48,641 nucleotides of DNA from NCBI GenBank assembly GCA_038244455.1, contig JBBRTK010000002.1, positions 1 through 48,641 of the forward strand, given 5' to 3'. The notes under the pieces are model-generated. The model made no database searches, was not told the DNA's origin, and saw nothing but the letters and a program-made list of their open reading frames with translations. Source of the DNA: Actinomycetota bacterium (GTDB taxonomy: Bacteria; Actinomycetota; UBA4738; HRBIN12). Both the position numbers and the translations under genes were made by a program. This document shows positions 1 through 48,641 of this stretch, in pieces. Within the stretch, counting starts at the first letter, position 1. Every line of letters begins with the position of its first letter.

Positions 1-1362
1 ACGCCCATGTTCACGCGCTGGAGCATCCACAGGAAGTAGCCCGCGGTCAGGATCGTGCCCACTCCCCCGGCGATCATGTAGCCGCGGAACAGGCCGACGC
101 TCAGGCCGGCGGCCGGGTGGTAGCTGGCCAGGAGCGACATGACTTCGCCCCAGAAGCCGGCCAGACCCGGCAAGCCCAGCGAGGCGATGGCAACGAACGC
201 GAAGATCCCGCCGAGCTTCGGCATGAGTTCCAGCATGCCGCCGCCGATCTCGGAGATCTGGCGCGTGTGGTAACGGTCATAGATCGACCCGACGTTGAAG
301 AAGAGCATCCCGGTGATCACGCCGTGCGCCACCATCCCGAAGATCGCCGCCTGGATACCGATCGGCGTGAGCGTCGCGATCCCCAGCATCACGAACCCCA
401 TATGCCCGACCGAACTGAACGCGATCAGCCGCTTCAGGTCCTTCTGAGCCAGGCAAGCGAGCGAGGCGTAGACGATCCCGATCGCCGCCAGAAGACCGAT
501 CCACGGAGCATAGGCGCGTGCGCCCTCCGGCAGCATCGGCAGCGCGATCCGGATGAACCCGTACGTTCCCATCTTCAGCATGACGCCGGCCAGCAGCACC
601 GAACCGATGGTCGGCGCCTCGGTGTGCGCGTCGGGCAGCCACGTGTGGAACGGCCACATCGGCACCTTCACCGCGAACCCGAGCGCGATCGCGCCGAACG
701 CCACCAGCTGGAAGGTGTGCCCGAACCCGCCGGATGCGCCGAACTTCGAGAGCGCCACGATGTCGAACGTGTGCGGCGCCGGCCCCCGGAAGTAGAGGGC
801 CAGGAACGCCAGCAGCATGAACACAGACCCGAACAGCGTGTACAGGAAGAACTTGATGCTCGCGTACTCCCGGTTCGCCGAGCCCCAGATGGCGATGAGG
901 AAGTACATCGGGACCAGGACCAGCTCCCAGAACACGAAGAACAGGATGAGGTCGAACGCGATGAACGTCCCGGCCATCCCGGTCTCCAGGAGCAGCATCA
1001 ACGCCAGGAACGCCTTCGTTCGGCCGGGCGAGGGGACGTACTTCCAGCTGTAGATCGCGCACAGGAACGAGAGCAGGAAGGTCAGGACGTAGAGCGGCAT
1101 GGAGATGCCGTCGATCCCCACGTGGTAGCGGGCGCCGATGGCGGAGATCCAGCTGGTGTTCGCCGTGAACTGAAGGGTTCCGCTCTGCGAGTAGTTGAAG
1201 CCGATGGCGATCGCCACGGCCAGCACGAGCGCCGCGCCCGTGAAGAAGATGCCGAGGCCTCGGACCAGCCGGTCCTTGTCCTTCGGCACCAAGACGATCA
1301 CCAGCGCCCCCAGCAGGGGCAACAACGTGGTGATCGTGATGGCCGAGTTCTGCCAGGTCATC
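1..1362 (-). CDS. nuoM: NADH-quinone oxidoreductase subunit M, second (paralogous) nuo set; C-terminus runs off the window start
   Basis: Absent from the ORF track because it is open at the window edge. Reverse translation from ATG 1362 gives MTWQNSAITITTLLPLLGALVIV...KVPMWPFHTWLPDAHTEAPT..., the antiporter-like NuoM signature. A GGGAGAG SD lies upstream and the gene follows nuoL. Confidence 0.9.
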
Positions 1363-1377
1363 GATCCACTCTCCCTC

Positions 1378-3357
1378 TCACGCTCTGACGAAGATTATGG
1401 TCAGCGCGATAACGCCGACGAACAACACGACCGCATACCACTGCACGTTGCCGGACTGCAGGTACTTCAGGAGCCCGCCGCTCTCCTCGGCGCCCATGCC
1501 CAGGGCGTTCACCGCGCCGTCGATGACGTTCCGATCGAACCAGTAGACCATCGTGGAGACGCCGCGCGCCAGGGCCGCCATCCCGTTCACGAAGCCATCC
1601 AGGACGGTCTGGTTGAACCAGTACACCCCGGCCGAACACGTGTCCCGGATGGGATAGATGATCGCCCGCATGTAGAACGCGTCGATGTAGTACCGGTGCT
1701 GGAACACACCCCACAGCGGGCCCAACCGGCCTTCCAACGGGTCCTTCTCGCGCTTCTCCTTGTACATGAGATAGGCGACGCCGATGCCGCCGAGCGCGGC
1801 CACGGTTCCAAGCAGTGCGATCCACGGGACGAAATGGACGGCTTCGGGCTGGCCGAAGTAGACCCACTTGAAGAAGGGAGCGTGGATCAACGGGGAACCC
1901 AGGAACCCCACGCCCACGGTGGCCGCGCCAAGGAACACCAGTGGGCTCGTCATCGATCTGGGGGACTCGTGGGGGTGGCCGTGCCCGTCGTACGTGCCGA
2001 AGAACGTGAGCCAGACCATCCGCATGGTGTAGAAGGCCGTCAGCACGGCGGTGACGACCATGATGACGAAGAGCCACTGGTGCCCGTCGTAGGCCGAGAC
2101 CAGGAGTTCGTCCTTGGACCAGAAGCCGGCGAGCGGGAACACTCCCGCCAGCGCCAGGGACCCGATCACGAACGTGATGAACGTGACCGGCATGAACTTC
2201 CGCAGTCCGCCCATGTCGGACATGTTGTTCGAGTGCACCGCGTGGATGACCGAGCCTGCCCCCAGGAAGAGCAGGGCCTTGAAGAAGGCGTGGGTGAACA
2301 GGTGGAAGAACGCCGCGTTGCGACCCGCGGGGCCCGCGCCCATGACCGCCACCATGTAGGCGAGTTGCGACAACGTCGAATAGGCCAACACCCGCTTGAT
2401 GTCGTTCTGGACCAGCGCAAGGAGCGCCGCGCCGAGCATCGTGATGGCGCCGATGATGGAGACGGTCTGGAGCACCCAGGCATCGGCGCCGATGAACACC
2501 GTGTACATCCGGCCCACAAGGTAGACGCCCGCCGCAACCATCGTGGCAGCGTGGATCAGGGCGGACACGGGGGTGGGGCCGGCCATCGCGTCCGGAAGCC
2601 AGACGTGGAGCGGGAACTGCGCAGACTTCCCGATGGTCCCTCCGAAGAGCAGGATGGCCGCGACGGCGGCGACGCCGCCGGAGATCTGGTGCGCCTGGAT
2701 CATGCCTGAGATGTCGGTGATGTTCGACGTCTTAAAGCCGGTGGCCGCGATGAGCGCGAAGATGCCGAACATGAACGGCACGTCGCCGATCCGCGTGGTG
2801 ATGAATGCCTTGATGGAGGCGTTCGAGTTCTCCTTCTCCTCCCACCAATGTCCGATCAGCAGGTAGGAGCAGATACCCATGACCTCCCAGCCGATAAGGA
2901 GTTGGAAGAGGTTGGGCGCGATAACAACGTCGAGCATCGCCGCGGTGAACATGGAGAGCACGAAGTAGAACCAGGTGAACCGCTTGTCCCCATGCATGTA
3001 GCCGAGCGAATAGACGTGGACGCAGAGCGACACGCTGGTGACCACGACGAGCATCACGGCGCACAGACCGTCGATGTACTGGCCCAGCTGCAGGTGGAAC
3101 GGTCCGACGTTGAACCAGTCGACCTGGCTGGCCTGGGCACCCCCGCCCTGCACGAAGTGCCACAGCACGAGGATCGAGAGCACCCACGACGCCGCGAGCG
3201 CCGCGATCCCGTAGACGGCGCCCTTGCCTGGCGTTCGCTTGCCGAAGAACAGCGTGAGGGCCGCGGAGATGACCGGGAGCAGCGCGATGATCCACGTGTA
3301 CTTCAGGAGCCCGCTAGCGGCGCCGACGGCAACGGTGACGGTCTCGGCGCCTACCAC
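1378..3357 (-). CDS. nuoL: NADH-quinone oxidoreductase subunit L (second set)
   Basis: 659-aa polytopic ORF containing [28 protein letters not shown], typical of NuoL/Mrp-type antiporter subunits. Confidence 0.95.
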
Positions 3358-3653
3358 TTGAGCTGGCTCGCTTCGTCGATGTTGATCGACTCACGGTTGC
3401 GGAACAGGAGGATGACGATGGCCAGGCCGATGCCGACCTCGGCGGCCGCCACGGCGATGATGAAGAGCGCGAACACCTGGCCGCTCATCGCCCGCAGGCT
3501 CGCCGAGAACCCGACCAGGTTGACGTTCACCGCGTTCAGCATGAGTTCGATGGCCATGAGGATCATCACCGCGTTACGACGGACCAGAACGCCATAGACG
3601 CCCGCGGAGAACAGGAACGCCGAGAAGAACAGGATCATGGGCAGCCGGATCAT
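3351..3653 (-). CDS. nuoK: NADH-quinone oxidoreductase subunit K (second set)
   Basis: The C-terminal 100 aa of the 212-aa track ORF ([10 protein letters not shown]...[12 protein letters not shown]...) has 3 TM helices. I trimmed the start to ATG 3653, which overlaps the nuoJ stop (ATGA). Confidence 0.9.
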
Positions 3654-4153
3654 GGCTCGTCGTCCTTGCGGGCCAGGACCACGGCGCCGATCAGCGCCGC
3701 CAGCAACAGGAACGAAACGGCCTCGAACGGCAGCACGTACGAGTGGAAGATGGCCTGACCCACGGCCTGGGTGGAGCCGCGGAAGCCGGGCGAGGCCACG
3801 GAGTCCGCGAACGGGAAGGCGTCCTGGATGAGCCAGGCGAGTCCGGCGAAGACACCGAACCCGACCACGCCGCCGACCCACGGGTGCTGGTTGTCCAGTG
3901 AGTCCCGGCCGATCGGCGCCTTCGTGAGCATGAGCCCGAACAGGAACAGGATGACGATGGCGCCCACGTAGATGAGGATCTGTACCCACGCCACGAACTC
4001 CGCGCCAAGTAGCAGGTACACCGCGCCGACCGACGAGAGCGTGACCACCAGGTACAGCGCGGCGTGCACCACGTTCCTGGCGGTGACCGTGGCGATCGCG
4101 CTGAGAGAGCCCACGGCCGCCAGCACGATGAACGCGTACTCCTGGCCGGTCAC
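3650..4153 (-). CDS. nuoJ: NADH-quinone oxidoreductase subunit J (second set)
   Basis: The hydrophobic C-terminal 167 aa of the 272-aa track ORF ([15 protein letters not shown]...). GTG 4153 overlaps the nuoI stop (GTGA). The upstream part of the ORF is out-of-frame nuoI. Confidence 0.85.
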
Positions 4154-4656
4154 GAGGCCTCCTCGGCCGGCTCGGCGCCCACCTCGAGTGCGGGCGGCGG
4201 GAGCACCGTGTAGGTCCACTCCTCCAGGCGTTCCTTCTCGTGGAGCAGTTCGCTCAGGCCGTACTCGGCGTATTCGAACTCCGGGCTCCAGAAGAGCGCG
4301 TCGAAGGGGCAGACCTCGACGCAGATCCCGCAGTACATACAGAGGGAGTAGTCGATGGCGAACCGGTCCAGGATCTTCGCGGAGCGTGCCCTTCCGCCAC
4401 CGGCCGGCTCGTGCGATTCCTTGTGGGCGTCGATGTAGATGCACCAGTCCGGGCACTCGCGCGCGCACTTGTAGCAGACGGTGCAGTTCTCCTGCTTGAG
4501 GGCGATGACGCCGCGGGTCCGGGCGGGAAGATCCGGCTTGACGTGCGGGTACTGCACCGTCATCGCCGGCTTGAGCATGGTCTTGAGGGTCACGCCCAGA
4601 CCTTTGAGCAGCCCAAGGCCGATCCCCGCCTCCTTCTGCCCCTTCTTCTCCGCCAT
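4150..4656 (-). CDS. nuoI: NADH-quinone oxidoreductase subunit I (second set), 2x[4Fe-4S]
   Basis: Two CxxCxxCxxxCP motifs ([24 protein letters not shown]). Size and operon position fit NuoI. Confidence 0.95.
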
Positions 4657-4663
4657 AACTCCC

Positions 4664-5686
4664 CTACTTCGTTGCGACCTTGACGATCGCGACCACCATG
4701 ATCTGCAACAGCGACAACGGGATCAGCACCAGCCAGGAGAAGCGCTGGAGCTGGTCCTCACGCAGGCGCGGGTACGTGGCCCGCAGCCAGATGACCAGGA
4801 ACGATACCGCACCGATCTTCCCGGCCATCCAGATGGGAGCCGGAAGCGGGATGAACGGCAGCCCCTTGTACCCGCCCAGATAGAGGACGGCCATGACGCC
4901 CGAGAGCGCGACGATCCCCCCGTACTCGGCCAGCAGGAAGAACGCGAACTTCAACCCCGTGTACTCGGTGTACGCCCCGAAGATGATCTCCGAGTCCGCC
5001 ACCGGCATGTCGAACGGCGGGCGGGTGAGTTCAGCCAGCGAGGCGATGAGGAAGATGAAGAACCCGATCAACTGCCAAGGCCGAACGATGTTCCAGAGCC
5101 CCTGCTGGGACTCGGTGATGCCGATCAGGCTCAGCGTGCCGGCCTGCATGACCACGGCCGCGGCCGCCAGGACCAGCGGCAGCTCGTAGGCGATGAGCTG
5201 CGCGGCAGCGCGGAGCGCTCCGATCAGCGAGAACTTGTTAGCGCTGGACCAGCCCGCCATGAGGACCCCGATGACCGAGACCGACCCCATGGCCATCACG
5301 AAGAAGATGCCGACGTCCAGGTTCAGCGCGAAGACCGTCGGGCTGAACGGGATCACAACCATCACCACGATGTAGGGGATCATCGAGACGGCCGGGGCCA
5401 GCGAGAACACGCTGCGGTCGGCGGCCGCCGGGATGATGTCTTCCTTCTGGATGAACTTCACGCCGTCCGCCACCAGCTGGGCCCAGCCGTGGAACCCTCC
5501 GGCCTCCATGGGGCCGACGCGCGACTGCATGTGCGCGAGGACCTTGTGCTCCAGGTAGCCGACCATCAGCGGGGCGACCAGGAAGAACCCCAGCACGGCC
5601 ACCGCCTTGATGATGATCACCAGCCAGACGTTGGTGAACCAGTCGTTCACGACGGACGTGCCGGTGTGCGCGATCGCGAGGATCAT
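4664..5686 (-). CDS. nuoH: NADH-quinone oxidoreductase subunit H (second set)
   Basis: 340-aa polytopic ORF with [33 protein letters not shown] and LAEY motifs typical of NuoH/ND1. Confidence 0.95.
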
Positions 5687-6201
5687 TCGTCGTCCACGTC
5701 CTCACCCTCGACGGCGCCAGGCCACGGCTTGGCCTCGCGGGTCATCAAAGGGAAGTCCTTGCGGAGCGGATGTCCTTCGAACGGCTCGGAGAGCAGGAGC
5801 TTCACCGGCTGCGGATGCCCGGCGAAGGTGATGCCGAACATCTCGGTGGTTTCGCGTTCGTGCCAGTCGGCCGCCGGGTACAGGTCGGAGATGGTGGGGA
5901 GCGTCGGCTGGTCGGGCGGGAGCTTCACCTTGATGCGGACGTTGTGGTGCGCTGCGGTGGAGAACAGATGGGTGACCACCTCCATGCCGGCCTCGCTCCA
6001 ATCAACCGCGGACACGAACTCGCAGTAGTCGCACGCGAGGTCCGGGTCATCGCGGAGGAAGCGGATGATGTCGTGGTAGCGCGCCGCGGTCACGGTCGCG
6101 GCCGTGTGTCCATGTTGGAGGGCGGCGTCCGTCACGTCGTCGCCGAAGCGCGCGCGCAGCCGGGCCTCGATGTCCTCAGGAGCCAGCTGGCGTGTTGGCA
6201 A
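5683..6201 (-). CDS. nuoC: NADH-quinone oxidoreductase subunit C (second set), unfused 172 aa
   Basis: Contains ...[26 protein letters not shown]...[10 protein letters not shown], the 30-kDa subunit signature. Its stop overlaps the nuoH start. Confidence 0.9.
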
Positions 6202-6682
6202 GCCACTTCTCCTGGATGTCCTCGTCCTTGATCTTCTCCTGCAGTTTGATGATGCCGTGCAGGAGCGCCTCGGGGCGCGGCGGGCAGCCGGGCACGTAGA
6301 CGTCGATCGGCACGATCTGGTCGACGCCCTTGGTCACCGAGTAGCTGTCCCAGTACGGCCCGCCGCAGTTCGAGCAGGATCCGAACGAGATGACGTACTT
6401 CGGCTCGGGCATCTGGTCGTAGACCCGCTTCAGGGCCGGGGCCATCTTGTCGGTAAGGGTTCCCGCCACCACCAGCAGGTCCGCCTGCCGAGGCCCATGG
6501 GCGAACGGGATCACGCCTAGGCGGATGAAGTCGTTCTTGGAGGTCGAGGCCGCGATGAACTCGATGGCGCAGCACGCGAGCCCGAAGTTCATGACCCAGA
6601 GGGAATACCGCCTGCCCCAATTCAGGATGAACTTCACCGGTTGGACCTTCGCGAGCGGGGTCTTCTCGATGATCACGCCCAC
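6176..6682 (-). CDS. nuoB: NADH-quinone oxidoreductase subunit B (second set)
   Basis: N2-cluster cysteines are present ([22 protein letters not shown]). I trimmed the start to GTG 6682 (or 6676) next to the nuoA stop. The N-terminal part of the 241-aa track ORF is out-of-frame nuoA. Confidence 0.9.
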
Positions 6683-7038
6683 TTCAGCACCCCCTTGCGT
6701 CCGGCGTAGAGCAGGCCCGTGGCAAGGATCGCGATGAAGATGCCCATCTCCCAGACGGCCGACGCGCCCAGCGTGAGATAGACCCGGGCCCAAGGGAAGA
6801 GGAACACCGATTCCACATCGAAGATGACGAACAGGAACCCGAATACGTAGTAGCGAACCTGGCTCTGCGACCAGCCCTGGCCCACCGGGTCGATCCCGCA
6901 CTCGTAGGTGGTGAGCTTCGAGTAGGTCGGATGGTGGGGAGCGATGAGCCGGCCGGCGCCGAAGGCGACGGCCACCAGCGCGGCGCCGGCGATGACGACC
7001 GCGAGGACAACCCCATAAGACTGGTAGTAGTCAGACAT
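6673..7038 (-). CDS. nuoA: NADH-quinone oxidoreductase subunit A (second set)
   Basis: 121 aa with 3 TM helices. Contains YECG...[17 protein letters not shown], the NuoA/ND3 signature. Confidence 0.9.
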
Positions 7039-7071
7039 CAGCTTCCCGGGCGCGGATTCTAGCAGCAGCGG

Positions 7072-8079
7072 TCATTCGCCTTGCTCCGCGCCGCAACGCA
7101 CGGCCAGGAACTTCGCGAGCTGGACCAGCGCGTGCTGAGCGGAGCCCTCCGGGAGCCGGCGGGCCAACGCGGTTGCACGGTTCACCTCCGCGGTGACGGC
7201 GGCCCGGGCGTGGTCGATGGAGCCACCCTGGTGGATGAGTTCGATGGATCGATCAAGCAGCTCACCATCCGGCGAACCCAAGGACAGGATCCGGACGAGT
7301 TCGTCGCGGCCGGGTCCGTGGAGGGCGTGCAGGAGCGGCAGGGTGTACACACCCTCCTTGAGGTCCTGGCCAGGCTCTTTCTGCAGCTCCGACTGGGTCG
7401 CCGTGAAGTCCATAACGTCGTCGGAAAGCTGGAACGCCATCCCCAAGGACGCGCCGAACTCGGTCAGGATCTCGACGTGGTCCCCGGATGCGTCCGAGAG
7501 CAGCCCGCCAAGCCGGCACGAGGTGGCGATGAGCGCGCCGGTCTTGCGGCGGATGATCTCCAGGTAGCTCTCCTCGGTCTGATCGAGTTTGCCGGCAGCC
7601 TCCAGCTCCCTGACCTGGCCGTCGCAGAGGATCGCGATGGTCTGGGCCAGGAGCCTGCAGACCTCAGGCCCCAGGTCGGCGGAGAGCTCCGATGCCTTGG
7701 CGAACAGGAAGTCTCCGGTGAGGATGGCAACGGTGTTGTTCCAGCGGACGTTGGCCGCAGGGACGCCGTGGCGGGAGTCGGCCTCGTCGATGACGTCGTC
7801 GTGATAGAGCGTGGCCACGTGCGTGACCTCGATGGCCACCGAACCAGGGATCAGCCGGGGATCGGTGGGATCGCCGAAGTAGCCCGAGAGCAGGACGAGC
7901 ATAGGGCGAAACCGCTTCCCGCCGGCCTGCAGGAGGTAGCGAGCGGTCGCCGAGAGCAGGTCGGAATCGGCCGCCACGGCCTTCCCGAGCGCCTCTTCCA
8001 CGCGGTCCAGGCGGCCCCTGATCTGGGCCTCCAGGGTGGCGTCGGGCGCCTCCAGACCGGGGATCACGCGCCTGCTCAT
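7072..8079 (-). CDS. Long-chain trans-polyprenyl diphosphate synthase (menaquinone side chain; hepta/octa/decaprenyl type)
   Basis: Has GGKRFRP, a first Asp-rich motif LYHDDVIDEADSRHG and a second FQLSDDVMDF. It sits between the two nuo sets with gaps of 4 and 33 nt. Confidence 0.9.
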   Translation of the reverse strand: MSRRVIPGLEAPDATLEAQIRGRLDRVEEALGKAVAADSDLLSATARYLLQAGGKRFRPMLVLLSGYFGDPTDPRLIPGSVAIEVTHVATLYHDDVIDEADSRHGVPAANVRWNNTVAILTGDFLFAKASELSADLGPEVCRLLAQTIAILCDGQVRELEAAGKLDQTEESYLEIIRRKTGALIATSCRLGGLLSDASGDHVEILTEFGASLGMAFQLSDDVMDFTATQSELQKEPGQDLKEGVYTLPLLHALHGPGRDELVRILSLGSPDGELLDRSIELIHQGGSIDHARAAVTAEVNRATALARRLPEGSAQHALVQLAKFLAVRCGAEQGE

Positions 8080-8083
8080 CGCG

Positions 8084-9535
8084 TCACCATCTCAGAACCG
8101 ACGCGGCCTCGATAGCGCGCAAGATGACCCCGGGAACCACGCCCAGAACCAGGACGCCGATCGCCGGTACAGCCAGCACCGCGCGCGGCCAGGCCGACAC
8201 GTCGCCGGCCCCGTCGCCCGCGGGTTCGTCCATGTACATGCGCACGATCACACGGAGGTAGAAGAAGGCCGCCACCACGCTGGTGAGGACCCCGACCAGG
8301 ACCAGGGACCAGTTCCCGGCATCAAGGGCCGCGGAGAACACCTGCACCTTGGCGATGAACCCGGCGGCCGGTGGGATCCCCGCGAGCGACAGCAGGAACA
8401 CGGTCATGGTCGCCGCCAGGTACGGGCTTCGCCGGGCCAGGCCGCGGTAGGCGTCGATCGAGGTTGCCTCGTCGGTTCGTCCGCTCACCAGCATGACCAC
8501 GCCGAACGCGCCGACGGCGGTGACGGCGTAGGCGGTCAGATAGAACATGGCCGCGCGGATCCCGGTCGAGTTCGCCGAGGTGAGCCCCACCAGGATGTAG
8601 CCGGCGTTGAGGATGCTCGAGTAGGCGAGCATCCGCTTGATGTCCGACTGCGCCACCGCGAGCACCGCGCCGACCACCATGGTCGCGGCGGCCATCACCC
8701 AGATGATCGGCACCCAGTTCCACGTCAGGGGTTGGAACGCCACGTCGAGCACCCGGATCAGCGCAAGGAACGCGGCGGCCTTCGTGGCGGCCGACATGAA
8801 CCCGGTGACCGGCGTCGGCGCGCCCTGATAGACGTCCGGGGTCCACATATGGAACGGCACCAGTGCCACTTTGAAACCGAACCCGGCCAGCAGGAACACC
8901 AGGGAGAGCAGGGCGATGGACTGGTTCCCGATCTGACCCGAAAGCCCGTGGGCCAGCGCGGTCAGACTCGTCGCATCCACTGCGCCGTAGGCCATAGCGA
9001 TGCCGTAGAGGAAGATGGCCGAACTGAAGGCGCCCAGGAGGAAGTACTTCATGGCCGCCTCGGTGGACCCTCGGCGACCGGTGATCCCGGTGAGCACGTA
9101 GAGCGAGAGCGACAGGATCTCCAGCGCCAGGAAGACCACGATCAGATCGGCCGCGGCGGTGATGAGGGTCATCCCCATGGTCGCGAAGAGCACCAGTGGA
9201 TAGAACTCGCCCCGGTACCGCGCGGCGTCCAGGGAGAAGTAGTGGGTCCCGAGCACGAGCGAGAACGCGGCGATGGCAACCAGCAGCAGTCGTCCGAAGA
9301 CAGAGAAGCGGTCGACGTTCACCATGCCGGCCATCGCAGTGGAGGGTCCGGCGTGATCCCACAGCAAGAGTGCGGCCGCCGCGGACGCGAAGGTGCCTGA
9401 GAGCGCCAACAGCAGGTGCACGCGGCGATCTGTGCGCCGCGCGAACGCCTCGTACAGCAGCCCCAGGATGGCGAACCCACCCAGGAGCAGCTCGGGCAGG
9501 ATCGTCCAAGCGTCGAAGACGGGCGTTTCGATCAC
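8084..9535 (-). CDS. nuoN: NADH-quinone oxidoreductase subunit N
   Basis: The C-terminal 483 aa of the 912-aa track ORF (VIETPVFDAWTILPELLLGG...FKVALVPFHMWTPDVYQGAPTPVTGF). GTG 9535 overlaps the nuoM stop (GTGA). Confidence 0.9.
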   Translation of the reverse strand: MIETPVFDAWTILPELLLGGFAILGLLYEAFARRTDRRVHLLLALSGTFASAAAALLLWDHAGPSTAMAGMVNVDRFSVFGRLLLVAIAAFSLVLGTHYFSLDAARYRGEFYPLVLFATMGMTLITAAADLIVVFLALEILSLSLYVLTGITGRRGSTEAAMKYFLLGAFSSAIFLYGIAMAYGAVDATSLTALAHGLSGQIGNQSIALLSLVFLLAGFGFKVALVPFHMWTPDVYQGAPTPVTGFMSAATKAAAFLALIRVLDVAFQPLTWNWVPIIWVMAAATMVVGAVLAVAQSDIKRMLAYSSILNAGYILVGLTSANSTGIRAAMFYLTAYAVTAVGAFGVVMLVSGRTDEATSIDAYRGLARRSPYLAATMTVFLLSLAGIPPAAGFIAKVQVFSAALDAGNWSLVLVGVLTSVVAAFFYLRVIVRMYMDEPAGDGAGDVSAWPRAVLAVPAIGVLVLGVVPGVILRAIEAASVLRW

Positions 9536-11079
9536 GGCGCCGTCCCAGGGGCCGGCGCGGCCGCGGGCGCCAAGATCGGCGCCGCGTCCCGTGGGTGCGC
9601 TGGGTCGACGCGGGCGACCACGGCGTTCGCGGTGGGCTGGATCTTGTCGGTGAGCAGGCGCGGCGCCACGCCGAACACCAGGATGAGCCCCAGGATCGGA
9701 GCCAGGATGGCAACCTCCCGGACGCTCAGGTCGGGCAGACCGCGATGCTCCTCGTGGACAGGCCCGTAGGCCAAGCGCTGGTAGGACCACAAGAGATAGA
9801 TCGCGGACAGCACCACGGCAACCGCCGCGAGCGAACCGAACCAGTGGCTCACGCTGAACGTGCCCACGATCACCAGGAATTCGCCGACGAAACTGTTGAG
9901 GCCTGGGAGTCCGACGCTCGCGAGGACCGCGAACAGGAAGGCCCCCGCGAGCCAGGGCGTGACGCCCGCCAGGCCGCCGAGTTCGCCCAGCTGGCGCGTG
10001 TGCGTGCGGTCGTACACCATCCCGACCACCAGGAACAGCGCGCCCGTCGCCAGCCCGTGGTTCACCATCTGGAGCACCCCACCGGTCATCCCCTGATGGG
10101 TGAACGCGAAGATCCCCAGTACGACGAACCCCAGGTGCGAGACGGACGAGTAGGCAACCAGGCGCTTGATGTCCGTCTGCATGATGGCGCACACCGCGCC
10201 ATAGATGATGCCGATCACCGCGAGGACGGAGACGAACGACGCGAAGTACTTCGCCGCCTCGGGGAAGAGCGCCAGGTTGAACCGGATGAGCCCGTAGGCC
10301 CCCACCTTCAGCAACACGGCGGCTAGGAGCACCGACCCCGCCGTGGGAGCTTCGGTGTGGGCATCGGCGAGCCAGGTGTGGAGCGGGAACAGGGGCACCT
10401 TGACCGCGAACGCGATGAAGAACCCCAGGAACAGCCACCGCGTCGTCCCCGCCGGCAACCCCCCCGCCACGCTCATCAACGAACGAAGGTCGAACGTCGC
10501 GTGTCCCGCCGCGCCCGACTTCGAGTAGAGGAACAGGATGGCCAGCAAGAGGAACGCCGACCCGGCCATCGTGTAGAGGAAGAACTTCACCGCGGCATAC
10601 ACTCGGCGCTCGCCTCCCCAGCCGCCGATGAGCAGGTACATCGGGACCAGCAGCGCCTCGAAGAAGACGAAGAAGAGCAACAGGTCCAGCGCCAGGAACG
10701 ATCCCACCACCGAGATCTCCAGGATGAGCATCGCGAGCATGTAGCGGCGCACGTCCTTCTCTATGTGCCACGACGCCAAGACGGCGAGCGGCATCAGGAA
10801 CGTGGTGAGGAGCACCATCCACAGGCTCACGCCATCGACGCCCAGCAGGTACGACAGACCGATCGACTTGACCCAGGAGTAGCGTTCGATCATCTGGAAT
10901 CCGGTGGCTGCCGAGTCGAACCTGCCGAGGATCACCAGCGAGATCACGAAGGTCGCCACGGTAGTGAGCAGCGCGATCGCCTTCGTGGTCTGGTCGCCGA
11001 GACGTCGGCCGCCGGCAAGCAGCACGATCACCCCGGCCAGCGGCAGGAACGTGGTCAAGGTCAGGATGTGCGCGGTCAT
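9532..11079 (-). CDS. nuoM: NADH-quinone oxidoreductase subunit M
   Basis: The C-terminal 515 aa of the 843-aa track ORF ([13 protein letters not shown]...KVPLFPLHTWLADAHTEAPTAGS). ATG 11079 overlaps the nuoL stop (ATGA). Confidence 0.93.
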   Translation of the reverse strand: MTAHILTLTTFLPLAGVIVLLAGGRRLGDQTTKAIALLTTVATFVISLVILGRFDSAATGFQMIERYSWVKSIGLSYLLGVDGVSLWMVLLTTFLMPLAVLASWHIEKDVRRYMLAMLILEISVVGSFLALDLLLFFVFFEALLVPMYLLIGGWGGERRVYAAVKFFLYTMAGSAFLLLAILFLYSKSGAAGHATFDLRSLMSVAGGLPAGTTRWLFLGFFIAFAVKVPLFPLHTWLADAHTEAPTAGSVLLAAVLLKVGAYGLIRFNLALFPEAAKYFASFVSVLAVIGIIYGAVCAIMQTDIKRLVAYSSVSHLGFVVLGIFAFTHQGMTGGVLQMVNHGLATGALFLVVGMVYDRTHTRQLGELGGLAGVTPWLAGAFLFAVLASVGLPGLNSFVGEFLVIVGTFSVSHWFGSLAAVAVVLSAIYLLWSYQRLAYGPVHEEHRGLPDLSVREVAILAPILGLILVFGVAPRLLTDKIQPTANAVVARVDPAHPRDAAPILAPAAAPAPGTAP

Positions 11080-12971
11080 CCGCGAACCCCCACCCAGAAC
11101 ATCAGCGCCACCACGCCCAGCCCGATGGCGAGCGCGTAGGTACGCACGTACCCCGTCTGCACGCGCCGGCCCACCGAGGCCAGACGTTTGACTCCCGCGC
11201 CGATCGCGTTCACCAGCCCGTCGATGATCTTCGTGTCCACGACGAACGCGGTGATGTGGGCGAACGCACGCGCGGGTTCGACCAGAACGGTCTGATAAGC
11301 CCTGTCCACGTACCACCCGTTCTGGAGCACGCGCTGCAGGGGCTGGAAGCGTTCGCGGACGGCCAGCCAGTCGACCCTGCCGGAGGCGAAGGTGTACCAG
11401 GCGGCGATGAGCGCGGAAAGCGTGATCGCGATGGCGATGGCGTCCATCACGGGAACCGCGAGTCCGGAGCCGCCCGGAACCGCGCCGGCGACCGGCTCGA
11501 GGAAGCCCGCGAGCCGGCCCTCGGGCGTCAGGTTGAGCCACCCGGCTACCAGGGCACCGGCCGCGAGCACCGCGAGCGGGATCCACATGACCGGCGGCGA
11601 TTCGTGCGCGTGCGCGGCCTCCTGGCTCCGGGGCTCGCCGAAGAACGTGAGGAACACGAGCCTGCCGATGTAGGCGGCCGAGAGCAGCGCGGCGAACGTC
11701 CCGAGGACGTAGACCAGCTCGCGCCCCGTGTGGTTCGCGATCTCCAGGATCGCGTCCTTCGCGAAGAAGCCGGCCAGGGGCGGTACGCCCGCCTGCGCCG
11801 CGGCCCCGATCAGGAAGGTGACGCCGGTGATCGGCATAGGTTTCAGCAGCCCGCCGAACGTCCTCATGTCGGTGGCGTCGTGGGTCCCGTGCATCACGGA
11901 TCCCGCGCCCAGGAACATCAGTGCTTTGTAGAACGCGTGAGCCACCAGCATGAACATCGCCGCGGCGTAGGCGCGCATCCCGACCGCCATGAACATGAAC
12001 CCCAGCTGGCTGATAGTGGAATACGCAAGCACACGTTTGATGTCGTCCTGCCCGAACGCGCACGTCCCTGCGAAGATCGCCGTGACGAGCCCCACGACCA
12101 GCACGACCGTCAACGCAACACCGGACAGTTCGAAGATCGGGTGCATGCGGACCACCAAGTAGACGCCGGCGGTGACCATGGTGGCGGCATGGATGAGCGC
12201 GGAGACCGGCGTCGGTCCGGCCATGGCGTCGGGGAGCCAGACGTGCAGCGGCACCTGGGCGGACTTCCCGATCGCCCCCGCGAAGAGCAGCAGCGCGATC
12301 GCCGTCGCCGTTCCCTTCGCGATCCCGCCCGCCGCCGTGGCATGGAAGATCGCCGTGAAGTCAAGCGTGCCGAACTTCGCAACGATCAGCGCCAGCCCGA
12401 CCAACATGAACGTGTCACCGATCCGCGTCGTGATGAACGCTTTCTTCGCGGCCACGGAGGCCTCGGGCCGGTCGAACCAGAACCCGATGAGCAGGTAGGA
12501 GCAGAGCCCCACGCCCTCCCACCCCAGATAGAGGAGCAGGAGGTTCTCGCCCAGGACCAACATCAGCATGAAGAAGACGAAGAGGTTGAGGTAGGCGAAG
12601 AACCGTCCGGTTCGCGGATCTCCGTGCATGTAGCCGATCGCGTACACGTGGATCAGCGCGCCCACGCCGGTCACGACCAGGATCATGATGGCCGACACCT
12701 GGTCCAGGCGAAGATCGGCCGCAACCGTGAGGTTCCCCACGCTGATCCAGTCGAACAGGTGGCGGACCACCAGGCGCCCATCGCCCGGCAGTGCCATGAG
12801 ATCCTTGACCAGCAGCGCGCTGAGCAGGAACGCGGCGCCCAGGGTCGCGGACGCCAGGACCCCGGACAGCTTCCCCAGCCGCTTGCCGAAGAACAGGTTC
12901 ACCGCAGCGCCGGCGAGCGGGAGGGCCGGGATGAGCCAGAGGTAATGGAACGCCGAAGCCGCCGGTGTCAT
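11076..12971 (-). CDS. nuoL: NADH-quinone oxidoreductase subunit L
   Basis: 631-aa polytopic ORF containing [28 protein letters not shown]. Confidence 0.95.
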
Positions 12972-13273
12972 CCGCGCAACTCCCGGGAATCATCGACGTT
13001 CACGGACAGGCGTCGTCGGTACACCGCGACGATGATGGCGAGCCCGACCACGACCTCGGCGGCCGCCACGATCATCGAGAAGAAGGCCAATACCTGCCCA
13101 CGCAGGTCGCCGTGCATCCTCGCGAACGCCACCAACGCCAGGTTCACAGCGTTCAGCTGAAGTTCGACCGACATGAAGATGACGAGGGCGTTCTTGCGAA
13201 GGAGCACGCCGGCGGTCCCGACACCGAAGAGGATCCCCGAGAGCACGAGGAAGAACGCGATGGGGGTCCTCAT
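12968..13273 (-). CDS. nuoK: NADH-quinone oxidoreductase subunit K
   Basis: The last 101 aa of the 252-aa track ORF ([13 protein letters not shown]...[13 protein letters not shown]...). ATG 13273 overlaps the nuoJ stop. Confidence 0.92.
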
Positions 13274-13845
13274 GGAGCCGACTCCTCCGGGCCGGCCGCT
13301 CGCTCCCCGATCGGCGCGGTCGATTCGGCCAGCGTGACGGCCTTGGTCTTGCGCTGCGCCAGGACCATCGCGGCTATCGCGGCCACGATGAGGAGGATCG
13401 AGGTGACCTCGAACGGGAAGAAGTACGTGGTGAACAGCGGCTTGGCCAAGGCTTCCGCGGTGCCGCTCAACGTGGAGGGCGCCGCGTGGCGACCGAAGCC
13501 GATCCCGGCCCGCACCGCCAGCCCGATCTCCAGCGCGACCCCGACGGCGATGGCGACCCCCGCGATCCGTTGGCCTCGGAGCCCTTCCCGAAGGTTCTCG
13601 TGCCGGTCCACCCCGAGCAACATGATCACGAACAGGAACAGGACCATGATCGCACCCGCGTACACGATGATCTGCACGGCGAACAGGAACGGCGCGTCCA
13701 GGAGCAGGAACATCACGGCGATGCACATGAAGTCGACGATCAGGAACAGCGCGGCGTGGACGGCGTTCCGCATGAACAGCATGCCTATGGCGGATGCGAC
13801 AGCGATCGGCGCGAACACCCAGAAGACGACGTTATCGAGCGGCAC
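13270..13845 (-). CDS. nuoJ: NADH-quinone oxidoreductase subunit J
   Basis: The hydrophobic C-terminal 191 aa of the 244-aa track ORF ([24 protein letters not shown]...). GTG 13845 shares one nucleotide with the nuoI stop. Confidence 0.85.
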
Positions 13846-14342
13846 TAGCCCTCCCTGTCCACGGGATCGGTGCCAAGCGCCGGCGGCGGCTCCAGGAGCC
13901 GCTCCTTCGTCCAGATGGCTTCCTCTCGGCTGGTGAACGCCATCTCGTAGTAGCTGGTGAGCGTGAGCGCGCGCGTGGGGCAGGCCTCCACGCAGAGGCC
14001 GCACATGATGCAGCGCAGGTAGTTCACCTGGTAGTCCTTCGCGTAGCGCTCCCCCGGGCTCACGGGGTTCTCCGGATCGTTGTCGGCGCCCTCGACCCAG
14101 ATCGCATCAGCGGGACAGGCGAACGCACAGAGTTCGCAGCCGATGCACTTCTCCAGGCCGTTCTCGTGACGGTTCAGCAGGTGGCGCCCGATGTGCGAAC
14201 GCTCAGGCACCGGCACGATGACGTCGGGATAGCGCTCGGTGTTGTCCTTGCGGAACGTCTGCTTGAACACGGTGGCCATGCCCTTCGCGATCGCCCACGC
14301 CCCGGCGCCCATGCCCTGAGGTTCGGCTGCGGGCTCGCTCAC
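13845..14342 (-). CDS. nuoI: NADH-quinone oxidoreductase subunit I, 2x[4Fe-4S]
   Basis: Contains [12 protein letters not shown] and [12 protein letters not shown]. Length is 165 aa. Confidence 0.95.
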
Positions 14343-15460
14343 GACGACACCTCGCTCCGTGGTCCCTGCATGACCGGGATGATGAGGGATGCGATCAGCC
14401 CCACCCCGAGGATCACCGAGGCTGCGATCAGGGTGCCGCGGACGCGGCCGTATCGGTCGGGGAACACGATGATTGCCCCGGTGGCGAGCACCCAGAACAA
14501 GCCGAAGGGGATCAGGACCTTCCAGCCGAAGTTCATCAATCGGTCATACCGCATGCGGGGCAGGGTGCCGCGGACCAGGATGAGCACGTAGATGACCGCC
14601 GTGAGCTTGAACAGGAACCACAGGAGCGGCCAGAGCCAGAGCGCCCACCCCGGGTGCGGACCCCGCCAGCCGCCGAGGAACAGCGTGACCGCGATCGAGG
14701 AGACGGTCACCGTGTTCACGTACTCGCCCAGGTAGAACATCGCGAACTTGATCCCCGAATACTCGGTGTGGAACCCGGCGACCAGTTCGGTTTCGGCCTC
14801 GGCCAGGTCGAACGGCGGACGATTGACCTCGGCCAGCGCGCAGATCATGAACACGACGAACGCGGGGAACTGCGGGACGATGTTCCACACGTGGGTGGCC
14901 TGGTAGGCGACGATCCCCGACATGCGCAGCGTTCCCGTGTACATGAGCACGGCAACCAGCGACAAACCCATCCCCACCTCGTAGCTGATCATCTGCGCGG
15001 TCGAACGGATGGAGCCGAGCAGCGGGTAGTTCGAACCGCTGGACCAGCCGGCGAGCACCACGCCGTACACCCCGACCGAGGTCATCGCCAGGATCCAGAG
15101 CAGCCCGATGTTCAGATCGGCCAGCTGGAACTGGATGACGCGGCCGAACAGCGTCACGTGCGTGCCGAATGGGATCACCGCGAACGCCAGGAACGCCGGG
15201 AACATCGCGAGGATGGGCGCGATCTCGAACACGATGCGGTCGGCGTTGGTCGGGGTGATGCCTTCCTTGAAGAAGAGCTTGATGCCATCGGCCAGCGTGA
15301 TGAGGATCCCGCGCGGTCCGGCGCGGAGCGGGCCGACCCGCGTCTGCATATCCGCGATGACCTTGCGCTCCATCCAGATGTAGAGCATCACCGCGATGAG
15401 CAGCCCGAAGAACACCACGACCACTCGAACTGCCAGGATCACCCAGTCCACCCAGTTCAC
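14339..15460 (-). CDS. nuoH: NADH-quinone oxidoreductase subunit H
   Basis: 373-aa polytopic ORF with [33 protein letters not shown] and MFYLGEY. Confidence 0.95.
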
Positions 15461-17805
15461 GCCGCCTCACCTCCGGCGGGAGCAAGCGCGGCGGTGGTGG
15501 CGAACCTGCCCGAAAGCAGCGTGTTCGCCGCCAAGCCGGGCTGGTTGAATGGCACGAAGACGCCGCCGTGCGCGATGTGTTCCGTCACGCGCACGGGCAA
15601 TTGCGCCGACCCGGCGGGCGTGGTCACGACCGCGACGGCGCCGTCGGTCAGACCGGCCGAGAGCGCGTCGTCGGGGTGCACCTCGACGAACGCGACCTCA
15701 CCCAGGGCGCGCTTGAGTTCGTCGGCTCCTTCGCTGAGGCGGCCTTCATCGACCAGCAACGGATAGGTGAAGAGGCGCAGGCCTTCTGTGGGTGCGATGG
15801 GTGTGGGGACCGCAGACGCCGCCCCCGCGCCGGCTTCGCGGGGGGCCAGGAGCGCGCCCATCTCTTCGCGAAGTTCGTCCAAGGTGGCGAAGCCGAGGTC
15901 GGCTCCCATGGCCCGGGCGATGATCGTGAAGATCTCCCAGTCGGGGCGGGATAGGCCTTGCGTAGCTCGGACCGGGCGGATCCGTTGTCCTCGGCCCTCC
16001 CAGTTCGTCATGTGGCCGTCCTTCTCGACGAACGCGGCGGCCGGAAGGAACGCGTCGGCGTACTCGGCCAGGGACCCGAGTTCCAGCGACTGCACGATGC
16101 GGATCGGCACGTTCGCGAGCGCCCGGCGGGCCAGGCCCGCGTCCGGCGCGTCGCGGAGCGGATCAGTACCGATCAGGAACAACACGTCGACCTGGCGGTC
16201 GGCGCACGCCTGGAGGATGGCCATGGTGTCACGGCCGGGCTCGCGGTTCGTCAGTGGTCCCCAGAAGGGTTCGACCTGGCCGGGATCGGAGAGCGGCCTG
16301 CCACCCGGCAGCATCGCGGGGTGCACGCCGGCGACGAGCGCCCCTCGATCGTTGGCGCGGCGGGTGACCATCGTGAAAGCCGCGCCGGCGGCATCGGCGG
16401 CGGCGAGCGCGGCGTCCACGCCGGCCCCGTCCAGCCGTTCTCCGGTGATGACCACGCCGGTGCCCTCCACCGAAGCGGAGCGGAGCGCCTCCAGCGCCGC
16501 CGCCAACCCGGCGTCGGAGGAGAGCGCTTCCGCCTCACCGCCGGGGGCGACCAGGACGTGCGTGGCCACATCGTGCAGCCGGGTGCGGCGCGGGTGGACC
16601 ACCCAGATCTTCGCCCCGCGCTTCGCGGCCTTGCGAAGACGAAGGTGAAGGATCGGGATCTCCTGTTCCGCATCCAGGCCCACCACGAGGATCGCCGTGG
16701 CCCGTTCCAGGGCTGCGTTGGTGACGCTCATCGGCGCGGAGGCAGCGCGGCGTTCGGCCTCGGGGCTGCCGGGCGTGCGCCGATGATCCAGGTCGTTCGT
16801 GTGCATGACCGTGCGGGCCAGTTTGGAGAGCGCGTAGTAATCCTCATCCATGAGGCGGCCGCCGGTGAGGAAGGCGACCCGCTTGTCGCGGCACCACCCT
16901 GCGATCTTGTCGGTCACCTCGCCGAACGACGCGGGTTCGAGCCCGTGGTCACGGATCAGCGGCGTGGTGAGGCGCTCGGGCGAATCCGGGAAGCGGAACG
17001 CGAACCGACCCTTGTCGCAGGACCACGTGTCGTTGACCGCCAGGTTGTCGCGCGCCAGCTGGCGGACCACCTGGCCCCGCCGCAGGTCGACCTTCAGGTT
17101 GCACCCCGCGCTGCAATGCGGGCACACGCTGTCGGCGCTGGACAGGTCGAACGGCCTCGCGACGAATCGATAAGGGGTCGCGGTGAGCGCTCCCACCGGA
17201 CAGATCTGCACGGTGTTCCCGCTGAACGGAGATCGGAAGTCCTCGCCTGCCGCGACCGCCACACGCTCCCCCGCTCCGCGCGCGTACAGCTCCAGGAACC
17301 GGTCCCCGCTGATCTCGTCGCAGAAGCGGGTGCACCGGGCGCAGAGCACGCATCGCTCGCGGTCCAGGTTCACCAGCGGCGAGAGCGCCAAGGGCTTGGG
17401 CCACACGCGCTTGGCCTCGGTGTAGCGGCTCTCCCCCGGCCCGAACGCGAGCGCCTGGTCCTGCAGGGGGCACTCTCCGCCCCGGTCGCAGATCGGGCAG
17501 TCGAGCGGATGGTTGAGCAGGAGGAACTCCAGGTTCGCAACCTGCGCGGCGTGGACGGTGTCGTCGGTGTTCTGGGTCCTCACCACCATCCCGGGGGTCA
17601 CTGTCGAGGTGCACGAGGTGGCGAGCTTCGGCTGGCCTTCGATCTGGACGTAGCATTGCCGGCACGCACCCGCCGGTTCGAGCATCGGGTGATCGCAGAA
17701 CCGCGGGATCTCGATACCGAGCTGCTCGGCCGCCCGGATGATGAGCGTTCCCTTGGGGACGGTCACCTCTTTCCCGTCGATGGTGAGCGTCACCTGGCCG
17801 TTCAC
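15457..17805 (-). CDS. nuoG: NADH-quinone oxidoreductase subunit G (75-kDa, FeS / molybdopterin-like fold)
   Basis: 782 aa. N-terminal cluster motifs are present (RFCDHPMLEPAGACRQCYVQIEG, HPLDCPICDRGGECPLQD, CVLCARCTRFC). Confidence 0.95.
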   Translation of the reverse strand: MNGQVTLTIDGKEVTVPKGTLIIRAAEQLGIEIPRFCDHPMLEPAGACRQCYVQIEGQPKLATSCTSTVTPGMVVRTQNTDDTVHAAQVANLEFLLLNHPLDCPICDRGGECPLQDQALAFGPGESRYTEAKRVWPKPLALSPLVNLDRERCVLCARCTRFCDEISGDRFLELYARGAGERVAVAAGEDFRSPFSGNTVQICPVGALTATPYRFVARPFDLSSADSVCPHCSAGCNLKVDLRRGQVVRQLARDNLAVNDTWSCDKGRFAFRFPDSPERLTTPLIRDHGLEPASFGEVTDKIAGWCRDKRVAFLTGGRLMDEDYYALSKLARTVMHTNDLDHRRTPGSPEAERRAASAPMSVTNAALERATAILVVGLDAEQEIPILHLRLRKAAKRGAKIWVVHPRRTRLHDVATHVLVAPGGEAEALSSDAGLAAALEALRSASVEGTGVVITGERLDGAGVDAALAAADAAGAAFTMVTRRANDRGALVAGVHPAMLPGGRPLSDPGQVEPFWGPLTNREPGRDTMAILQACADRQVDVLFLIGTDPLRDAPDAGLARRALANVPIRIVQSLELGSLAEYADAFLPAAAFVEKDGHMTNWEGRGQRIRPVRATQGLSRPDWEIFTIIARAMGADLGFATLDELREEMGALLAPREAGAGAASAVPTPIAPTEGLRLFTYPLLVDEGRLSEGADELKRALGEVAFVEVHPDDALSAGLTDGAVAVVTTPAGSAQLPVRVTEHIAHGGVFVPFNQPGLAANTLLSGRFATTAALAPAGGEAA

Positions 17806-19118
17806 GAGGCCACCCCTTCAGTAGCGGTTGCCTGTGCATGATCGGCCGGCGCCCCCGTGAGCGGGCAGTACCCCAAACGAACGTGCTCCTCGTACTCGGC
17901 CGCGAAGTGCTTGAGACTGGAGTTGATGACCGAAGCCATGCCGTCGGCGAGCGCGCAGAAGGCCCGGAACAGGATGTTCTTGCCCATGTCCTGCATGAGC
18001 CCCATGTCCTCGGGAACCCCGTAGCCGTCCTCCATGCGCGTGAGGACGCGGGTTGCCCACCAACTGCCCTCGCGGCACGGGGTGCACTTGCCGCACGACT
18101 CGTGCGCGTAGAACAGGACCATCCGGCGCGCCGCCTCGACCACGCAATCCGTCTGATCCAGCACCATGATCGCGCCGGTCCCAAGCAGCGACCCGGCGGC
18201 CGCAACCGACTCGTAGTCCAGCGCGACGTCAAGGTCGGCCGTGGTTAGGAGCGGCGTGGACGAACCGCCGGGCGTGAACGCCTTGAGCGTTTCCCCGCCC
18301 AGCATGCCGCCCGCGTAGTCTTCGAGCAGCATCCGGAAGGGCGTGCCCATCGGAACCTCGTAGTTCCCGGGCCGCTCGACCTTGCCGCTGACGGTGAACA
18401 TCTTCGTGCCGGGCGACTTCTCCGTGCCCATCTCGCGGAACCACTCGGCGCCCTTGACGACGATGTCGGGGACATTCATCAGGGTCTCGACGTTGTTGAT
18501 GACGGTGGGGCTCGCGTAGAGGCCCTCCACGGCCGGGAACGGCGGACGCAACCGCGGCTGCCCGCGCAGTCCTTCCAGGGAGTTCAGCAGGGCGGTTTCC
18601 TCGCCGCAGATGTAGGCGCCGGCGCCGCGATGGACCACGATATCCAGGTCGTAGGAGGTGCCCGCGATCCCCGTGCCCAGGTACCCGGCCGCGTACGCCT
18701 CACGGAGGGCGCGCTCGATCACCGTGGCTTGCCACAGGTACTCCCCGCGGACGTAGATGAACGCGATGTGGCAGTTGATCGCGCGGGCGGCGATCGCGGT
18801 TCCCTCGATGAGCCTATGCGGGTCGCGTTCACCCAGCTCACGGTTGTTGCAGGTACCCGGTTCCGATTCGTCGAAGTTCACGGTGACGTAGGTGGGCTTG
18901 CCGGTGTCCTGCGGCACGAAGGACCACTTCATCCCCGTAGGGAACCCGGCGCCGCCCCGCCCCCGCAAGCCGCTTGCCTTCACGAGATCGATGAGCTCGC
19001 TGGTTTCCATGGCGAGAGCCTTCTTCAACCCCGCGTAGCCGCCCTTGGCGACGTAGCCGTCCAGAGCGATGACGCTGGGATCGCCCCAGTCGCGGGTCAG
19101 CCTCGGCTCGAACGTCAC
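17802..19118 (-). CDS. nuoF: NADH-quinone oxidoreductase subunit F (NADH/FMN site)
   Basis: Contains GLRGRGGAGFPTGMKW and the N3 cluster motif ESCGKCTPCREG. Confidence 0.97.
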   Translation of the reverse strand: MTFEPRLTRDWGDPSVIALDGYVAKGGYAGLKKALAMETSELIDLVKASGLRGRGGAGFPTGMKWSFVPQDTGKPTYVTVNFDESEPGTCNNRELGERDPHRLIEGTAIAARAINCHIAFIYVRGEYLWQATVIERALREAYAAGYLGTGIAGTSYDLDIVVHRGAGAYICGEETALLNSLEGLRGQPRLRPPFPAVEGLYASPTVINNVETLMNVPDIVVKGAEWFREMGTEKSPGTKMFTVSGKVERPGNYEVPMGTPFRMLLEDYAGGMLGGETLKAFTPGGSSTPLLTTADLDVALDYESVAAAGSLLGTGAIMVLDQTDCVVEAARRMVLFYAHESCGKCTPCREGSWWATRVLTRMEDGYGVPEDMGLMQDMGKNILFRAFCALADGMASVINSSLKHFAAEYEEHVRLGYCPLTGAPADHAQATATEGVAS

Positions 19119-19699
19119 GCCGCCCCCCCCGCCGGGTCATCGTCGAAGCCGGCCAGCACGCGCGAGGCGTGACGGAAGCTCTTCATCGCCGGACCGCGCG
19201 ACGGCTCGGGAACCGACCCGTCCCGCAGCGCGCCGATGAGCTCGCGCATCCGCTCGGGAGAGACGTTGTCGTGGTTGACGAAGTTGATCTGCACGGCGGG
19301 TGCGAAGTCGCAGACCCCGAGGCACTCCTCTTCGTGAAGTGTGAGCAGTCCATCGTCGGAGACCTCCTGCCCGCGGGCCATCCCGGCTGCGCGGTACGCC
19401 TCCTCGTACACGGCCTTCGCGCCGCGCAACGCGCACGCGAGGTTCGTACATACGTTGACGACGTGCGTGCCCGTCGGGCGAAGGCGATACATGGAGTAGA
19501 ACGTGGCAACCGACTCCACCTCCGCGGTGGTGATGTTGAGGAGCCCGCTGATCTCGACCAAGGCTTCGGGCGTGATCCGACCGTCGACGGCCTGCGCCAG
19601 ATAGAGGAGCGGCATGAGCGCGGAGCGTTCGCCGCCAGCGGGGTACCGGGAGATAACCGCGCGGGCGTCGTCGAGCACGGTTCCCTCGAAGATGGCCAT
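19115..19699 (-). CDS. nuoE: NADH-quinone oxidoreductase subunit E ([2Fe-2S])
   Basis: 194 aa with CTNLACALRG...EECLGVCDFAPA cysteine spacing, located between nuoD and nuoF. Confidence 0.93.
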   Translation of the reverse strand: MAIFEGTVLDDARAVISRYPAGGERSALMPLLYLAQAVDGRITPEALVEISGLLNITTAEVESVATFYSMYRLRPTGTHVVNVCTNLACALRGAKAVYEEAYRAAGMARGQEVSDDGLLTLHEEECLGVCDFAPAVQINFVNHDNVSPERMRELIGALRDGSVPEPSRGPAMKSFRHASRVLAGFDDDPAGGAA

Positions 19700-20961
19700 C
19701 AGCGATCCACCCCGCCCATAACCGGGTCGATGGAGGCGATCGAGGCGATAGCGTCGGCCAGCAGGAACCCTTGGACCATGATCGGCGTGGCCTGCAGATT
19801 CACGAACGAAGGGTCGCGGATCTTCACCCTGTAGGGCCGGTGTTCGCCGTTCGACACCACGTAGAAACCGAGTTCGCCGCGCGGGGACTCGACCGCCGAA
19901 TACACCTCGCCGGCCGGAACCGCGACCCCCTGCGTGGCCAGTTTGAAGTGATTGATAAGCGCCTCCATGGACTCCTCCATGATGTGGCGCACGTACTCCG
20001 GGTCGTTGCCGATGCCGTCGGGACCGACGGATAGCCGGCCGGGCAGCGCGATCTTCGGGTCATCCACCATGACGGGGCCCGGCTCCCGCAGCCGCTCCAG
20101 GCACTGCGCGACGAGCTTCAACGATTCGCGCATCTCCTCCATACGGATCTCGAACCGCGCCAGGCAGTCGGCCTGCGTCCGCGTGATCACGTCGAAGTCG
20201 TAGGTCTCATACCCGCTGTACGGCGCGTCCTTGCGCAGATCGGCGGTGTTGCCCGTCGCTCGCAGCAGGGGGCCGGTCACGCCCAGGCGAAGGGCCTGCG
20301 CCTCGGTGAGGATGCCGACGCCCTTGTTGCGTTCCAGCCAGATCGGGTTCTTCGACAGGAGCGTGTCGTACTCGTCTATGCGCCCCGGCATGACCCGAAG
20401 GAAGTTGGTGACTTTGGCTTCCCCGCCGTCGGGCAGGTCCATGACGACCCCGCCGATCCGGATGTAGGCGTGGTTCATGCGAAGCCCGGTCACGGCCTCG
20501 AAGATATCCATGATGACCTCGCGTTCGCGCATGCCGTAGAGCATGATGCTGACCGCCCCCAGCTCCAGTCCGCTGGTGGCGAGCCACACCAGGTGAGAAC
20601 TGATCCGGTTGAGCTCACCGAGCATGACGCGCAAGACCTGGGCGCGAACGGGAACCTCGATGCCCAGGAGCCGTTCGACCGCCATGCAGTAGGCGAGTTC
20701 GTTGTGGAACGGGCTCAGGTAGTCGGCTCTGGTCACGAACGTGATGCCCTGCTGCCAGGTCCGGTACTCGGTGTTCTTCTCGATGCCGGTGTGGAGGTAG
20801 CCGATGATCGGCTTGCAATCAACGATGGTCTCCCCGTCCAGCTCCAGCAGGAGCCGGAGGACCCCGTGGGTGGACGGGTGTTGCGGACCCATGTTGATGA
20901 TCATCGTTTCCTGGCGGATCTCGCCGGCGGGATCGCGGAGCATCGGATCGGTCTCCATCAC
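19699..20961 (-). CDS. nuoD: NADH-quinone oxidoreductase subunit D (49-kDa)
   Basis: 420 aa with [22 protein letters not shown] and a C-terminal ...[11 protein letters not shown]. Confidence 0.97.
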
Positions 20962-21443
20962 ATGGTCCTGGTGTCGACCGGCGGGATGAACGCTCCGTGA
21001 TAGCGCGTGTTGATACCGCCCAGCTCCTCGGTCTTTCGCAAGGGATGGCCTTCCCAGTCATCGGGAAGCAGGATCCGCGTGAGGTTCGGGTGCCCGTCGA
21101 ACACCACGCCGTAGAGATCGAAGGTCTCTCGTTCCAGCCAGTTCGCCGTTGGGAACAACGCGGTCACGCTGGGCACGCGCGGATCGGCGTCGGGGAGCCC
21201 GACCTTCACCCGGATGCGGCGGACCGGACCCCCCATGGTTCGCAGTTCGTACGCGATCCAGAAGCGTGGGTCGCTGCCCGGCCAGTCCGTAGCGGTGACG
21301 CACGAGAGGAACGAGAACCCCTGGTGCTCGCGCAGCCACTCCAGCGAAGCCAGGAGGTCCTCGGGTCCCACCGTCACGGTGATCTCGCCCCTGGCCTCGA
21401 CCACATCCGCGAAGCGGGCGGCCACGGTCTGCGGAACGCTCAC
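20958..21443 (-). CDS. nuoC: NADH-quinone oxidoreductase subunit C
   Basis: The C-terminal 161 aa of the 223-aa track ORF ([11 protein letters not shown]...[26 protein letters not shown]...GHPLRK). GTG 21443 overlaps the nuoB stop. Confidence 0.9.
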
Positions 21444-21958
21444 TTGAAGGGCTCCCGCGTCCTGACCTTCTCCTGCAACTTCAATATGCCGTGCATGAGC
21501 ATCTCGGGCTTGGGCGGACAGCCGGGCACGTAGACGTCGACCGGCACGATGCTGTCCACACCCTGCACGATGGCGTAGTTCGTGAACATCCCGCCCGCGC
21601 TCGCGCACACACCCATGGAGATGACCCACCGAGGTTCGGGCATCTGGTCGTAGATCCGGCGCAGGACCGGCGCCATCTTCTGGGATACGCGACCGGCCAC
21701 GATCATGAGGTCAGCCTGGCGGGGGGAACCGCGGAACAGTTCCATCCCCCACCGGCTGATGTCGTACTGGCCGGCGCCGGTCGCCATCATCTCGATGGCG
21801 CAGCACGCCAACCCGAACGTCGCGGGCCACATCGACTGCTTGCGGGCCCACCCAACCGCGCGGTCCAAGCTGGTCAGGAGAACCCCGCGCCTGACCTCTT
21901 CCTCGATCTCCTCTTCCGTCTGGCCGAGCTTGTGGCCTTCGAACCGCTCAACCGGCAT
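21440..21958 (-). CDS. nuoB: NADH-quinone oxidoreductase subunit B
   Basis: Contains [19 protein letters not shown] and PGCPP. Confidence 0.95.
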
Positions 21959-22400
21959 CGGCCACCTCCAGCGCTTGAGGTTCGGAAGCGGGCGCCGTCT
22001 GGATCTGGTGCTCCGCCGGCGTGGCGGCGCTCTGCGCCCAGTCGAAGCCGCCCTTGCGCCAGATGTAGGCGTACGCGACGAAGACCAACCCGATGAACAC
22101 GGTCATCTCCACCAATCCGAACAGACCGAGTTTGCGGAAGGTCACCGCCCACGGGAAGAGGAAGATCGTTTCGATGTCGAAGATGATGAACAGCATCGCG
22201 ACCACGTAGAACTTGACGCTGAAGCGTTCGCCGCGAGGGAGCCGGACGGGATCGTTGCCGCATTCGTAGGCGGAGAGCTTCACGGGGTTGGGGTGGTTGG
22301 GCCGAAGGACCGAGGACATGGCCAGCGAGGCCACGCCGAAGACCAGCGCCAGCCCGCCCAGGATGACGATCGGCAGGTAGTCGCTCAGCACGTTCCGCAC
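21948..22400 (-). CDS. nuoA: NADH-quinone oxidoreductase subunit A
   Basis: 150 aa with YECGNDP...[15 protein letters not shown], plus a hydrophilic C-terminal tail. Confidence 0.9.
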
Positions 22401-22401
22401 C

Positions 22402-23655
22402 TCATCGCATGCTCGCGAGCCGTTGCAGCAGGTAGAAGAGCTTGTCTTGGACGTCGCCGTCCTTGCCGTCGGTGAGGTTGGCCATGACGCGCATCGCGAA
22501 GGCCATCACCCGCTTGTTCGGGAGTAGGTACTTGGTGGCCCGGCTCATGATGGCCGGCTTACCGATGATCTTGGCGAACCCGCGCCCGATCACGAAGTAA
22601 TCGCCGTAGCGTTCGGTCAGCGCGCGTGGATACGTCTGCACCAGGCCGGGCCTGTCCTTCACCAGCGCCTCGTGGATGAGGTCGGCGGCGGTCTCCCCCG
22701 ATTCCATGGCGTAGGCGATGCCCTCGCCGTTGAACGGGTTGACCAGGCCGCCCGCATCGCCGATGAGAACCATGCCGGGCACCGCCATCGGCTTGCGGTT
22801 CATGCTCATGGGAAGGGGTCCGGAGAGGATCTTCCCGTCGGCGTGCTCCTCGGTGATGCCCCAGTCGGTCGGCAGCATGGTCTCGAAGGCCCTGAAGAGC
22901 CGCTGCGCCGACACCTCTTTGAAGTTCTTGAACGTGTTGAGCAGACCGGCCCCCAGGTTGATCTGGCCGCCCGCCACCGGGAAGAGCCAGCCGTAGCCCG
23001 GCAGGAGCAGGTCGCCCTCCCACAGGTCGAGCCACGACTCGAACCACGGCCCCGGGTGGTAGCTGGTCGTGTAGTACCGGCGCGCGGCGATGCCCAGCGG
23101 GCGTGACTCCACTCGTTTGACGCCGGCGGGTTTCGCGAATCGGCTGGCGGCACCGTCGGCCGCGATGACGTAGCGAGCGCGTATCTCGAACGGCTCGGAA
23201 TCCTTGTCCTGCGCCGGCCGCGCGAGTGCTCCCCGTACCCAGCCGTCCTGGACGATGGGTTCGACGGCCTCGATCTGCTCCATCAGGCGAGCGCCGGCCT
23301 TCTGCGCCCGCTCGATCAGCAGCGTGTCGAACTCCTTGCGGGGCATCACCAACCCGTAGTTGGGCCAGGAACTGAGCTCCGGCCAGGGGAGATCGATCGT
23401 GGCGCTGCGTGAATGCACGCGAAGGCCCATCACCCGCTCGTAGCCCGGGTCGTCGGTGTCCAGACCCATCTTCAGCATCGAGGCGACGGCCCGGGGGGTG
23501 AGGCCATCCCCGCACACCTTTTCGCGAGGGAACGCCGACCTGTCCACGACCGTGACATCCACGCCGTGGCGCGCCAAGTGGTACGCGGCGGCAGAGCCTC
23601 CCGGCCCTCCGCCAACCACGAGCACGTCGGTCTCGATGTTCTGGCTCACGCGCAC
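22402..23655 (-). CDS. Geranylgeranyl reductase family flavoprotein (MenJ-like menaquinone/prenyl reductase)
   Basis: Has the FAD fold DVLVVGGGPGGSAAA, CGDGLTPRAV and GDAGGLVNPFNGEGI. Its stop abuts the nuoA start. The second GTG at 23649 has a better SD (TGGGGG) and may be the true start. Confidence 0.88.
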   Translation of the reverse strand: MRVSQNIETDVLVVGGGPGGSAAAYHLARHGVDVTVVDRSAFPREKVCGDGLTPRAVASMLKMGLDTDDPGYERVMGLRVHSRSATIDLPWPELSSWPNYGLVMPRKEFDTLLIERAQKAGARLMEQIEAVEPIVQDGWVRGALARPAQDKDSEPFEIRARYVIAADGAASRFAKPAGVKRVESRPLGIAARRYYTTSYHPGPWFESWLDLWEGDLLLPGYGWLFPVAGGQINLGAGLLNTFKNFKEVSAQRLFRAFETMLPTDWGITEEHADGKILSGPLPMSMNRKPMAVPGMVLIGDAGGLVNPFNGEGIAYAMESGETAADLIHEALVKDRPGLVQTYPRALTERYGDYFVIGRGFAKIIGKPAIMSRATKYLLPNKRVMAFAMRVMANLTDGKDGDVQDKLFYLLQRLASMR

Positions 23656-23664
23656 CCCCAGGCG

Positions 23665-23684
23665 CTTGTGAAAACTTTCACAAG
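23665..23684. promoter_or_regulatory. Rex operator (ROP): CTTGTGAAAACTTTCACAAG, 9-bp perfect inverted arms
   Basis: Matches the TTGTGAA-N4-TTCACAA Rex consensus exactly. It lies 9-15 nt upstream of the first gene of the nuo unit, and the rex gene is present in the window. TAnnnT -10-like hexamers (TAGCCT, TAGGCT on the minus strand) lie just upstream. Confidence 0.75.
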
Positions 23685-23741
23685 TTCAGGCTACCGAACG
23701 CAGGCGTCCACTGCAGGAGGGAGCCTACGACCGGCCCCATT

Positions 23742-24191
23742 TCACGACAATCCCGCAGGTGAAGGGTTCGCCCGGTGGTCCCAGGCATCGATATCCCCCG
23801 AGCCCAGATGCAGGAACGCCAAGGCGGGAACGGTAGCGGTGAGGAGCTCGAATCCGTCATCGGCCAGGAACGTGCGGTACTTCTCGTGGAAGGCCGTCAT
23901 GGCCCCGCGCAGCTCCGGCTGCTCCACGGCGATCGGCGTAGCCGGGCCAAAGAGGCGAACGCCCGCCAGATCCGCCCACTCGCGGCCGCGGTCGATGACC
24001 ACGCTGACCCGGGGTTCCAGGAGCGCGTTCCTCCAGGTGAGGTCGCCCTGACGGGTGGCGACGTAGAGCCCCTCTTCCAGCCACACGAACCACCGGGTGG
24101 CCACATGCGGTGCCCCCTTCGCCCCCACGGTGGCGATCCTGCAGGCGGGCACATCCCTGAAGGTCTTCCGGAGCCCCTCGGTCGCGTCCAT
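23742..24191 (-). CDS. Small split-barrel protein, probably pyridoxamine 5-phosphate oxidase / F420-dependent family
   Basis: 149 aa with GC3-rich coding. The pattern ...CRIATVGAKGAPHVATRWFVW...VVIDRG... resembles PPOX-class proteins. The start is coupled to the upstream stop (TGATG). The family assignment comes from memory of the fold pattern only. Confidence 0.5.
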   Translation of the reverse strand: MDATEGLRKTFRDVPACRIATVGAKGAPHVATRWFVWLEEGLYVATRQGDLTWRNALLEPRVSVVIDRGREWADLAGVRLFGPATPIAVEQPELRGAMTAFHEKYRTFLADDGFELLTATVPALAFLHLGSGDIDAWDHRANPSPAGLS

Positions 24192-25114
24192 CAGACCCGC
24201 ACCATGCCGGCGAGCTCACGGAGGGCTGCGACCGCTACCGGATCCGAGGCGGCGGCGGTCAGCGCGGCCTCGGCGGCGGTCACCAGCTGGTCGATCGTAT
24301 CGCCGGTCGCTCCGTGGGACGAGTCGGCGTCGTACAGATCGTCCCGCAGCTGGAACGCCTCGCCGAGCGGTTCGCCGAACGCCACCAGGGCGTTGAGCAG
24401 ATCGCCCTCTGCCGGGCCGTCCGAGGCCAGTTCGGCGCCCATCAGGAGCGGTCCCGTCACGGTGTAGCGCCCACCCTTGAGGTTGGCCGCCAGGCGGCCG
24501 GCGCCCTGCCCGGCCCCCGCTTCGCCCGACACATCCAGGAACTGCCCAACGGCCATGTCCCGGCGGATGGCGTAGGCCCGGGCCAGGGCTCTGACCATCG
24601 ACGAAGGACCGAACCCGCTGGTCAGGAGTAGTTCGTCGGCCCAGACGGCCGCCAGGTCACCGATCAGGATGGCGGCCGAGACTCCGAACCGAACCCGGTC
24701 GCCGCCCTCGGCGTCCCGCAGGTTCGCGTGGACGGTGGCCACGTCCCGGCGCTCATCGGCCTCGTCCATGAGGTCGTCGTGGATAAGCGCGAACGTGTGG
24801 AACAGCTCCAGGGATGCCGCGGCACGCATGATCCGGCCGTCGGGAACACCGCCCGCTACGCGATAGCCCCAGTAGCCCAGCGCCGGCCGCAGCCGCTTGC
24901 CTCCGGACCGCACCAGGCGAAGGAGTTCCTCGGCCAGGGTGTCGGCCGACGGATGGAGCGCAGCCAGCTCCGCGCGCTTGTCCTCGAGGAAACCGACGAG
25001 GACGACATCCACCTGCGCGCCGAGCTCCAGCAGCGAGGGTGACACCAGCACACGATCGGCTACCACGCCGCTCAGTATCGCGGATGCGAGCGGGTCGGGT
25101 CCCGCGCGTATCAT
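24191..25114 (-). CDS. Short-chain polyprenyl (geranylgeranyl-type) diphosphate synthase
   Basis: Only the C-terminal ~307 aa of the 860-aa track ORF are real. It has GGKRLRP, FALIHDDLMDEADERRD and FQLRDDLYD. The start is uncertain: ATG 25114 or a downstream GTG. Confidence 0.85.
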   Translation of the reverse strand: MIRAGPDPLASAILSGVVADRVLVSPSLLELGAQVDVVLVGFLEDKRAELAALHPSADTLAEELLRLVRSGGKRLRPALGYWGYRVAGGVPDGRIMRAAASLELFHTFALIHDDLMDEADERRDVATVHANLRDAEGGDRVRFGVSAAILIGDLAAVWADELLLTSGFGPSSMVRALARAYAIRRDMAVGQFLDVSGEAGAGQGAGRLAANLKGGRYTVTGPLLMGAELASDGPAEGDLLNALVAFGEPLGEAFQLRDDLYDADSSHGATGDTIDQLVTAAEAALTAAASDPVAVAALRELAGMVRV

Positions 25115-26962
25115 GTGCCCGTTTCCATGCCGACCACGACCCGCTTCCAGAAGCTCACCTTGGCCACAGCCTCCGTCACCGTGGTCCTGTTCGCCGTCGG
25201 GGGGTTGGTGCGAGGGTCGGGGTCGGGGCTTGGGTGCTCCACGTGGCCGCTCTGCACGCCGGGTCACCTCTTCCCCAGCGGGAACATCCACTCTCTCATC
25301 GAGTTCTCGCATCGCTTTCTGGTGTTCTGCACCACCGTGCTGGTTGCCGTCACGGCGTTCCTGGCCCGGCGGGACCACCGAGGCGAGCCGTCGATCGTTC
25401 GGCCGGCGCTGATCGCCCTCCCGCTGGTCCTGGCGCAGGCGGTGGTCGGCGGTCTGGTGGTCAACCACGAGCTGGACCCGTGGTGGGTGACCGGGCACTT
25501 CGTGGTGGCCCTGGTGTTCGTGGCCGACGTGATCTACCTGGCCATCCGATCGTTCGCGGCGGAGCCTGCCGCCCCCGCAGAACACCCGGCGGAGGGTGGG
25601 GGCTTCGGACGCCTGGCGATGGCCATCGCCGGGGCGACCGGCGTGCTTCTGCTCGCCGGGACGTGGGTGCGAGTGAGGGATGCGACGAACGGGTTGGCGT
25701 TCACCGACTGGCCGCTCGCGAACGGCAAGCTCGTTCCCGCGCTGGGTGGGGTCGCCACGCCTACGTTCGTGCACCGGGTCCTGTCGGCGCTGGTGTCCGT
25801 GCTGGTGGTCTACGCCGTGGTCCAGGCCCGCACCATGGCGCCTCGGCAGCGGCGGTTGGTTCAGTTGACCACGCTCACGCTTCTGCTGTTCGTGGGGCAG
25901 ATCCTGGTCGGGGCCGCCCAGGTGTGGACCAAGCTGAAGCCCTGGGCCGTGGTGATCCACGTCGGCATGTCGGTACTCATCTGGGCGTGCGTGGTTGCGC
26001 TGGCCGTTCTGGCGCGAAGCGCCGGCCTCCGAGGTGCGGTTCAGGTGGACGGGCCGTCCGCCGCGGACGGAGGGACCGTGCCGCTGCGCGACACGCTCAC
26101 CGCGTACTACCGGCTGATCAAACCTCGGATCATCCTCCTCCTGCTGATCACCACGGTTCCGGCCATGATCCTTGCAGGGCACCGCGTTCCCTCTATCTGG
26201 CTCATGCTGGCCACGCTGGTGGGCGGCACCGCCGCCGCGGGCTCTGCGAACGCCATCAACATGTACCTGGACCGCGACATCGACCAGATCATGGAGCGAA
26301 CACGCTCGCGGCCGCTCCCCTCGCGCGCCGTCACACCAGACCACGCTCTGCGGTTCGGCTTCTTCCTGGGAGCGGCGTCGTTCTTCTTCCTGGCGATCAC
26401 GGTGAACACCACGGCGGCGAGTCTGGCCCTGTCGGCCATCGCGTTCTATGTGTTCGTCTACACGATGTGGCTGAAGCGCTCGACGGCGCAGAACATCGTG
26501 ATCGGGGGTGCCGCGGGCGCGGCGCCGGCGTTGATCGGATGGGCCGCGGTGACCGGCGGGCTCGCGCTGCCCGCGTGGATGCTGTTCGCCATCGTGTTCG
26601 TATGGACGCCGCCGCATTTCTGGGCGCTCGCCATGCGCTACGAGGGCGACTACGCGGCCGCGGGCGTGCCGATGCTGCCGGTGGTGCGCGGTCAGGACGA
26701 AACCCGCAAGCAGATCTTCCTCTACTCGCTCCTCCTGTTCGCCGTCACGATCGCGCTGTGGCCGCTCGGCCACATGGGAACGGTCTACCTGGTGGTGGCT
26801 GTCGGGCTCGGCGGCGTCTTCTGCTACAAGGCGCTGGTCCTGTGGCGAACACCCTCACCCGAGCGAGCCTGGAAGCTCTTCGGGTTCTCGATCGTCTACC
26901 TCGCGGCGTTGTTCGCGGCCGTAGCCGTCGATGCGGTGCTGCCGGTGGCCCCGCTCCGCTGA
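25115..26962 (+). CDS. ctaB: Fused haem A synthase (CtaA/COX15, N-terminal ~310 aa) and haem O synthase / protohaem IX farnesyltransferase (CtaB/CyoE, C-terminal ~300 aa)
   Basis: The N-terminal half has GSGLGCSTWPLC and four His-bearing TM helices (FSHRF, TGHFV, FVHRV, VIHVG). The C-terminal half has YYRLIKPRI, NMYLDRDIDQIMERTRSRPLPS and WTPPHFWALA. It is one continuous frame. The start may be ATG 25127 rather than GTG 25115. Confidence 0.9.
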   Translation: MPVSMPTTTRFQKLTLATASVTVVLFAVGGLVRGSGSGLGCSTWPLCTPGHLFPSGNIHSLIEFSHRFLVFCTTVLVAVTAFLARRDHRGEPSIVRPALIALPLVLAQAVVGGLVVNHELDPWWVTGHFVVALVFVADVIYLAIRSFAAEPAAPAEHPAEGGGFGRLAMAIAGATGVLLLAGTWVRVRDATNGLAFTDWPLANGKLVPALGGVATPTFVHRVLSALVSVLVVYAVVQARTMAPRQRRLVQLTTLTLLLFVGQILVGAAQVWTKLKPWAVVIHVGMSVLIWACVVALAVLARSAGLRGAVQVDGPSAADGGTVPLRDTLTAYYRLIKPRIILLLLITTVPAMILAGHRVPSIWLMLATLVGGTAAAGSANAINMYLDRDIDQIMERTRSRPLPSRAVTPDHALRFGFFLGAASFFFLAITVNTTAASLALSAIAFYVFVYTMWLKRSTAQNIVIGGAAGAAPALIGWAAVTGGLALPAWMLFAIVFVWTPPHFWALAMRYEGDYAAAGVPMLPVVRGQDETRKQIFLYSLLLFAVTIALWPLGHMGTVYLVVAVGLGGVFCYKALVLWRTPSPERAWKLFGFSIVYLAALFAAVAVDAVLPVAPLR

Positions 26963-26966
26963 GCCG

Positions 26967-27494
26967 CTACGAGGGCGGCGGGATCGAAGGCGACGCCAGC
27001 ACCAGGTCCAGGTAGTGCGACAGCTCCGCCTGATCGGTCTTCCCGATGAATTGATAGCGCTCCGCGCCAGAAGGGTCGACGATGATCGTGTCCGGCACGT
27101 TCGGGTACTTGAGCTGCGCAGCCGTTCGACCCGAGGGATCGGACAAGCTGGGATAGGGCACCTGGAATCGCTTGATCCACGCGCGGGCGGCGGCGTTCTG
27201 GTCTTCGTAGTTGACCCCTACGAACGCGACCCCTTTGGAGGCGTAGGCGTTCGCAACCTTCACCAGGTCCGGCTGCTCCTCCCGGCACGGGGTGCACCAG
27301 GTCGCCCAGACGTTCAGGACCAGGATCTTGCCGCGATAGGTGTTGCTCGAGAGCGTGGCGGTGCCGGTCACCGACGGTCCCGACACGGTGGGAAGCGGTT
27401 CGTTAAGCGTCACGACGTGGACCAGGTGAGTGGTACCGGTGCACCCCGCCAGAGCGAACACGAGGAAGAGCGCGAGAGCGACGGCGCGGCGCAT
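26967..27494 (-). CDS. TlpA/ResA-like thiol:disulfide oxidoreductase lipoprotein
   Basis: Has the lipobox LFLVFALAGC and the thioredoxin motif WATWCTPCREE. Confidence 0.85.
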   Translation of the reverse strand: MRRAVALALFLVFALAGCTGTTHLVHVVTLNEPLPTVSGPSVTGTATLSSNTYRGKILVLNVWATWCTPCREEQPDLVKVANAYASKGVAFVGVNYEDQNAAARAWIKRFQVPYPSLSDPSGRTAAQLKYPNVPDTIIVDPSGAERYQFIGKTDQAELSHYLDLVLASPSIPPPS

Positions 27495-27533
27495 AGGAGC
27501 TTCACGCTAGCAGCGGAAGGGCCGAAAGGCCGG

Positions 27534-28565
27534 TCACTTGACGGTGACGGTTCCTGTCATGGTGGCGGGGTGGACGTCGCAGCGGAAGTAGTACGTGCCG
27601 GCCGCGAGGGCGGGGATCTTGTACGTGCCGTTCCCGGGACCGGTTACGAGGTCTCCCTTGAAGACGTTCGTCGTGTAGGCGGCGTCCGAGTAGATGGAGA
27701 CGTTGTGAGGGATCCCCGCGTCGCTGTTGGTGAAGGTCAGGGTGACGGCCTGCCCGGCCGGCAGCGTGAGCGTGGACGCGCTGAACTGCAGGTTCTTCGC
27801 GCTGAGCGTGGCCGTGGCCCCGGAGCCGCCTCCGCCGCTCGGCGTTGAGGTCGGCGGCGGCGTTGTCGGCGTGGAACCAGACGGCGCGGCCGTGGGCGAA
27901 AGTGCCGGCGAGGAACCCGACGGCGCCGGACCGCCGCCTGCGGCAACGGTGAGCGCCCCGTGCATGGTCGCGGGGTGGACGTCGCAGCGGAAGAAGTACG
28001 TCCCCGCCGCCAATGCCTTCACGTCGACCGTGATCGTGGCCGGGCCCGCGACCGGAGAAGCCGAACCCAACAGCGCGGCCGACGGATCCTTCGCCGGGTC
28101 GGATGCGTACACGGCGACGTTGTGCGGTACGCCCGACTCCTGATTGTCGAGCGCGATCTGGATGGGCTTGCCCGTCACGGCCGCAAGCGCGGAGGGCTTG
28201 AACCCGCTCGCCGCGGCACCGGTTGGGGCGACGAGGGCCAGGATCTGCGGCTTCGCGGCTATGGCGGGCTTCGCCTCGGGGCCGATCGCCACGATGGCAA
28301 CACCACCGATGAGCATGCAGGACCCGACCACGCCGAGCGCGAGCCCGGCCAACGAACTGCTCGAGGCCTTCTTCCGGGTGGCCACGAAGCTCGCGATGGC
28401 CATGATGGCGACCGCCGCTCCAAGGGCAACCCCGGTGGCCGCGTGGTGCGACACCGACAGGAGGATGCGGGAGAACCCGAACAGCGCCAGCCCGATGACT
28501 CCCAGCGCCCCCAGCGGGATGAGGATGGGCAGCAGCAGGCTCTCGCGGTTCTTCCGTTCGCTCAT
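27534..28565 (-). CDS. Membrane-anchored tandem (double) cupredoxin, type-1 blue copper protein
   Basis: Three N-terminal TM helices are followed by two ~100-aa domains. Each carries the ligands His (PHNV) and C-x2-H-x3-M (FRCDVHPATM), and the domains are joined by a Pro/Ser/Thr/Gly linker. ATG 28565 overlaps the ctaG stop (ATGA). Confidence 0.8.
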   Translation of the reverse strand: MSERKNRESLLLPILIPLGALGVIGLALFGFSRILLSVSHHAATGVALGAAVAIMAIASFVATRKKASSSSLAGLALGVVGSCMLIGGVAIVAIGPEAKPAIAAKPQILALVAPTGAAASGFKPSALAAVTGKPIQIALDNQESGVPHNVAVYASDPAKDPSAALLGSASPVAGPATITVDVKALAAGTYFFRCDVHPATMHGALTVAAGGGPAPSGSSPALSPTAAPSGSTPTTPPPTSTPSGGGGSGATATLSAKNLQFSASTLTLPAGQAVTLTFTNSDAGIPHNVSIYSDAAYTTNVFKGDLVTGPGNGTYKIPALAAGTYYFRCDVHPATMTGTVTVK

Positions 28566-29386
28566 GAGACGTCCGCCGGGATCTTCGCGACCCGGGGCCA
28601 CGGTAGGGACGCCCCCTCCTCACGTTCCTCCCGGGCGTACCAGCGGAAGAAGACGGTAGCGATGAATCCCCAGAGGATGAGGCCACCGACGAGCTTCATG
28701 ATGAGCCCGGCGATGAGTTGGTCACGGAGCGGTCCGATCCCCCAGATGCGCGGGAACGTCGCGTAGATCGCGTAAAGCGGATGCATGCCGAACGTCAGGA
28801 ACGATGCCGGGATGGTCGGAGCCAGCGATTGGAAGAACAGGTACATCATCTGGCCGGGCGCGGCGAGCCCTGGGTACTCCGGCAGGGTCGACATCACCGG
28901 CCACCACATGATCAACGCCGAGGCCACCAGCAGCACGTGCAGCCCGAAGTGCAGCCAGTGCGACTGCACCGACGCCGTCACGATGGCGGGCCAATGCGTG
29001 AACAGCAGCACGCCGTTGAACAGCAGGAGCGCAAGCACGGGGCGGGTCATGAACCTGAAGAACGCACCGATGGCCTTCGGGCGCAGGAACCGGCGGAGCA
29101 TCCACGCGGGCACCCCGGCGATGAGCAACGGCGGCGCAACCAGCGTGAACAGCATGTGCTGGACCATGTGCATGAAGTAGAGGTAGCGCTCGGCCAGATC
29201 GTGGATCGGATAGTCGGCGCCGATCCAGAGCACGACCATGCCGGTCAGGAAGAGCTTCTTGCGCCGGGCGGGCGTGATCTCACCGGTGCCGGCCGCATGA
29301 CTGCGGCACGCGATCAGGTACGCGGCCATGATTGAACCGAAGAGGAGCCACACGTCCACGTGAGGATGCCAAGCGGGCAGCGTCAT
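28562..29386 (-). CDS. ctaG: Cytochrome c oxidase assembly factor CtaG (Bacillus caa3-type, polytopic)
   Basis: 274-aa polytopic ORF with MHMVQHMLFTLVAPPLL and the WP..S pattern typical of the caa3_CtaG family. It lies directly after ctaF. Confidence 0.8.
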   Translation of the reverse strand: MTLPAWHPHVDVWLLFGSIMAAYLIACRSHAAGTGEITPARRKKLFLTGMVVLWIGADYPIHDLAERYLYFMHMVQHMLFTLVAPPLLIAGVPAWMLRRFLRPKAIGAFFRFMTRPVLALLLFNGVLLFTHWPAIVTASVQSHWLHFGLHVLLVASALIMWWPVMSTLPEYPGLAAPGQMMYLFFQSLAPTIPASFLTFGMHPLYAIYATFPRIWGIGPLRDQLIAGLIMKLVGGLILWGFIATVFFRWYAREEREEGASLPWPRVAKIPADVS

Positions 29387-29390
29387 CCGG

Positions 29391-29735
29391 CTACCTCTGG
29401 AAGACCTTGAACGTGATGAGCACGATCAGGAACAACGTGGTTGCCCCGGCCAGGCCCATCAGGAAGAACCGCGCGAACCGCCGGTCGTCGAACTTCAGGT
29501 GCATGAAGTACAGGACGACCAAGGCGAACTTGATCGCGGCGAGCGCCAGGAGCGTGACGATGAGGGTCGCGCTGCCCAGGTTCGCGTATTTGGCGGCGAC
29601 CTCCATGCTGGTGAGGACGGCCAGGATGAGGCCGATGCGGATGTACTGCTTGACGCTGGGATGACCACCGTGGCCGTCCTGTTGGGCCGCTTCGATCTCT
29701 TGGAGTTCGGCCTGGGCGTGGTCGACGTCGGCCAT
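29391..29735 (-). CDS. ctaF: Cytochrome c oxidase subunit IV (prokaryotic COX4/CtaF type)
   Basis: 114 aa with 3 TM helices. HPSVKQYIRIGLILAVLT resembles the CtaF/CyoD/QoxD N-terminal motif. It sits between ctaE and ctaG. Confidence 0.7.
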   Translation of the reverse strand: MADVDHAQAELQEIEAAQQDGHGGHPSVKQYIRIGLILAVLTSMEVAAKYANLGSATLIVTLLALAAIKFALVVLYFMHLKFDDRRFARFFLMGLAGATTLFLIVLITFKVFQR

Positions 29736-29736
29736 G

Positions 29737-30372
29737 TCACTTCCCTCCTGGTGGGCCGGTGGGGATGAGGTAGACCACGGCGAAGATCACGATCCAGACG
29801 ATGTCGACGAAGTGCCAGTAGAGCCCGACCATCTCAACGGAGAAGCCTTGATCGTCGGGAAGGCGCCCAGCCTGCGAGAAGGACGTCAGGGTCAGCAGCA
29901 TGATGATCCCCACTGTCACGTGGAGCCCGTGGAATCCGGTGAGGACGTAGAACGTCGTGCCGAACAGGTTCGTGCCGAGCTTCAGGCCCTCGTTGGAGAA
30001 GCTCGTGAACTCGTACACCTGGCCGCCGACGAAGGTCATGCCGAGCAGCGCTGTCACCAGCAGCCAGATGCGCATCCGGATCAGGTCGGCCTTCTGCGCC
30101 GCCGCCACCGCCAGCACCATCGTGAGCGAGCTGGCGAGCAGCACGAAGGAGGACACCGACGTATACGGGATGTCGAAGACGTCGTTCGGGTAGGGACCGA
30201 CCTTGCTCGCTCCGCGGTAGAGCAGGTAGGTGGTGATGAGCGCCCCGAAGAGAAGGCATTCGGATGCGAGGAAGATCCACATGGCGAGCTTGGTGCTGGG
30301 CAGGCCCGTGGTGGTGGCGTGCTCCTCGGCCTTGGCCGCGGGCGCGTGCTGGTCTGCGATCACGTCCGCCAC
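29737..30372 (-). CDS. ctaE: Cytochrome c oxidase subunit III
   Basis: The C-terminal 211 aa of the 537-aa track ORF (...MWIFLASECLLFGALI...YVLTGFHGLHVTVG...YWHFVDIVWI). GTG 30372 is preceded by AGGAG. Confidence 0.9.
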   Translation of the reverse strand: MADVIADQHAPAAKAEEHATTTGLPSTKLAMWIFLASECLLFGALITTYLLYRGASKVGPYPNDVFDIPYTSVSSFVLLASSLTMVLAVAAAQKADLIRMRIWLLVTALLGMTFVGGQVYEFTSFSNEGLKLGTNLFGTTFYVLTGFHGLHVTVGIIMLLTLTSFSQAGRLPDDQGFSVEMVGLYWHFVDIVWIVIFAVVYLIPTGPPGGK

Positions 30373-30380
30373 GCCCGCTC

Positions 30381-32267
30381 CTACTCCGCCACCGAGGGCT
30401 CGAGAGCCCAGCCGATGAACCCGACGAGGATGATGAACGCCGCGGCGCCCACCAGGTACCAGCTGTACAGGATGCCGTAGCCGAGCAGCGGCAGCCCGGT
30501 CGCCGCCACGAGCGGCCAGAAGGACGGGCTCGGAAGGTGGATCGCGTGCCCGGCCGCCGCTTCGTGCCCAGGGTCGTGTTCCGGCGCGGCGCCCGCCGGG
30601 ATGCGGATCAGTTCGCCGGTTCGTTCGTCGGTGGTGTATTTGCGGTGCCAGAACTCGTCCAGCGAATGGACCTCGGGCACCTCGTCGAAGTTGTGGACGG
30701 GCGGCGGGCAGGACGTCATCCACTCGATGGTCCGCGCATCCCACGGGTCCTCGTTCTCCAGCCCCTTCGGGTGCCGCGCTGTCTTCAGGACGTTCACGAT
30801 GAACACGAGCATAGCGATGGCGATGGTGAACGATCCGACCGATGCCACCTGGTTGTAGAAGGTGAGCCCGAGCGTCGCCGGGTACGTATAGGTCCGCCGG
30901 ATCATGCCTTGCAGTCCGAGGATGTGCATCGGCCCGAACGTCAGGTTCATCCCTACAACGAAGAGCCAGAAATGCACCTTTCCCAGGCGTTCGGACAGCA
31001 TCTTGCCGAAGACCTTGGGCCACCAGTAGTACATGCCCGCGAACAGCCCGAAGACGGCGCCGCCGAAGAGCACGTAGTGGAAGTGGGCGACGATGTAGTA
31101 CGTGTCGGTCTGCTGGTAGTCCGCGGGAACGATGGAGTGCGTCACGCCGGAAAGCCCGCCGATCACGAACATCGCGATCCCGCCCACTGCGAACAACATC
31201 GGCGAATCGAAATGCAGATCGCCCTGGGCCATCGTGGCCATCCAGTTGAAGATCTTCACGCCGGTGGGCACGGCGATGATCGCCGTCGAGACACCGAACG
31301 CCGTGTTCGCCACCGGGCCGAGACCCGCCGCGAACATGTGGTGCGCCCACACCCCGAACCCGATGAACCCGATCGCGATCCCGCTGAACGCCACGAACTG
31401 ATATCCGAACAACGGCTTGCGGCTGAACACCGGCAGGATCTCGCTGAAGATCCCGAACGCAGGCAAGACGAGGATGTAGACCTCGGGATGGCCGAAGAGC
31501 CAGAACAGGTGCTGCCAGAGGATCGGATCACCCCCCGCCGTCGGGTCGAAGAAGTGCGTCCCGAACCGCCGGTCGAAGAGCATCTCGACCAGGGCCACGG
31601 TGATGATCGGAAGGCTGAAGGCCAGCAGGAACTGCACGACCAGGCCCATCCAGATGAAGATGGGCATACGGAACAGGGTCATCCCCTTGGCGCGCATGTT
31701 GATGATGGTGACGGCCAGGTTCACCGCGCCCACCGACGACGCGATCCCCGTGATGAGCAGCCCGAGCGTGTAGAACGTCATCCCGATGGACGGGTCGGTG
31801 GTGGAGTTCGGCGGGTAGCCGAACCACCCGCCGTTGGGCGCGCCGCCCAGGAACCAGCTGGAGTAGAGGAACAACCCACCCAGGATGAACGCCCAGAAAC
31901 TGAAGGCGTTCAGCCGGGGGAACGCGACGTCGCGCGCGCCGATCATCAGCGGGATCAGGTAGTTGAAGAACGCCGCGCTCATCGGCATGACGAACAGGAA
32001 CACCATGGTCAGGCCGTGCATCGTGAAGATCTGGTCGTACTGCGCCGCCGTGACCAAGTGCTGATCCGGGCCCGCCAGCTGCGAGCGGATGATCAGCGCC
32101 TCGAGCCCGCCGATGAGGAAGAAAATGAACGAGGACCCGCCGTACATCAACCCGATCTTCTTGTGGTCCACCGTGGTGAACCAACTCCAGAAGCCGGTGG
32201 TCGCCGACGGCCGGCGGATGAGGCCCCTGCCGCCTTCCTCGATCACGCTGGCCATCGGTCCTTCCAT
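30381..32267 (-). CDS. ctaD: Cytochrome c oxidase subunit I (long 14-TM form)
   Basis: 628 aa with FTTVDHKKIGLMY, WFFGHPEVYILVLP-like (LFWLFGHPEVYILVLPAFG) and HFHYVLFGG. It has a C-terminal two-helix extension like Bacillus CtaD. Confidence 0.97.
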   Translation of the reverse strand: MEGPMASVIEEGGRGLIRRPSATTGFWSWFTTVDHKKIGLMYGGSSFIFFLIGGLEALIIRSQLAGPDQHLVTAAQYDQIFTMHGLTMVFLFVMPMSAAFFNYLIPLMIGARDVAFPRLNAFSFWAFILGGLFLYSSWFLGGAPNGGWFGYPPNSTTDPSIGMTFYTLGLLITGIASSVGAVNLAVTIINMRAKGMTLFRMPIFIWMGLVVQFLLAFSLPIITVALVEMLFDRRFGTHFFDPTAGGDPILWQHLFWLFGHPEVYILVLPAFGIFSEILPVFSRKPLFGYQFVAFSGIAIGFIGFGVWAHHMFAAGLGPVANTAFGVSTAIIAVPTGVKIFNWMATMAQGDLHFDSPMLFAVGGIAMFVIGGLSGVTHSIVPADYQQTDTYYIVAHFHYVLFGGAVFGLFAGMYYWWPKVFGKMLSERLGKVHFWLFVVGMNLTFGPMHILGLQGMIRRTYTYPATLGLTFYNQVASVGSFTIAIAMLVFIVNVLKTARHPKGLENEDPWDARTIEWMTSCPPPVHNFDEVPEVHSLDEFWHRKYTTDERTGELIRIPAGAAPEHDPGHEAAAGHAIHLPSPSFWPLVAATGLPLLGYGILYSWYLVGAAAFIILVGFIGWALEPSVAE

Positions 32268-33409
32268 CAGTTCAGGCTCTTCAGGTAGGCGACGAGCGCG
32301 TTGATCTCGTCGGGGCTCAGATGGTAGTTGGGCATCTTCGACCCGAGCTTGACCGCGTTGGGGTCTCGGAGCCAGGCCTGCAACGCCGCGGTGTCGCTGG
32401 TATTCCAGTCACACCCCGCGAAGCAGGAATGCGTGTAGGCGGCGAAGTGCGTGAGGTTCGGCCCGGCGGTGCCCGCGGCGGTGGTGCCGCCGATGGAGTG
32501 ACAGGCGATGCAGCTTCCGCGCCCCCCGCTCAGCGGATTCAGGAAGGTGTCCATGCCCTGCGTCGCCAAGGGGTCGGTCGGTGTGTCGCTCGGGAGCTTC
32601 TGGTTCGCGACCCACGCGGTCCAATCGATCGGACTGAGCGCGACCACGCGGACCTTCATCTTGCCGTGCTGGAGACCGCAGAACTCGGCGCACTGGCCGT
32701 AGTAGGTCCCGGGGGTGTCCGCCTGGATCAGGATGTGGTTGGTCCGGCCGGGAACCACGTCCTGCTTGCCGGCCAGCTCGGGTATCCAGAACGAGTGGAT
32801 GACCTGGAAGTCGGGGTTCGGCCCGGCGACGCCTCCGTTCAACGCGCCGCCTTCGGAGGCGAGCGAGAGGTAAACCGTGCGGCCCGCCGGGATGACCATC
32901 ACGTCGGCCGTGCTGATGGGCGCGTTCGTGCCGTAGCCGGTCTTCATGTCGGCGTCCGTGTAAGAGAAGCCCCACCACCACTGGTGACCTTGGACGGTGA
33001 TGTTGAGCGCGTTGGCGGGCGGGGGCTTGGCCAGGCTCCATATGGTGGCGATCGTCGGCACCATGACGACCGCCAGGATGAGCGCCGGCGCGATGGTCCA
33101 GGCGATCTCCAAGCGGGTGTTGCCGTGTGTCTGCGGCGGGGTTCGGTTCACGCCCTTGCGATGCCGCCACTTCAGGGCGATGAAGACGATCCCGCCCTCC
33201 ACCAGCACGAACACGGCGGCTGCGATCCAGAAGACGGGGACGAACAGACTCTTGATCTGCTGCGCGTACGGGCCTTGGGCCTTCAGGGTGTCCTGCGTGG
33301 CGTGGGGCGCACACGACGCCAACCCGAGTGCGAGCGCCACGAGCCCAAGGGCCCAGAGCACCTTCTTCCGCACGATCCCCCTGCCTCCCCGACGCACGTT
33401 CACGGGCAC
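32267..33409 (-). CDS. ctaC: Cytochrome c oxidase subunit II with C-terminal cytochrome c domain (caa3-type)
   Basis: Has the CuA motif HSFWIPELAGK...CAEFCGLQHGKM and the haem c motif CIACH plus a downstream Met. The lipobox is LGLASC. The start is probably GTG 33373 (VRKKVLW..., GGAGG upstream) rather than 33409. Confidence 0.93.
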   Translation of the reverse strand: MPVNVRRGGRGIVRKKVLWALGLVALALGLASCAPHATQDTLKAQGPYAQQIKSLFVPVFWIAAAVFVLVEGGIVFIALKWRHRKGVNRTPPQTHGNTRLEIAWTIAPALILAVVMVPTIATIWSLAKPPPANALNITVQGHQWWWGFSYTDADMKTGYGTNAPISTADVMVIPAGRTVYLSLASEGGALNGGVAGPNPDFQVIHSFWIPELAGKQDVVPGRTNHILIQADTPGTYYGQCAEFCGLQHGKMKVRVVALSPIDWTAWVANQKLPSDTPTDPLATQGMDTFLNPLSGGRGSCIACHSIGGTTAAGTAGPNLTHFAAYTHSCFAGCDWNTSDTAALQAWLRDPNAVKLGSKMPNYHLSPDEINALVAYLKSLN

Positions 33410-33470
33410 ACACCCGTCCGGAACGCGCGAACTGTACCACTGGTCCGCCGCGCCCCCAGGCTCCTAGCAG

Positions 33471-34457
33471 TCACTTCGCGTACGAATGCAGGCCGGCGAT
33501 CCACAGGTTCACCGCGTAGTAGGTCACGAACAGCGACACGAACCCGACCAGCGCCACCACGGCTGCGCGAGAACCCTTCCATCCGGCGGTCGCCCGGGCG
33601 TGCAGGTAGCCGGCGAAGATGGTCCACGTGATGAACGACCACGTCTCCTTCGGGTCCCAGCCCCAGTAGCGTCCCCAGGCCTGCTGGGCCCAGATGGCTC
33701 CGCAGATCACCCCGAACGTCCAGACGGGGAAGCCGAACGAGATCATCCGGTAGGCCATCTTGTCCAGCGCGGCCGCCGAGGGGAACCGTCCCCGCGCCAG
33801 GGCGCGCTCGGCCACAGCACCGTCGCCGTCGGCCACCAGGTCGTGAGGAGACGCGTCGCCCGCCGGGGCGCCGGGCAGGACGCCGGTGTCCACCGACCCG
33901 CCCATGATGGGCGGGGGGACCTGCGAGGAGAGCCTCCGAAGCTGCCGGCGTTCGGAACGGTCCTTGAACAGGAACGCGATGGTGATGATGCAGCCGACAC
34001 CCAGGAGGCTGGACGCCGTGATCATCGCGGTCACATGGATCTGACGCCAGTAGGAGTTGAGCGAGGGAAGGAGCGCCCCCGGACCGACGTAGAAGAACGA
34101 GGCCCCCATCGCCAAGGTGAACACGGCGAACATGAGCACGAACCCACCCAACGTCTTCGATCCGAGCTGGCGTTCGACCAGGAGGAGGTAGGCGACCACC
34201 ACCAGGAACGACAGCGCCATCGAGAACTCGTACATGTTGCCCCAGGGGATCCGGGCGTCGGCGATGCCCCGGGCCACGATCGCCGTCAGGCCGCCGGCCG
34301 CGCCGAACGCAGTGACGGCGGTGGCAACCTTGCCCATCCAGGTCTTGGCGAACGCCAGGAACGCCCAATACGCGAGCATCCCGGCGATGTAGGCGAACAG
34401 CGCCGCCGTGAACGCGTCCTTGGCCACTCGGGCCCACTGCAACTGGTTCGGGGTCAT
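33471..34457 (-). CDS. resC: Cytochrome c biogenesis protein, CcsA/ResC family (system II)
   Basis: The C-terminal 328 aa of the 534-aa track ORF. It has the Trp-rich WAQQAWGRYWGWDPKETW motif. ATG 34457 overlaps the resB stop. Confidence 0.9.
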   Translation of the reverse strand: MTPNQLQWARVAKDAFTAALFAYIAGMLAYWAFLAFAKTWMGKVATAVTAFGAAGGLTAIVARGIADARIPWGNMYEFSMALSFLVVVAYLLLVERQLGSKTLGGFVLMFAVFTLAMGASFFYVGPGALLPSLNSYWRQIHVTAMITASSLLGVGCIITIAFLFKDRSERRQLRRLSSQVPPPIMGGSVDTGVLPGAPAGDASPHDLVADGDGAVAERALARGRFPSAAALDKMAYRMISFGFPVWTFGVICGAIWAQQAWGRYWGWDPKETWSFITWTIFAGYLHARATAGWKGSRAAVVALVGFVSLFVTYYAVNLWIAGLHSYAK

Positions 34458-36040
34458 GGATTCGCCGCTTCCTTCCCTGGAACCTCTCCGCCACCGGCCC
34501 GCGTGAGTGCCGTCACCAGCCGGGCGAACTCGTCCTCGAACTGCGCCTTGCGCTGGAGAGCGAAGCCCCCGATCTGCACCAACGAACCGGTTCCCGCGGG
34601 CTGCACCCGCACCCAGACCTTGCGCCGGGCCGTGTAGAGGGCCGGCAGCAAACCGAGCACGATGAGGATAGCCGCGAAGAGCACGATGGACACCCCCCGG
34701 TCTCGGCTGACCTGCAGCACCGAATACTGCCGAACCCCTGGGAACGTGATCGTGAGCCGCGTGCCGTAGTCGATCTTCCCCGTCTTGGGGTCGGGCGTGA
34801 GCACATCTCCCGTCCGCAGGTCCACCGTTTGGCCGGGGAACATGATCGTGCTCTGAAGCTGCTGGAGCCCGGAGGTATCCAGCAGGGTGTTCGTGGCCGG
34901 GTCGAAGATCCTGCCCTGGTAGGTGGTGAAGCGGAGCACGGGCTTGTGCAGGATCGGCATCTGGACCGGCTGCCCGGTGACCTGTGACTGGAAGTAGGCG
35001 TCGCCGTCGGGCCAGAACTCCAGCGAGACCCCGATGTTGGGGGTCTGGTTCAGGAGCTTCTCCGTGCCGTTCCACGGGAGCGCGAGCTGCGGGACCCCGT
35101 CGGGCGGCAGCTGCTGGCCCATGGCCACCGGCCCGCCCGCGACCATCCGGCCGCTCTGACGGATCTGTACCTCGGGCGCCCAGCCGAACCCGTACTGGAA
35201 GATGTCCATGCCCTGGAAGTGCGCCGGGTGGTTCACCCGGATGTCCGCGGTCTGGAGTACGCGGCCCTGCGGGTCCAGGAGCTGCACCTTGGAGAGGAAG
35301 TCCATCGGGATGCCGGTGCTCCGGTAGCTATCGGTGAAGGACTGGAGGTGGATGCCGATCCCGCTGAAGTTCTCGGTGAAGAACCGGCCGGTTCGGACCT
35401 GGCCGTTGTAGTTGGGACGTGCGTCCACCCACGTCTGGCCCTCGATGATCGTGGCGTGCCCCACGTAGCCGGTCCCCTTCCCGACCGCGACGCCGAGCAG
35501 CAGGATCACGAACGCCCAGTGGAAGAGCAGGCTCCCGATCTCCCGGGCGATCCCCTTCTCGGCGGCGACCTGTGTTTCCCCTGCCGCCGTTCGGAACGCC
35601 TTGCGGGACAGCACCCGGCGTGAGGCGGCCAGCACCATGGTGGGCTCAGCGCCGACGTGCACCTCCCGGTAGAGCGGGAAGGCGTCGATCTCGCGTGCTT
35701 GGATCGGCTTCTGGCGCGCGCTCCGGATGGCCGCCCTGGTGCGGGGGATCAAACAGGCGAACAAGGACACGAACAACAGCGTCGTGATCAGCGTGAACCA
35801 CCACGAGCCGAAGACGTTGAAGAACTCGGCCTTCTTGTAGAAGAGCCCGACGACCGGGTGATCGATCATGAACTGCGCCACGCGCTCGGGGGAGTTCATC
35901 TCCTGAGGGATGAGGGAACCCACCACGGATGCCAGCGCGAGCAACAACAGGAGGATGAGCGCGGTTCGCATGGAGCGCAGCGACCGCCAGGCGAACGCGG
36001 CCGAACGGCGAAGGGTGAGACGCGAGGGCGCTACGGACAT
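34454..36040 (-). CDS. resB: Cytochrome c biogenesis protein ResB/Ccs1 (system II)
   Basis: 528 aa with an N-terminal LRSMRTALILLLLLALASVVGSLIPQ, a large extracytoplasmic domain and a C-terminal TM helix. It is paired with resC. Confidence 0.88.
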   Translation of the reverse strand: MSVAPSRLTLRRSAAFAWRSLRSMRTALILLLLLALASVVGSLIPQEMNSPERVAQFMIDHPVVGLFYKKAEFFNVFGSWWFTLITTLLFVSLFACLIPRTRAAIRSARQKPIQAREIDAFPLYREVHVGAEPTMVLAASRRVLSRKAFRTAAGETQVAAEKGIAREIGSLLFHWAFVILLLGVAVGKGTGYVGHATIIEGQTWVDARPNYNGQVRTGRFFTENFSGIGIHLQSFTDSYRSTGIPMDFLSKVQLLDPQGRVLQTADIRVNHPAHFQGMDIFQYGFGWAPEVQIRQSGRMVAGGPVAMGQQLPPDGVPQLALPWNGTEKLLNQTPNIGVSLEFWPDGDAYFQSQVTGQPVQMPILHKPVLRFTTYQGRIFDPATNTLLDTSGLQQLQSTIMFPGQTVDLRTGDVLTPDPKTGKIDYGTRLTITFPGVRQYSVLQVSRDRGVSIVLFAAILIVLGLLPALYTARRKVWVRVQPAGTGSLVQIGGFALQRKAQFEDEFARLVTALTRAGGGEVPGKEAANP

Positions 36041-36090
36041 GGCGGCCCGCTCATCCTAGGGGCTCCACGCGAGAACGGGCGGCCGGCAGC

Positions 36091-36825
36091 TCACAGACCC
36101 GGGACGAAGCGCTGAAGCGGCGCGAACCAGAGGGTGAACTGCCCCGTCACCAGGAGCAGCCCGATCGCGATCAAGAGGGCGCCGGAGACGCCGCCGATCC
36201 ACCGGTAGTTGCGCTTGATCCAGCCGTAGGCCCCCATGAAGCGTTGCACCCCAAGGCCGATGAGGAGGAACGGGACTCCCAGCCCCAGGGAGTAGAGCGT
36301 GAGGAGCAGAACGGACCGAGGCACCCCTCCGTTGCGCGAAAGGGCGATGATGGCGCCAAGCACCGGCCCGATGCACGGCGTCCATCCCGCGGCGAACGCC
36401 ATCCCCAGCGCCAGGGCCCCCACCCGGCCCGGCCGGACCTTCTCCAAGAACGGGCGGCGTTCCCGGTAGAGCCCCAACCCGCCAACCCGGAGCGCGTAGG
36501 CCACCATAAGCAGCCCGACCACCACCACGATCCCTCCGGAGATCCGCTGCCCGGCGGTCCCGCGGAGCACCGGGATAAGGCTCGCCGACACCCCGAGGGC
36601 CACGAACACAACCCCGAACCCGCAGATGAAGAGCAGGATCGGCGCCACCCGCCGGTCCTCGTCCTCCACGGCTCTCCCGCCGGCGATGAACGAGAGGTAC
36701 CCGGGCACCAGCGGCCAGACGCACGGCGAGGCGAACGACAGGGTCCCCGCCAGGAACGCCAGCAAGGGCGCCCACCACGAGCCCAGGCCGCCCGCGGCGT
36801 CGAAGGCGAGGAGAGGAGTGGTCAC
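36091..36825 (-). CDS. ccdA: Cytochrome c biogenesis thiol-reductant transporter CcdA (DsbD-like)
   Basis: 244-aa polytopic ORF with SFASPCVWPLVPGYL and GWTPCIGPVLGAI, the two conserved Cys motifs. Confidence 0.9.
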   Translation of the reverse strand: MTTPLLAFDAAGGLGSWWAPLLAFLAGTLSFASPCVWPLVPGYLSFIAGGRAVEDEDRRVAPILLFICGFGVVFVALGVSASLIPVLRGTAGQRISGGIVVVVGLLMVAYALRVGGLGLYRERRPFLEKVRPGRVGALALGMAFAAGWTPCIGPVLGAIIALSRNGGVPRSVLLLTLYSLGLGVPFLLIGLGVQRFMGAYGWIKRNYRWIGGVSGALLIAIGLLLVTGQFTLWFAPLQRFVPGL

Positions 36826-36917
36826 GCGCCGAGTCTAGGCGGCATAGTGTGCGCCGTCGCTCACGGATGAGGCGGACGAGCGACCCGGCGCTCCTGTAGG
36901 CGCGCGGAACACATGGC

Positions 36918-36923
36918 TATAAT
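36918..36923 (+). promoter_or_regulatory. Candidate -10 box (TATAAT) for the b6-type complex operon
   Basis: A perfect TATAAT lies 27 nt upstream of ATG 36951 in the 125-bp divergent region. GGAGAGAG SD sits between them. The -35 is weak (CTGTAG). Confidence 0.3.
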
Positions 36924-36950
36924 CGCCCCGCCCACGGAGAGAGCGACCGC

Positions 36951-37343
36951 ATGAGCGTGGAGTCTGCGAACACGAGCACATCGAAGTCCCTGAAGGGCCG
37001 CGTTGAGGCGTTCCTCAGAGACTTCGAATGGACGTGGACCACTGCGGTGCTCTTCTCCTTCGGGATCCTGCTCGCACTCGTGATCGGTGTGTGCGTGATC
37101 CCGTCGTTCTGGATCTACTACGCCAACACGAACCTCCTCTGGAACCAGCCCCGGCACTTCCACCTGCTCGTCGTCACGTGGGATGCCACGGCGGTGTGGA
37201 TGGGGCTGATCCGGGACGCCATCGCCATGGGTGTCAGCACCGGTCCGATCATCACGATCCTTGTCGGTGCGTCCATCATGCAGAACCGGCGCCGCAAGCT
37301 ACGGGGTCAGACCGACTCTCGCCCCGCCGGCGGGTACCGATAA
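36951..37343 (+). CDS. Hypothetical small membrane protein (130 aa, 2-3 TM), first gene of the b6-type operon
   Basis: GC3-rich frame with an SD upstream and hydrophobic segments AVLFSFGILLALVIGVCVIPSFWIY and STGPIITILVGASIM. I recognised no family. Confidence 0.7.
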   Translation: MSVESANTSTSKSLKGRVEAFLRDFEWTWTTAVLFSFGILLALVIGVCVIPSFWIYYANTNLLWNQPRHFHLLVVTWDATAVWMGLIRDAIAMGVSTGPIITILVGASIMQNRRRKLRGQTDSRPAGGYR

Positions 37344-37352
37344 GGAGCCTGG

Positions 37353-37766
37353 ATGCCCTTCACGAAGACCGAGGTCGACATCCACGATGACTACGTCATC
37401 GAGGCCGTCGATCCGGCGTGGCTCGCGCAGGGTGTGAAATCGCCGAAGCACCTCATGCTGGATCCCGACAACTGCATCCTCTGCCGGGCGTGCGAGGACG
37501 TGTGCCCGTGGAACTGCATCCTCATGATGTCGCCGGAGATCGTCATCGGCGCGGCCGAGGACGCCGTGGGCGACGAGGTTAGGTACGCCACAGCGGTTTT
37601 CGTGGTTGACGACAATGCGTGCACTCGGTGTTCCGTGTGCGTGGACCGGTGTCCCACGGACACGCTGTACTATGCCCGACTGCCCGAGGACTCCGGCGCC
37701 AAGCGCACCATGGCCGCCGTCCCGGTGTCACAGGCCGCCGAGCCGATGGAAGAGGGGAAGGGTTGA
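37353..37766 (+). CDS. 2x[4Fe-4S] dicluster ferredoxin-like protein (cytoplasmic)
   Basis: Contains CILCRACEDVCP and CTRCSVCVDRCP, with no TM helix or signal peptide. AGGAG SD lies upstream. Its stop overlaps the next gene's start. Confidence 0.88.
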   Translation: MPFTKTEVDIHDDYVIEAVDPAWLAQGVKSPKHLMLDPDNCILCRACEDVCPWNCILMMSPEIVIGAAEDAVGDEVRYATAVFVVDDNACTRCSVCVDRCPTDTLYYARLPEDSGAKRTMAAVPVSQAAEPMEEGKG

Positions 37767-38533
37767 AGCCGAAGCTGCCGTCGCCGGGGGAACTCGGCGA
37801 CCGACTCCGCGATTCCGAGGTTTGGAAGTCCATCTTCCGGCCGGGTTCGGTGTTCCGCAAGGGGTACAAGGACACCTCCCGCGACCGTGCCCTGGCTACG
37901 ATGAACAACGTCCTGTATCACCTTCACCCCACCAAGGTGAAGCGCCACGGATTGAAGCTGACGTACACGTTCTGCCTGGGTGGACTCTCGTTCTTCCTGT
38001 TCATCGTGCTCACGGTGACGGGGATCTTCCTGATGTTCTTCTACCGGCCCATGGCCGACCTGGGAGGCGCGCAGGCCTACGCCGATATGCAGAGCATCCG
38101 AACCACGGTCTTCTTCGGGGACTGGATGCGGAACATGCACCGTTGGGGGGCCCACCTCATGGTGTTCTCGGTGACCCTGCACATGGCGCGCGTGTTCTAC
38201 ACGGGGGCGTACAAGCCTCCGCGGGAGTTCAACTGGGTGGTCGGCGTGATCCTTCTGTTCCTGACGCTCGGTCTTTCGTTCACCGGGTACCTGCTTCCCT
38301 GGGACCAGCTCTCCATCTGGGCCGTCACGGTGGGGACCTCGCTCGGGGGCTACGCCCCATTCATCGCCAAGCAGGCGAACTTCCTCCTACTGGGCGGCGC
38401 GGTGGTCGGCCCGCAAACCCTGCTCCGTTGGTATGTGCTCCACGTCCTTGCCCTTCCGTTCGTGCTCGTCCTGTTCCTGGCGGTCCACTTCTGGCGGATC
38501 CGCAAGGACGGCGGCATCTCAGGACCGCTCTAA
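37763..38533 (+). CDS. Cytochrome b6-like protein (N-terminal 4-helix half of cytochrome b; petB/qcrB-like)
   Basis: Contains TFCLGG, RNMHRWGAHLMVFSVTLH (H-x13-H), LHVLALPFVLVLFLAVH (H-x14-H) and PWDQLSIWA. It ends IRKDGGISGPL, like plastid/cyanobacterial b6. I propose a TTG start at 37763 after GAAGAGGGGAAGG. The first 48 aa of the track ORF are out-of-frame ferredoxin. Confidence 0.92.
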   Translation: MKPKLPSPGELGDRLRDSEVWKSIFRPGSVFRKGYKDTSRDRALATMNNVLYHLHPTKVKRHGLKLTYTFCLGGLSFFLFIVLTVTGIFLMFFYRPMADLGGAQAYADMQSIRTTVFFGDWMRNMHRWGAHLMVFSVTLHMARVFYTGAYKPPREFNWVVGVILLFLTLGLSFTGYLLPWDQLSIWAVTVGTSLGGYAPFIAKQANFLLLGGAVVGPQTLLRWYVLHVLALPFVLVLFLAVHFWRIRKDGGISGPL

Positions 38534-38542
38534 GGAGTAGGG

Positions 38543-39394
38543 ATGAGCTGGGAAGAAGCCAACAAGGATATGGCGGTCTACCAGGCCACCTTGGACGCGC
38601 AGCTCGCGGCCGGGGTGGACCGGAAGATCGCCGAGGGCCGCGCGCGGTCCAAGGCGCTGCGGGCCTGGCGCGAGGCACACCCCGAAGAGGCTGCTGCCGA
38701 GGCTGCCGCTTCCGCCAAGCCGGCCGCACCTGCCGCCACGCCGGCCGCCGCCGCAGCCACGACCGCTGCTCCCGCTTCCGCGGCACCTGTCCCCGCGGCG
38801 GGCACCCCCCTGCCGATGACCGCCGCAGCCGCCTCCGCGACCAAACGCGAGGCGCCCCTGCCCACGGGCGGCGTGCCCACCGCGGCCAGGAAGGGTGGGG
38901 AGGACAAGCACCGCCTGCTGGCACTGGTCCCGCCCGAGGGCATCCAGCGCGTCGAACGCGAGCAGGGCGACCGCGTGAACACCTGGCCGCACCTGCTCAT
39001 CGAAGAGTTCGTGGCGATGTTCGTGCTGCTGGCGGGGATGGCCATCTTCTCCACGTTCATCAACGCCCCACTGCGCGAACTGGCCAACCCCAACCTCACG
39101 CCGAACCCGTCGAAGGCGCCCTGGTACTTCCTCGGTTTGCAGGAACTGCTGCGCTACTTCCACCCGATGGTCGCCGGGATCATGATCCCGACATTCATCC
39201 TGGTCGGGCTCGCCGCGGTTCCCTACGTGGACCGCAACCCCAGCAACCGACCCGGCGATCGCAAGATCGCCCTCACGCTGTTCACGCTCCTCTTCATGTT
39301 CGGGGCGACCCTGACCATCATCGGATCGTTCTTCCGCGGCCCCGGATATAACTGGGTGTGGCCGTGGACCCAAGGGGTGTTCTTCGAACTATGA
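38543..39394 (+). CDS. Subunit IV-like protein (C-terminal 3-helix half of cytochrome b; petD-like) with ~110-aa extra N-terminal Ala/Pro-rich extension
   Basis: Contains NTWPHLLIEEF..., ANPNLTPNPSKAPWYFLGLQELLRYF (at the PEWY position) and three TM helices. GGAG SD lies upstream. Confidence 0.88.
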   Translation: MSWEEANKDMAVYQATLDAQLAAGVDRKIAEGRARSKALRAWREAHPEEAAAEAAASAKPAAPAATPAAAAATTAAPASAAPVPAAGTPLPMTAAAASATKREAPLPTGGVPTAARKGGEDKHRLLALVPPEGIQRVEREQGDRVNTWPHLLIEEFVAMFVLLAGMAIFSTFINAPLRELANPNLTPNPSKAPWYFLGLQELLRYFHPMVAGIMIPTFILVGLAAVPYVDRNPSNRPGDRKIALTLFTLLFMFGATLTIIGSFFRGPGYNWVWPWTQGVFFEL

Positions 39395-40107
39395 CCGCCA
39401 CCATCTCCACCGGTTCCGTCATCGCGATCCTGGCCTTCGTGGTGCTGGACGTATTCGCGGTTGTCTTCGGGCTCTCGTTCGCGCGGGCGCACAAGGCGCA
39501 GCGGGCGGCCGCCTCGGGACTTCCGGCAGCCCCACCCTCCACCGCCAAGCCGACCTCGCGCCGCGACTTCTTCCGCGGGTCCCTCCTCATCTCCATGGGA
39601 GTGTTCCTGGCCGAGTTCGGCGGGGCCTCGCTCGCGTTCCTGTGGCCCAGCCTCACGGGCGGGTTCGGATCGAAGATCAACGCTGGAGCCGTGGGCGACA
39701 TCAAGAACCAGTTCCAGAACACGGGCGGGCCGGTCTACGTGGGCGCGGGCCGGTTCTATGTCGTGCCCTATCTGGGTAAGCCCAGCAACGGGGTCGACTA
39801 CGCGGCGCTCGGCGCAACCACGGAAGGTGTCATGGCGCTTTACCAGCGTTGCGTCCACCTGGGCTGTCGCGTGCCGTTCTGCGGCACATCCAAATGGTTC
39901 GAATGCCCATGTCACGGATCGAAGTACAACTATGCAGGTGAGTACAAGTTCGGCCCCGCCCCCACGGGCATGGAACGGTTCGCGATCAAGGTCGACAGCT
40001 CCGGGAACCTGATCGTGGACACCTCGACCAAGTTCGGTGGACCGCCTCGCGGCACCGACACGATCAACGAGCCGCCGCAGGGTCCTTTCTGCGTGGCGCC
40101 GGGATAA
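39391..40107 (+). CDS. Rieske [2Fe-2S] iron-sulfur protein
   Basis: Has CVHLGC and CPCHGS boxes, a twin-arginine motif SRRDFFRGS, and one extra N-terminal TM helix. ATG 39391 overlaps the upstream stop (ATGA). Confidence 0.92.
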   Translation: MTATISTGSVIAILAFVVLDVFAVVFGLSFARAHKAQRAAASGLPAAPPSTAKPTSRRDFFRGSLLISMGVFLAEFGGASLAFLWPSLTGGFGSKINAGAVGDIKNQFQNTGGPVYVGAGRFYVVPYLGKPSNGVDYAALGATTEGVMALYQRCVHLGCRVPFCGTSKWFECPCHGSKYNYAGEYKFGPAPTGMERFAIKVDSSGNLIVDTSTKFGGPPRGTDTINEPPQGPFCVAPG

Positions 40108-40119
40108 GGGAGGAGACGG

Positions 40120-41055
40120 ATGCTGGCACTCACCACTAGCGCGGGCGTCATCCTCTTGGTCCTGGGCGCGGTCTTCGTGGTCGCCGCGGGCGGCGGACTT
40201 CTCCTGCGTTCGCGCACGCGCCGCGCGGGGTTGGAGATCCCTCGGGCGATGCGCCCCGGCCCTTCGGATCAGGCCCTGGAAACCCCGCTGCTGCAGAAGC
40301 TCCAGGGATGGGGCGTGCTGCTCACCGCGTTCTTCGTGCTGTGGATCCCGTTCAACTGGGTCACCGAGCCCGGCATAAACCTCGCGCAGGACCAGAACCT
40401 GAAGACGGCGGCTATCTCCCGGGGCCAGCAGGCGGTCCTGCCCTACTCCGAGGAGAACCAGCTGGGTATCGGCTGCACCCGCTGCCACGGCCCCGAGCTC
40501 AAGGGTGGAACCGTCATCCAGATCGGCGTCGACCCGGTCACCGGCGCCGTGATCCCCGGCCGCCCCGCGAACCTGTCCACCGTCTGCGGGGGACCGTTCA
40601 CCGGGCACCCACAGATCTGGGATGTCTCCGACATCCAAGGGACGCTCGTGAACGGACGGGCCAGCCTGGGCATGCCGTCGTGGAGCATCCGGGAGGCCGG
40701 GGCGCTCGACGACCAGCAGATCAACGACCTCGTGAACTACCTGGTCTGGTACAGCTCGAAGAACGTGCCGTTCAGCGAGAACATCTGCCTCAACCCCGAC
40801 GCCCAGAAGGCCGCGGTGCTCGTCTGCACCTCGGCCGTGCAGTCGGCCCCGACCCTCTACTCCTATCAGCACGTCATCAAGCCACTCATCGACGCCGCGG
40901 CTGCCGCCGCCGCGAAGGCGTCCGCGGCGCCGAGCGCACCTTCGGCTTCGGCTGCTGCTTCGCCGAGTGCACCGGCCACAGCGGCGAGCGGCGCACCGTC
41001 GGCGACGCCAACGCTCTCGCCGATAGCGGCACTGCCCCCGGGGGTGAGCTGCTGA
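40120..41055 (+). CDS. Membrane-anchored monohaem cytochrome c
   Basis: A single CTRCH motif (40474-40488) with a candidate Met ligand in LGMPSW. It has two N-terminal TM helices, an Ala/Ser/Pro-rich C-terminal tail, and GGGAGGAG SD upstream. Confidence 0.85.
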   Translation: MLALTTSAGVILLVLGAVFVVAAGGGLLLRSRTRRAGLEIPRAMRPGPSDQALETPLLQKLQGWGVLLTAFFVLWIPFNWVTEPGINLAQDQNLKTAAISRGQQAVLPYSEENQLGIGCTRCHGPELKGGTVIQIGVDPVTGAVIPGRPANLSTVCGGPFTGHPQIWDVSDIQGTLVNGRASLGMPSWSIREAGALDDQQINDLVNYLVWYSSKNVPFSENICLNPDAQKAAVLVCTSAVQSAPTLYSYQHVIKPLIDAAAAAAAKASAAPSAPSASAAASPSAPATAASGAPSATPTLSPIAALPPGVSC

Positions 41056-41819
41056 TGCACGTCAGCACGTGTCTCGGATTCCACGTCGAGTGCGGCACGA
41101 TGTTCAAGGGGATCGGCGTCACCGTAATGGCGTTCATCCTGTTCATCGGTTCTGTCTACCTGTTGCTCTCGGCGATCCTTGGCCGGTGGATGGGCTACCT
41201 CCTGGTCGTCGTAGCGTTCGCCGGCTGGATGACCGTGCTCTCGGTCATGTGGCTTACCGGGTTCTTCATCAGCCAAGGGCTCCCAGCGAACACTCCCCAC
41301 AACACCGGACCGCAGGGCCAGCTGGCCGAGTGGGTGCCGCTGAACGCCGGTGCCCAAGCCCCGATCGATCTGGCCGCGAACTACGCCGCCTTCTCCTCCT
41401 ACCCGGCCAAGCCGTGGGTCGAAGCCACCGACCCCGCCGACCCACAGGTCCAGGCGGCGGAGAGCGTCGCGCAGGCATTCCTGGCCAAGGAGGCGAACGC
41501 CGCGCACGGCATCTACGACGCGTTCGCTATCGATGCCATCACCACATCGCAGTTCATGGTCGACCACATCGCGTTCACGACCGCCGCCGACGGGAAGACC
41601 CAACTGGCCATCGTCGAGGCGCACTACGCGAGCGGTGGTCCCAGGACCATCGTGGCCATGTACTTCGACCAGGGCAGCGTTCAGCGATACGGACTCTACT
41701 TCCTCATCTTCTCGTTGCTGCTGCTGGGCACGCATCTCCCCCTCCTGGACCGGGCGGAGAAGCGTCGCAAGGCATTCCTGACCGGGGGCGCCGCCCCCGC
41801 CTGGTACGGACCCGCGTAG
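41055..41819 (+). CDS. Hypothetical membrane protein (2 N-terminal TM, ~150-aa extracytoplasmic domain, 1 C-terminal TM)
   Basis: This is the real part of the 503-aa track ORF, in a GC3-rich frame. ATG 41055 overlaps the cytochrome c stop (TGATG). An alternative ATG lies at 41100 (MFKGIGV...). I recognised no family. Confidence 0.7.
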   Translation: MHVSTCLGFHVECGTMFKGIGVTVMAFILFIGSVYLLLSAILGRWMGYLLVVVAFAGWMTVLSVMWLTGFFISQGLPANTPHNTGPQGQLAEWVPLNAGAQAPIDLAANYAAFSSYPAKPWVEATDPADPQVQAAESVAQAFLAKEANAAHGIYDAFAIDAITTSQFMVDHIAFTTAADGKTQLAIVEAHYASGGPRTIVAMYFDQGSVQRYGLYFLIFSLLLLGTHLPLLDRAEKRRKAFLTGGAAPAWYGPA

Positions 41820-41833
41820 AGGAGGGACAGCAC

Positions 41834-41944
41834 ATGTTGGCCGAAACGGTTCCCCTCCTGGAGCAAGGGAGCGTCCAGTTCATCCTCCTCGGGGTGATGA
41901 TCCTGGCCGTGTTCTTCGTGCTCTGGATCACCATCGCGAAGTAG
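41834..41944 (+). CDS. Putative 36-aa single-TM peptide
   Basis: MLAETVPLLEQGSVQFILLGVMILAVFFVLWITIAK. GGAGGG lies 8 nt upstream of the ATG. It is the last ORF of the operon. This is prediction only. Confidence 0.45.
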   Translation: MLAETVPLLEQGSVQFILLGVMILAVFFVLWITIAK

Positions 41945-41954
41945 CCCGACCCCG

Positions 41955-42650
41955 CTAGGGCCTCGGCTTCGACGGGACGTCCGCAACCGCGCGGCCCCGC
42001 CGCTTCACCTCGGCAAGCGTTGCCTTCCGCTGTTCGTAGAAGGCCAGGATCTGGAGTTCGATGGCCAGGTCCACCTTCCGCACCGAGACACCGGGCGGAA
42101 CGGTGATGACGGCCGGAGCGAAGTTGAGGATCGAATGGATCCCCGCCGCCACCATCGTGTCGACCACCTCTTGCACAGCCGCTGCCGGGGTCGCGATCAC
42201 GCCGATGGCCACGTCGTTCGCCGACACGAGGGCAGGCAGGGCCGAGACCGGCAGGATCTCGAGCCCCCCGACCTTCTGGCCCACCTTCGCCGGATCCGCG
42301 TCCACGAGTCCCGCCACCCGGAATCCGCGTTCGCCGAAGCCCTTGTAGTTGGCCAGCGCCTGCCCCAGGTTCCCGATGCCGGCGATGACGATCGCCCAGT
42401 GCTGCGTGAGCCCCAGTTCCCGGCGGATCTGGTGGATGAGGTAGGCCGCGTCGTAACCGACCCCGCGCGTGCCGTACGAGCCCAGGTAGGACAGGTCCTT
42501 ACGGACCTTCGCGGAGTTGACGCCGGCCGCCTCGGCCAGATCATCGGAACTGACCATGGTGGTTCCGGTCTCGGCGATGTCGACCAACGCCCGCAGGTAC
42601 ACCGGGAGCCTGGCAACCGTGGCCTCGGGGATGGAACGGTCCCTCATCAT
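41955..42650 (-). CDS. rex: Redox-sensing transcriptional repressor Rex
   Basis: The C-terminal 231 aa of the 297-aa track ORF (MMRDRSIPEATVARLPVYLRAL..., KVRKDLSYLGSYGTRGVGY, Rossmann IAGIGNLGQAL). ATG 42650 overlaps the upstream stop. Confidence 0.93.
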   Translation of the reverse strand: MMRDRSIPEATVARLPVYLRALVDIAETGTTMVSSDDLAEAAGVNSAKVRKDLSYLGSYGTRGVGYDAAYLIHQIRRELGLTQHWAIVIAGIGNLGQALANYKGFGERGFRVAGLVDADPAKVGQKVGGLEILPVSALPALVSANDVAIGVIATPAAAVQEVVDTMVAAGIHSILNFAPAVITVPPGVSVRKVDLAIELQILAFYEQRKATLAEVKRRGRAVADVPSKPRP

Positions 42651-42886
42651 CCCGACCCGCTCACGAGTTCGCGGAGCCGCTCGGCGTCCACCTCGATCTC
42701 GAACGCCTCTACGCCGTCGATCAGGACCACCGGGATCCGCATCCCGTACTCGAGTTCCAGGGCGTCTTCGGTGGAAACATCGACCTCGACCAGGTCGAAC
42801 GGCGTCCGGTCCCGCTGGGCCAGGAGCACGCCCCGAGCCACGTCGCACAGGTGACAGCCGGGCCTTGAGAAGAGGGTGACCTGCAC
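42647..42886 (-). CDS. Glutaredoxin-like small protein (DUF836-type, CxxC)
   Basis: 79 aa with VTLFSRPGCHLCD. It is coupled to rex. Confidence 0.8.
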   Translation of the reverse strand: MQVTLFSRPGCHLCDVARGVLLAQRDRTPFDLVEVDVSTEDALELEYGMRIPVVLIDGVEAFEIEVDAERLRELVSGSG

Positions 42887-42893
42887 GCCGCGG

Positions 42894-43499
42894 ATGCTAC
42901 CCCGCCCCGGCCTGCTACAACTTCCTCCAGTGCCCTACGCCGAACTGGACGATCTGGAGCTGCATCGACGCCTCTCCCAAGGGGAGCAGCTGGCGTTCGA
43001 CGAGCTGTACCGGCGATACGGCGCGGCTGCCTACGGTCTTGCTCTGCGTCTCACGGGGCAGCAGCTTCTGGCCCAGGATGTGGTTCACGACGCCTTCCTG
43101 GCCCTCTGGCGGGCCCCAGAAGCCTTCGACCCAGCCAGGGGCGCGTTCCGGACCTTCTTCCTTTCCCTGGTCCACCACCGGGCCGTGGACACGATCAGGC
43201 GGGAGGAGCGGCTTCGCAAGCGACAGGAGCGCGCATCGAACCTCGAGCCCACGGTGGACGAAGATGTAGCGGAGGATGTCGTGGCCGCCTCGTTCATGGG
43301 CCAGCGGCGTAAGGAGGTCCGAGAGGCGCTCACCACCCTTCCTCCGGAACAGCGGCAAGTGCTGGAGCTGGCGTATTTCGAGGGCAAGACCCAGGTCGTG
43401 ATCGCGGAAGAACTGCACCTCCCCGTGGGAACAGTGAAGACGCGAACCATGGCCGCCATGCAGAAGCTGCGCAAAGCGTTGCAGGAGGAAAGCGAGTGA
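42894..43499 (+). CDS. ECF-type RNA polymerase sigma-70 family factor
   Basis: Region 2 is FDELYRRYGAAAYGLALRLTG...VHDAFLALW. Region 4 is LPPEQRQVLELAYFEGKTQVVIAEELHLPVGTVKTRTMAAMQKLR. The start is uncertain: GTG 42876, ATG 42894 or GTG 42930. Confidence 0.88.
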   Translation: MLPRPGLLQLPPVPYAELDDLELHRRLSQGEQLAFDELYRRYGAAAYGLALRLTGQQLLAQDVVHDAFLALWRAPEAFDPARGAFRTFFLSLVHHRAVDTIRREERLRKRQERASNLEPTVDEDVAEDVVAASFMGQRRKEVREALTTLPPEQRQVLELAYFEGKTQVVIAEELHLPVGTVKTRTMAAMQKLRKALQEESE

Positions 43500-44200
43500 A
43501 CCACGAAGCCATGCAGGAACTCCTAGCGGGCTACGCCCTTCGGAGCCTGGCCGGCGAGGACGCCGTCGCGGCAGACCGGGTGTTGGTCGACCACGTCCCC
43601 GGCTGCCTGGATTGCCGGCGCACGCTGGAGGCGTTCCAGTTGGTCAGCGCGGACCTGGCGCTGGACGCCCACCCGGTAACGCCGCCCGAAACGCTCCTTC
43701 CACGCATGCACCGCGAGATGGGGTCTCAGGCTCGCCGCCGCCGCCCCGTCTACCTGGTCGCCGTCGCGGCGAGCGTCGCCGCCGTGGTCAGCCTGGGCGG
43801 GTTCGCGATCACCCAGGGCTATCGCGCCAACCGGGTCCAGGGTCGCTTCCAGCAGGTAACCGACGCCATGAACTTCGCGCGCACCAACAACGCGAGCATG
43901 ACCCCGGTGGGACCGGTCAGCGACATCTCCTCGCCGGGGGTGCAGGAGTGCTACATCTACGGCTCCGAGGTCCCGACGCCCGCACCCGGCTTTACCTACC
44001 GGCTGTGGGTCGTGCAGGGCTCCCACGCCACGTTCGAGGGGGACTTCGTGCCGGAAGACGGCGTGGTGATCCTGCGGTTGGCGCTTGACCCCACCACCTA
44101 CGACGCACTGCTCGTGACCGAGGAACGGGCGGGATCGGTTCCGACCACGCCCGGACCCACGAAGTGGTCGTCCTCGACACCGGTGGCCGCGGCGGGCTAG
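43496..44200 (+). CDS. Membrane-spanning zinc-binding anti-sigma factor (ZAS, RskA-like C-terminal domain)
   Basis: Has H-x3-C-x2-C (HVPGCLDC), a single TM helix (VYLVAVAASVAAVVSLGGFAI) and an extracytoplasmic domain. The GTG start overlaps the sigma factor stop. Confidence 0.8.
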   Translation: MNHEAMQELLAGYALRSLAGEDAVAADRVLVDHVPGCLDCRRTLEAFQLVSADLALDAHPVTPPETLLPRMHREMGSQARRRRPVYLVAVAASVAAVVSLGGFAITQGYRANRVQGRFQQVTDAMNFARTNNASMTPVGPVSDISSPGVQECYIYGSEVPTPAPGFTYRLWVVQGSHATFEGDFVPEDGVVILRLALDPTTYDALLVTEERAGSVPTTPGPTKWSSSTPVAAAG

Positions 44201-44889
44201 CTCGGCTGGCGGTCGGACGCCGACGGGCCAGAGGCCCGGAGGAACCCCAGGAACATGACCGCGATCCCCACGGTGAGTGAGATCGAGAACAGCGCGAGCA
44301 TCCCGATCGCCGCGAACGCGGATCCGAACCCGGCGATCACCGTGGCCCCGAGCGCGATCCACAGGGTGCCCGTGAACCGGTCCCTCAACTCGGGCCGCCC
44401 TCGCATCTTCCAGGCCGACCAGAGCGTGCCGAAGATCAGCAGGAAATACGAGGGGTAGGAGACCAGCTGCGGGAGGCCGTGCGCGCGCGAACCTCCGCCG
44501 AACACATCCTTACCGCTCGGGAGCGCCTTCATGAGTTCGCCCGCATCGAACCGGGCCCCCTTCACCGTGGTCACCGCGTAGGCGACGATGAAGACGAGCA
44601 CGAGGTCCACCGCCAGGTGGAACGTCTTGTTGCGCACCAACAGTTGGAGTTCGCCCGCGGCCAGGAAGGGCACGTTGAGCACGGCGCCGAGGGTCCAGAA
44701 GATCGAGTACACGGTCCTGGACCAATGCCCCTGGGAACCGAATGCCAGGGCGACGGATGCGGCGGCATACATAACCAACGAGATCGCCCAGAGCAGCTGA
44801 TAGGACCGCCGGCGCTGGACGAACTGCCGCGCCAACAGGCCCGCGAACGCCAGGGCGATGGCTGCGGCGATGGCCGGGAAGACCCACAT
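44197..44889 (-). CDS. Hypothetical polytopic membrane protein (about 7 TM)
   Basis: 230-aa hydrophobic ORF in a GC3-rich frame. I recognised no family. Its stop shares CTAG with the convergent anti-sigma gene. Confidence 0.7.
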   Translation of the reverse strand: MWVFPAIAAAIALAFAGLLARQFVQRRRSYQLLWAISLVMYAAASVALAFGSQGHWSRTVYSIFWTLGAVLNVPFLAAGELQLLVRNKTFHLAVDLVLVFIVAYAVTTVKGARFDAGELMKALPSGKDVFGGGSRAHGLPQLVSYPSYFLLIFGTLWSAWKMRGRPELRDRFTGTLWIALGATVIAGFGSAFAAIGMLALFSISLTVGIAVMFLGFLRASGPSASDRQPS

Positions 44890-44930
44890 GGGCCAGAGGA
44901 TAGCCGGGGCCGTGCGCTACCATCCCGGGG

Positions 44931-45767
44931 ATGGCTTCCCCTGCCCCCTCGATCCTCTTCTCCTCCGCGGCGTTCTTCGGCCACCCGCTGACCGACACCG
45001 TCGAGGCGGCGGCGAACGCCGGTTACACCGGGATCGAGGTTATGGTCACGAAGGATCCCGACAGCCAGGACCCCCACCGCATGCGCGCGCTCGCGGCCCA
45101 GGCTGGATTGACGATAGGGGCGCTCCACGCGCCGTGCCTGCTCCTCACCCGCCGTGTGTGGACCACCGACCCGGTTCGGAAGATCTACCGCTCCATCGAG
45201 GTGGCGCAGGAGGCCGGGATCCCTCTCGTGGTTGTCCATCCACCCTTCCGCTGGCAGCGCGAGTATCAGGGGTGGCTGGTGGAGCGGCTCGCCGGCTTGG
45301 AGGAGCGAACGGGCGTCACCGTCGCACTGGAGAACATGTTCCCCTTCGGCAAGACCGAAGACCGAGGCGGGGTCGCGCTCCACGCCAACCCCGACATCCA
45401 CGAACTCGACGGACTGCAGCATCTGGTCCTGGACACGAGCCACGCGGCCGTTGCGCGCCACGACCTCATCGCCCTTCGACGAACGTTCGGTTCGCGTTTG
45501 CGGCACGTGCACCTGTCCGACAACGCCGGGCGCGGCTGGGATTCACACCTGCCCCCGGGCCAGGGGGTGCTGCCGCTCGAAGGATTCCTCGCCGACCTGG
45601 CGGTATCCGGGTATGCGGGATCGGTCTCGCTCGAGGTCGATCTCCGCCGTTACCTCACGGACGGCGCGGCGCTCCGCGACCTAATGGTCTCGATGCGGGA
45701 ACGCTGCGAAGAAGCCCTGCGCGTGGATCGACCGGCGATCGCGGGCCCCCGGGCAGCCGTGCGCTGA
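44931..45767 (+). CDS. Sugar phosphate isomerase/epimerase (xylose isomerase-like TIM barrel, AP endonuclease 2 family)
   Basis: 278 aa with ...AGYTGIEV..., LVVVHPP, ALENM, LDTSHA, HVHLSDN and SLEV, the metal-ligand pattern of this fold. Confidence 0.8.
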   Translation: MASPAPSILFSSAAFFGHPLTDTVEAAANAGYTGIEVMVTKDPDSQDPHRMRALAAQAGLTIGALHAPCLLLTRRVWTTDPVRKIYRSIEVAQEAGIPLVVVHPPFRWQREYQGWLVERLAGLEERTGVTVALENMFPFGKTEDRGGVALHANPDIHELDGLQHLVLDTSHAAVARHDLIALRRTFGSRLRHVHLSDNAGRGWDSHLPPGQGVLPLEGFLADLAVSGYAGSVSLEVDLRRYLTDGAALRDLMVSMRERCEEALRVDRPAIAGPRAAVR

Positions 45768-45928
45768 TGCGCCGCCCAACGTTGATCGCGCTCATCGTCC
45801 TGTTCGCGGCGCTCCTGGCCGCCGGGGCGGCGCAGCTGGTGATCGCGAGCCGCTCCCACCCCGCCTACCAGGGGCCGCAGCGTCCTGGACAGCTCCCGAC
45901 CCAGGCAACGCCAAGCCCCTCGGTCTGA
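45767..45928 (+). CDS. Possible 53-aa membrane-anchored peptide
   Basis: MRRPTLIALIVLFAALLAAGAAQLVIAS... The ATG overlaps the upstream stop (TGATG). This is prediction only. Confidence 0.35.
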   Translation: MRRPTLIALIVLFAALLAAGAAQLVIASRSHPAYQGPQRPGQLPTQATPSPSV

Positions 45929-45933
45929 TACGC

Positions 45934-46035
45934 CTACTTGCCCAGCTTCATCCGCTGGTGACGGGTGCGCTTCAGAAGCTTCTTATGCTTCTTCTTGCGC
46001 ATCTTCTTCCGGCGCTTCTTGATCAACGACCCCAA
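45934..46035 (-). CDS. 30S ribosomal protein bS22 (33 aa)
   Basis: Too short for the ORF track. Reverse translation gives (TTG)[33 protein letters not shown]-stop. This is near-identical in pattern to mycobacterial bS22 ([33 protein letters not shown], quoted from memory). Confidence 0.85.
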
Positions 46036-46047
46036 GCCACAAGCCTT

Positions 46048-46938
46048 TCACTCTGTTCCGAAGAGGTTCCGGAGGTCGACGCGCTTAGCGCGGTAGTTCG
46101 CCTCCAGACGGACGGACCCCAGTCTAAGCGCTTTCGGCGGCTCTGCCACGGGCGAGATCAGGCGGAGCCCCCCGTCCTCGGGGACGTACTCCAGATAGCC
46201 GACCCCCGTGAATCCCCCACTCCCGTCGGAGAGCCCGACCATGAGCCTGTCCAGTTCCTTCAGATCGAACAGCGGGGGCAGGGACGGCATGAACACGGTC
46301 GGCTTGACCCGGAACCGGTGGAGTTCCTGGGCGAAGTAGCGGGACATCTGGCGTTCGCGCTGGGCCATGCGGTCCTCGACGCTTGTCGGTTCCACCCCGG
46401 GGTGGATGGGCAGGGTCGCCGTGTCGATGCCGAAGAACCGCTCGATGACCCCCAATACGGGTTCGAGCTCCTCGCCGCGTTGCAGACCCACGATGAGGTC
46501 GGGCTCCAGCGCGTCCACCTTGTAGTACTTCACCAACTGGCCGCTGATCCCTCCGACCACGCCGCCGGTGTCCACGATGACCAGGTCCGCGCCCTCCGCG
46601 CGCGCTCGGTCGCGCAACCGCGCCAGCGCGCCGACCAGCGGCAGGAGATGATCCGCCGGGCTGGTCGACCCGACGAACCCCAGGTGATCGGCCTGGGCCA
46701 GCCGGTCGAACGTGAGGTCGTCCACGGATCTGATGTGCTTCATGCCGACCGTCGCCGGCGGGCCCACCGTCTTCTGGCTGACGTCGGCGTCCAGGTAGGC
46801 GACCGCGCGGCCCACGTGCAGGGCATACGCGGCGGTCGCGCGCGCCAGCGTGGACTTGCCGGCATCCAGCCCGCCGATGAACAGCACCGTCTTCGCGTCT
46901 CTGGCGGCTCGGTCGACGAGCCGGTCATGTTCGTTCAC
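46048..46938 (-). CDS. Clp1/Grc3-like P-loop polynucleotide kinase family protein
   Basis: Has the Walker A motif GGLDAGKST followed by YLDADVSQKTVGPPATVG and LVIVDTGGVVGG, the Clp1_P pattern (GxxxxGKS ... D-x-D-x-G-Q ... DT-G). GTG start with GGAGAGGG SD. Confidence 0.7.
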   Translation of the reverse strand: MNEHDRLVDRAARDAKTVLFIGGLDAGKSTLARATAAYALHVGRAVAYLDADVSQKTVGPPATVGMKHIRSVDDLTFDRLAQADHLGFVGSTSPADHLLPLVGALARLRDRARAEGADLVIVDTGGVVGGISGQLVKYYKVDALEPDLIVGLQRGEELEPVLGVIERFFGIDTATLPIHPGVEPTSVEDRMAQRERQMSRYFAQELHRFRVKPTVFMPSLPPLFDLKELDRLMVGLSDGSGGFTGVGYLEYVPEDGGLRLISPVAEPPKALRLGSVRLEANYRAKRVDLRNLFGTE

Positions 46939-46997
46939 TGTGCGCCCTCTCCGCGGTCGCGGAGGTTCGGGCCGTGCGCCGCCGGGGCTGCTCGGTA

Positions 46998-47195
46998 CTA
47001 TCCCGCTTCGGTGAACCGTTCGGTCAGGTAGGAATGGATGTCTTGTTCTCTGAGCCGGTAGCTCTTGCCCACGCGGAGCGAGGGCAGCTGGCCGGCGTTG
47101 ATCAATCGGTAGACGGTCATGCGGGATACGCGCAAGAGGTCTGCGACCTCATTCACGGTCAATAGTCGAACCTCGTTGAAGGTGTCTCTCCTCAC
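46998..47195 (-). CDS. Excisionase-family helix-turn-helix DNA-binding protein (conserved actinobacterial type)
   Basis: 65 aa with LLTVNEVADLLRVSRMTVYRLINAGQLPSLRVGKSYRL. Confidence 0.85.
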   Translation of the reverse strand: MRRDTFNEVRLLTVNEVADLLRVSRMTVYRLINAGQLPSLRVGKSYRLREQDIHSYLTERFTEAG

Positions 47196-47198
47196 GAT

Positions 47199-47225
47199 GG
47201 CGGCGATTCTAGGCGAATCGCCGCC
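47199..47225. repeat. Perfect 11-bp inverted repeat GGCGGCGATTC-N5-GAATCGCCGCC
   Basis: Read directly from the sequence. It lies 4 nt upstream of the HTH gene start and 42 nt downstream of the preceding stop. Confidence 0.8.
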
Positions 47226-47266
47226 GCCCCGATACCCCCGAACGGACTACGGGCCGGCCGACCTTG

Positions 47267-48088
47267 TCAAACGGCGGCGATGGCCTGGAAGCACGGCCAG
47301 TACGCCCCTGGGTCCACGTGGTCGTCCATGACAATGACGTGCTCGGTTCGACCCAGGGACCTGGCGACCAGGAGGGCCGGGTCGTTCACGTCGGCGATGC
47401 TGATGGTCTCCACACCAGCCCAGATAGCGGCCCCGGCGAACCCGTGGTCGGCCATGACCAGGTCGGGCGTGACCTCTTCGAGCATCCGTTCCACGGCGTT
47501 GGGCCGGTGCGTGTGACGTGGTTCGCGGCCATCGGTCAGCATGGCCACCCCGTCCCAGTGATCGATGAACCAGTCGTGGTCCAGGTGCGGGTCGCGCCAA
47601 TGGATGCCGTGCGCGGCTCGGAGAACCCTCGCGCCGCCGGCGCCGAGCCAGCCGTCGAGCGCGTGATAGAGGAGGGCGAGCCCGACCGGATGGCCGGTTG
47701 CCAGGATCACCGACTCGCCCCGTTCCCGAGCCAGGTGCAGCCGCCGACCGGCCGCACGGCAGGCCGCCAGGATGGGCTCGGGACGGATGTCCACGGGACC
47801 GAATCGGGCGTCGCGGTCGATCGGCGCGTCTGCGGCGGTCTCGACCAGCCGGAGGATGTCATCGAGCGCCAGCCCCTCCGCGATACCCGGCATGCCGAAC
47901 TGCTTGTCGGGGTCACCGTCCAACAGCATGAGCGCGTTGTTCCGCACGTTGTCGAGCGGGTGGCTGGCCGTCCCGGCCACCTGGCCGGCCAGGAGCGCCG
48001 CAAGCAGCTGGGCCTCCGGGAGCGGCCGCGGGGTCCACCGATCATCGAGCGCGGGCAGTCGGCGGACGTGGGCTTCGATAACGTCCAT
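47267..48088 (-). CDS. Conserved hypothetical protein (273 aa, soluble)
   Basis: Long GC3-rich ORF with His/Asp-rich segments (HWRDPHLDHDWFIDHWD, VIVMDDHVD) that suggest a metal-dependent hydrolase. I could not assign a family securely. Confidence 0.65.
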   Translation of the reverse strand: MDVIEAHVRRLPALDDRWTPRPLPEAQLLAALLAGQVAGTASHPLDNVRNNALMLLDGDPDKQFGMPGIAEGLALDDILRLVETAADAPIDRDARFGPVDIRPEPILAACRAAGRRLHLARERGESVILATGHPVGLALLYHALDGWLGAGGARVLRAAHGIHWRDPHLDHDWFIDHWDGVAMLTDGREPRHTHRPNAVERMLEEVTPDLVMADHGFAGAAIWAGVETISIADVNDPALLVARSLGRTEHVIVMDDHVDPGAYWPCFQAIAAV

Positions 48089-48124
48089 GGTTCAGGCCAT
48101 GGTACGGGAGGCGGAGGCAGGCCC

Positions 48125-48641
48125 ATGCAGCTCAAAGGTGCGGTAACGGTGGTGACCGGGGCCTCGTCAGGGATCGGGGAGGCCATCGCGGTGGCGTTCG
48201 CGCGGCGCGGCGCGAAGGTGGTGCTGGCCGCCCGCCGGTCCGACCGCCTGGAGGAACTCGCCGACCGGATCGAACGGGCGGGCGGGCGGGCCTTGGCGGT
48301 CCGGTGCGACGTCGGCGATCACGAGCAGCTGCGGAAGCTCCGCGCCATCACCGAGGAGGCCTACGGCCCCACCGACATCCTGGTGAACAACGCCGGCATC
48401 CCCGGCGCCGGTGCGTTCGAGACGCTGACCTACGAGCAGATCCAGACCGTGGTCCAGGTCAACCTCACGGGCGTGCTATTCGGAACCAGGGCGTTCCTGC
48501 CGGGGATGCTGGCGCGCGGACACGGCCACATCGTCAGCGTGGCCTCGCTCGCGGGTAGGTTCGCGGCGCCGGGCGCGGCCGTGTACTCGGCGACCAAACA
48601 CGCGGTGGTCGCCTTCAGCGAATCCATGGACGCGGAGATGC
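48125..48641 (+). CDS. Short-chain dehydrogenase/reductase (SDR), C-terminus beyond the window
   Basis: Open at the window edge, so absent from the track. MQLKGAVTVVTGASSGIGEAIA...NNAG...SLAG...YSATKHAV carries the classical SDR motifs TGxxxGxG, NNAG and YxxxK. Confidence 0.9.
   Translation, partial: MQLKGAVTVVTGASSGIGEAIAVAFARRGAKVVLAARRSDRLEELADRIERAGGRALAVRCDVGDHEQLRKLRAITEEAYGPTDILVNNAGIPGAGAFETLTYEQIQTVVQVNLTGVLFGTRAFLPGMLARGHGHIVSVASLAGRFAAPGAAVYSATKHAVVAFSESMDAEM

Follow-up and report, generated by a model that had tools for sequence, protein, structure and literature searches.

An eight-gene operon in the 48,641-nucleotide stretch of DNA analyzed here (the window) is real and is widely conserved among uncultured soil Actinomycetota. 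It encodes a b6f-like core, a dedicated ferredoxin, and three further membrane proteins. Its split cytochrome b is a member of the "APWY" clade, which is known but uncharacterized. We favor, with somewhat better than even confidence, an explanation in which the products form a b6c-type menaquinol:cytochrome c oxidoreductase of this clade, carrying a ferredoxin docked on the cytoplasmic (n) side with outward bifurcation of electrons as the preferred direction. We regard the operon as an unstudied variant with partly known precedent and not as a new class.

The genes lie on one strand at positions 36951 to 41944, packed tightly or overlapping, and a check of the open reading frames bore out every coordinate and junction in the preliminary description (Table 1). 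Gaps measure 9, 9, 12, and 14 nt, and overlaps measure 4 nt at g2/g3 and g4/g5 and 1 nt (TGATG) at g6/g7. The Shine-Dalgarno sequences claimed for most genes are present as purine-rich stretches 5' of g1, g2, g3, g4, g6, and g8 and are weak at the overlapping g5 and g7. GC content at third codon positions is 0.83 to 0.92 in all eight genes (0.92 in g8) versus 0.27 to 0.54 for second positions, a pattern typical of coding sequence in this 67% GC genome. Independent gene calls on other contigs gave an identical g1 (130 aa), g2 (137 aa), and overlapping g3 start. The divergent ccdA and g1 are separated by a 125-nt intergenic region containing a TATAAT hexamer; a consensus scan found no full -35/-10 promoter, so the hexamer is no more than a candidate -10 box for the operon. 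Scanning inside the operon revealed no internal promoter-like site and two terminator-like matches, within chance expectation.

Table 1. Features of the operon, with positions in the window
Feature	Positions	Strand	Description
Candidate -10 hexamer TATAAT	36918..36923	+	28 nt 5' of g1 start; read directly
g1	36951..37343	+	130-aa membrane protein, two TM helices
g2	37353..37766	+	soluble 137-aa 2x[4Fe-4S] ferredoxin; Pfam Fer4 x2
g3	37763..38533	+	cytochrome b6, 256 aa, TTG start; Pfam Cytochrome_B
g4	38543..39394	+	subunit IV, 283 aa; Pfam Cytochrom_B_C
g5	39391..40107	+	Rieske [2Fe-2S] protein, 238 aa; Pfam Rieske
g6	40120..41055	+	anchored monohaem class I cytochrome c, 311 aa; Pfam Cytochrom_C
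g7	41055..41819	+	254-aa membrane protein, three TM helices, no family
g8	41834..41944	+	36-aa single-TM peptide, no family

All eight genes have same-order orthologues in other genomes, and the arrangement is therefore far beyond chance. The order ferredoxin-b6-subunit IV-Rieske-cytochrome c is syntenic across 80 species genomes where flanking DNA exists, with the g6 cytochrome c kept in most loci that have enough downstream DNA. The 52 best loci are Actinomycetota metagenome-assembled genomes, Nitriliruptoria/Euzebya among them, in agreement with the actinobacterial context suggested earlier. Synteny of the ferredoxin and flanking membrane genes with the Rieske/b genes, which the preliminary description had named as its key test, was thus found in many genomes. 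Profile searches, also proposed there, confirmed the Pfam families of g2 to g6 and gave no significant Pfam or NCBIfam family match for g1, g7, and g8.

At the sequence level, every cofactor-binding motif of a b6f-like core is there: four His for two b haems, the haem cn Cys, an APWY Qo loop, the Rieske cluster, and one c haem. The g3 product (Cytochrome_B, 3.3e-41) has cytochrome b6 chains as its top PDB matches in a sequence search (E 4e-44). Its NCBIfam scores are 287.5 bits for ExtP (cutoff, 290), 200.9 bits for the cytochrome b6 model PRK03735 (cutoff, 325), and 113 bits for the actinobacterial QcrB model QcrB_actin (cutoff, 500). It is a four-helix b6 whose CxGG Cys (FCLGG, Cys71), the haem cn-binding Cys of b6f, is present in 79/79 orthologues; the His ligands are conserved too, as is an n-side N-terminal extension of ~36 aa with the motif RALAxMNNVxxHLHPxxVKRH. 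Subunit IV (Cytochrom_B_C, 6.3e-9; NCBIfam ExtQ, 5.9e-15 and 55.7 bits with a cutoff of 150; cytb6_f_IV, 3.4e-5) has three predicted TM helices behind an N-terminal extension of ~140 aa, rich in Ala and Pro from about residue 50 on, and its APWY motif is kept in 61/61 orthologues. In the Rieske protein (Pfam, 1.8e-8), an N-terminal TM helix is followed by an internal twin-arginine motif (SRRDFF) and a second TM helix, and the cluster boxes are CVHLGC and CPCHGSKY. Its best matches in the whole PDB were 9rk4 (3.5e-14) and 9rk3 (3.6e-13), entries confirmed as Kuste4569 and Kustd1480, with PetC of b6f behind them; it scored 32.9 bits against QcrA_actin (cutoff, 275). The cytochrome c (Cytochrom_C, 1.3e-4) has the haem motif CTRCH, a candidate Met ligand in GMPSW, and an Ala/Ser/Pro-rich C-terminal tail. 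One CxxCH occurs in 31 sequences of the g6 set, the window included, and two occur in 19 orthologues from Nitriliruptoria and Chloroflexota.

Split b6/subunit IV complexes were listed in the preliminary description as known from cyanobacteria/plastids, Bacilli, and Heliobacteria. Older records go further: such split genes were catalogued before in deep-branching Actinobacteria (Rubrobacter, Conexibacter, Patulibacter, and Ilumatobacter) and were also recorded in Planctomycetes, Chloroflexi, delta-Proteobacteria, and Symbiobacterium, under the names "APWY clade," group A2, or subfamily G (PMC4122944, PMC3509893, PMC5600118). Because the APWY-clade split b was already on record in deep-branching Actinobacteria, the novelty of a distinct b6-type variant was overstated, and its FeS module has precedent as well (see below). 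What stands of that claim is the ferredoxin-only architecture, which, together with the three extra membrane proteins, appears to be undescribed so far.

The g2 protein has two Fer4 stretches (Pfam, 9e-13) and neither a TM helix nor a signal peptide. In 72/72 orthologues, both CxxCxxCxxxCP motifs are intact, and with them all eight cluster Cys. Across two phyla, the gene lies directly 5' of b6 in each locus whose upstream DNA is long enough. Its top PDB sequence matches were FwdF polyferredoxins; an AlphaFold2 model failed (pLDDT, 36.9). In Chloroflexota relatives (loci L053 to L080), the same position is occupied by an NfnB/GltD-like FeS flavoprotein of ~660 aa with the domains Fer4_20, Pyr_redox_2, and 2x[4Fe-4S]. 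The top PDB matches of this flavoprotein were NfnA, NfnABC (9bov/9bp5), NfnB, and GltD, and FwdF for its C-terminal part. The C-terminal di-cluster domain of this NAD(P) oxidoreductase-type flavoprotein aligns with g2, and the two are homologous. The FAD/NAD(P)-binding part is absent beside g2: there is no flavoprotein or obvious partner in the 48.6-kb window, nor, in actinobacterial loci, at a distance of up to 7 kb. All apparent ferredoxin-b6 and g1-ferredoxin fusions proved to be frameshift artefacts, and no natural ones were found.

NAD(P)-linked Rieske/cytochrome b complexes were reportedly proposed by Kartal et al. in 2013 for the anammox bacterium Kuenenia stuttgartiensis. The Kuenenia complexes Kuste4569-4574 and Kustd1480-1485 have NAD(P) oxidoreductase subunits (Hauser et al. 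2025, PMC12954380), a precedent for the operon-encoded FeS partner that the preliminary description had believed to be without one. Hauser et al. give 9bp5 and 5t5i as homologues of Kuste4570, and the matches of the Chloroflexota flavoprotein, NfnABC and FwdF, are the same two. In the published anammox models, reductase residues Arg511 and Arg550, late in the flavoprotein, touch the cytochrome b dimer (PMC12954380). Like the Kuenenia complexes, the window complex has a split b6 with the haem cn Cys, a separate subunit IV, a CPCHGSKY (Ser/Tyr) Rieske protein nearest in the PDB to the two Kuenenia structures, and a presumably cytoplasmic FeS module that is encoded next to b6 and matches the FwdF-like di-cluster part of the reductases. 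However, it has the di-cluster protein only, without an FAD/NAD(P)-binding domain; a monohaem c instead of hexa-/octahaem cytochromes and an HAO-like protein; three instead of five TM helices in subunit IV; the additional g1, g7, and g8; another gene order; and an aerobic caa3 oxidase as its context instead of the anammoxosome. The Chloroflexota relatives are nearer to the anammox design than the window is.

The g1 protein has TM segments at residues 32 to 50 and 91 to 109, with both tails predicted to be cytoplasmic. Its motifs FEWTWT, IPSFWLYFA, RDAxAMG, and a C-terminal TGGYR tail are found in 39 orthologues. In a survey of actinobacterial loci with enough upstream DNA (L039, L040, and L049 left out), divergent copies with the same motifs lie 5' of the ferredoxin in nine further loci; a more divergent candidate in L050, without the GGY[KR] tail, is doubtful. 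In the actinobacterial loci surveyed, g1 and the free-standing ferredoxin occur together; the Chloroflexota-type loci, which have the flavoprotein, lack g1. We propose that g1 is an accessory subunit that goes with this ferredoxin. The g7 protein has two N-terminal TM helices, an extracytoplasmic alpha/beta domain of ~135 aa, and one C-terminal TM helix. Its 379 homologues are all unnamed or "hypothetical"; Cys13 is invariant, Cys6 is nearly so, and the C-terminal motif LPLLDRAEKxRKxFLTGGxAPxWYGPA is conserved. No PDB sequence matched it, and its AlphaFold2 model (pLDDT, 82.7) matched no known fold in the PDB (Foldseek; best E, 0.045; TM, about 0.13). It is syntenic in Actinomycetota and was undetected in the one Chloroflexota locus tested. 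In 19 related loci, the corresponding position holds a g8-like peptide with the consensus LLDQGSVQFILxGVMxLAV...LWITIAK; we propose that g8 is a small subunit, similar in size to PetG/L/M/N of b6f. Structural roles particular to this lineage are probable for both g7 and g8 as subunits.

Synteny, topology, and homology together suggest subunit status for g1, g2, g7, and g8 and an n-side location for g2. The core could instead be an ordinary Q-cycle enzyme, with the ferredoxin, g1, g7, and g8 not stable subunits but co-transcribed assembly, maturation, or regulatory factors (e.g., attaching haem cn or inserting FeS clusters) or else unrelated membrane proteins traveling with it. In keeping with this, g7 has no recognizable cofactor site except the conserved Cys pair. 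In addition, only Actinomycetota have g7 and g8, and g8 is found just in close relatives, so the family overall can do without them. Nevertheless, we consider this quite unlikely: the overlap of the g2 stop with the g3 start suggests translational coupling and matched stoichiometry, the homologous domain in Chloroflexota and anammox bacteria belongs to a large redox enzyme and not to a chaperone, the anammox subunits comigrate in complexome data (as cited in PMC12954380), and g1 and g7 match no CCB haem cn maturation family, nor any other Pfam family.

Encoded around the operon are COX2-cytochrome c, COX1, COX3, COX4, CtaG, CtaA-CtaB, a cupredoxin, CcdA, ResB, CcsA, a ResA-like thioredoxin, and the nuo products. 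With a caa3 oxidase, genes for cytochrome c maturation, and complex I as its neighbors, the operon probably provides a complex III of the surrounding aerobic chain. Kao and Hunte (PMC4122944), citing the Geobacter p-cresol system, take APWY as the mark of reverse-running complexes; here, electrons from cytochrome c/Rieske and a low-potential ferredoxin input would be confurcated to reduce menaquinone. Their idea is a proposal only, though, the caa3 oxidase and complex I fit forward respiratory flow, and no gene for a periplasmic substrate-oxidizing enzyme is near the operon, making reversal very improbable.

In the preferred forward scheme, quinol would be oxidized at the Qo site. One electron would be handed to a Rieske protein of the high-potential sequence type (CPCHGSKY, like that of Kuste4569), next to the anchored monohaem c, and then to the cytochrome c domain that the adjacent caa3 oxidase carries; the other would cross the membrane via haems bp, bn, and cn. 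The proposed cytoplasmic FeS subunit, g2, would sit peripherally, against the cytoplasmic side of the b6 dimer, its docking aided by g1, with its two cytoplasmic tails, and the conserved b6 extension, and would gate electrons passing between haem bn/cn and a partner in the cytoplasm. Quinol-driven bifurcation would then send some low-potential electrons outward to g2. The potential of menaquinone is about -74 mV. That of the Kuste4569 Rieske protein was measured near +300 mV (PMC12954380). If the window complex uses menaquinone and a Rieske protein of similar potential, as we infer, the second electron could, in principle, attain about -450 mV, a potential low enough for a [4Fe-4S] cluster.

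The outward direction is the weakest step of this scheme, and an aerobic heterotroph without an evident need for quinol-driven ferredoxin reduction argues against it. The same complex could also work as an inlet, passing electrons from a low-potential cytoplasmic donor (reduced ferredoxin, or NAD(P)H via a separately encoded reductase) through the g2 clusters and haem cn/bn to menaquinone at the n-side site, a hard-wired counterpart of the route by which b6f has long been proposed to act as a ferredoxin:quinone reductase in cyclic electron flow. The haem cn Cys is strictly conserved beside the proposed docking face, the idea of a ferredoxin donating to haem cn in b6f is already in the literature (PMC5600118), and close relatives keep a redox-sensing Rex gene beside the operon. 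Sequence cannot reveal direction, however; no donor enzyme gene is nearby, the direction proposed for the related anammox complexes is outward, to NAD(P)+, and the window already encodes complex I for moving NADH electrons to quinone. We rate the inlet as an unlikely alternative to outward flow.

Compared with cyanobacterial/plastid b6f, the window complex shares the four-helix b6, the three-helix subunit IV, and the CxGG haem cn site; its Rieske protein is of the b6f sequence type, and it too has a small single-TM peptide, although Pfam found no PetG/L/M/N match among the window products. It differs in having a class I monohaem c in place of cytochrome f, APWY instead of PEWY as the Qo motif, the b6 N-terminal extension, a dedicated ferredoxin gene overlapping b6, and a respiratory rather than photosynthetic setting. 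With the b6c complexes of Bacillus and Heliobacterium (QcrABC/PetCBDA), it has in common a Gram-positive host, the split b6/subunit IV, the haem ci/cn Cys, and a c-type cytochrome, and like them it probably oxidizes menaquinol. Their operons have no ferredoxin, g1, g7, or g8, and their gene order is Rieske-b6-IV/c, as in Bacillus QcrABC, versus b6-IV-Rieske-c in the window, where the cytochrome c gene is separate and unfused to subunit IV.

The closest curated models for the window b6 and subunit IV, ExtP and ExtQ, both under cutoff, come from Geobacter, where ExtOPQ are the Rieske protein, cytochrome b, and membrane protein of the extHIJKLMNOPQS cluster, whose description names no ferredoxin (PMC5877670). 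Unlike that cluster, the window locus has no multihaem cytochromes, porin, or rhodanese near the operon. NCBI labels the actinobacterial homologues "ExtP," and the "selenite/tellurite" name is unjustified for the window proteins. With QcrCAB of Mycobacterium and Corynebacterium, the window complex shares the phylum, a presumed menaquinol to aa3-type oxidase transfer, and a Rieske protein with extra TM helices ahead of an internal Tat-like motif. It is distinguished from QcrCAB by a split b instead of the unsplit long QcrB, one c haem instead of two, and an oxidase partner with its own cytochrome c domain.

The eight open reading frames of the operon lie and are packed exactly as the preliminary description had placed them (see the table), and both the third-position GC, which is 0.83-0.92 across g1-g8, and independent gene calls on two other contigs, which gave the same g1, g2, and overlapping g3 start, agree with that placement. 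Successive genes are separated by gaps of 9, 9, 12, and 14 nt or overlap by 4 nt (g2/g3 and g4/g5) or 1 nt (g6/g7). Purine-rich ribosome-binding sequences are clear for six of the eight genes and weak at two overlapping starts. A TATAAT hexamer stands 28 nt 5' of g1, a consensus scan found no internal promoter in the operon, and the two terminator-like matches within it are within chance expectation. The eight-gene operon is confirmed.

Genes of the operon and of its respiratory neighborhood, with positions in the window
Feature	Position	Strand	Remark
g1, 2-TM protein	36951-37343	+	ORF
g2, ferredoxin	37353-37766	+	ORF; 137 aa
g3, cytochrome b6	37763-38533	+	ORF; TTG start
g4, subunit IV	38543-39394	+	ORF
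g5, Rieske protein	39391-40107	+	ORF
g6, cytochrome c	40120-41055	+	ORF
g7, 3-TM protein	41055-41819	+	ORF
g8, TM peptide	41834-41944	+	ORF
NuoL-like genes (two)	1378-3357, 11076-12971		island mostly minus
NuoI, H, G, F, D	13845-20961		island mostly minus
CtaA-CtaB fusion	25115-26962	+	
ResA-like thioredoxin	26967-27494		
Cupredoxin	27534-28601		355 aa
COX2 fused to cytochrome c domain	32267-33409		caa3-type oxidase
Caa3_CtaG, COX4, COX3, COX1	within 1378-36825		
CcsA/ResC, ResB, CcdA	within 1378-36825		with ResA-like thioredoxin, System II cytochrome c maturation
Rex-type redox-sensing repressor gene	41955-42848	-	

Pfam and PDB searches identified g3 as cytochrome b6, g4 as subunit IV, g5 as a Rieske protein, and g2 as a ferredoxin, in line with the first reading. 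The g3 product matches PF00033 (3.3e-41), and among solved structures plastid and cyanobacterial b6 come closest (E 4e-44). The His pairs expected for haem bp and haem bn in a four-helix cytochrome b are both present, and the His residues of HRWxAH and HV...VHFW are kept in at least 95% of 79 sequences. The Cys of the CxGG motif (FCLGG) is present in 79 of 79 b6 sequences, the candidate site for covalent attachment of haem cn. A conserved N-terminal extension of ~36 residues lies on the n-side; within residues 1-70 (window 37763-37975), His 53, 55, and 62 of this extension are kept in at least 95% of the 79 orthologues, in both phyla. AlphaFold3 models of the Kuenenia complexes propose an extra b haem between two b6 monomers, held by a His of this region (His43/His62; PMC12954380).

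The g4 product (PF00032, 6.3e-9) has three TM segments, an N-terminal extension of ~140 residues that is Ala/Pro-rich from about residue 50, and a Qo motif, APWY in 61 of 61 orthologues, that differs from PEWY at positions 1 and 2. In g5 (PF00355, 1.8e-8), the CVHLGC and CPCHGS boxes are present and conserved, and CxCHGS[KR]Y is kept in 62 of 63 orthologues. Because, in the N-terminal region (window 39391-39640), an extra hydrophobic helix precedes the twin-arginine SRRDFF at about residue 56, the Tat-like signal of g5 is internal, as it is in actinobacterial QcrA. The g6 product is a membrane-anchored monohaem class I cytochrome c with a single CxxCH.

To define the distribution of this gene set, one genome per species was scanned with g3, which yielded at least 593 loci, and the best 80 were used. 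The first 52 of these 80 are from Actinomycetota metagenome-assembled genomes, including Nitriliruptoria (Euzebya, Egibacteraceae, and Nitriliruptorales), one Acidimicrobiia, and one labeled only "uncultured bacterium"; the remainder are mostly Chloroflexota (Limnocylindria). When all eight proteins were searched with tblastn, the order ferredoxin-b6-subunit IV-Rieske-cytochrome c was kept in these best 80 of at least 593 loci wherever the contig was long enough. In the same set, g1 was found in 39 actinobacterial loci; g7 is syntenic across Actinomycetota; and g8 is syntenic in 19 close relatives. Divergent 2-TM homologues of g1 (IPSxW, RDxxxM, and a C-terminal GGY[KR]) stand 5' of the ferredoxin in nine further loci, and one more locus (L050) has only a doubtful candidate that lacks the GGY[KR] tail, a tally that leaves out three loci. 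Given the conserved order and the co-occurrence of g1, g7, and g8, the proposal that the ferredoxin and flanking membrane genes travel with the Rieske and b genes holds across related genomes.

The ferredoxin g2 lacks a TM helix; its two CxxCxxCxxxCP motifs are complete, and 72 of 72 orthologues keep both. Its best PDB matches are FwdF polyferredoxins. The AlphaFold2 model of g2 was of no use (pLDDT 36.9); the alignment behind it was shallow, with 17 sequences of at least 79% identity. We considered natural fusions as evidence of physical association, among them a 407-aa database entry with Fer4 and cytochrome b domains (P0003) and entries P0243, P0246, P0256, P0313, P0327, P0335, and others, and rejected them as frameshifted translations of adjacent genes from low-quality assemblies. 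The apparent ferredoxin-b6 and g1-ferredoxin fusions are judged to be frameshifts because parts of them are Arg/Ala-rich and read out of frame, and because the second cluster motif is missing. Where ferredoxin and b6 share a frame among the loci, a stop codon separates them.

The remaining three proteins, g1, g7, and g8, had no family match in Pfam or NCBIfam. Two TM helices are predicted for g1, one for g8, and three for g7, which also has an outside domain of ~135 residues. A large protein collection held 379 homologues of g7, every one unnamed or "hypothetical." The AlphaFold2 model of g7 is confident (pLDDT 82.7); a fold search of the PDB with this model turned up nothing meaningful (best E 0.045, TM about 0.13), and a sequence search of the PDB gave no match. 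A g7 profile showed no relationship to the unassigned ORF 3' of cytochrome c in one Chloroflexota locus. In the alignment of g7 homologues (A1), Cys6 is nearly invariant and Cys13 invariant, both on the predicted outer face ahead of the first TM helix. The cytoplasmic tail of g7, LPLLDRAEKxRKxFLTGGxAPxWYGPA, is highly conserved and positively charged.

In the Chloroflexota-type loci, the gene directly 5' of b6 encodes not a small ferredoxin but a protein of ~660 aa with Fer4_20 (two clusters), Pyr_redox_2 (FAD/NAD(P)), and C-terminal 2x[4Fe-4S] domains. One such locus (L053, 5028-9772) is a five-gene cluster in the order flavoprotein-b6-subunit IV-Rieske-cytochrome c. The closest solved relatives of the flavoprotein are NfnA, the NfnABC chain 9bov/9bp5, NfnB, and GltD. 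Its C-terminal part matches FwdF 5t5i and aligns with g2, with both cluster motifs plus an insertion between them. In Kuenenia stuttgartiensis, an anammox bacterium, Kuste4570 is a putative NAD(P) oxidoreductase subunit whose structural homologues are 9bp5 and 5t5i (Hauser et al. 2025, PMC12954380). AlphaFold3 models by the same authors set one reductase against the cytochrome b dimer from the cytoplasmic side, with the late reductase residues Arg511 and Arg550 next to the dimer and four FeS clusters leading to FAD (PMC12954380). From their position in the chain, Arg511 and Arg550 would fall within the di-cluster domain. Independently of this, the best PDB matches of g5 are the Kuenenia Rieske structures 9rk4 (3.5e-14) and 9rk3 (3.6e-13), ahead of any b6f or bc1 Rieske, and its CPCHGSKY box is the same as that of Kuste4569, for which a potential of +303 mV has been measured (PMC12954380).

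Among the best 80 of at least 593 loci, the GltD-like part is present in 26 of the 26 Chloroflexota-type loci with enough upstream DNA; the GltD/NfnB-like part was found in no actinobacterial locus of that set and nowhere in the window. In that set, the g1 gene was found only in loci with a free-standing ferredoxin. The homology of g2 to the flavoprotein domain, the affinity of the Rieske protein, and the absence of the GltD-like part identify the window enzyme, as far as its sequence predicts, as a ferredoxin-only relative of the flavoprotein-bearing complexes. By their predicted gene products, the Chloroflexota loci are of the anammox-type design, in a phylum for which we found no description of it.

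Motifs by themselves (split b, APWY, and CxGG) place the window complex in the APWY clade (Kao and Hunte 2014), group A2 (Baymann 2012), or subfamily G (Dibrova 2013, 2017). The APWY clade is defined by a split cytochrome b, APWY at Qo, and usually CxGG, and split pairs have been listed in Rubrobacter, Conexibacter, Patulibacter, and Ilumatobacter (Kao and Hunte, PMC4122944). Group A2 joins Kuenenia 1 and 2 with Ktedonobacter and Symbiobacterium (PMC3509893), and subfamily G is the same sort of group, taxonomically mixed and mostly with a short b (PMC5600118). The likeness to the anammox type is only partial because the window enzyme lacks both a flavin domain and a multihaem cytochrome. By sequence, its Rieske protein is of the Kuste4569/Kustd1480 kind (9rk4, 9rk3, CPCHGSKY); however, the operons of anammox-type complexes encode an n-side FeS flavoprotein that includes an FAD/NAD(P) domain, together with a hexa- or octahaem cytochrome c, whereas the window offers no more than the 137-aa di-cluster protein and the single CxxCH of g6.

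Other known systems also differ. QcrCAB combines an unsplit long QcrB, a dihaem QcrC, and QcrA, whereas the window has a split b and one c haem, and the scores were 113 bits for bc1_QcrB_actin (cutoff 500) and 32.9 bits for bc1_QcrA_actin (cutoff 275). Unlike cyanobacterial and plastid b6f, the window has no cytochrome f, since g6 is of class I, and g8 has no match to a Pet family (PetG/L/M/N). The Geobacter ExtP and ExtQ models (NF040969 and NF040970) scored 287.5 bits against 290 and 55.7 against 150, and no Ext-type multihaem cytochromes or porin were found in the window. We rejected this lead: ExtP is simply the nearest curated cytochrome b model, and the Geobacter cluster is described without a ferredoxin and in a very different context (PMC5877670). 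NCBI names the actinobacterial homologues P0071, P0090, and P0120 "selenite/tellurite reduction operon b-type cytochrome ExtP," which looks like systematic over-annotation, as no other member of the Geobacter Ext cluster lies near g3.

The composition and synteny given in the preliminary description stand; its claim of novelty is overstated, because split b was already listed in Actinobacteria (PMC4122944). A literature search that reached few subscription-journal papers returned no description of the ferredoxin-only actinobacterial form or of g1, g7, and g8, none of the Chloroflexota flavoprotein form, and none of this architecture in Actinobacteria, Chloroflexota, or Nitriliruptoria. The complex is of a known but uncharacterized kind, and against the literature covered by this search its ferredoxin-only variant appears to be new.

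A respiratory island, mostly on the minus strand (window 1378-36825), has the operon at its end, and the content of this island supports a forward respiratory role in which quinol electrons would reach the caa3 oxidase through cytochrome c. Operation of the whole complex in reverse has been suggested for the APWY clade (PMC4122944); these respiratory neighbors speak for the forward role. Quinol electrons would undergo standard bifurcation at Qo, and g2 would dock on the cytoplasmic side, given its topology, its gene overlap, and its homology to the domain that the flavoprotein forms encode at this place in the gene order. A less likely alternative is that the accessory genes have non-subunit roles. 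A docked g2 could gate electrons between haem bn/cn and the cytoplasm.

For such a gate, we tentatively prefer the outward direction, from quinol to FeS, because it follows the anammox proposal and the energetics; the rival is an inward route of the ferredoxin:quinone type. The potential of menaquinone is about -74 mV. With a Rieske center near +300 mV, the second electron could reach about -450 mV. A stronger form of the outward reading, which we consider rather unlikely, is that this complex III of aerobic Actinomycetota bifurcates electrons and has an outlet to the cytoplasm: menaquinol oxidation by the high-potential Rieske/cytochrome c/caa3 branch would drive the second electron via the b haems and haem cn to a bound 2x[4Fe-4S] ferredoxin. 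If so, low-potential reducing power would come straight from the quinone pool without reverse flow driven by the proton motive force, and the Chloroflexota and anammox versions would do likewise, ending in NAD(P)H. The complex would then also offer a natural model for the wiring of a ferredoxin to haem cn, which bears on the ferredoxin:quinone route of cyclic electron flow in b6f.

To our knowledge, all textbook accounts of actinobacterial complex III concern the QcrCAB supercomplex. Many uncultured Actinomycetota from soil and water, and the Nitriliruptoria, which include cultured species, encode a different, b6f-like enzyme that has three unassigned membrane proteins and, putatively, a cytoplasmic FeS subunit of its own. 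Our comparison ties together three subjects so far treated apart: the uncharacterized APWY clade, the proposed NAD(P)H-generating anammox complexes, and an unremarked, widespread Chloroflexota version in which the NfnB/GltD-like flavoprotein is complete. Should electrons pass between the FeS module and haem bn/cn, these enzymes would make up a family of complex III variants in which electrons have a third port, and that cytoplasmic port could be tested most simply in the ferredoxin-only form. Cultured aerobic species of Euzebya (Nitriliruptoria) exist, which would be far easier experimentally than anammox enrichments. Its wide distribution, its possible accessibility via cultured Nitriliruptoria such as Euzebya, and its place as the simplest test case for a third port give the enzyme real interest.

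Several smaller features were also recorded. One CxxCH is present in g6 and its close relatives (31 sequences) and two in the Nitriliruptoria and Chloroflexota orthologues (19 sequences); the C-terminal tail of g6, ~70 residues, is Ala/Ser/Pro-rich and ends in Cys. The Rex-type repressor gene lies 3' of the operon in convergent orientation, a place kept in close relatives (L001-L026), and the operator TTGTGAAN6TTCACAA was not found in the window with up to three mismatches. Two loci of the best 80, L059 (JAICUY010000026.1, labeled Steroidobacteraceae) and L067 (DATIUS010000079.1, labeled Sulfomarinibacteraceae), have a b6 that groups with the Chloroflexota-type loci. The upstream flavoprotein is present in L059, and the L067 contig ends too soon upstream to tell; the placement of these two loci could reflect mis-binning or horizontal transfer.

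Follow-up and report, generated by a model that had tools for sequence, protein, structure and literature searches.

The role of haem ci has been debated since 2003 without a clean system, and with it whether b6-type complexes accept or donate electrons at the cytoplasmic side, the two poles of the debate being the ferredoxin:quinone reductase route of cyclic flow and an anammox-style bifurcation. The actinobacterial stretch analysed here (48,641 nucleotides, referred to as the window) raises this question in a concrete form, with a gene for a small ferredoxin-like protein directly preceding the cytochrome b6 gene of a Rieske/b6 operon. Is this ferredoxin a bound subunit of the complex or a soluble protein that is merely co-transcribed with it, and, if it is bound, in which direction would it conduct electrons?

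Genetic organisation of the locus

The ferredoxin-like gene is the second of seven tightly packed genes, which in the order small two-TM protein, ferredoxin, b6, subunit IV, Rieske protein, monohaem cytochrome c and membrane protein make up the operon:

36951-37343, + strand: small membrane protein, 130 aa, with two or more hydrophobic segments and a basic tail at the C-terminus
37353-37766, + strand: ferredoxin-like protein, 137 aa, soluble, of the 2x[4Fe-4S] type
37763-38533, + strand: cytochrome b6, 256 aa, TTG start at 37763 (Pfam Cytochrome_B, E = 3.3e-41)
38543-39394, + strand: subunit IV, 283 aa (Pfam Cytochrom_B_C), APWY Qo motif at residue 192
39358-40107, + strand: Rieske [2Fe-2S] protein (Pfam Rieske), signature CPCHGSKY (S-Y)
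40120-41055, + strand: membrane-anchored monohaem c-type cytochrome (Pfam Cytochrom_C), single CTRCH (CxxCH) motif and N-terminal TM segment
41100-41819, + strand: conserved membrane protein, 239 aa, matching no Pfam family

A gap of 9 nt separates the small membrane-protein gene from the ATG of the ferredoxin, and the good Shine–Dalgarno sequence preceding this ATG (AAGGAG) overlaps the upstream stop codon. At the following junction, the original prediction had the ferredoxin TGA overlapping a TTG start of b6. In the window the two codons do overlap (TGA 37764-37766, in-frame TTG 37763-37765), but this arrangement is not conserved, the 4-nt overlap being present in only 9 of 89 loci and replaced elsewhere by a gap of 11 to 73 nt. 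The TTG at 37763 can be taken as the real b6 start because it matches the GTG or TTG codon that opens the sequence V/L-K-L-K-P-P-S-P in 89 related loci, and the sequence before it is unconserved. Tight linkage between ferredoxin and b6 is general, while the literal stop/start overlap is not. Further downstream, the true start of the Rieske protein is probably the ATG at 39391, which overlaps the subunit IV stop codon as ATGA. A consensus terminator scan returned two matches, against a mean of 2.5 in shuffled sequence, with one site inside the b6 gene (38019-38032).

The operon is flanked by a convergent gene for a redox-sensing repressor and by a divergent respiratory context (32267-36825), whose arrangement CcdA-ResB-CcsA/ResC-CoxII is conserved in most related loci:

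41955-42848, - strand: Rex-type redox-sensing repressor (Pfam Put_DNA-bind_N and CoA_binding)
36091-36825, - strand: CcdA (Pfam)
34454-36040, - strand: ResB (Pfam)
33471-34502, - strand: CcsA/ResC (Pfam)
32267-33409, - strand: CoxII fused to cytochrome c (Pfam)

The Rex gene is kept in 51 of 78 genomes (median identity 74%) and also in the deep lineage L086, so that it qualifies as a conserved neighbour, not necessarily as a part of the b6 system. Control of the operon by Rex was rejected, as no Rex operator precedes it at up to 3 mismatches; the sole Rex operator in the window is a perfect palindrome at 23666-23683, in front of the nuo cluster.

A predicted dicluster ferredoxin outside the curated families

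The protein starts with a conserved N-terminal extension of 35 aa and ends in a conserved C-terminal tail; between its two cysteine motifs lies an acidic insert, variable and about 20 aa long. The first motif reads C41-ILC-RAC-EDV-C51-P52 and the second C90-TRC-SVC-VDR-C100-P101, with 37 residues from P52 to C90, which bears out the two canonical CxxCxxCxxxCP motifs and the spacer of about 35-40 aa originally proposed. Both quartets with their prolines (C41/44/47/51-P and C90/93/96/100-P) are invariant among 99 aligned family members, and the invariant positions in the alignments include Y14, C41, C44, C47, C51-P52-W53, C55, F83, D86, C90-T-R-C93, C96 and C100-P-T. The Pfam Fer4 model matches with E = 9e-13 and 47.9 bits (cut-off 21.1), placing the protein in the Fer4 domain clan, and Fer4_7 (44.4 bits, threshold 27), Fer4_10 (42.4 bits, threshold 25.5) and Fer4_9 also exceed their gathering thresholds; this domain match is far above chance level. 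Homologues number more than 1000 at E ≤ 1e-3, the best 120 all having E < 1e-67.

The expectation that neither a signal peptide nor a transmembrane helix would be found was likewise confirmed: a Kyte–Doolittle scan detected no TM segment, and the N-terminus MPFTKTEVDIHDDY contains neither a twin-arginine nor a hydrophobic signal. The net charge is -13 at this locus and ranges from -9 to -13 across loci. From its sequence we infer that the protein is cytoplasmic and binds two [4Fe-4S] clusters.

Members of the family presently carry the annotations 'NuoI', 'PreA' or '4Fe-4S binding protein'. The database-name identities NuoI, FdxA, PreA and HycF were dropped on the basis of curated cut-offs and gene context. 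Specifically, the NuoI/TYKY models score far too low (TIGR01971, 40.8 bits against a cut-off of 113.05; NF004546, 35.3 against 260), and the gene sits between the small membrane-protein gene and b6, not between nuoH and nuoJ; separate nuo clusters exist in the window, where a Fer4 protein at 4150-4656 adjoins nuoH. The 7Fe ferredoxin FdxA was rejected at 33-36 bits against cut-offs of 125-135 (NF045480, NF045490) and by the presence of all four cysteines in both motifs, the FdxA-type [3Fe-4S] motif being without the second cysteine. A PsaC-type identity was also discarded, since no PsaC chain appeared among the PDB matches at E ≤ 0.01, nor with the family profile at 1e-6. The original prediction would have been refuted had the cysteine motifs turned out to be those of some unrelated enzyme subunit family already known; NuoI, which matches best among the curated models, lies below its cut-off, and by these scores the ferredoxin falls outside every curated family.

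In a PDB profile search, solved ferredoxin-type chains matched only residues ~33-112; the first 30 residues, themselves conserved, and the C-terminal tail had no counterpart. By analogy, these unmatched termini may recall the way in which PsaC differs from soluble ferredoxins. AlphaFold2 monomer models reached a pLDDT of 45 with a 28-sequence alignment and of 62 with a 99-sequence alignment, and a Foldseek search of the PDB with the low-pLDDT model gave no significant match, the best being PscB (7z6q_B) at E = 1.2. We found no solved structure of this ferredoxin and no paper describing it, an earlier mention being possible, most likely in Dibrova et al. 2013.

The neighbouring genes: a b6f/b6c-type complex with an APWY Qo motif

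The predicted haem ligands of the b6 protein are H126/H140 and H227/H242, and the haem-ci motif FCLGG (CxGG) lies at residues 70-74, CxGG being present in 167 of 167 b6 sequences. Its best PDB relatives are the plant and cyanobacterial b6 proteins (E about 1e-44). By these features it would be a cytochrome b of the b6f/b6c type, split from subunit IV and with a predicted haem ci. In addition, the protein begins with a basic extension of about 45 aa facing the cytoplasm (net charge +5 to +8), in which the motif W.SIFRPGS.F.KGY.D..R.R is invariant across four deep lineages. Subunit IV has an N-terminal extension of its own, 140 aa long, Ala/Pro-rich, of low complexity, poorly conserved and missing in L088 and L090; the C-terminal tail of the cytochrome c is Ala/Ser/Pro-rich.

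All 128 loci carry APWY as the Qo motif and 108 of 110 have the S-Y signature in the Rieske protein. A menaquinone pool is expected in the phylum Actinomycetota. According to the rule quoted in PMC4122944, S-Y indicates a high-potential cluster, predicted to lie above 260 mV. With APWY and a Mid+/high-potential Rieske signature, the b6/subunit IV pair has the sequence features that define the APWY clade. Assignment to the ExtP/ExtQ equivalogs (NF040969/NF040970), a b-type cytochrome of the selenite/tellurite reduction operon, was rejected, b6 narrowly missing the cut-off (287.5 bits against 290) and subunit IV falling well short of it (55.7 against 150). The ExtP model begins at b6 residue 47 and the ExtQ model at subunit IV residue 149, so that the N-terminal extensions lie outside both models.

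Linkage and conservation across genomes

The association was examined from both sides, in samplings that together cover about 160 related actinobacterial loci. Starting from the ferredoxin, b6 lies directly downstream in 88 of 89 loci; starting from b6, the ferredoxin lies directly upstream in 68 of 69. The exceptions are an orphan ferredoxin paralogue (L091) and a b6 gene without an adjacent ferredoxin (L149). Homologues are therefore not randomly distributed with respect to Rieske/b operons; a random distribution had been named as an outcome that would speak against the original prediction. Among 80 GTDB species genomes, the order small membrane protein, ferredoxin, b6, subunit IV, Rieske, cytochrome c is kept wherever the contig is long enough, and it is also kept in five deep lineages in which ferredoxin identity is only 39-54%. 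All taxon-named matches are Actinomycetota, except one labelled Methylomirabilales; among the closest records, one bears the label Solirubrobacterales and the others Actinomycetes or Actinomycetota bacterium.

Over 78 genomes, median identity is 81% for the ferredoxin, 89% for b6, 87% for the subunit IV core, 59% for the Rieske protein and 56% for the cytochrome c. A conservation close to that of b6 fits what a tightly packed core subunit would be expected to show. Apparent fusions of the small membrane protein to the ferredoxin or of the ferredoxin to b6 (P0123, P0126, P0136, P0148 and others) all proved to be frameshifted assembly read-throughs, and no natural ferredoxin fusion was found among the library proteins.

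The small membrane protein, overlooked in the earlier reading of the locus, is linked as tightly as the ferredoxin, being encoded directly upstream of it in 78 of 78 species-level genomes (median identity 48%). Its hydropathic segments span residues 27-59 and 90-110, and its basic tail has a net charge of +3 to +6. No significant Pfam or NCBIfam match was found, and no PDB match with a profile. Weak homologues (24-38% identity) occupy the same position in the deep lineages L083, L086 and L088 and share the motifs TWTxAVL...IPS and RDAI. We regard this protein as a candidate accessory subunit or anchor. The product of the seventh gene is found in 53 of 78 genomes, namely those extending far enough, and with 26-29% identity in L086, L088 and L092.

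Comparison with known systems

The complex shares with Firmicute b6c (QcrABC) and with b6f the split b6 and subunit IV, the four histidines, CxGG, a Rieske protein and a c-type cytochrome as acceptor. Unlike the operon described here, b6c and b6f operons encode no Fe-S protein of the cytoplasmic side, ferredoxin or FNR being at most a transient partner of b6f (PMC5600118). Further differences are the APWY Qo motif in place of PEWY or PDWY, an S-Y Rieske protein in a phylum where menaquinone is expected, the extra b6 extension of ~45 aa, and a separate monohaem cytochrome c in place of cytochrome f or of a fused subunit IV–cytochrome c. With the APWY clade, which includes Geobacter ExtP/ExtQ, the locus has APWY, CxGG, the split b and the Mid+/high-potential Rieske signature in common. 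Kao & Hunte 2014 (PMC4122944) listed Rubrobacter, Conexibacter, Patulibacter and Ilumatobacter as having a split b of the APWY or PEWY type and called the whole APWY clade, which also holds planctomycete sequences, uncharacterised; a ferredoxin gene in the actinobacterial operons is not mentioned there. The 'PDWF-FeS' clade of the same study differs in that 4Fe-4S and MvhD domains are fused to cytochrome b.

A precedent, still hypothetical, for a cytoplasmic-side Fe-S protein is offered by the anammox complexes Kuste4569-4574 and Kustd1480-1485 (PMC12954380; subfamily G in PMC5600118), which likewise combine a b6-like b, a subunit IV-like protein and a high-potential Rieske protein with an Fe-S protein that is encoded in the operon and placed at the cytoplasmic face, and for which a junction of Qi-side haems to an Fe-S chain has been conceived. 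In that case, however, the Fe-S protein, an NAD(P)/FAD oxidoreductase, is large and has about four clusters, and the cytochromes are hexa- or octahaem, whereas the present operon encodes a 15-kDa dicluster protein, a small membrane protein and a cytochrome c with one haem, and has a caa3 oxidase as its neighbour. An anammox-type complex was rejected for this locus, as none of the seven genes encodes an NAD(P)/FAD-binding domain and the cytochrome c has a single CxxCH. The anammox mechanism itself rests on models and not on an isolated enzyme (PMC12954380). As to the statement, made with the original prediction, that ferredoxin is a diffusible partner and not an operon-encoded b6f subunit, its first half stands for b6f, where the partner is at most transient, but the anammox operons, although hypothetical in function, do provide an operon-encoded precedent (PMC12954380, PMC5600118). 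When the histidine ligand of the AF3-predicted extra b haem of the anammox complexes is compared with the conserved YHLHP...KRH found here, the C-terminal arginine spacing matches ambiguously.

PsaC, PscB and NuoI (TYKY) are likewise small 2x[4Fe-4S] proteins with extended termini and a stretch inserted between the two motifs, and the ferredoxin would work like them as a terminal or intermediate Fe-S relay. All three are permanently bound at the cytoplasmic or stromal face of a membrane complex, and in PsaC and NuoI the terminal extensions mediate permanent docking. In NarGHI, DsrMK, HdrDE and mycobacterial EtfD, too, a dihaem cytochrome b anchors the system, and its transmembrane haems exchange electrons both with menaquinone and with Fe-S proteins in the cytoplasm, EtfD showing that an inward route of this kind exists in Actinomycetota (PMC13083937). 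These systems differ in having a NarI-type b, neither a Rieske protein nor a Qo bifurcation site, and unrelated Fe-S proteins of the CCG or four-cluster type.

A probable bound subunit and the direction of electron flow

The gene and its motifs, the solubility of its product, operon membership, near-obligate two-way co-occurrence, the level of conservation, and the haem-ci and Qo motifs of the partner are established here. Physical attachment, the docking site and the electron path are what we infer from them, and we consider it probable that the ferredoxin is a bound subunit of the actinobacterial Rieske/b6 complex. It would be a dedicated, stoichiometric n-side subunit of a b6c-type menaquinol:cytochrome c oxidoreductase, together with the upstream small membrane protein. 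On the cytoplasmic face, the N-terminal extension of b6, which is specific to this lineage, and the tail of the small protein might together make up a basic surface onto which the acidic ferredoxin docks. The clusters of the ferredoxin would then lie within tunnelling distance of the haem bH/haem ci pair at the Qi pocket, and the complex would gain an Fe-S wire joining these haems with the cytoplasm. The b6-like conservation, the unique termini, the charge complementarity and the universal CxGG fit a fixed subunit on the cytoplasmic side, although charge and conservation are weak arguments when taken singly because small ferredoxins are generally acidic and well conserved.

For the direction of flow we tentatively favour the inward one, which is a guess; attachment and inward relay taken jointly have somewhat less than an even chance. 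Low-potential electrons from the cytoplasm would pass through the clusters to haem ci and on to menaquinone at Qi, possible donors being reduced soluble ferredoxin, flavodoxin or 2-oxoacid:ferredoxin oxidoreductases. The ferredoxin:quinone route that has long been suggested for b6f, in which haem ci has been put forward as the entry point of ferredoxin electrons (PMC5600118, citing Kurisu 2003 and Stroebel 2003), would here exist in hard-wired form. Haem ci of menaquinone-using Firmicutes lies at roughly -50 mV (PMC5600118), and inward flow would be downhill because typical [4Fe-4S] potentials are below that value. The cytoplasmic partner is only conjectural, as the operon contains no donor or acceptor enzyme gene.

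Outward flow from a bound subunit is equally conceivable as a mechanism because an S-Y Rieske protein and the expected menaquinone imply b haems of very low potential (PMC4122944; PMC12954380), yet as an account of this locus we judge it unlikely. After bifurcation at Qo, the low-potential electron would travel from bL to bH, ci, the clusters and a cytoplasmic acceptor (ferredoxin, flavodoxin or, indirectly, NAD(P)+), and the high-potential one to the S-Y Rieske protein and cytochrome c. The same mechanism, with its operon-encoded Fe-S precedent, has been proposed for the anammox Rieske/b complexes (PMC12954380, PMC5600118), and b6/subunit IV belong by their motifs to an APWY clade that includes planctomycete sequences (PMC4122944); by the argument of PMC12954380, S-Y (108/110) with menaquinone would set the b haems at ~-320 mV or lower, near [4Fe-4S] potentials. 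Set against this, the operon has no NAD(P)/FAD subunit, an electron moving to the cytoplasmic side opposes the membrane potential, and we estimate the energy available to reduce a -400 mV centre as about zero or negative with cytochrome c and caa3 oxidase as acceptor. Moreover, the hosts look like aerobic heterotrophs, with genes for NADH dehydrogenase and caa3 oxidase nearby and no obvious need for reverse flow, and the anammox mechanism is itself unproven. A bound subunit might also work with no external partner, its clusters buffering electrons at the cytoplasmic face or linking the monomers, for paired electron delivery to menaquinone at Qi or for draining over-reduced low-potential b haems, and so limiting the formation of semiquinone and reactive oxygen in an aerobic complex that uses menaquinone. 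This would agree with the missing partner enzyme, with a gene that looks housekeeping, since essentially all b6 operons of the clade contain it and its conservation resembles that of the catalytic core, and with the aid that haem ci is already thought to give to concerted two-electron quinone reduction (PMC5600118). We nonetheless hold it to be quite improbable: it is pure inference, a separate dicluster polypeptide acting as a mere buffer has no precedent in a Rieske/b complex, and the acidic insert, variable and probably exposed at the surface, looks more like an interaction surface, as do the conserved tails.

Operon membership does not prove association, and the ferredoxin could instead be a co-transcribed soluble protein, either a diffusible carrier kept for co-regulation or a maturation factor supplying reductant for haem ci attachment or for Rieske cluster assembly before Tat export. 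To our knowledge the actinobacterial machinery for haem ci attachment has not been described, which counts in favour of such a role, as do the absence of fusions, the b6 of L149 and the orphan paralogue of L091. On the other hand, Firmicute b6c has, as far as we know, haem ci and no such operon gene; assembly factors are seldom conserved like the catalytic core or set between translationally coupled structural genes; and the co-occurring cytoplasmic extension of b6 suggests a permanent docking surface. We give this explanation about the same low standing as outward flow. The least probable reading is that of a regulatory subunit that senses redox state or oxygen and, through the state of its clusters, tunes how active the complex is or how fast it is turned over. 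Fe-S clusters often act as sensors and the Rex gene is a conserved neighbour, but both motifs are invariant and of the canonical electron-transfer type, no DNA-binding or signalling domain is present, and the operon lacks the Rex operator sought above.

Implications for actinobacterial complex III

If the ferredoxin is indeed a fixed subunit, this would be a natural complex with its n-side redox partner permanently attached, in which the pathway through haem ci could be followed directly by EPR, kinetics and cryo-EM. Complex III would gain two or three subunits not recognised so far (the small two-TM protein, the ferredoxin and the seventh membrane protein) and would have to be redefined in entire classes of Actinomycetota that are common in soil and water. 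In its widest form, which we regard as possible but doubtful, this would mean that the housekeeping complex III of the large, environmentally abundant non-Actinomycetes classes of the phylum, among them Acidimicrobiia and a Solirubrobacterales-related lineage, is a seven-subunit b6c-type enzyme with haem ci hard-wired to a bound 2x[4Fe-4S] ferredoxin. Such an enzyme may have a third redox port, working in aerobes as a ferredoxin:menaquinone reductase or as a quinol-driven bifurcating ferredoxin reductase.

The ferredoxin and its operon

The ferredoxin gene stands second in a compact operon, whose members, together with the gene that follows them, are:

36951-37343, small membrane protein matching no family; 9 nt separate its end from the ferredoxin ATG, and its stop codon falls within the ferredoxin SD
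37353-37766, + strand, ferredoxin, 137 aa
37763-38533, cytochrome b6; H126/H140 and H227/H242, FCLGG haem-ci motif
38543-39394, subunit IV; APWY Qo motif, 140-aa Ala/Pro-rich N-terminal extension
39358-40107, Rieske protein, CPCHGSKY; probable ATG at 39391, overlapping the subunit IV stop as ATGA
40120-41055, monohaem cytochrome c, one CxxCH
41100-41819, membrane protein of 239 aa, seventh operon gene, no family match (Pfam)
41955-42848, convergent, Rex repressor gene, downstream of the operon

Specifically, the ferredoxin carries the motifs CILCRACEDVCP (C41-P52) and CTRCSVCVDRCP (C90-P101), separated by 37 residues, and matches Pfam Fer4 with E=9e-13, several dicluster models also scoring above their gathering thresholds. 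A hydropathy scan revealed no TM segment, and the N-terminus shows neither a signal nor a twin-arginine motif; coordinates, motifs, spacing and the missing TM segment and signal all agree with the soluble two-motif ferredoxin of the original prediction. Alignment of the ferredoxins shows no variation in the cluster motifs, in an additional Cys55 (CPWxC) or in parts of the N-terminal extension; the acidic insert that separates the two motifs varies.

In PDB sequence searches, solved chains (FwdF and MvhB polyferredoxin modules, the HdrA insert, RnfB and NdhI) matched only across residues ~33-112; judged from such comparisons, the termini are unique to the protein's own family. Literature searches of incomplete coverage turned up no account of this ferredoxin, and the PDB sequence searches no structure. 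The protein does not qualify as a member of the PsaC, PscB or NuoI families, and, judged by curated models, the cysteine motifs do not come from a known unrelated subunit family.

The original prediction had also placed the ferredoxin stop over the b6 start. In the window this overlap is real: the TGA (37764-37766) overlaps a TTG (37763-37765) that lies in the reading frame of cytochrome b. Across 89 related loci the homologous codon is GTG or TTG and opens a conserved V/L-KLKPPSP... peptide, preceded by unconserved sequence, and TTG 37763 is therefore the correct b6 start. The literal overlap is, however, kept in only 9 of the 89 loci, the others having a gap of 11-73 nt.

As regards the remaining operon products, the subunit IV extension (38543-38960, ~140 aa) contains a long linker of low complexity, rich in Ala and Pro; the extension shows little conservation (median 55%) and is missing in some lineages (loci L088 and L090). 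The cytochrome c ends in an Ala/Ser/Pro-rich tail (about 40870-41055). The seventh-gene membrane protein, whose gene follows that of the cytochrome c at most of the related loci and which retains 26-29% identity in deep lineages, may be a further unrecognised subunit or assembly factor.

Genomic surroundings

Divergent genes upstream of the operon encode CcdA, ResB, CcsA and a CoxII-cytochrome c fusion; farther upstream, the remaining genes of a caa3-type oxidase are clustered, and nuo genes occur in two sets. With these genes around the operon, the window is therefore a respiratory island; the G+C of the source bacterium is 67%.

The two complex I sets are separate, a partial one at 1378-6201 (NuoL-like, a NuoI-like Fer4 protein at 4150-4656, NuoH, NuoC-like) and a long one at 11076-22400 (nuoA, B, D, E, F, G, H, J, L and others), with a polyprenyl synthetase gene (7072-8079) between them. 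A perfect 18-bp Rex-operator palindrome, TTGTGAAAACTTTCACAA, lies at 23666-23683, just upstream of an FAD-binding gene (22402-23655, - strand) followed by nuoA/nuoB; it is the sole match in the window at <=3 mismatches, 0.33 being expected by chance. The rex gene itself adjoins the b6 operon, apart from this operator.

The single 615-aa ORF at 25115-26962 combines COX15/CtaA (haem A synthase) and UbiA/CtaB (haem O synthase) domains and looks like a fused CtaA-CtaB. A 355-aa oxidase-cluster protein (27534-28601) ends in a cupredoxin/plastocyanin-like domain, and the C-terminal region of CoxI (30381-32267, 628 aa) gives a sub-threshold match to PF12270, the actinobacterial oxidase subunit IV family (23.9 bits vs a cut-off of 26.9). 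Two minus-strand genes ~330 nt apart (46048-46938 and 47267-48088) match Pfam CLP1_P, a polynucleotide-kinase-like P-loop domain, and PF15698 'Phosphatase', an unusual pair in a bacterial genome.

Linkage of the ferredoxin to cytochrome b6

Close homologues of the ferredoxin number more than 1000. A scan with one genome per GTDB species gave 80 loci, all from uncultured Actinomycetota MAGs (one labelled Solirubrobacterales), and the order small membrane protein, ferredoxin, b6, subunit IV, Rieske, cytochrome c was found in 80/80, as far as contigs reach. An exhaustive HMMER search over 1.84 billion cluster representatives added more distant full-length relatives (37-52% identity) with an N-terminal DDY...VD..WL motif. 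The operon recurs at their loci, with a small membrane protein of weak homology encoded upstream, in Acidimicrobiales (L083), in two lineages with a Ccm haem-maturation system (L086, L088) and in two further lineages (L090, L092). Taxon-named matches were all Actinomycetota but one, labelled Candidatus Methylomirabilales.

Sampling was also reversed, by a metagenome scan seeded on b6: among the 69 loci with sufficient upstream sequence, 68 had the ferredoxin directly upstream. Co-occurrence, which the original prediction had named as a test, is borne out from both sides, and a gene for a soluble dicluster-type protein is near-obligately and tightly linked to haem-ci-type b6.

Two exceptions were noted. 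At L091:672-1085 lies an orphan paralogue of 137 aa, a singleton cluster with a degenerate first motif (CIQCGAGYGCVDICP), followed not by b6 but by a 511-aa protein without family match and pyruvate dehydrogenase E1. In the one b6-seeded locus lacking the ferredoxin (L149:3162-4247), an unrelated gene precedes a b6 that retains its N-terminal extension; a rearrangement or a chimeric assembly could explain this.

Conservation and the putative b6 partner surface

Median amino-acid identity between the window's proteins and their counterparts in 78 species-level genomes

b6: 89%
Subunit IV core: 87%
Ferredoxin: 81%
Rex: 74%
CoxII: 61%
Rieske: 59%
Cytochrome c: 56%
Small membrane protein: 48%

The complex motifs are nearly uniform: CxGG in 167/167 b6 sequences, APWY in 128/128 subunit IV sequences and the S-Y Rieske signature in 108/110. 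The N-terminal part of b6 is ~30 residues longer than in canonical b6, and the curated ExtP model, beginning at residue 47, leaves out its first ~45 residues. A cytoplasmic-side segment, W.SIFRPGS.F.KGY.D..R.R...VLYHLHP.KVKRH, is invariant in four deep lineages. Charges are +5 to +8 for the b6 extension, -9 to -13 for the ferredoxin and +3 to +6 for the tail of the small membrane protein.

Before helix A, on the cytoplasmic side of b6, VLYHLHPxKVKRH (residues 50-62, 37910-37948), with three His, is almost invariant in all related loci. In AF3 models of anammox complexes, a His of the b6 N-terminal region ligates an additional b haem lying at the dimer interface (PMC12954380); the His residues of the present segment may or may not be its equivalents.

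Proposed role of the ferredoxin

At its core the operon encodes a b6c-type complex belonging to the 'APWY clade', which Kao & Hunte noted in Rubrobacter, Conexibacter, Patulibacter and Ilumatobacter and termed uncharacterised, leaving the ferredoxin unmentioned (PMC4122944). Comparative genomics strongly supports a dedicated subunit, and the overall interpretation is partly supported: the ferredoxin is probably a bound subunit of the complex; less probably it acts outside the complex, in maturation or as a carrier that diffuses freely. Attached to the cytoplasmic face, it would bring its two [4Fe-4S] clusters into electronic contact with haems bH and ci and would serve as a permanently attached dicluster relay, comparable in function to PsaC, PscB or NuoI. 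The closest conceptual precedent is the pair of anammox Rieske/b complexes, with an operon-encoded cytoplasmic NAD(P) oxidoreductase bearing Fe-S clusters, supported by models only (PMC12954380, PMC5600118).

For the direction of electron flow, our leading though tentative choice, binding and relay taken jointly, is inward: ferredoxin-type donors would reduce the clusters, and electrons would pass through ci to menaquinone at Qi, which is downhill. Menaquinone is expected in the phylum Actinomycetota. The S-Y Rieske signature predicts a potential >260 mV (rule quoted in PMC4122944), and such a combination was the basis for inferring very low-potential b haems in anammox complexes (PMC12954380). 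Very low-potential b haems are therefore implied here as well, and anammox-style bifurcation with outward flow is for this reason kept as a candidate; we consider it unlikely, however: an NAD(P)/FAD subunit is missing from the operon and, with cytochrome c/caa3 as acceptor, the energy available looks marginal. That the clusters serve as a buffer without an external partner appears less probable still.

Inward flow, if true, would be an instance of the ferredoxin:quinone route that has been proposed for b6f (PMC5600118). The ferredoxin family is widespread and abundant and, if its role is confirmed, would offer a natural, tractable system for studying electron transfer via haem ci on the cytoplasmic side.
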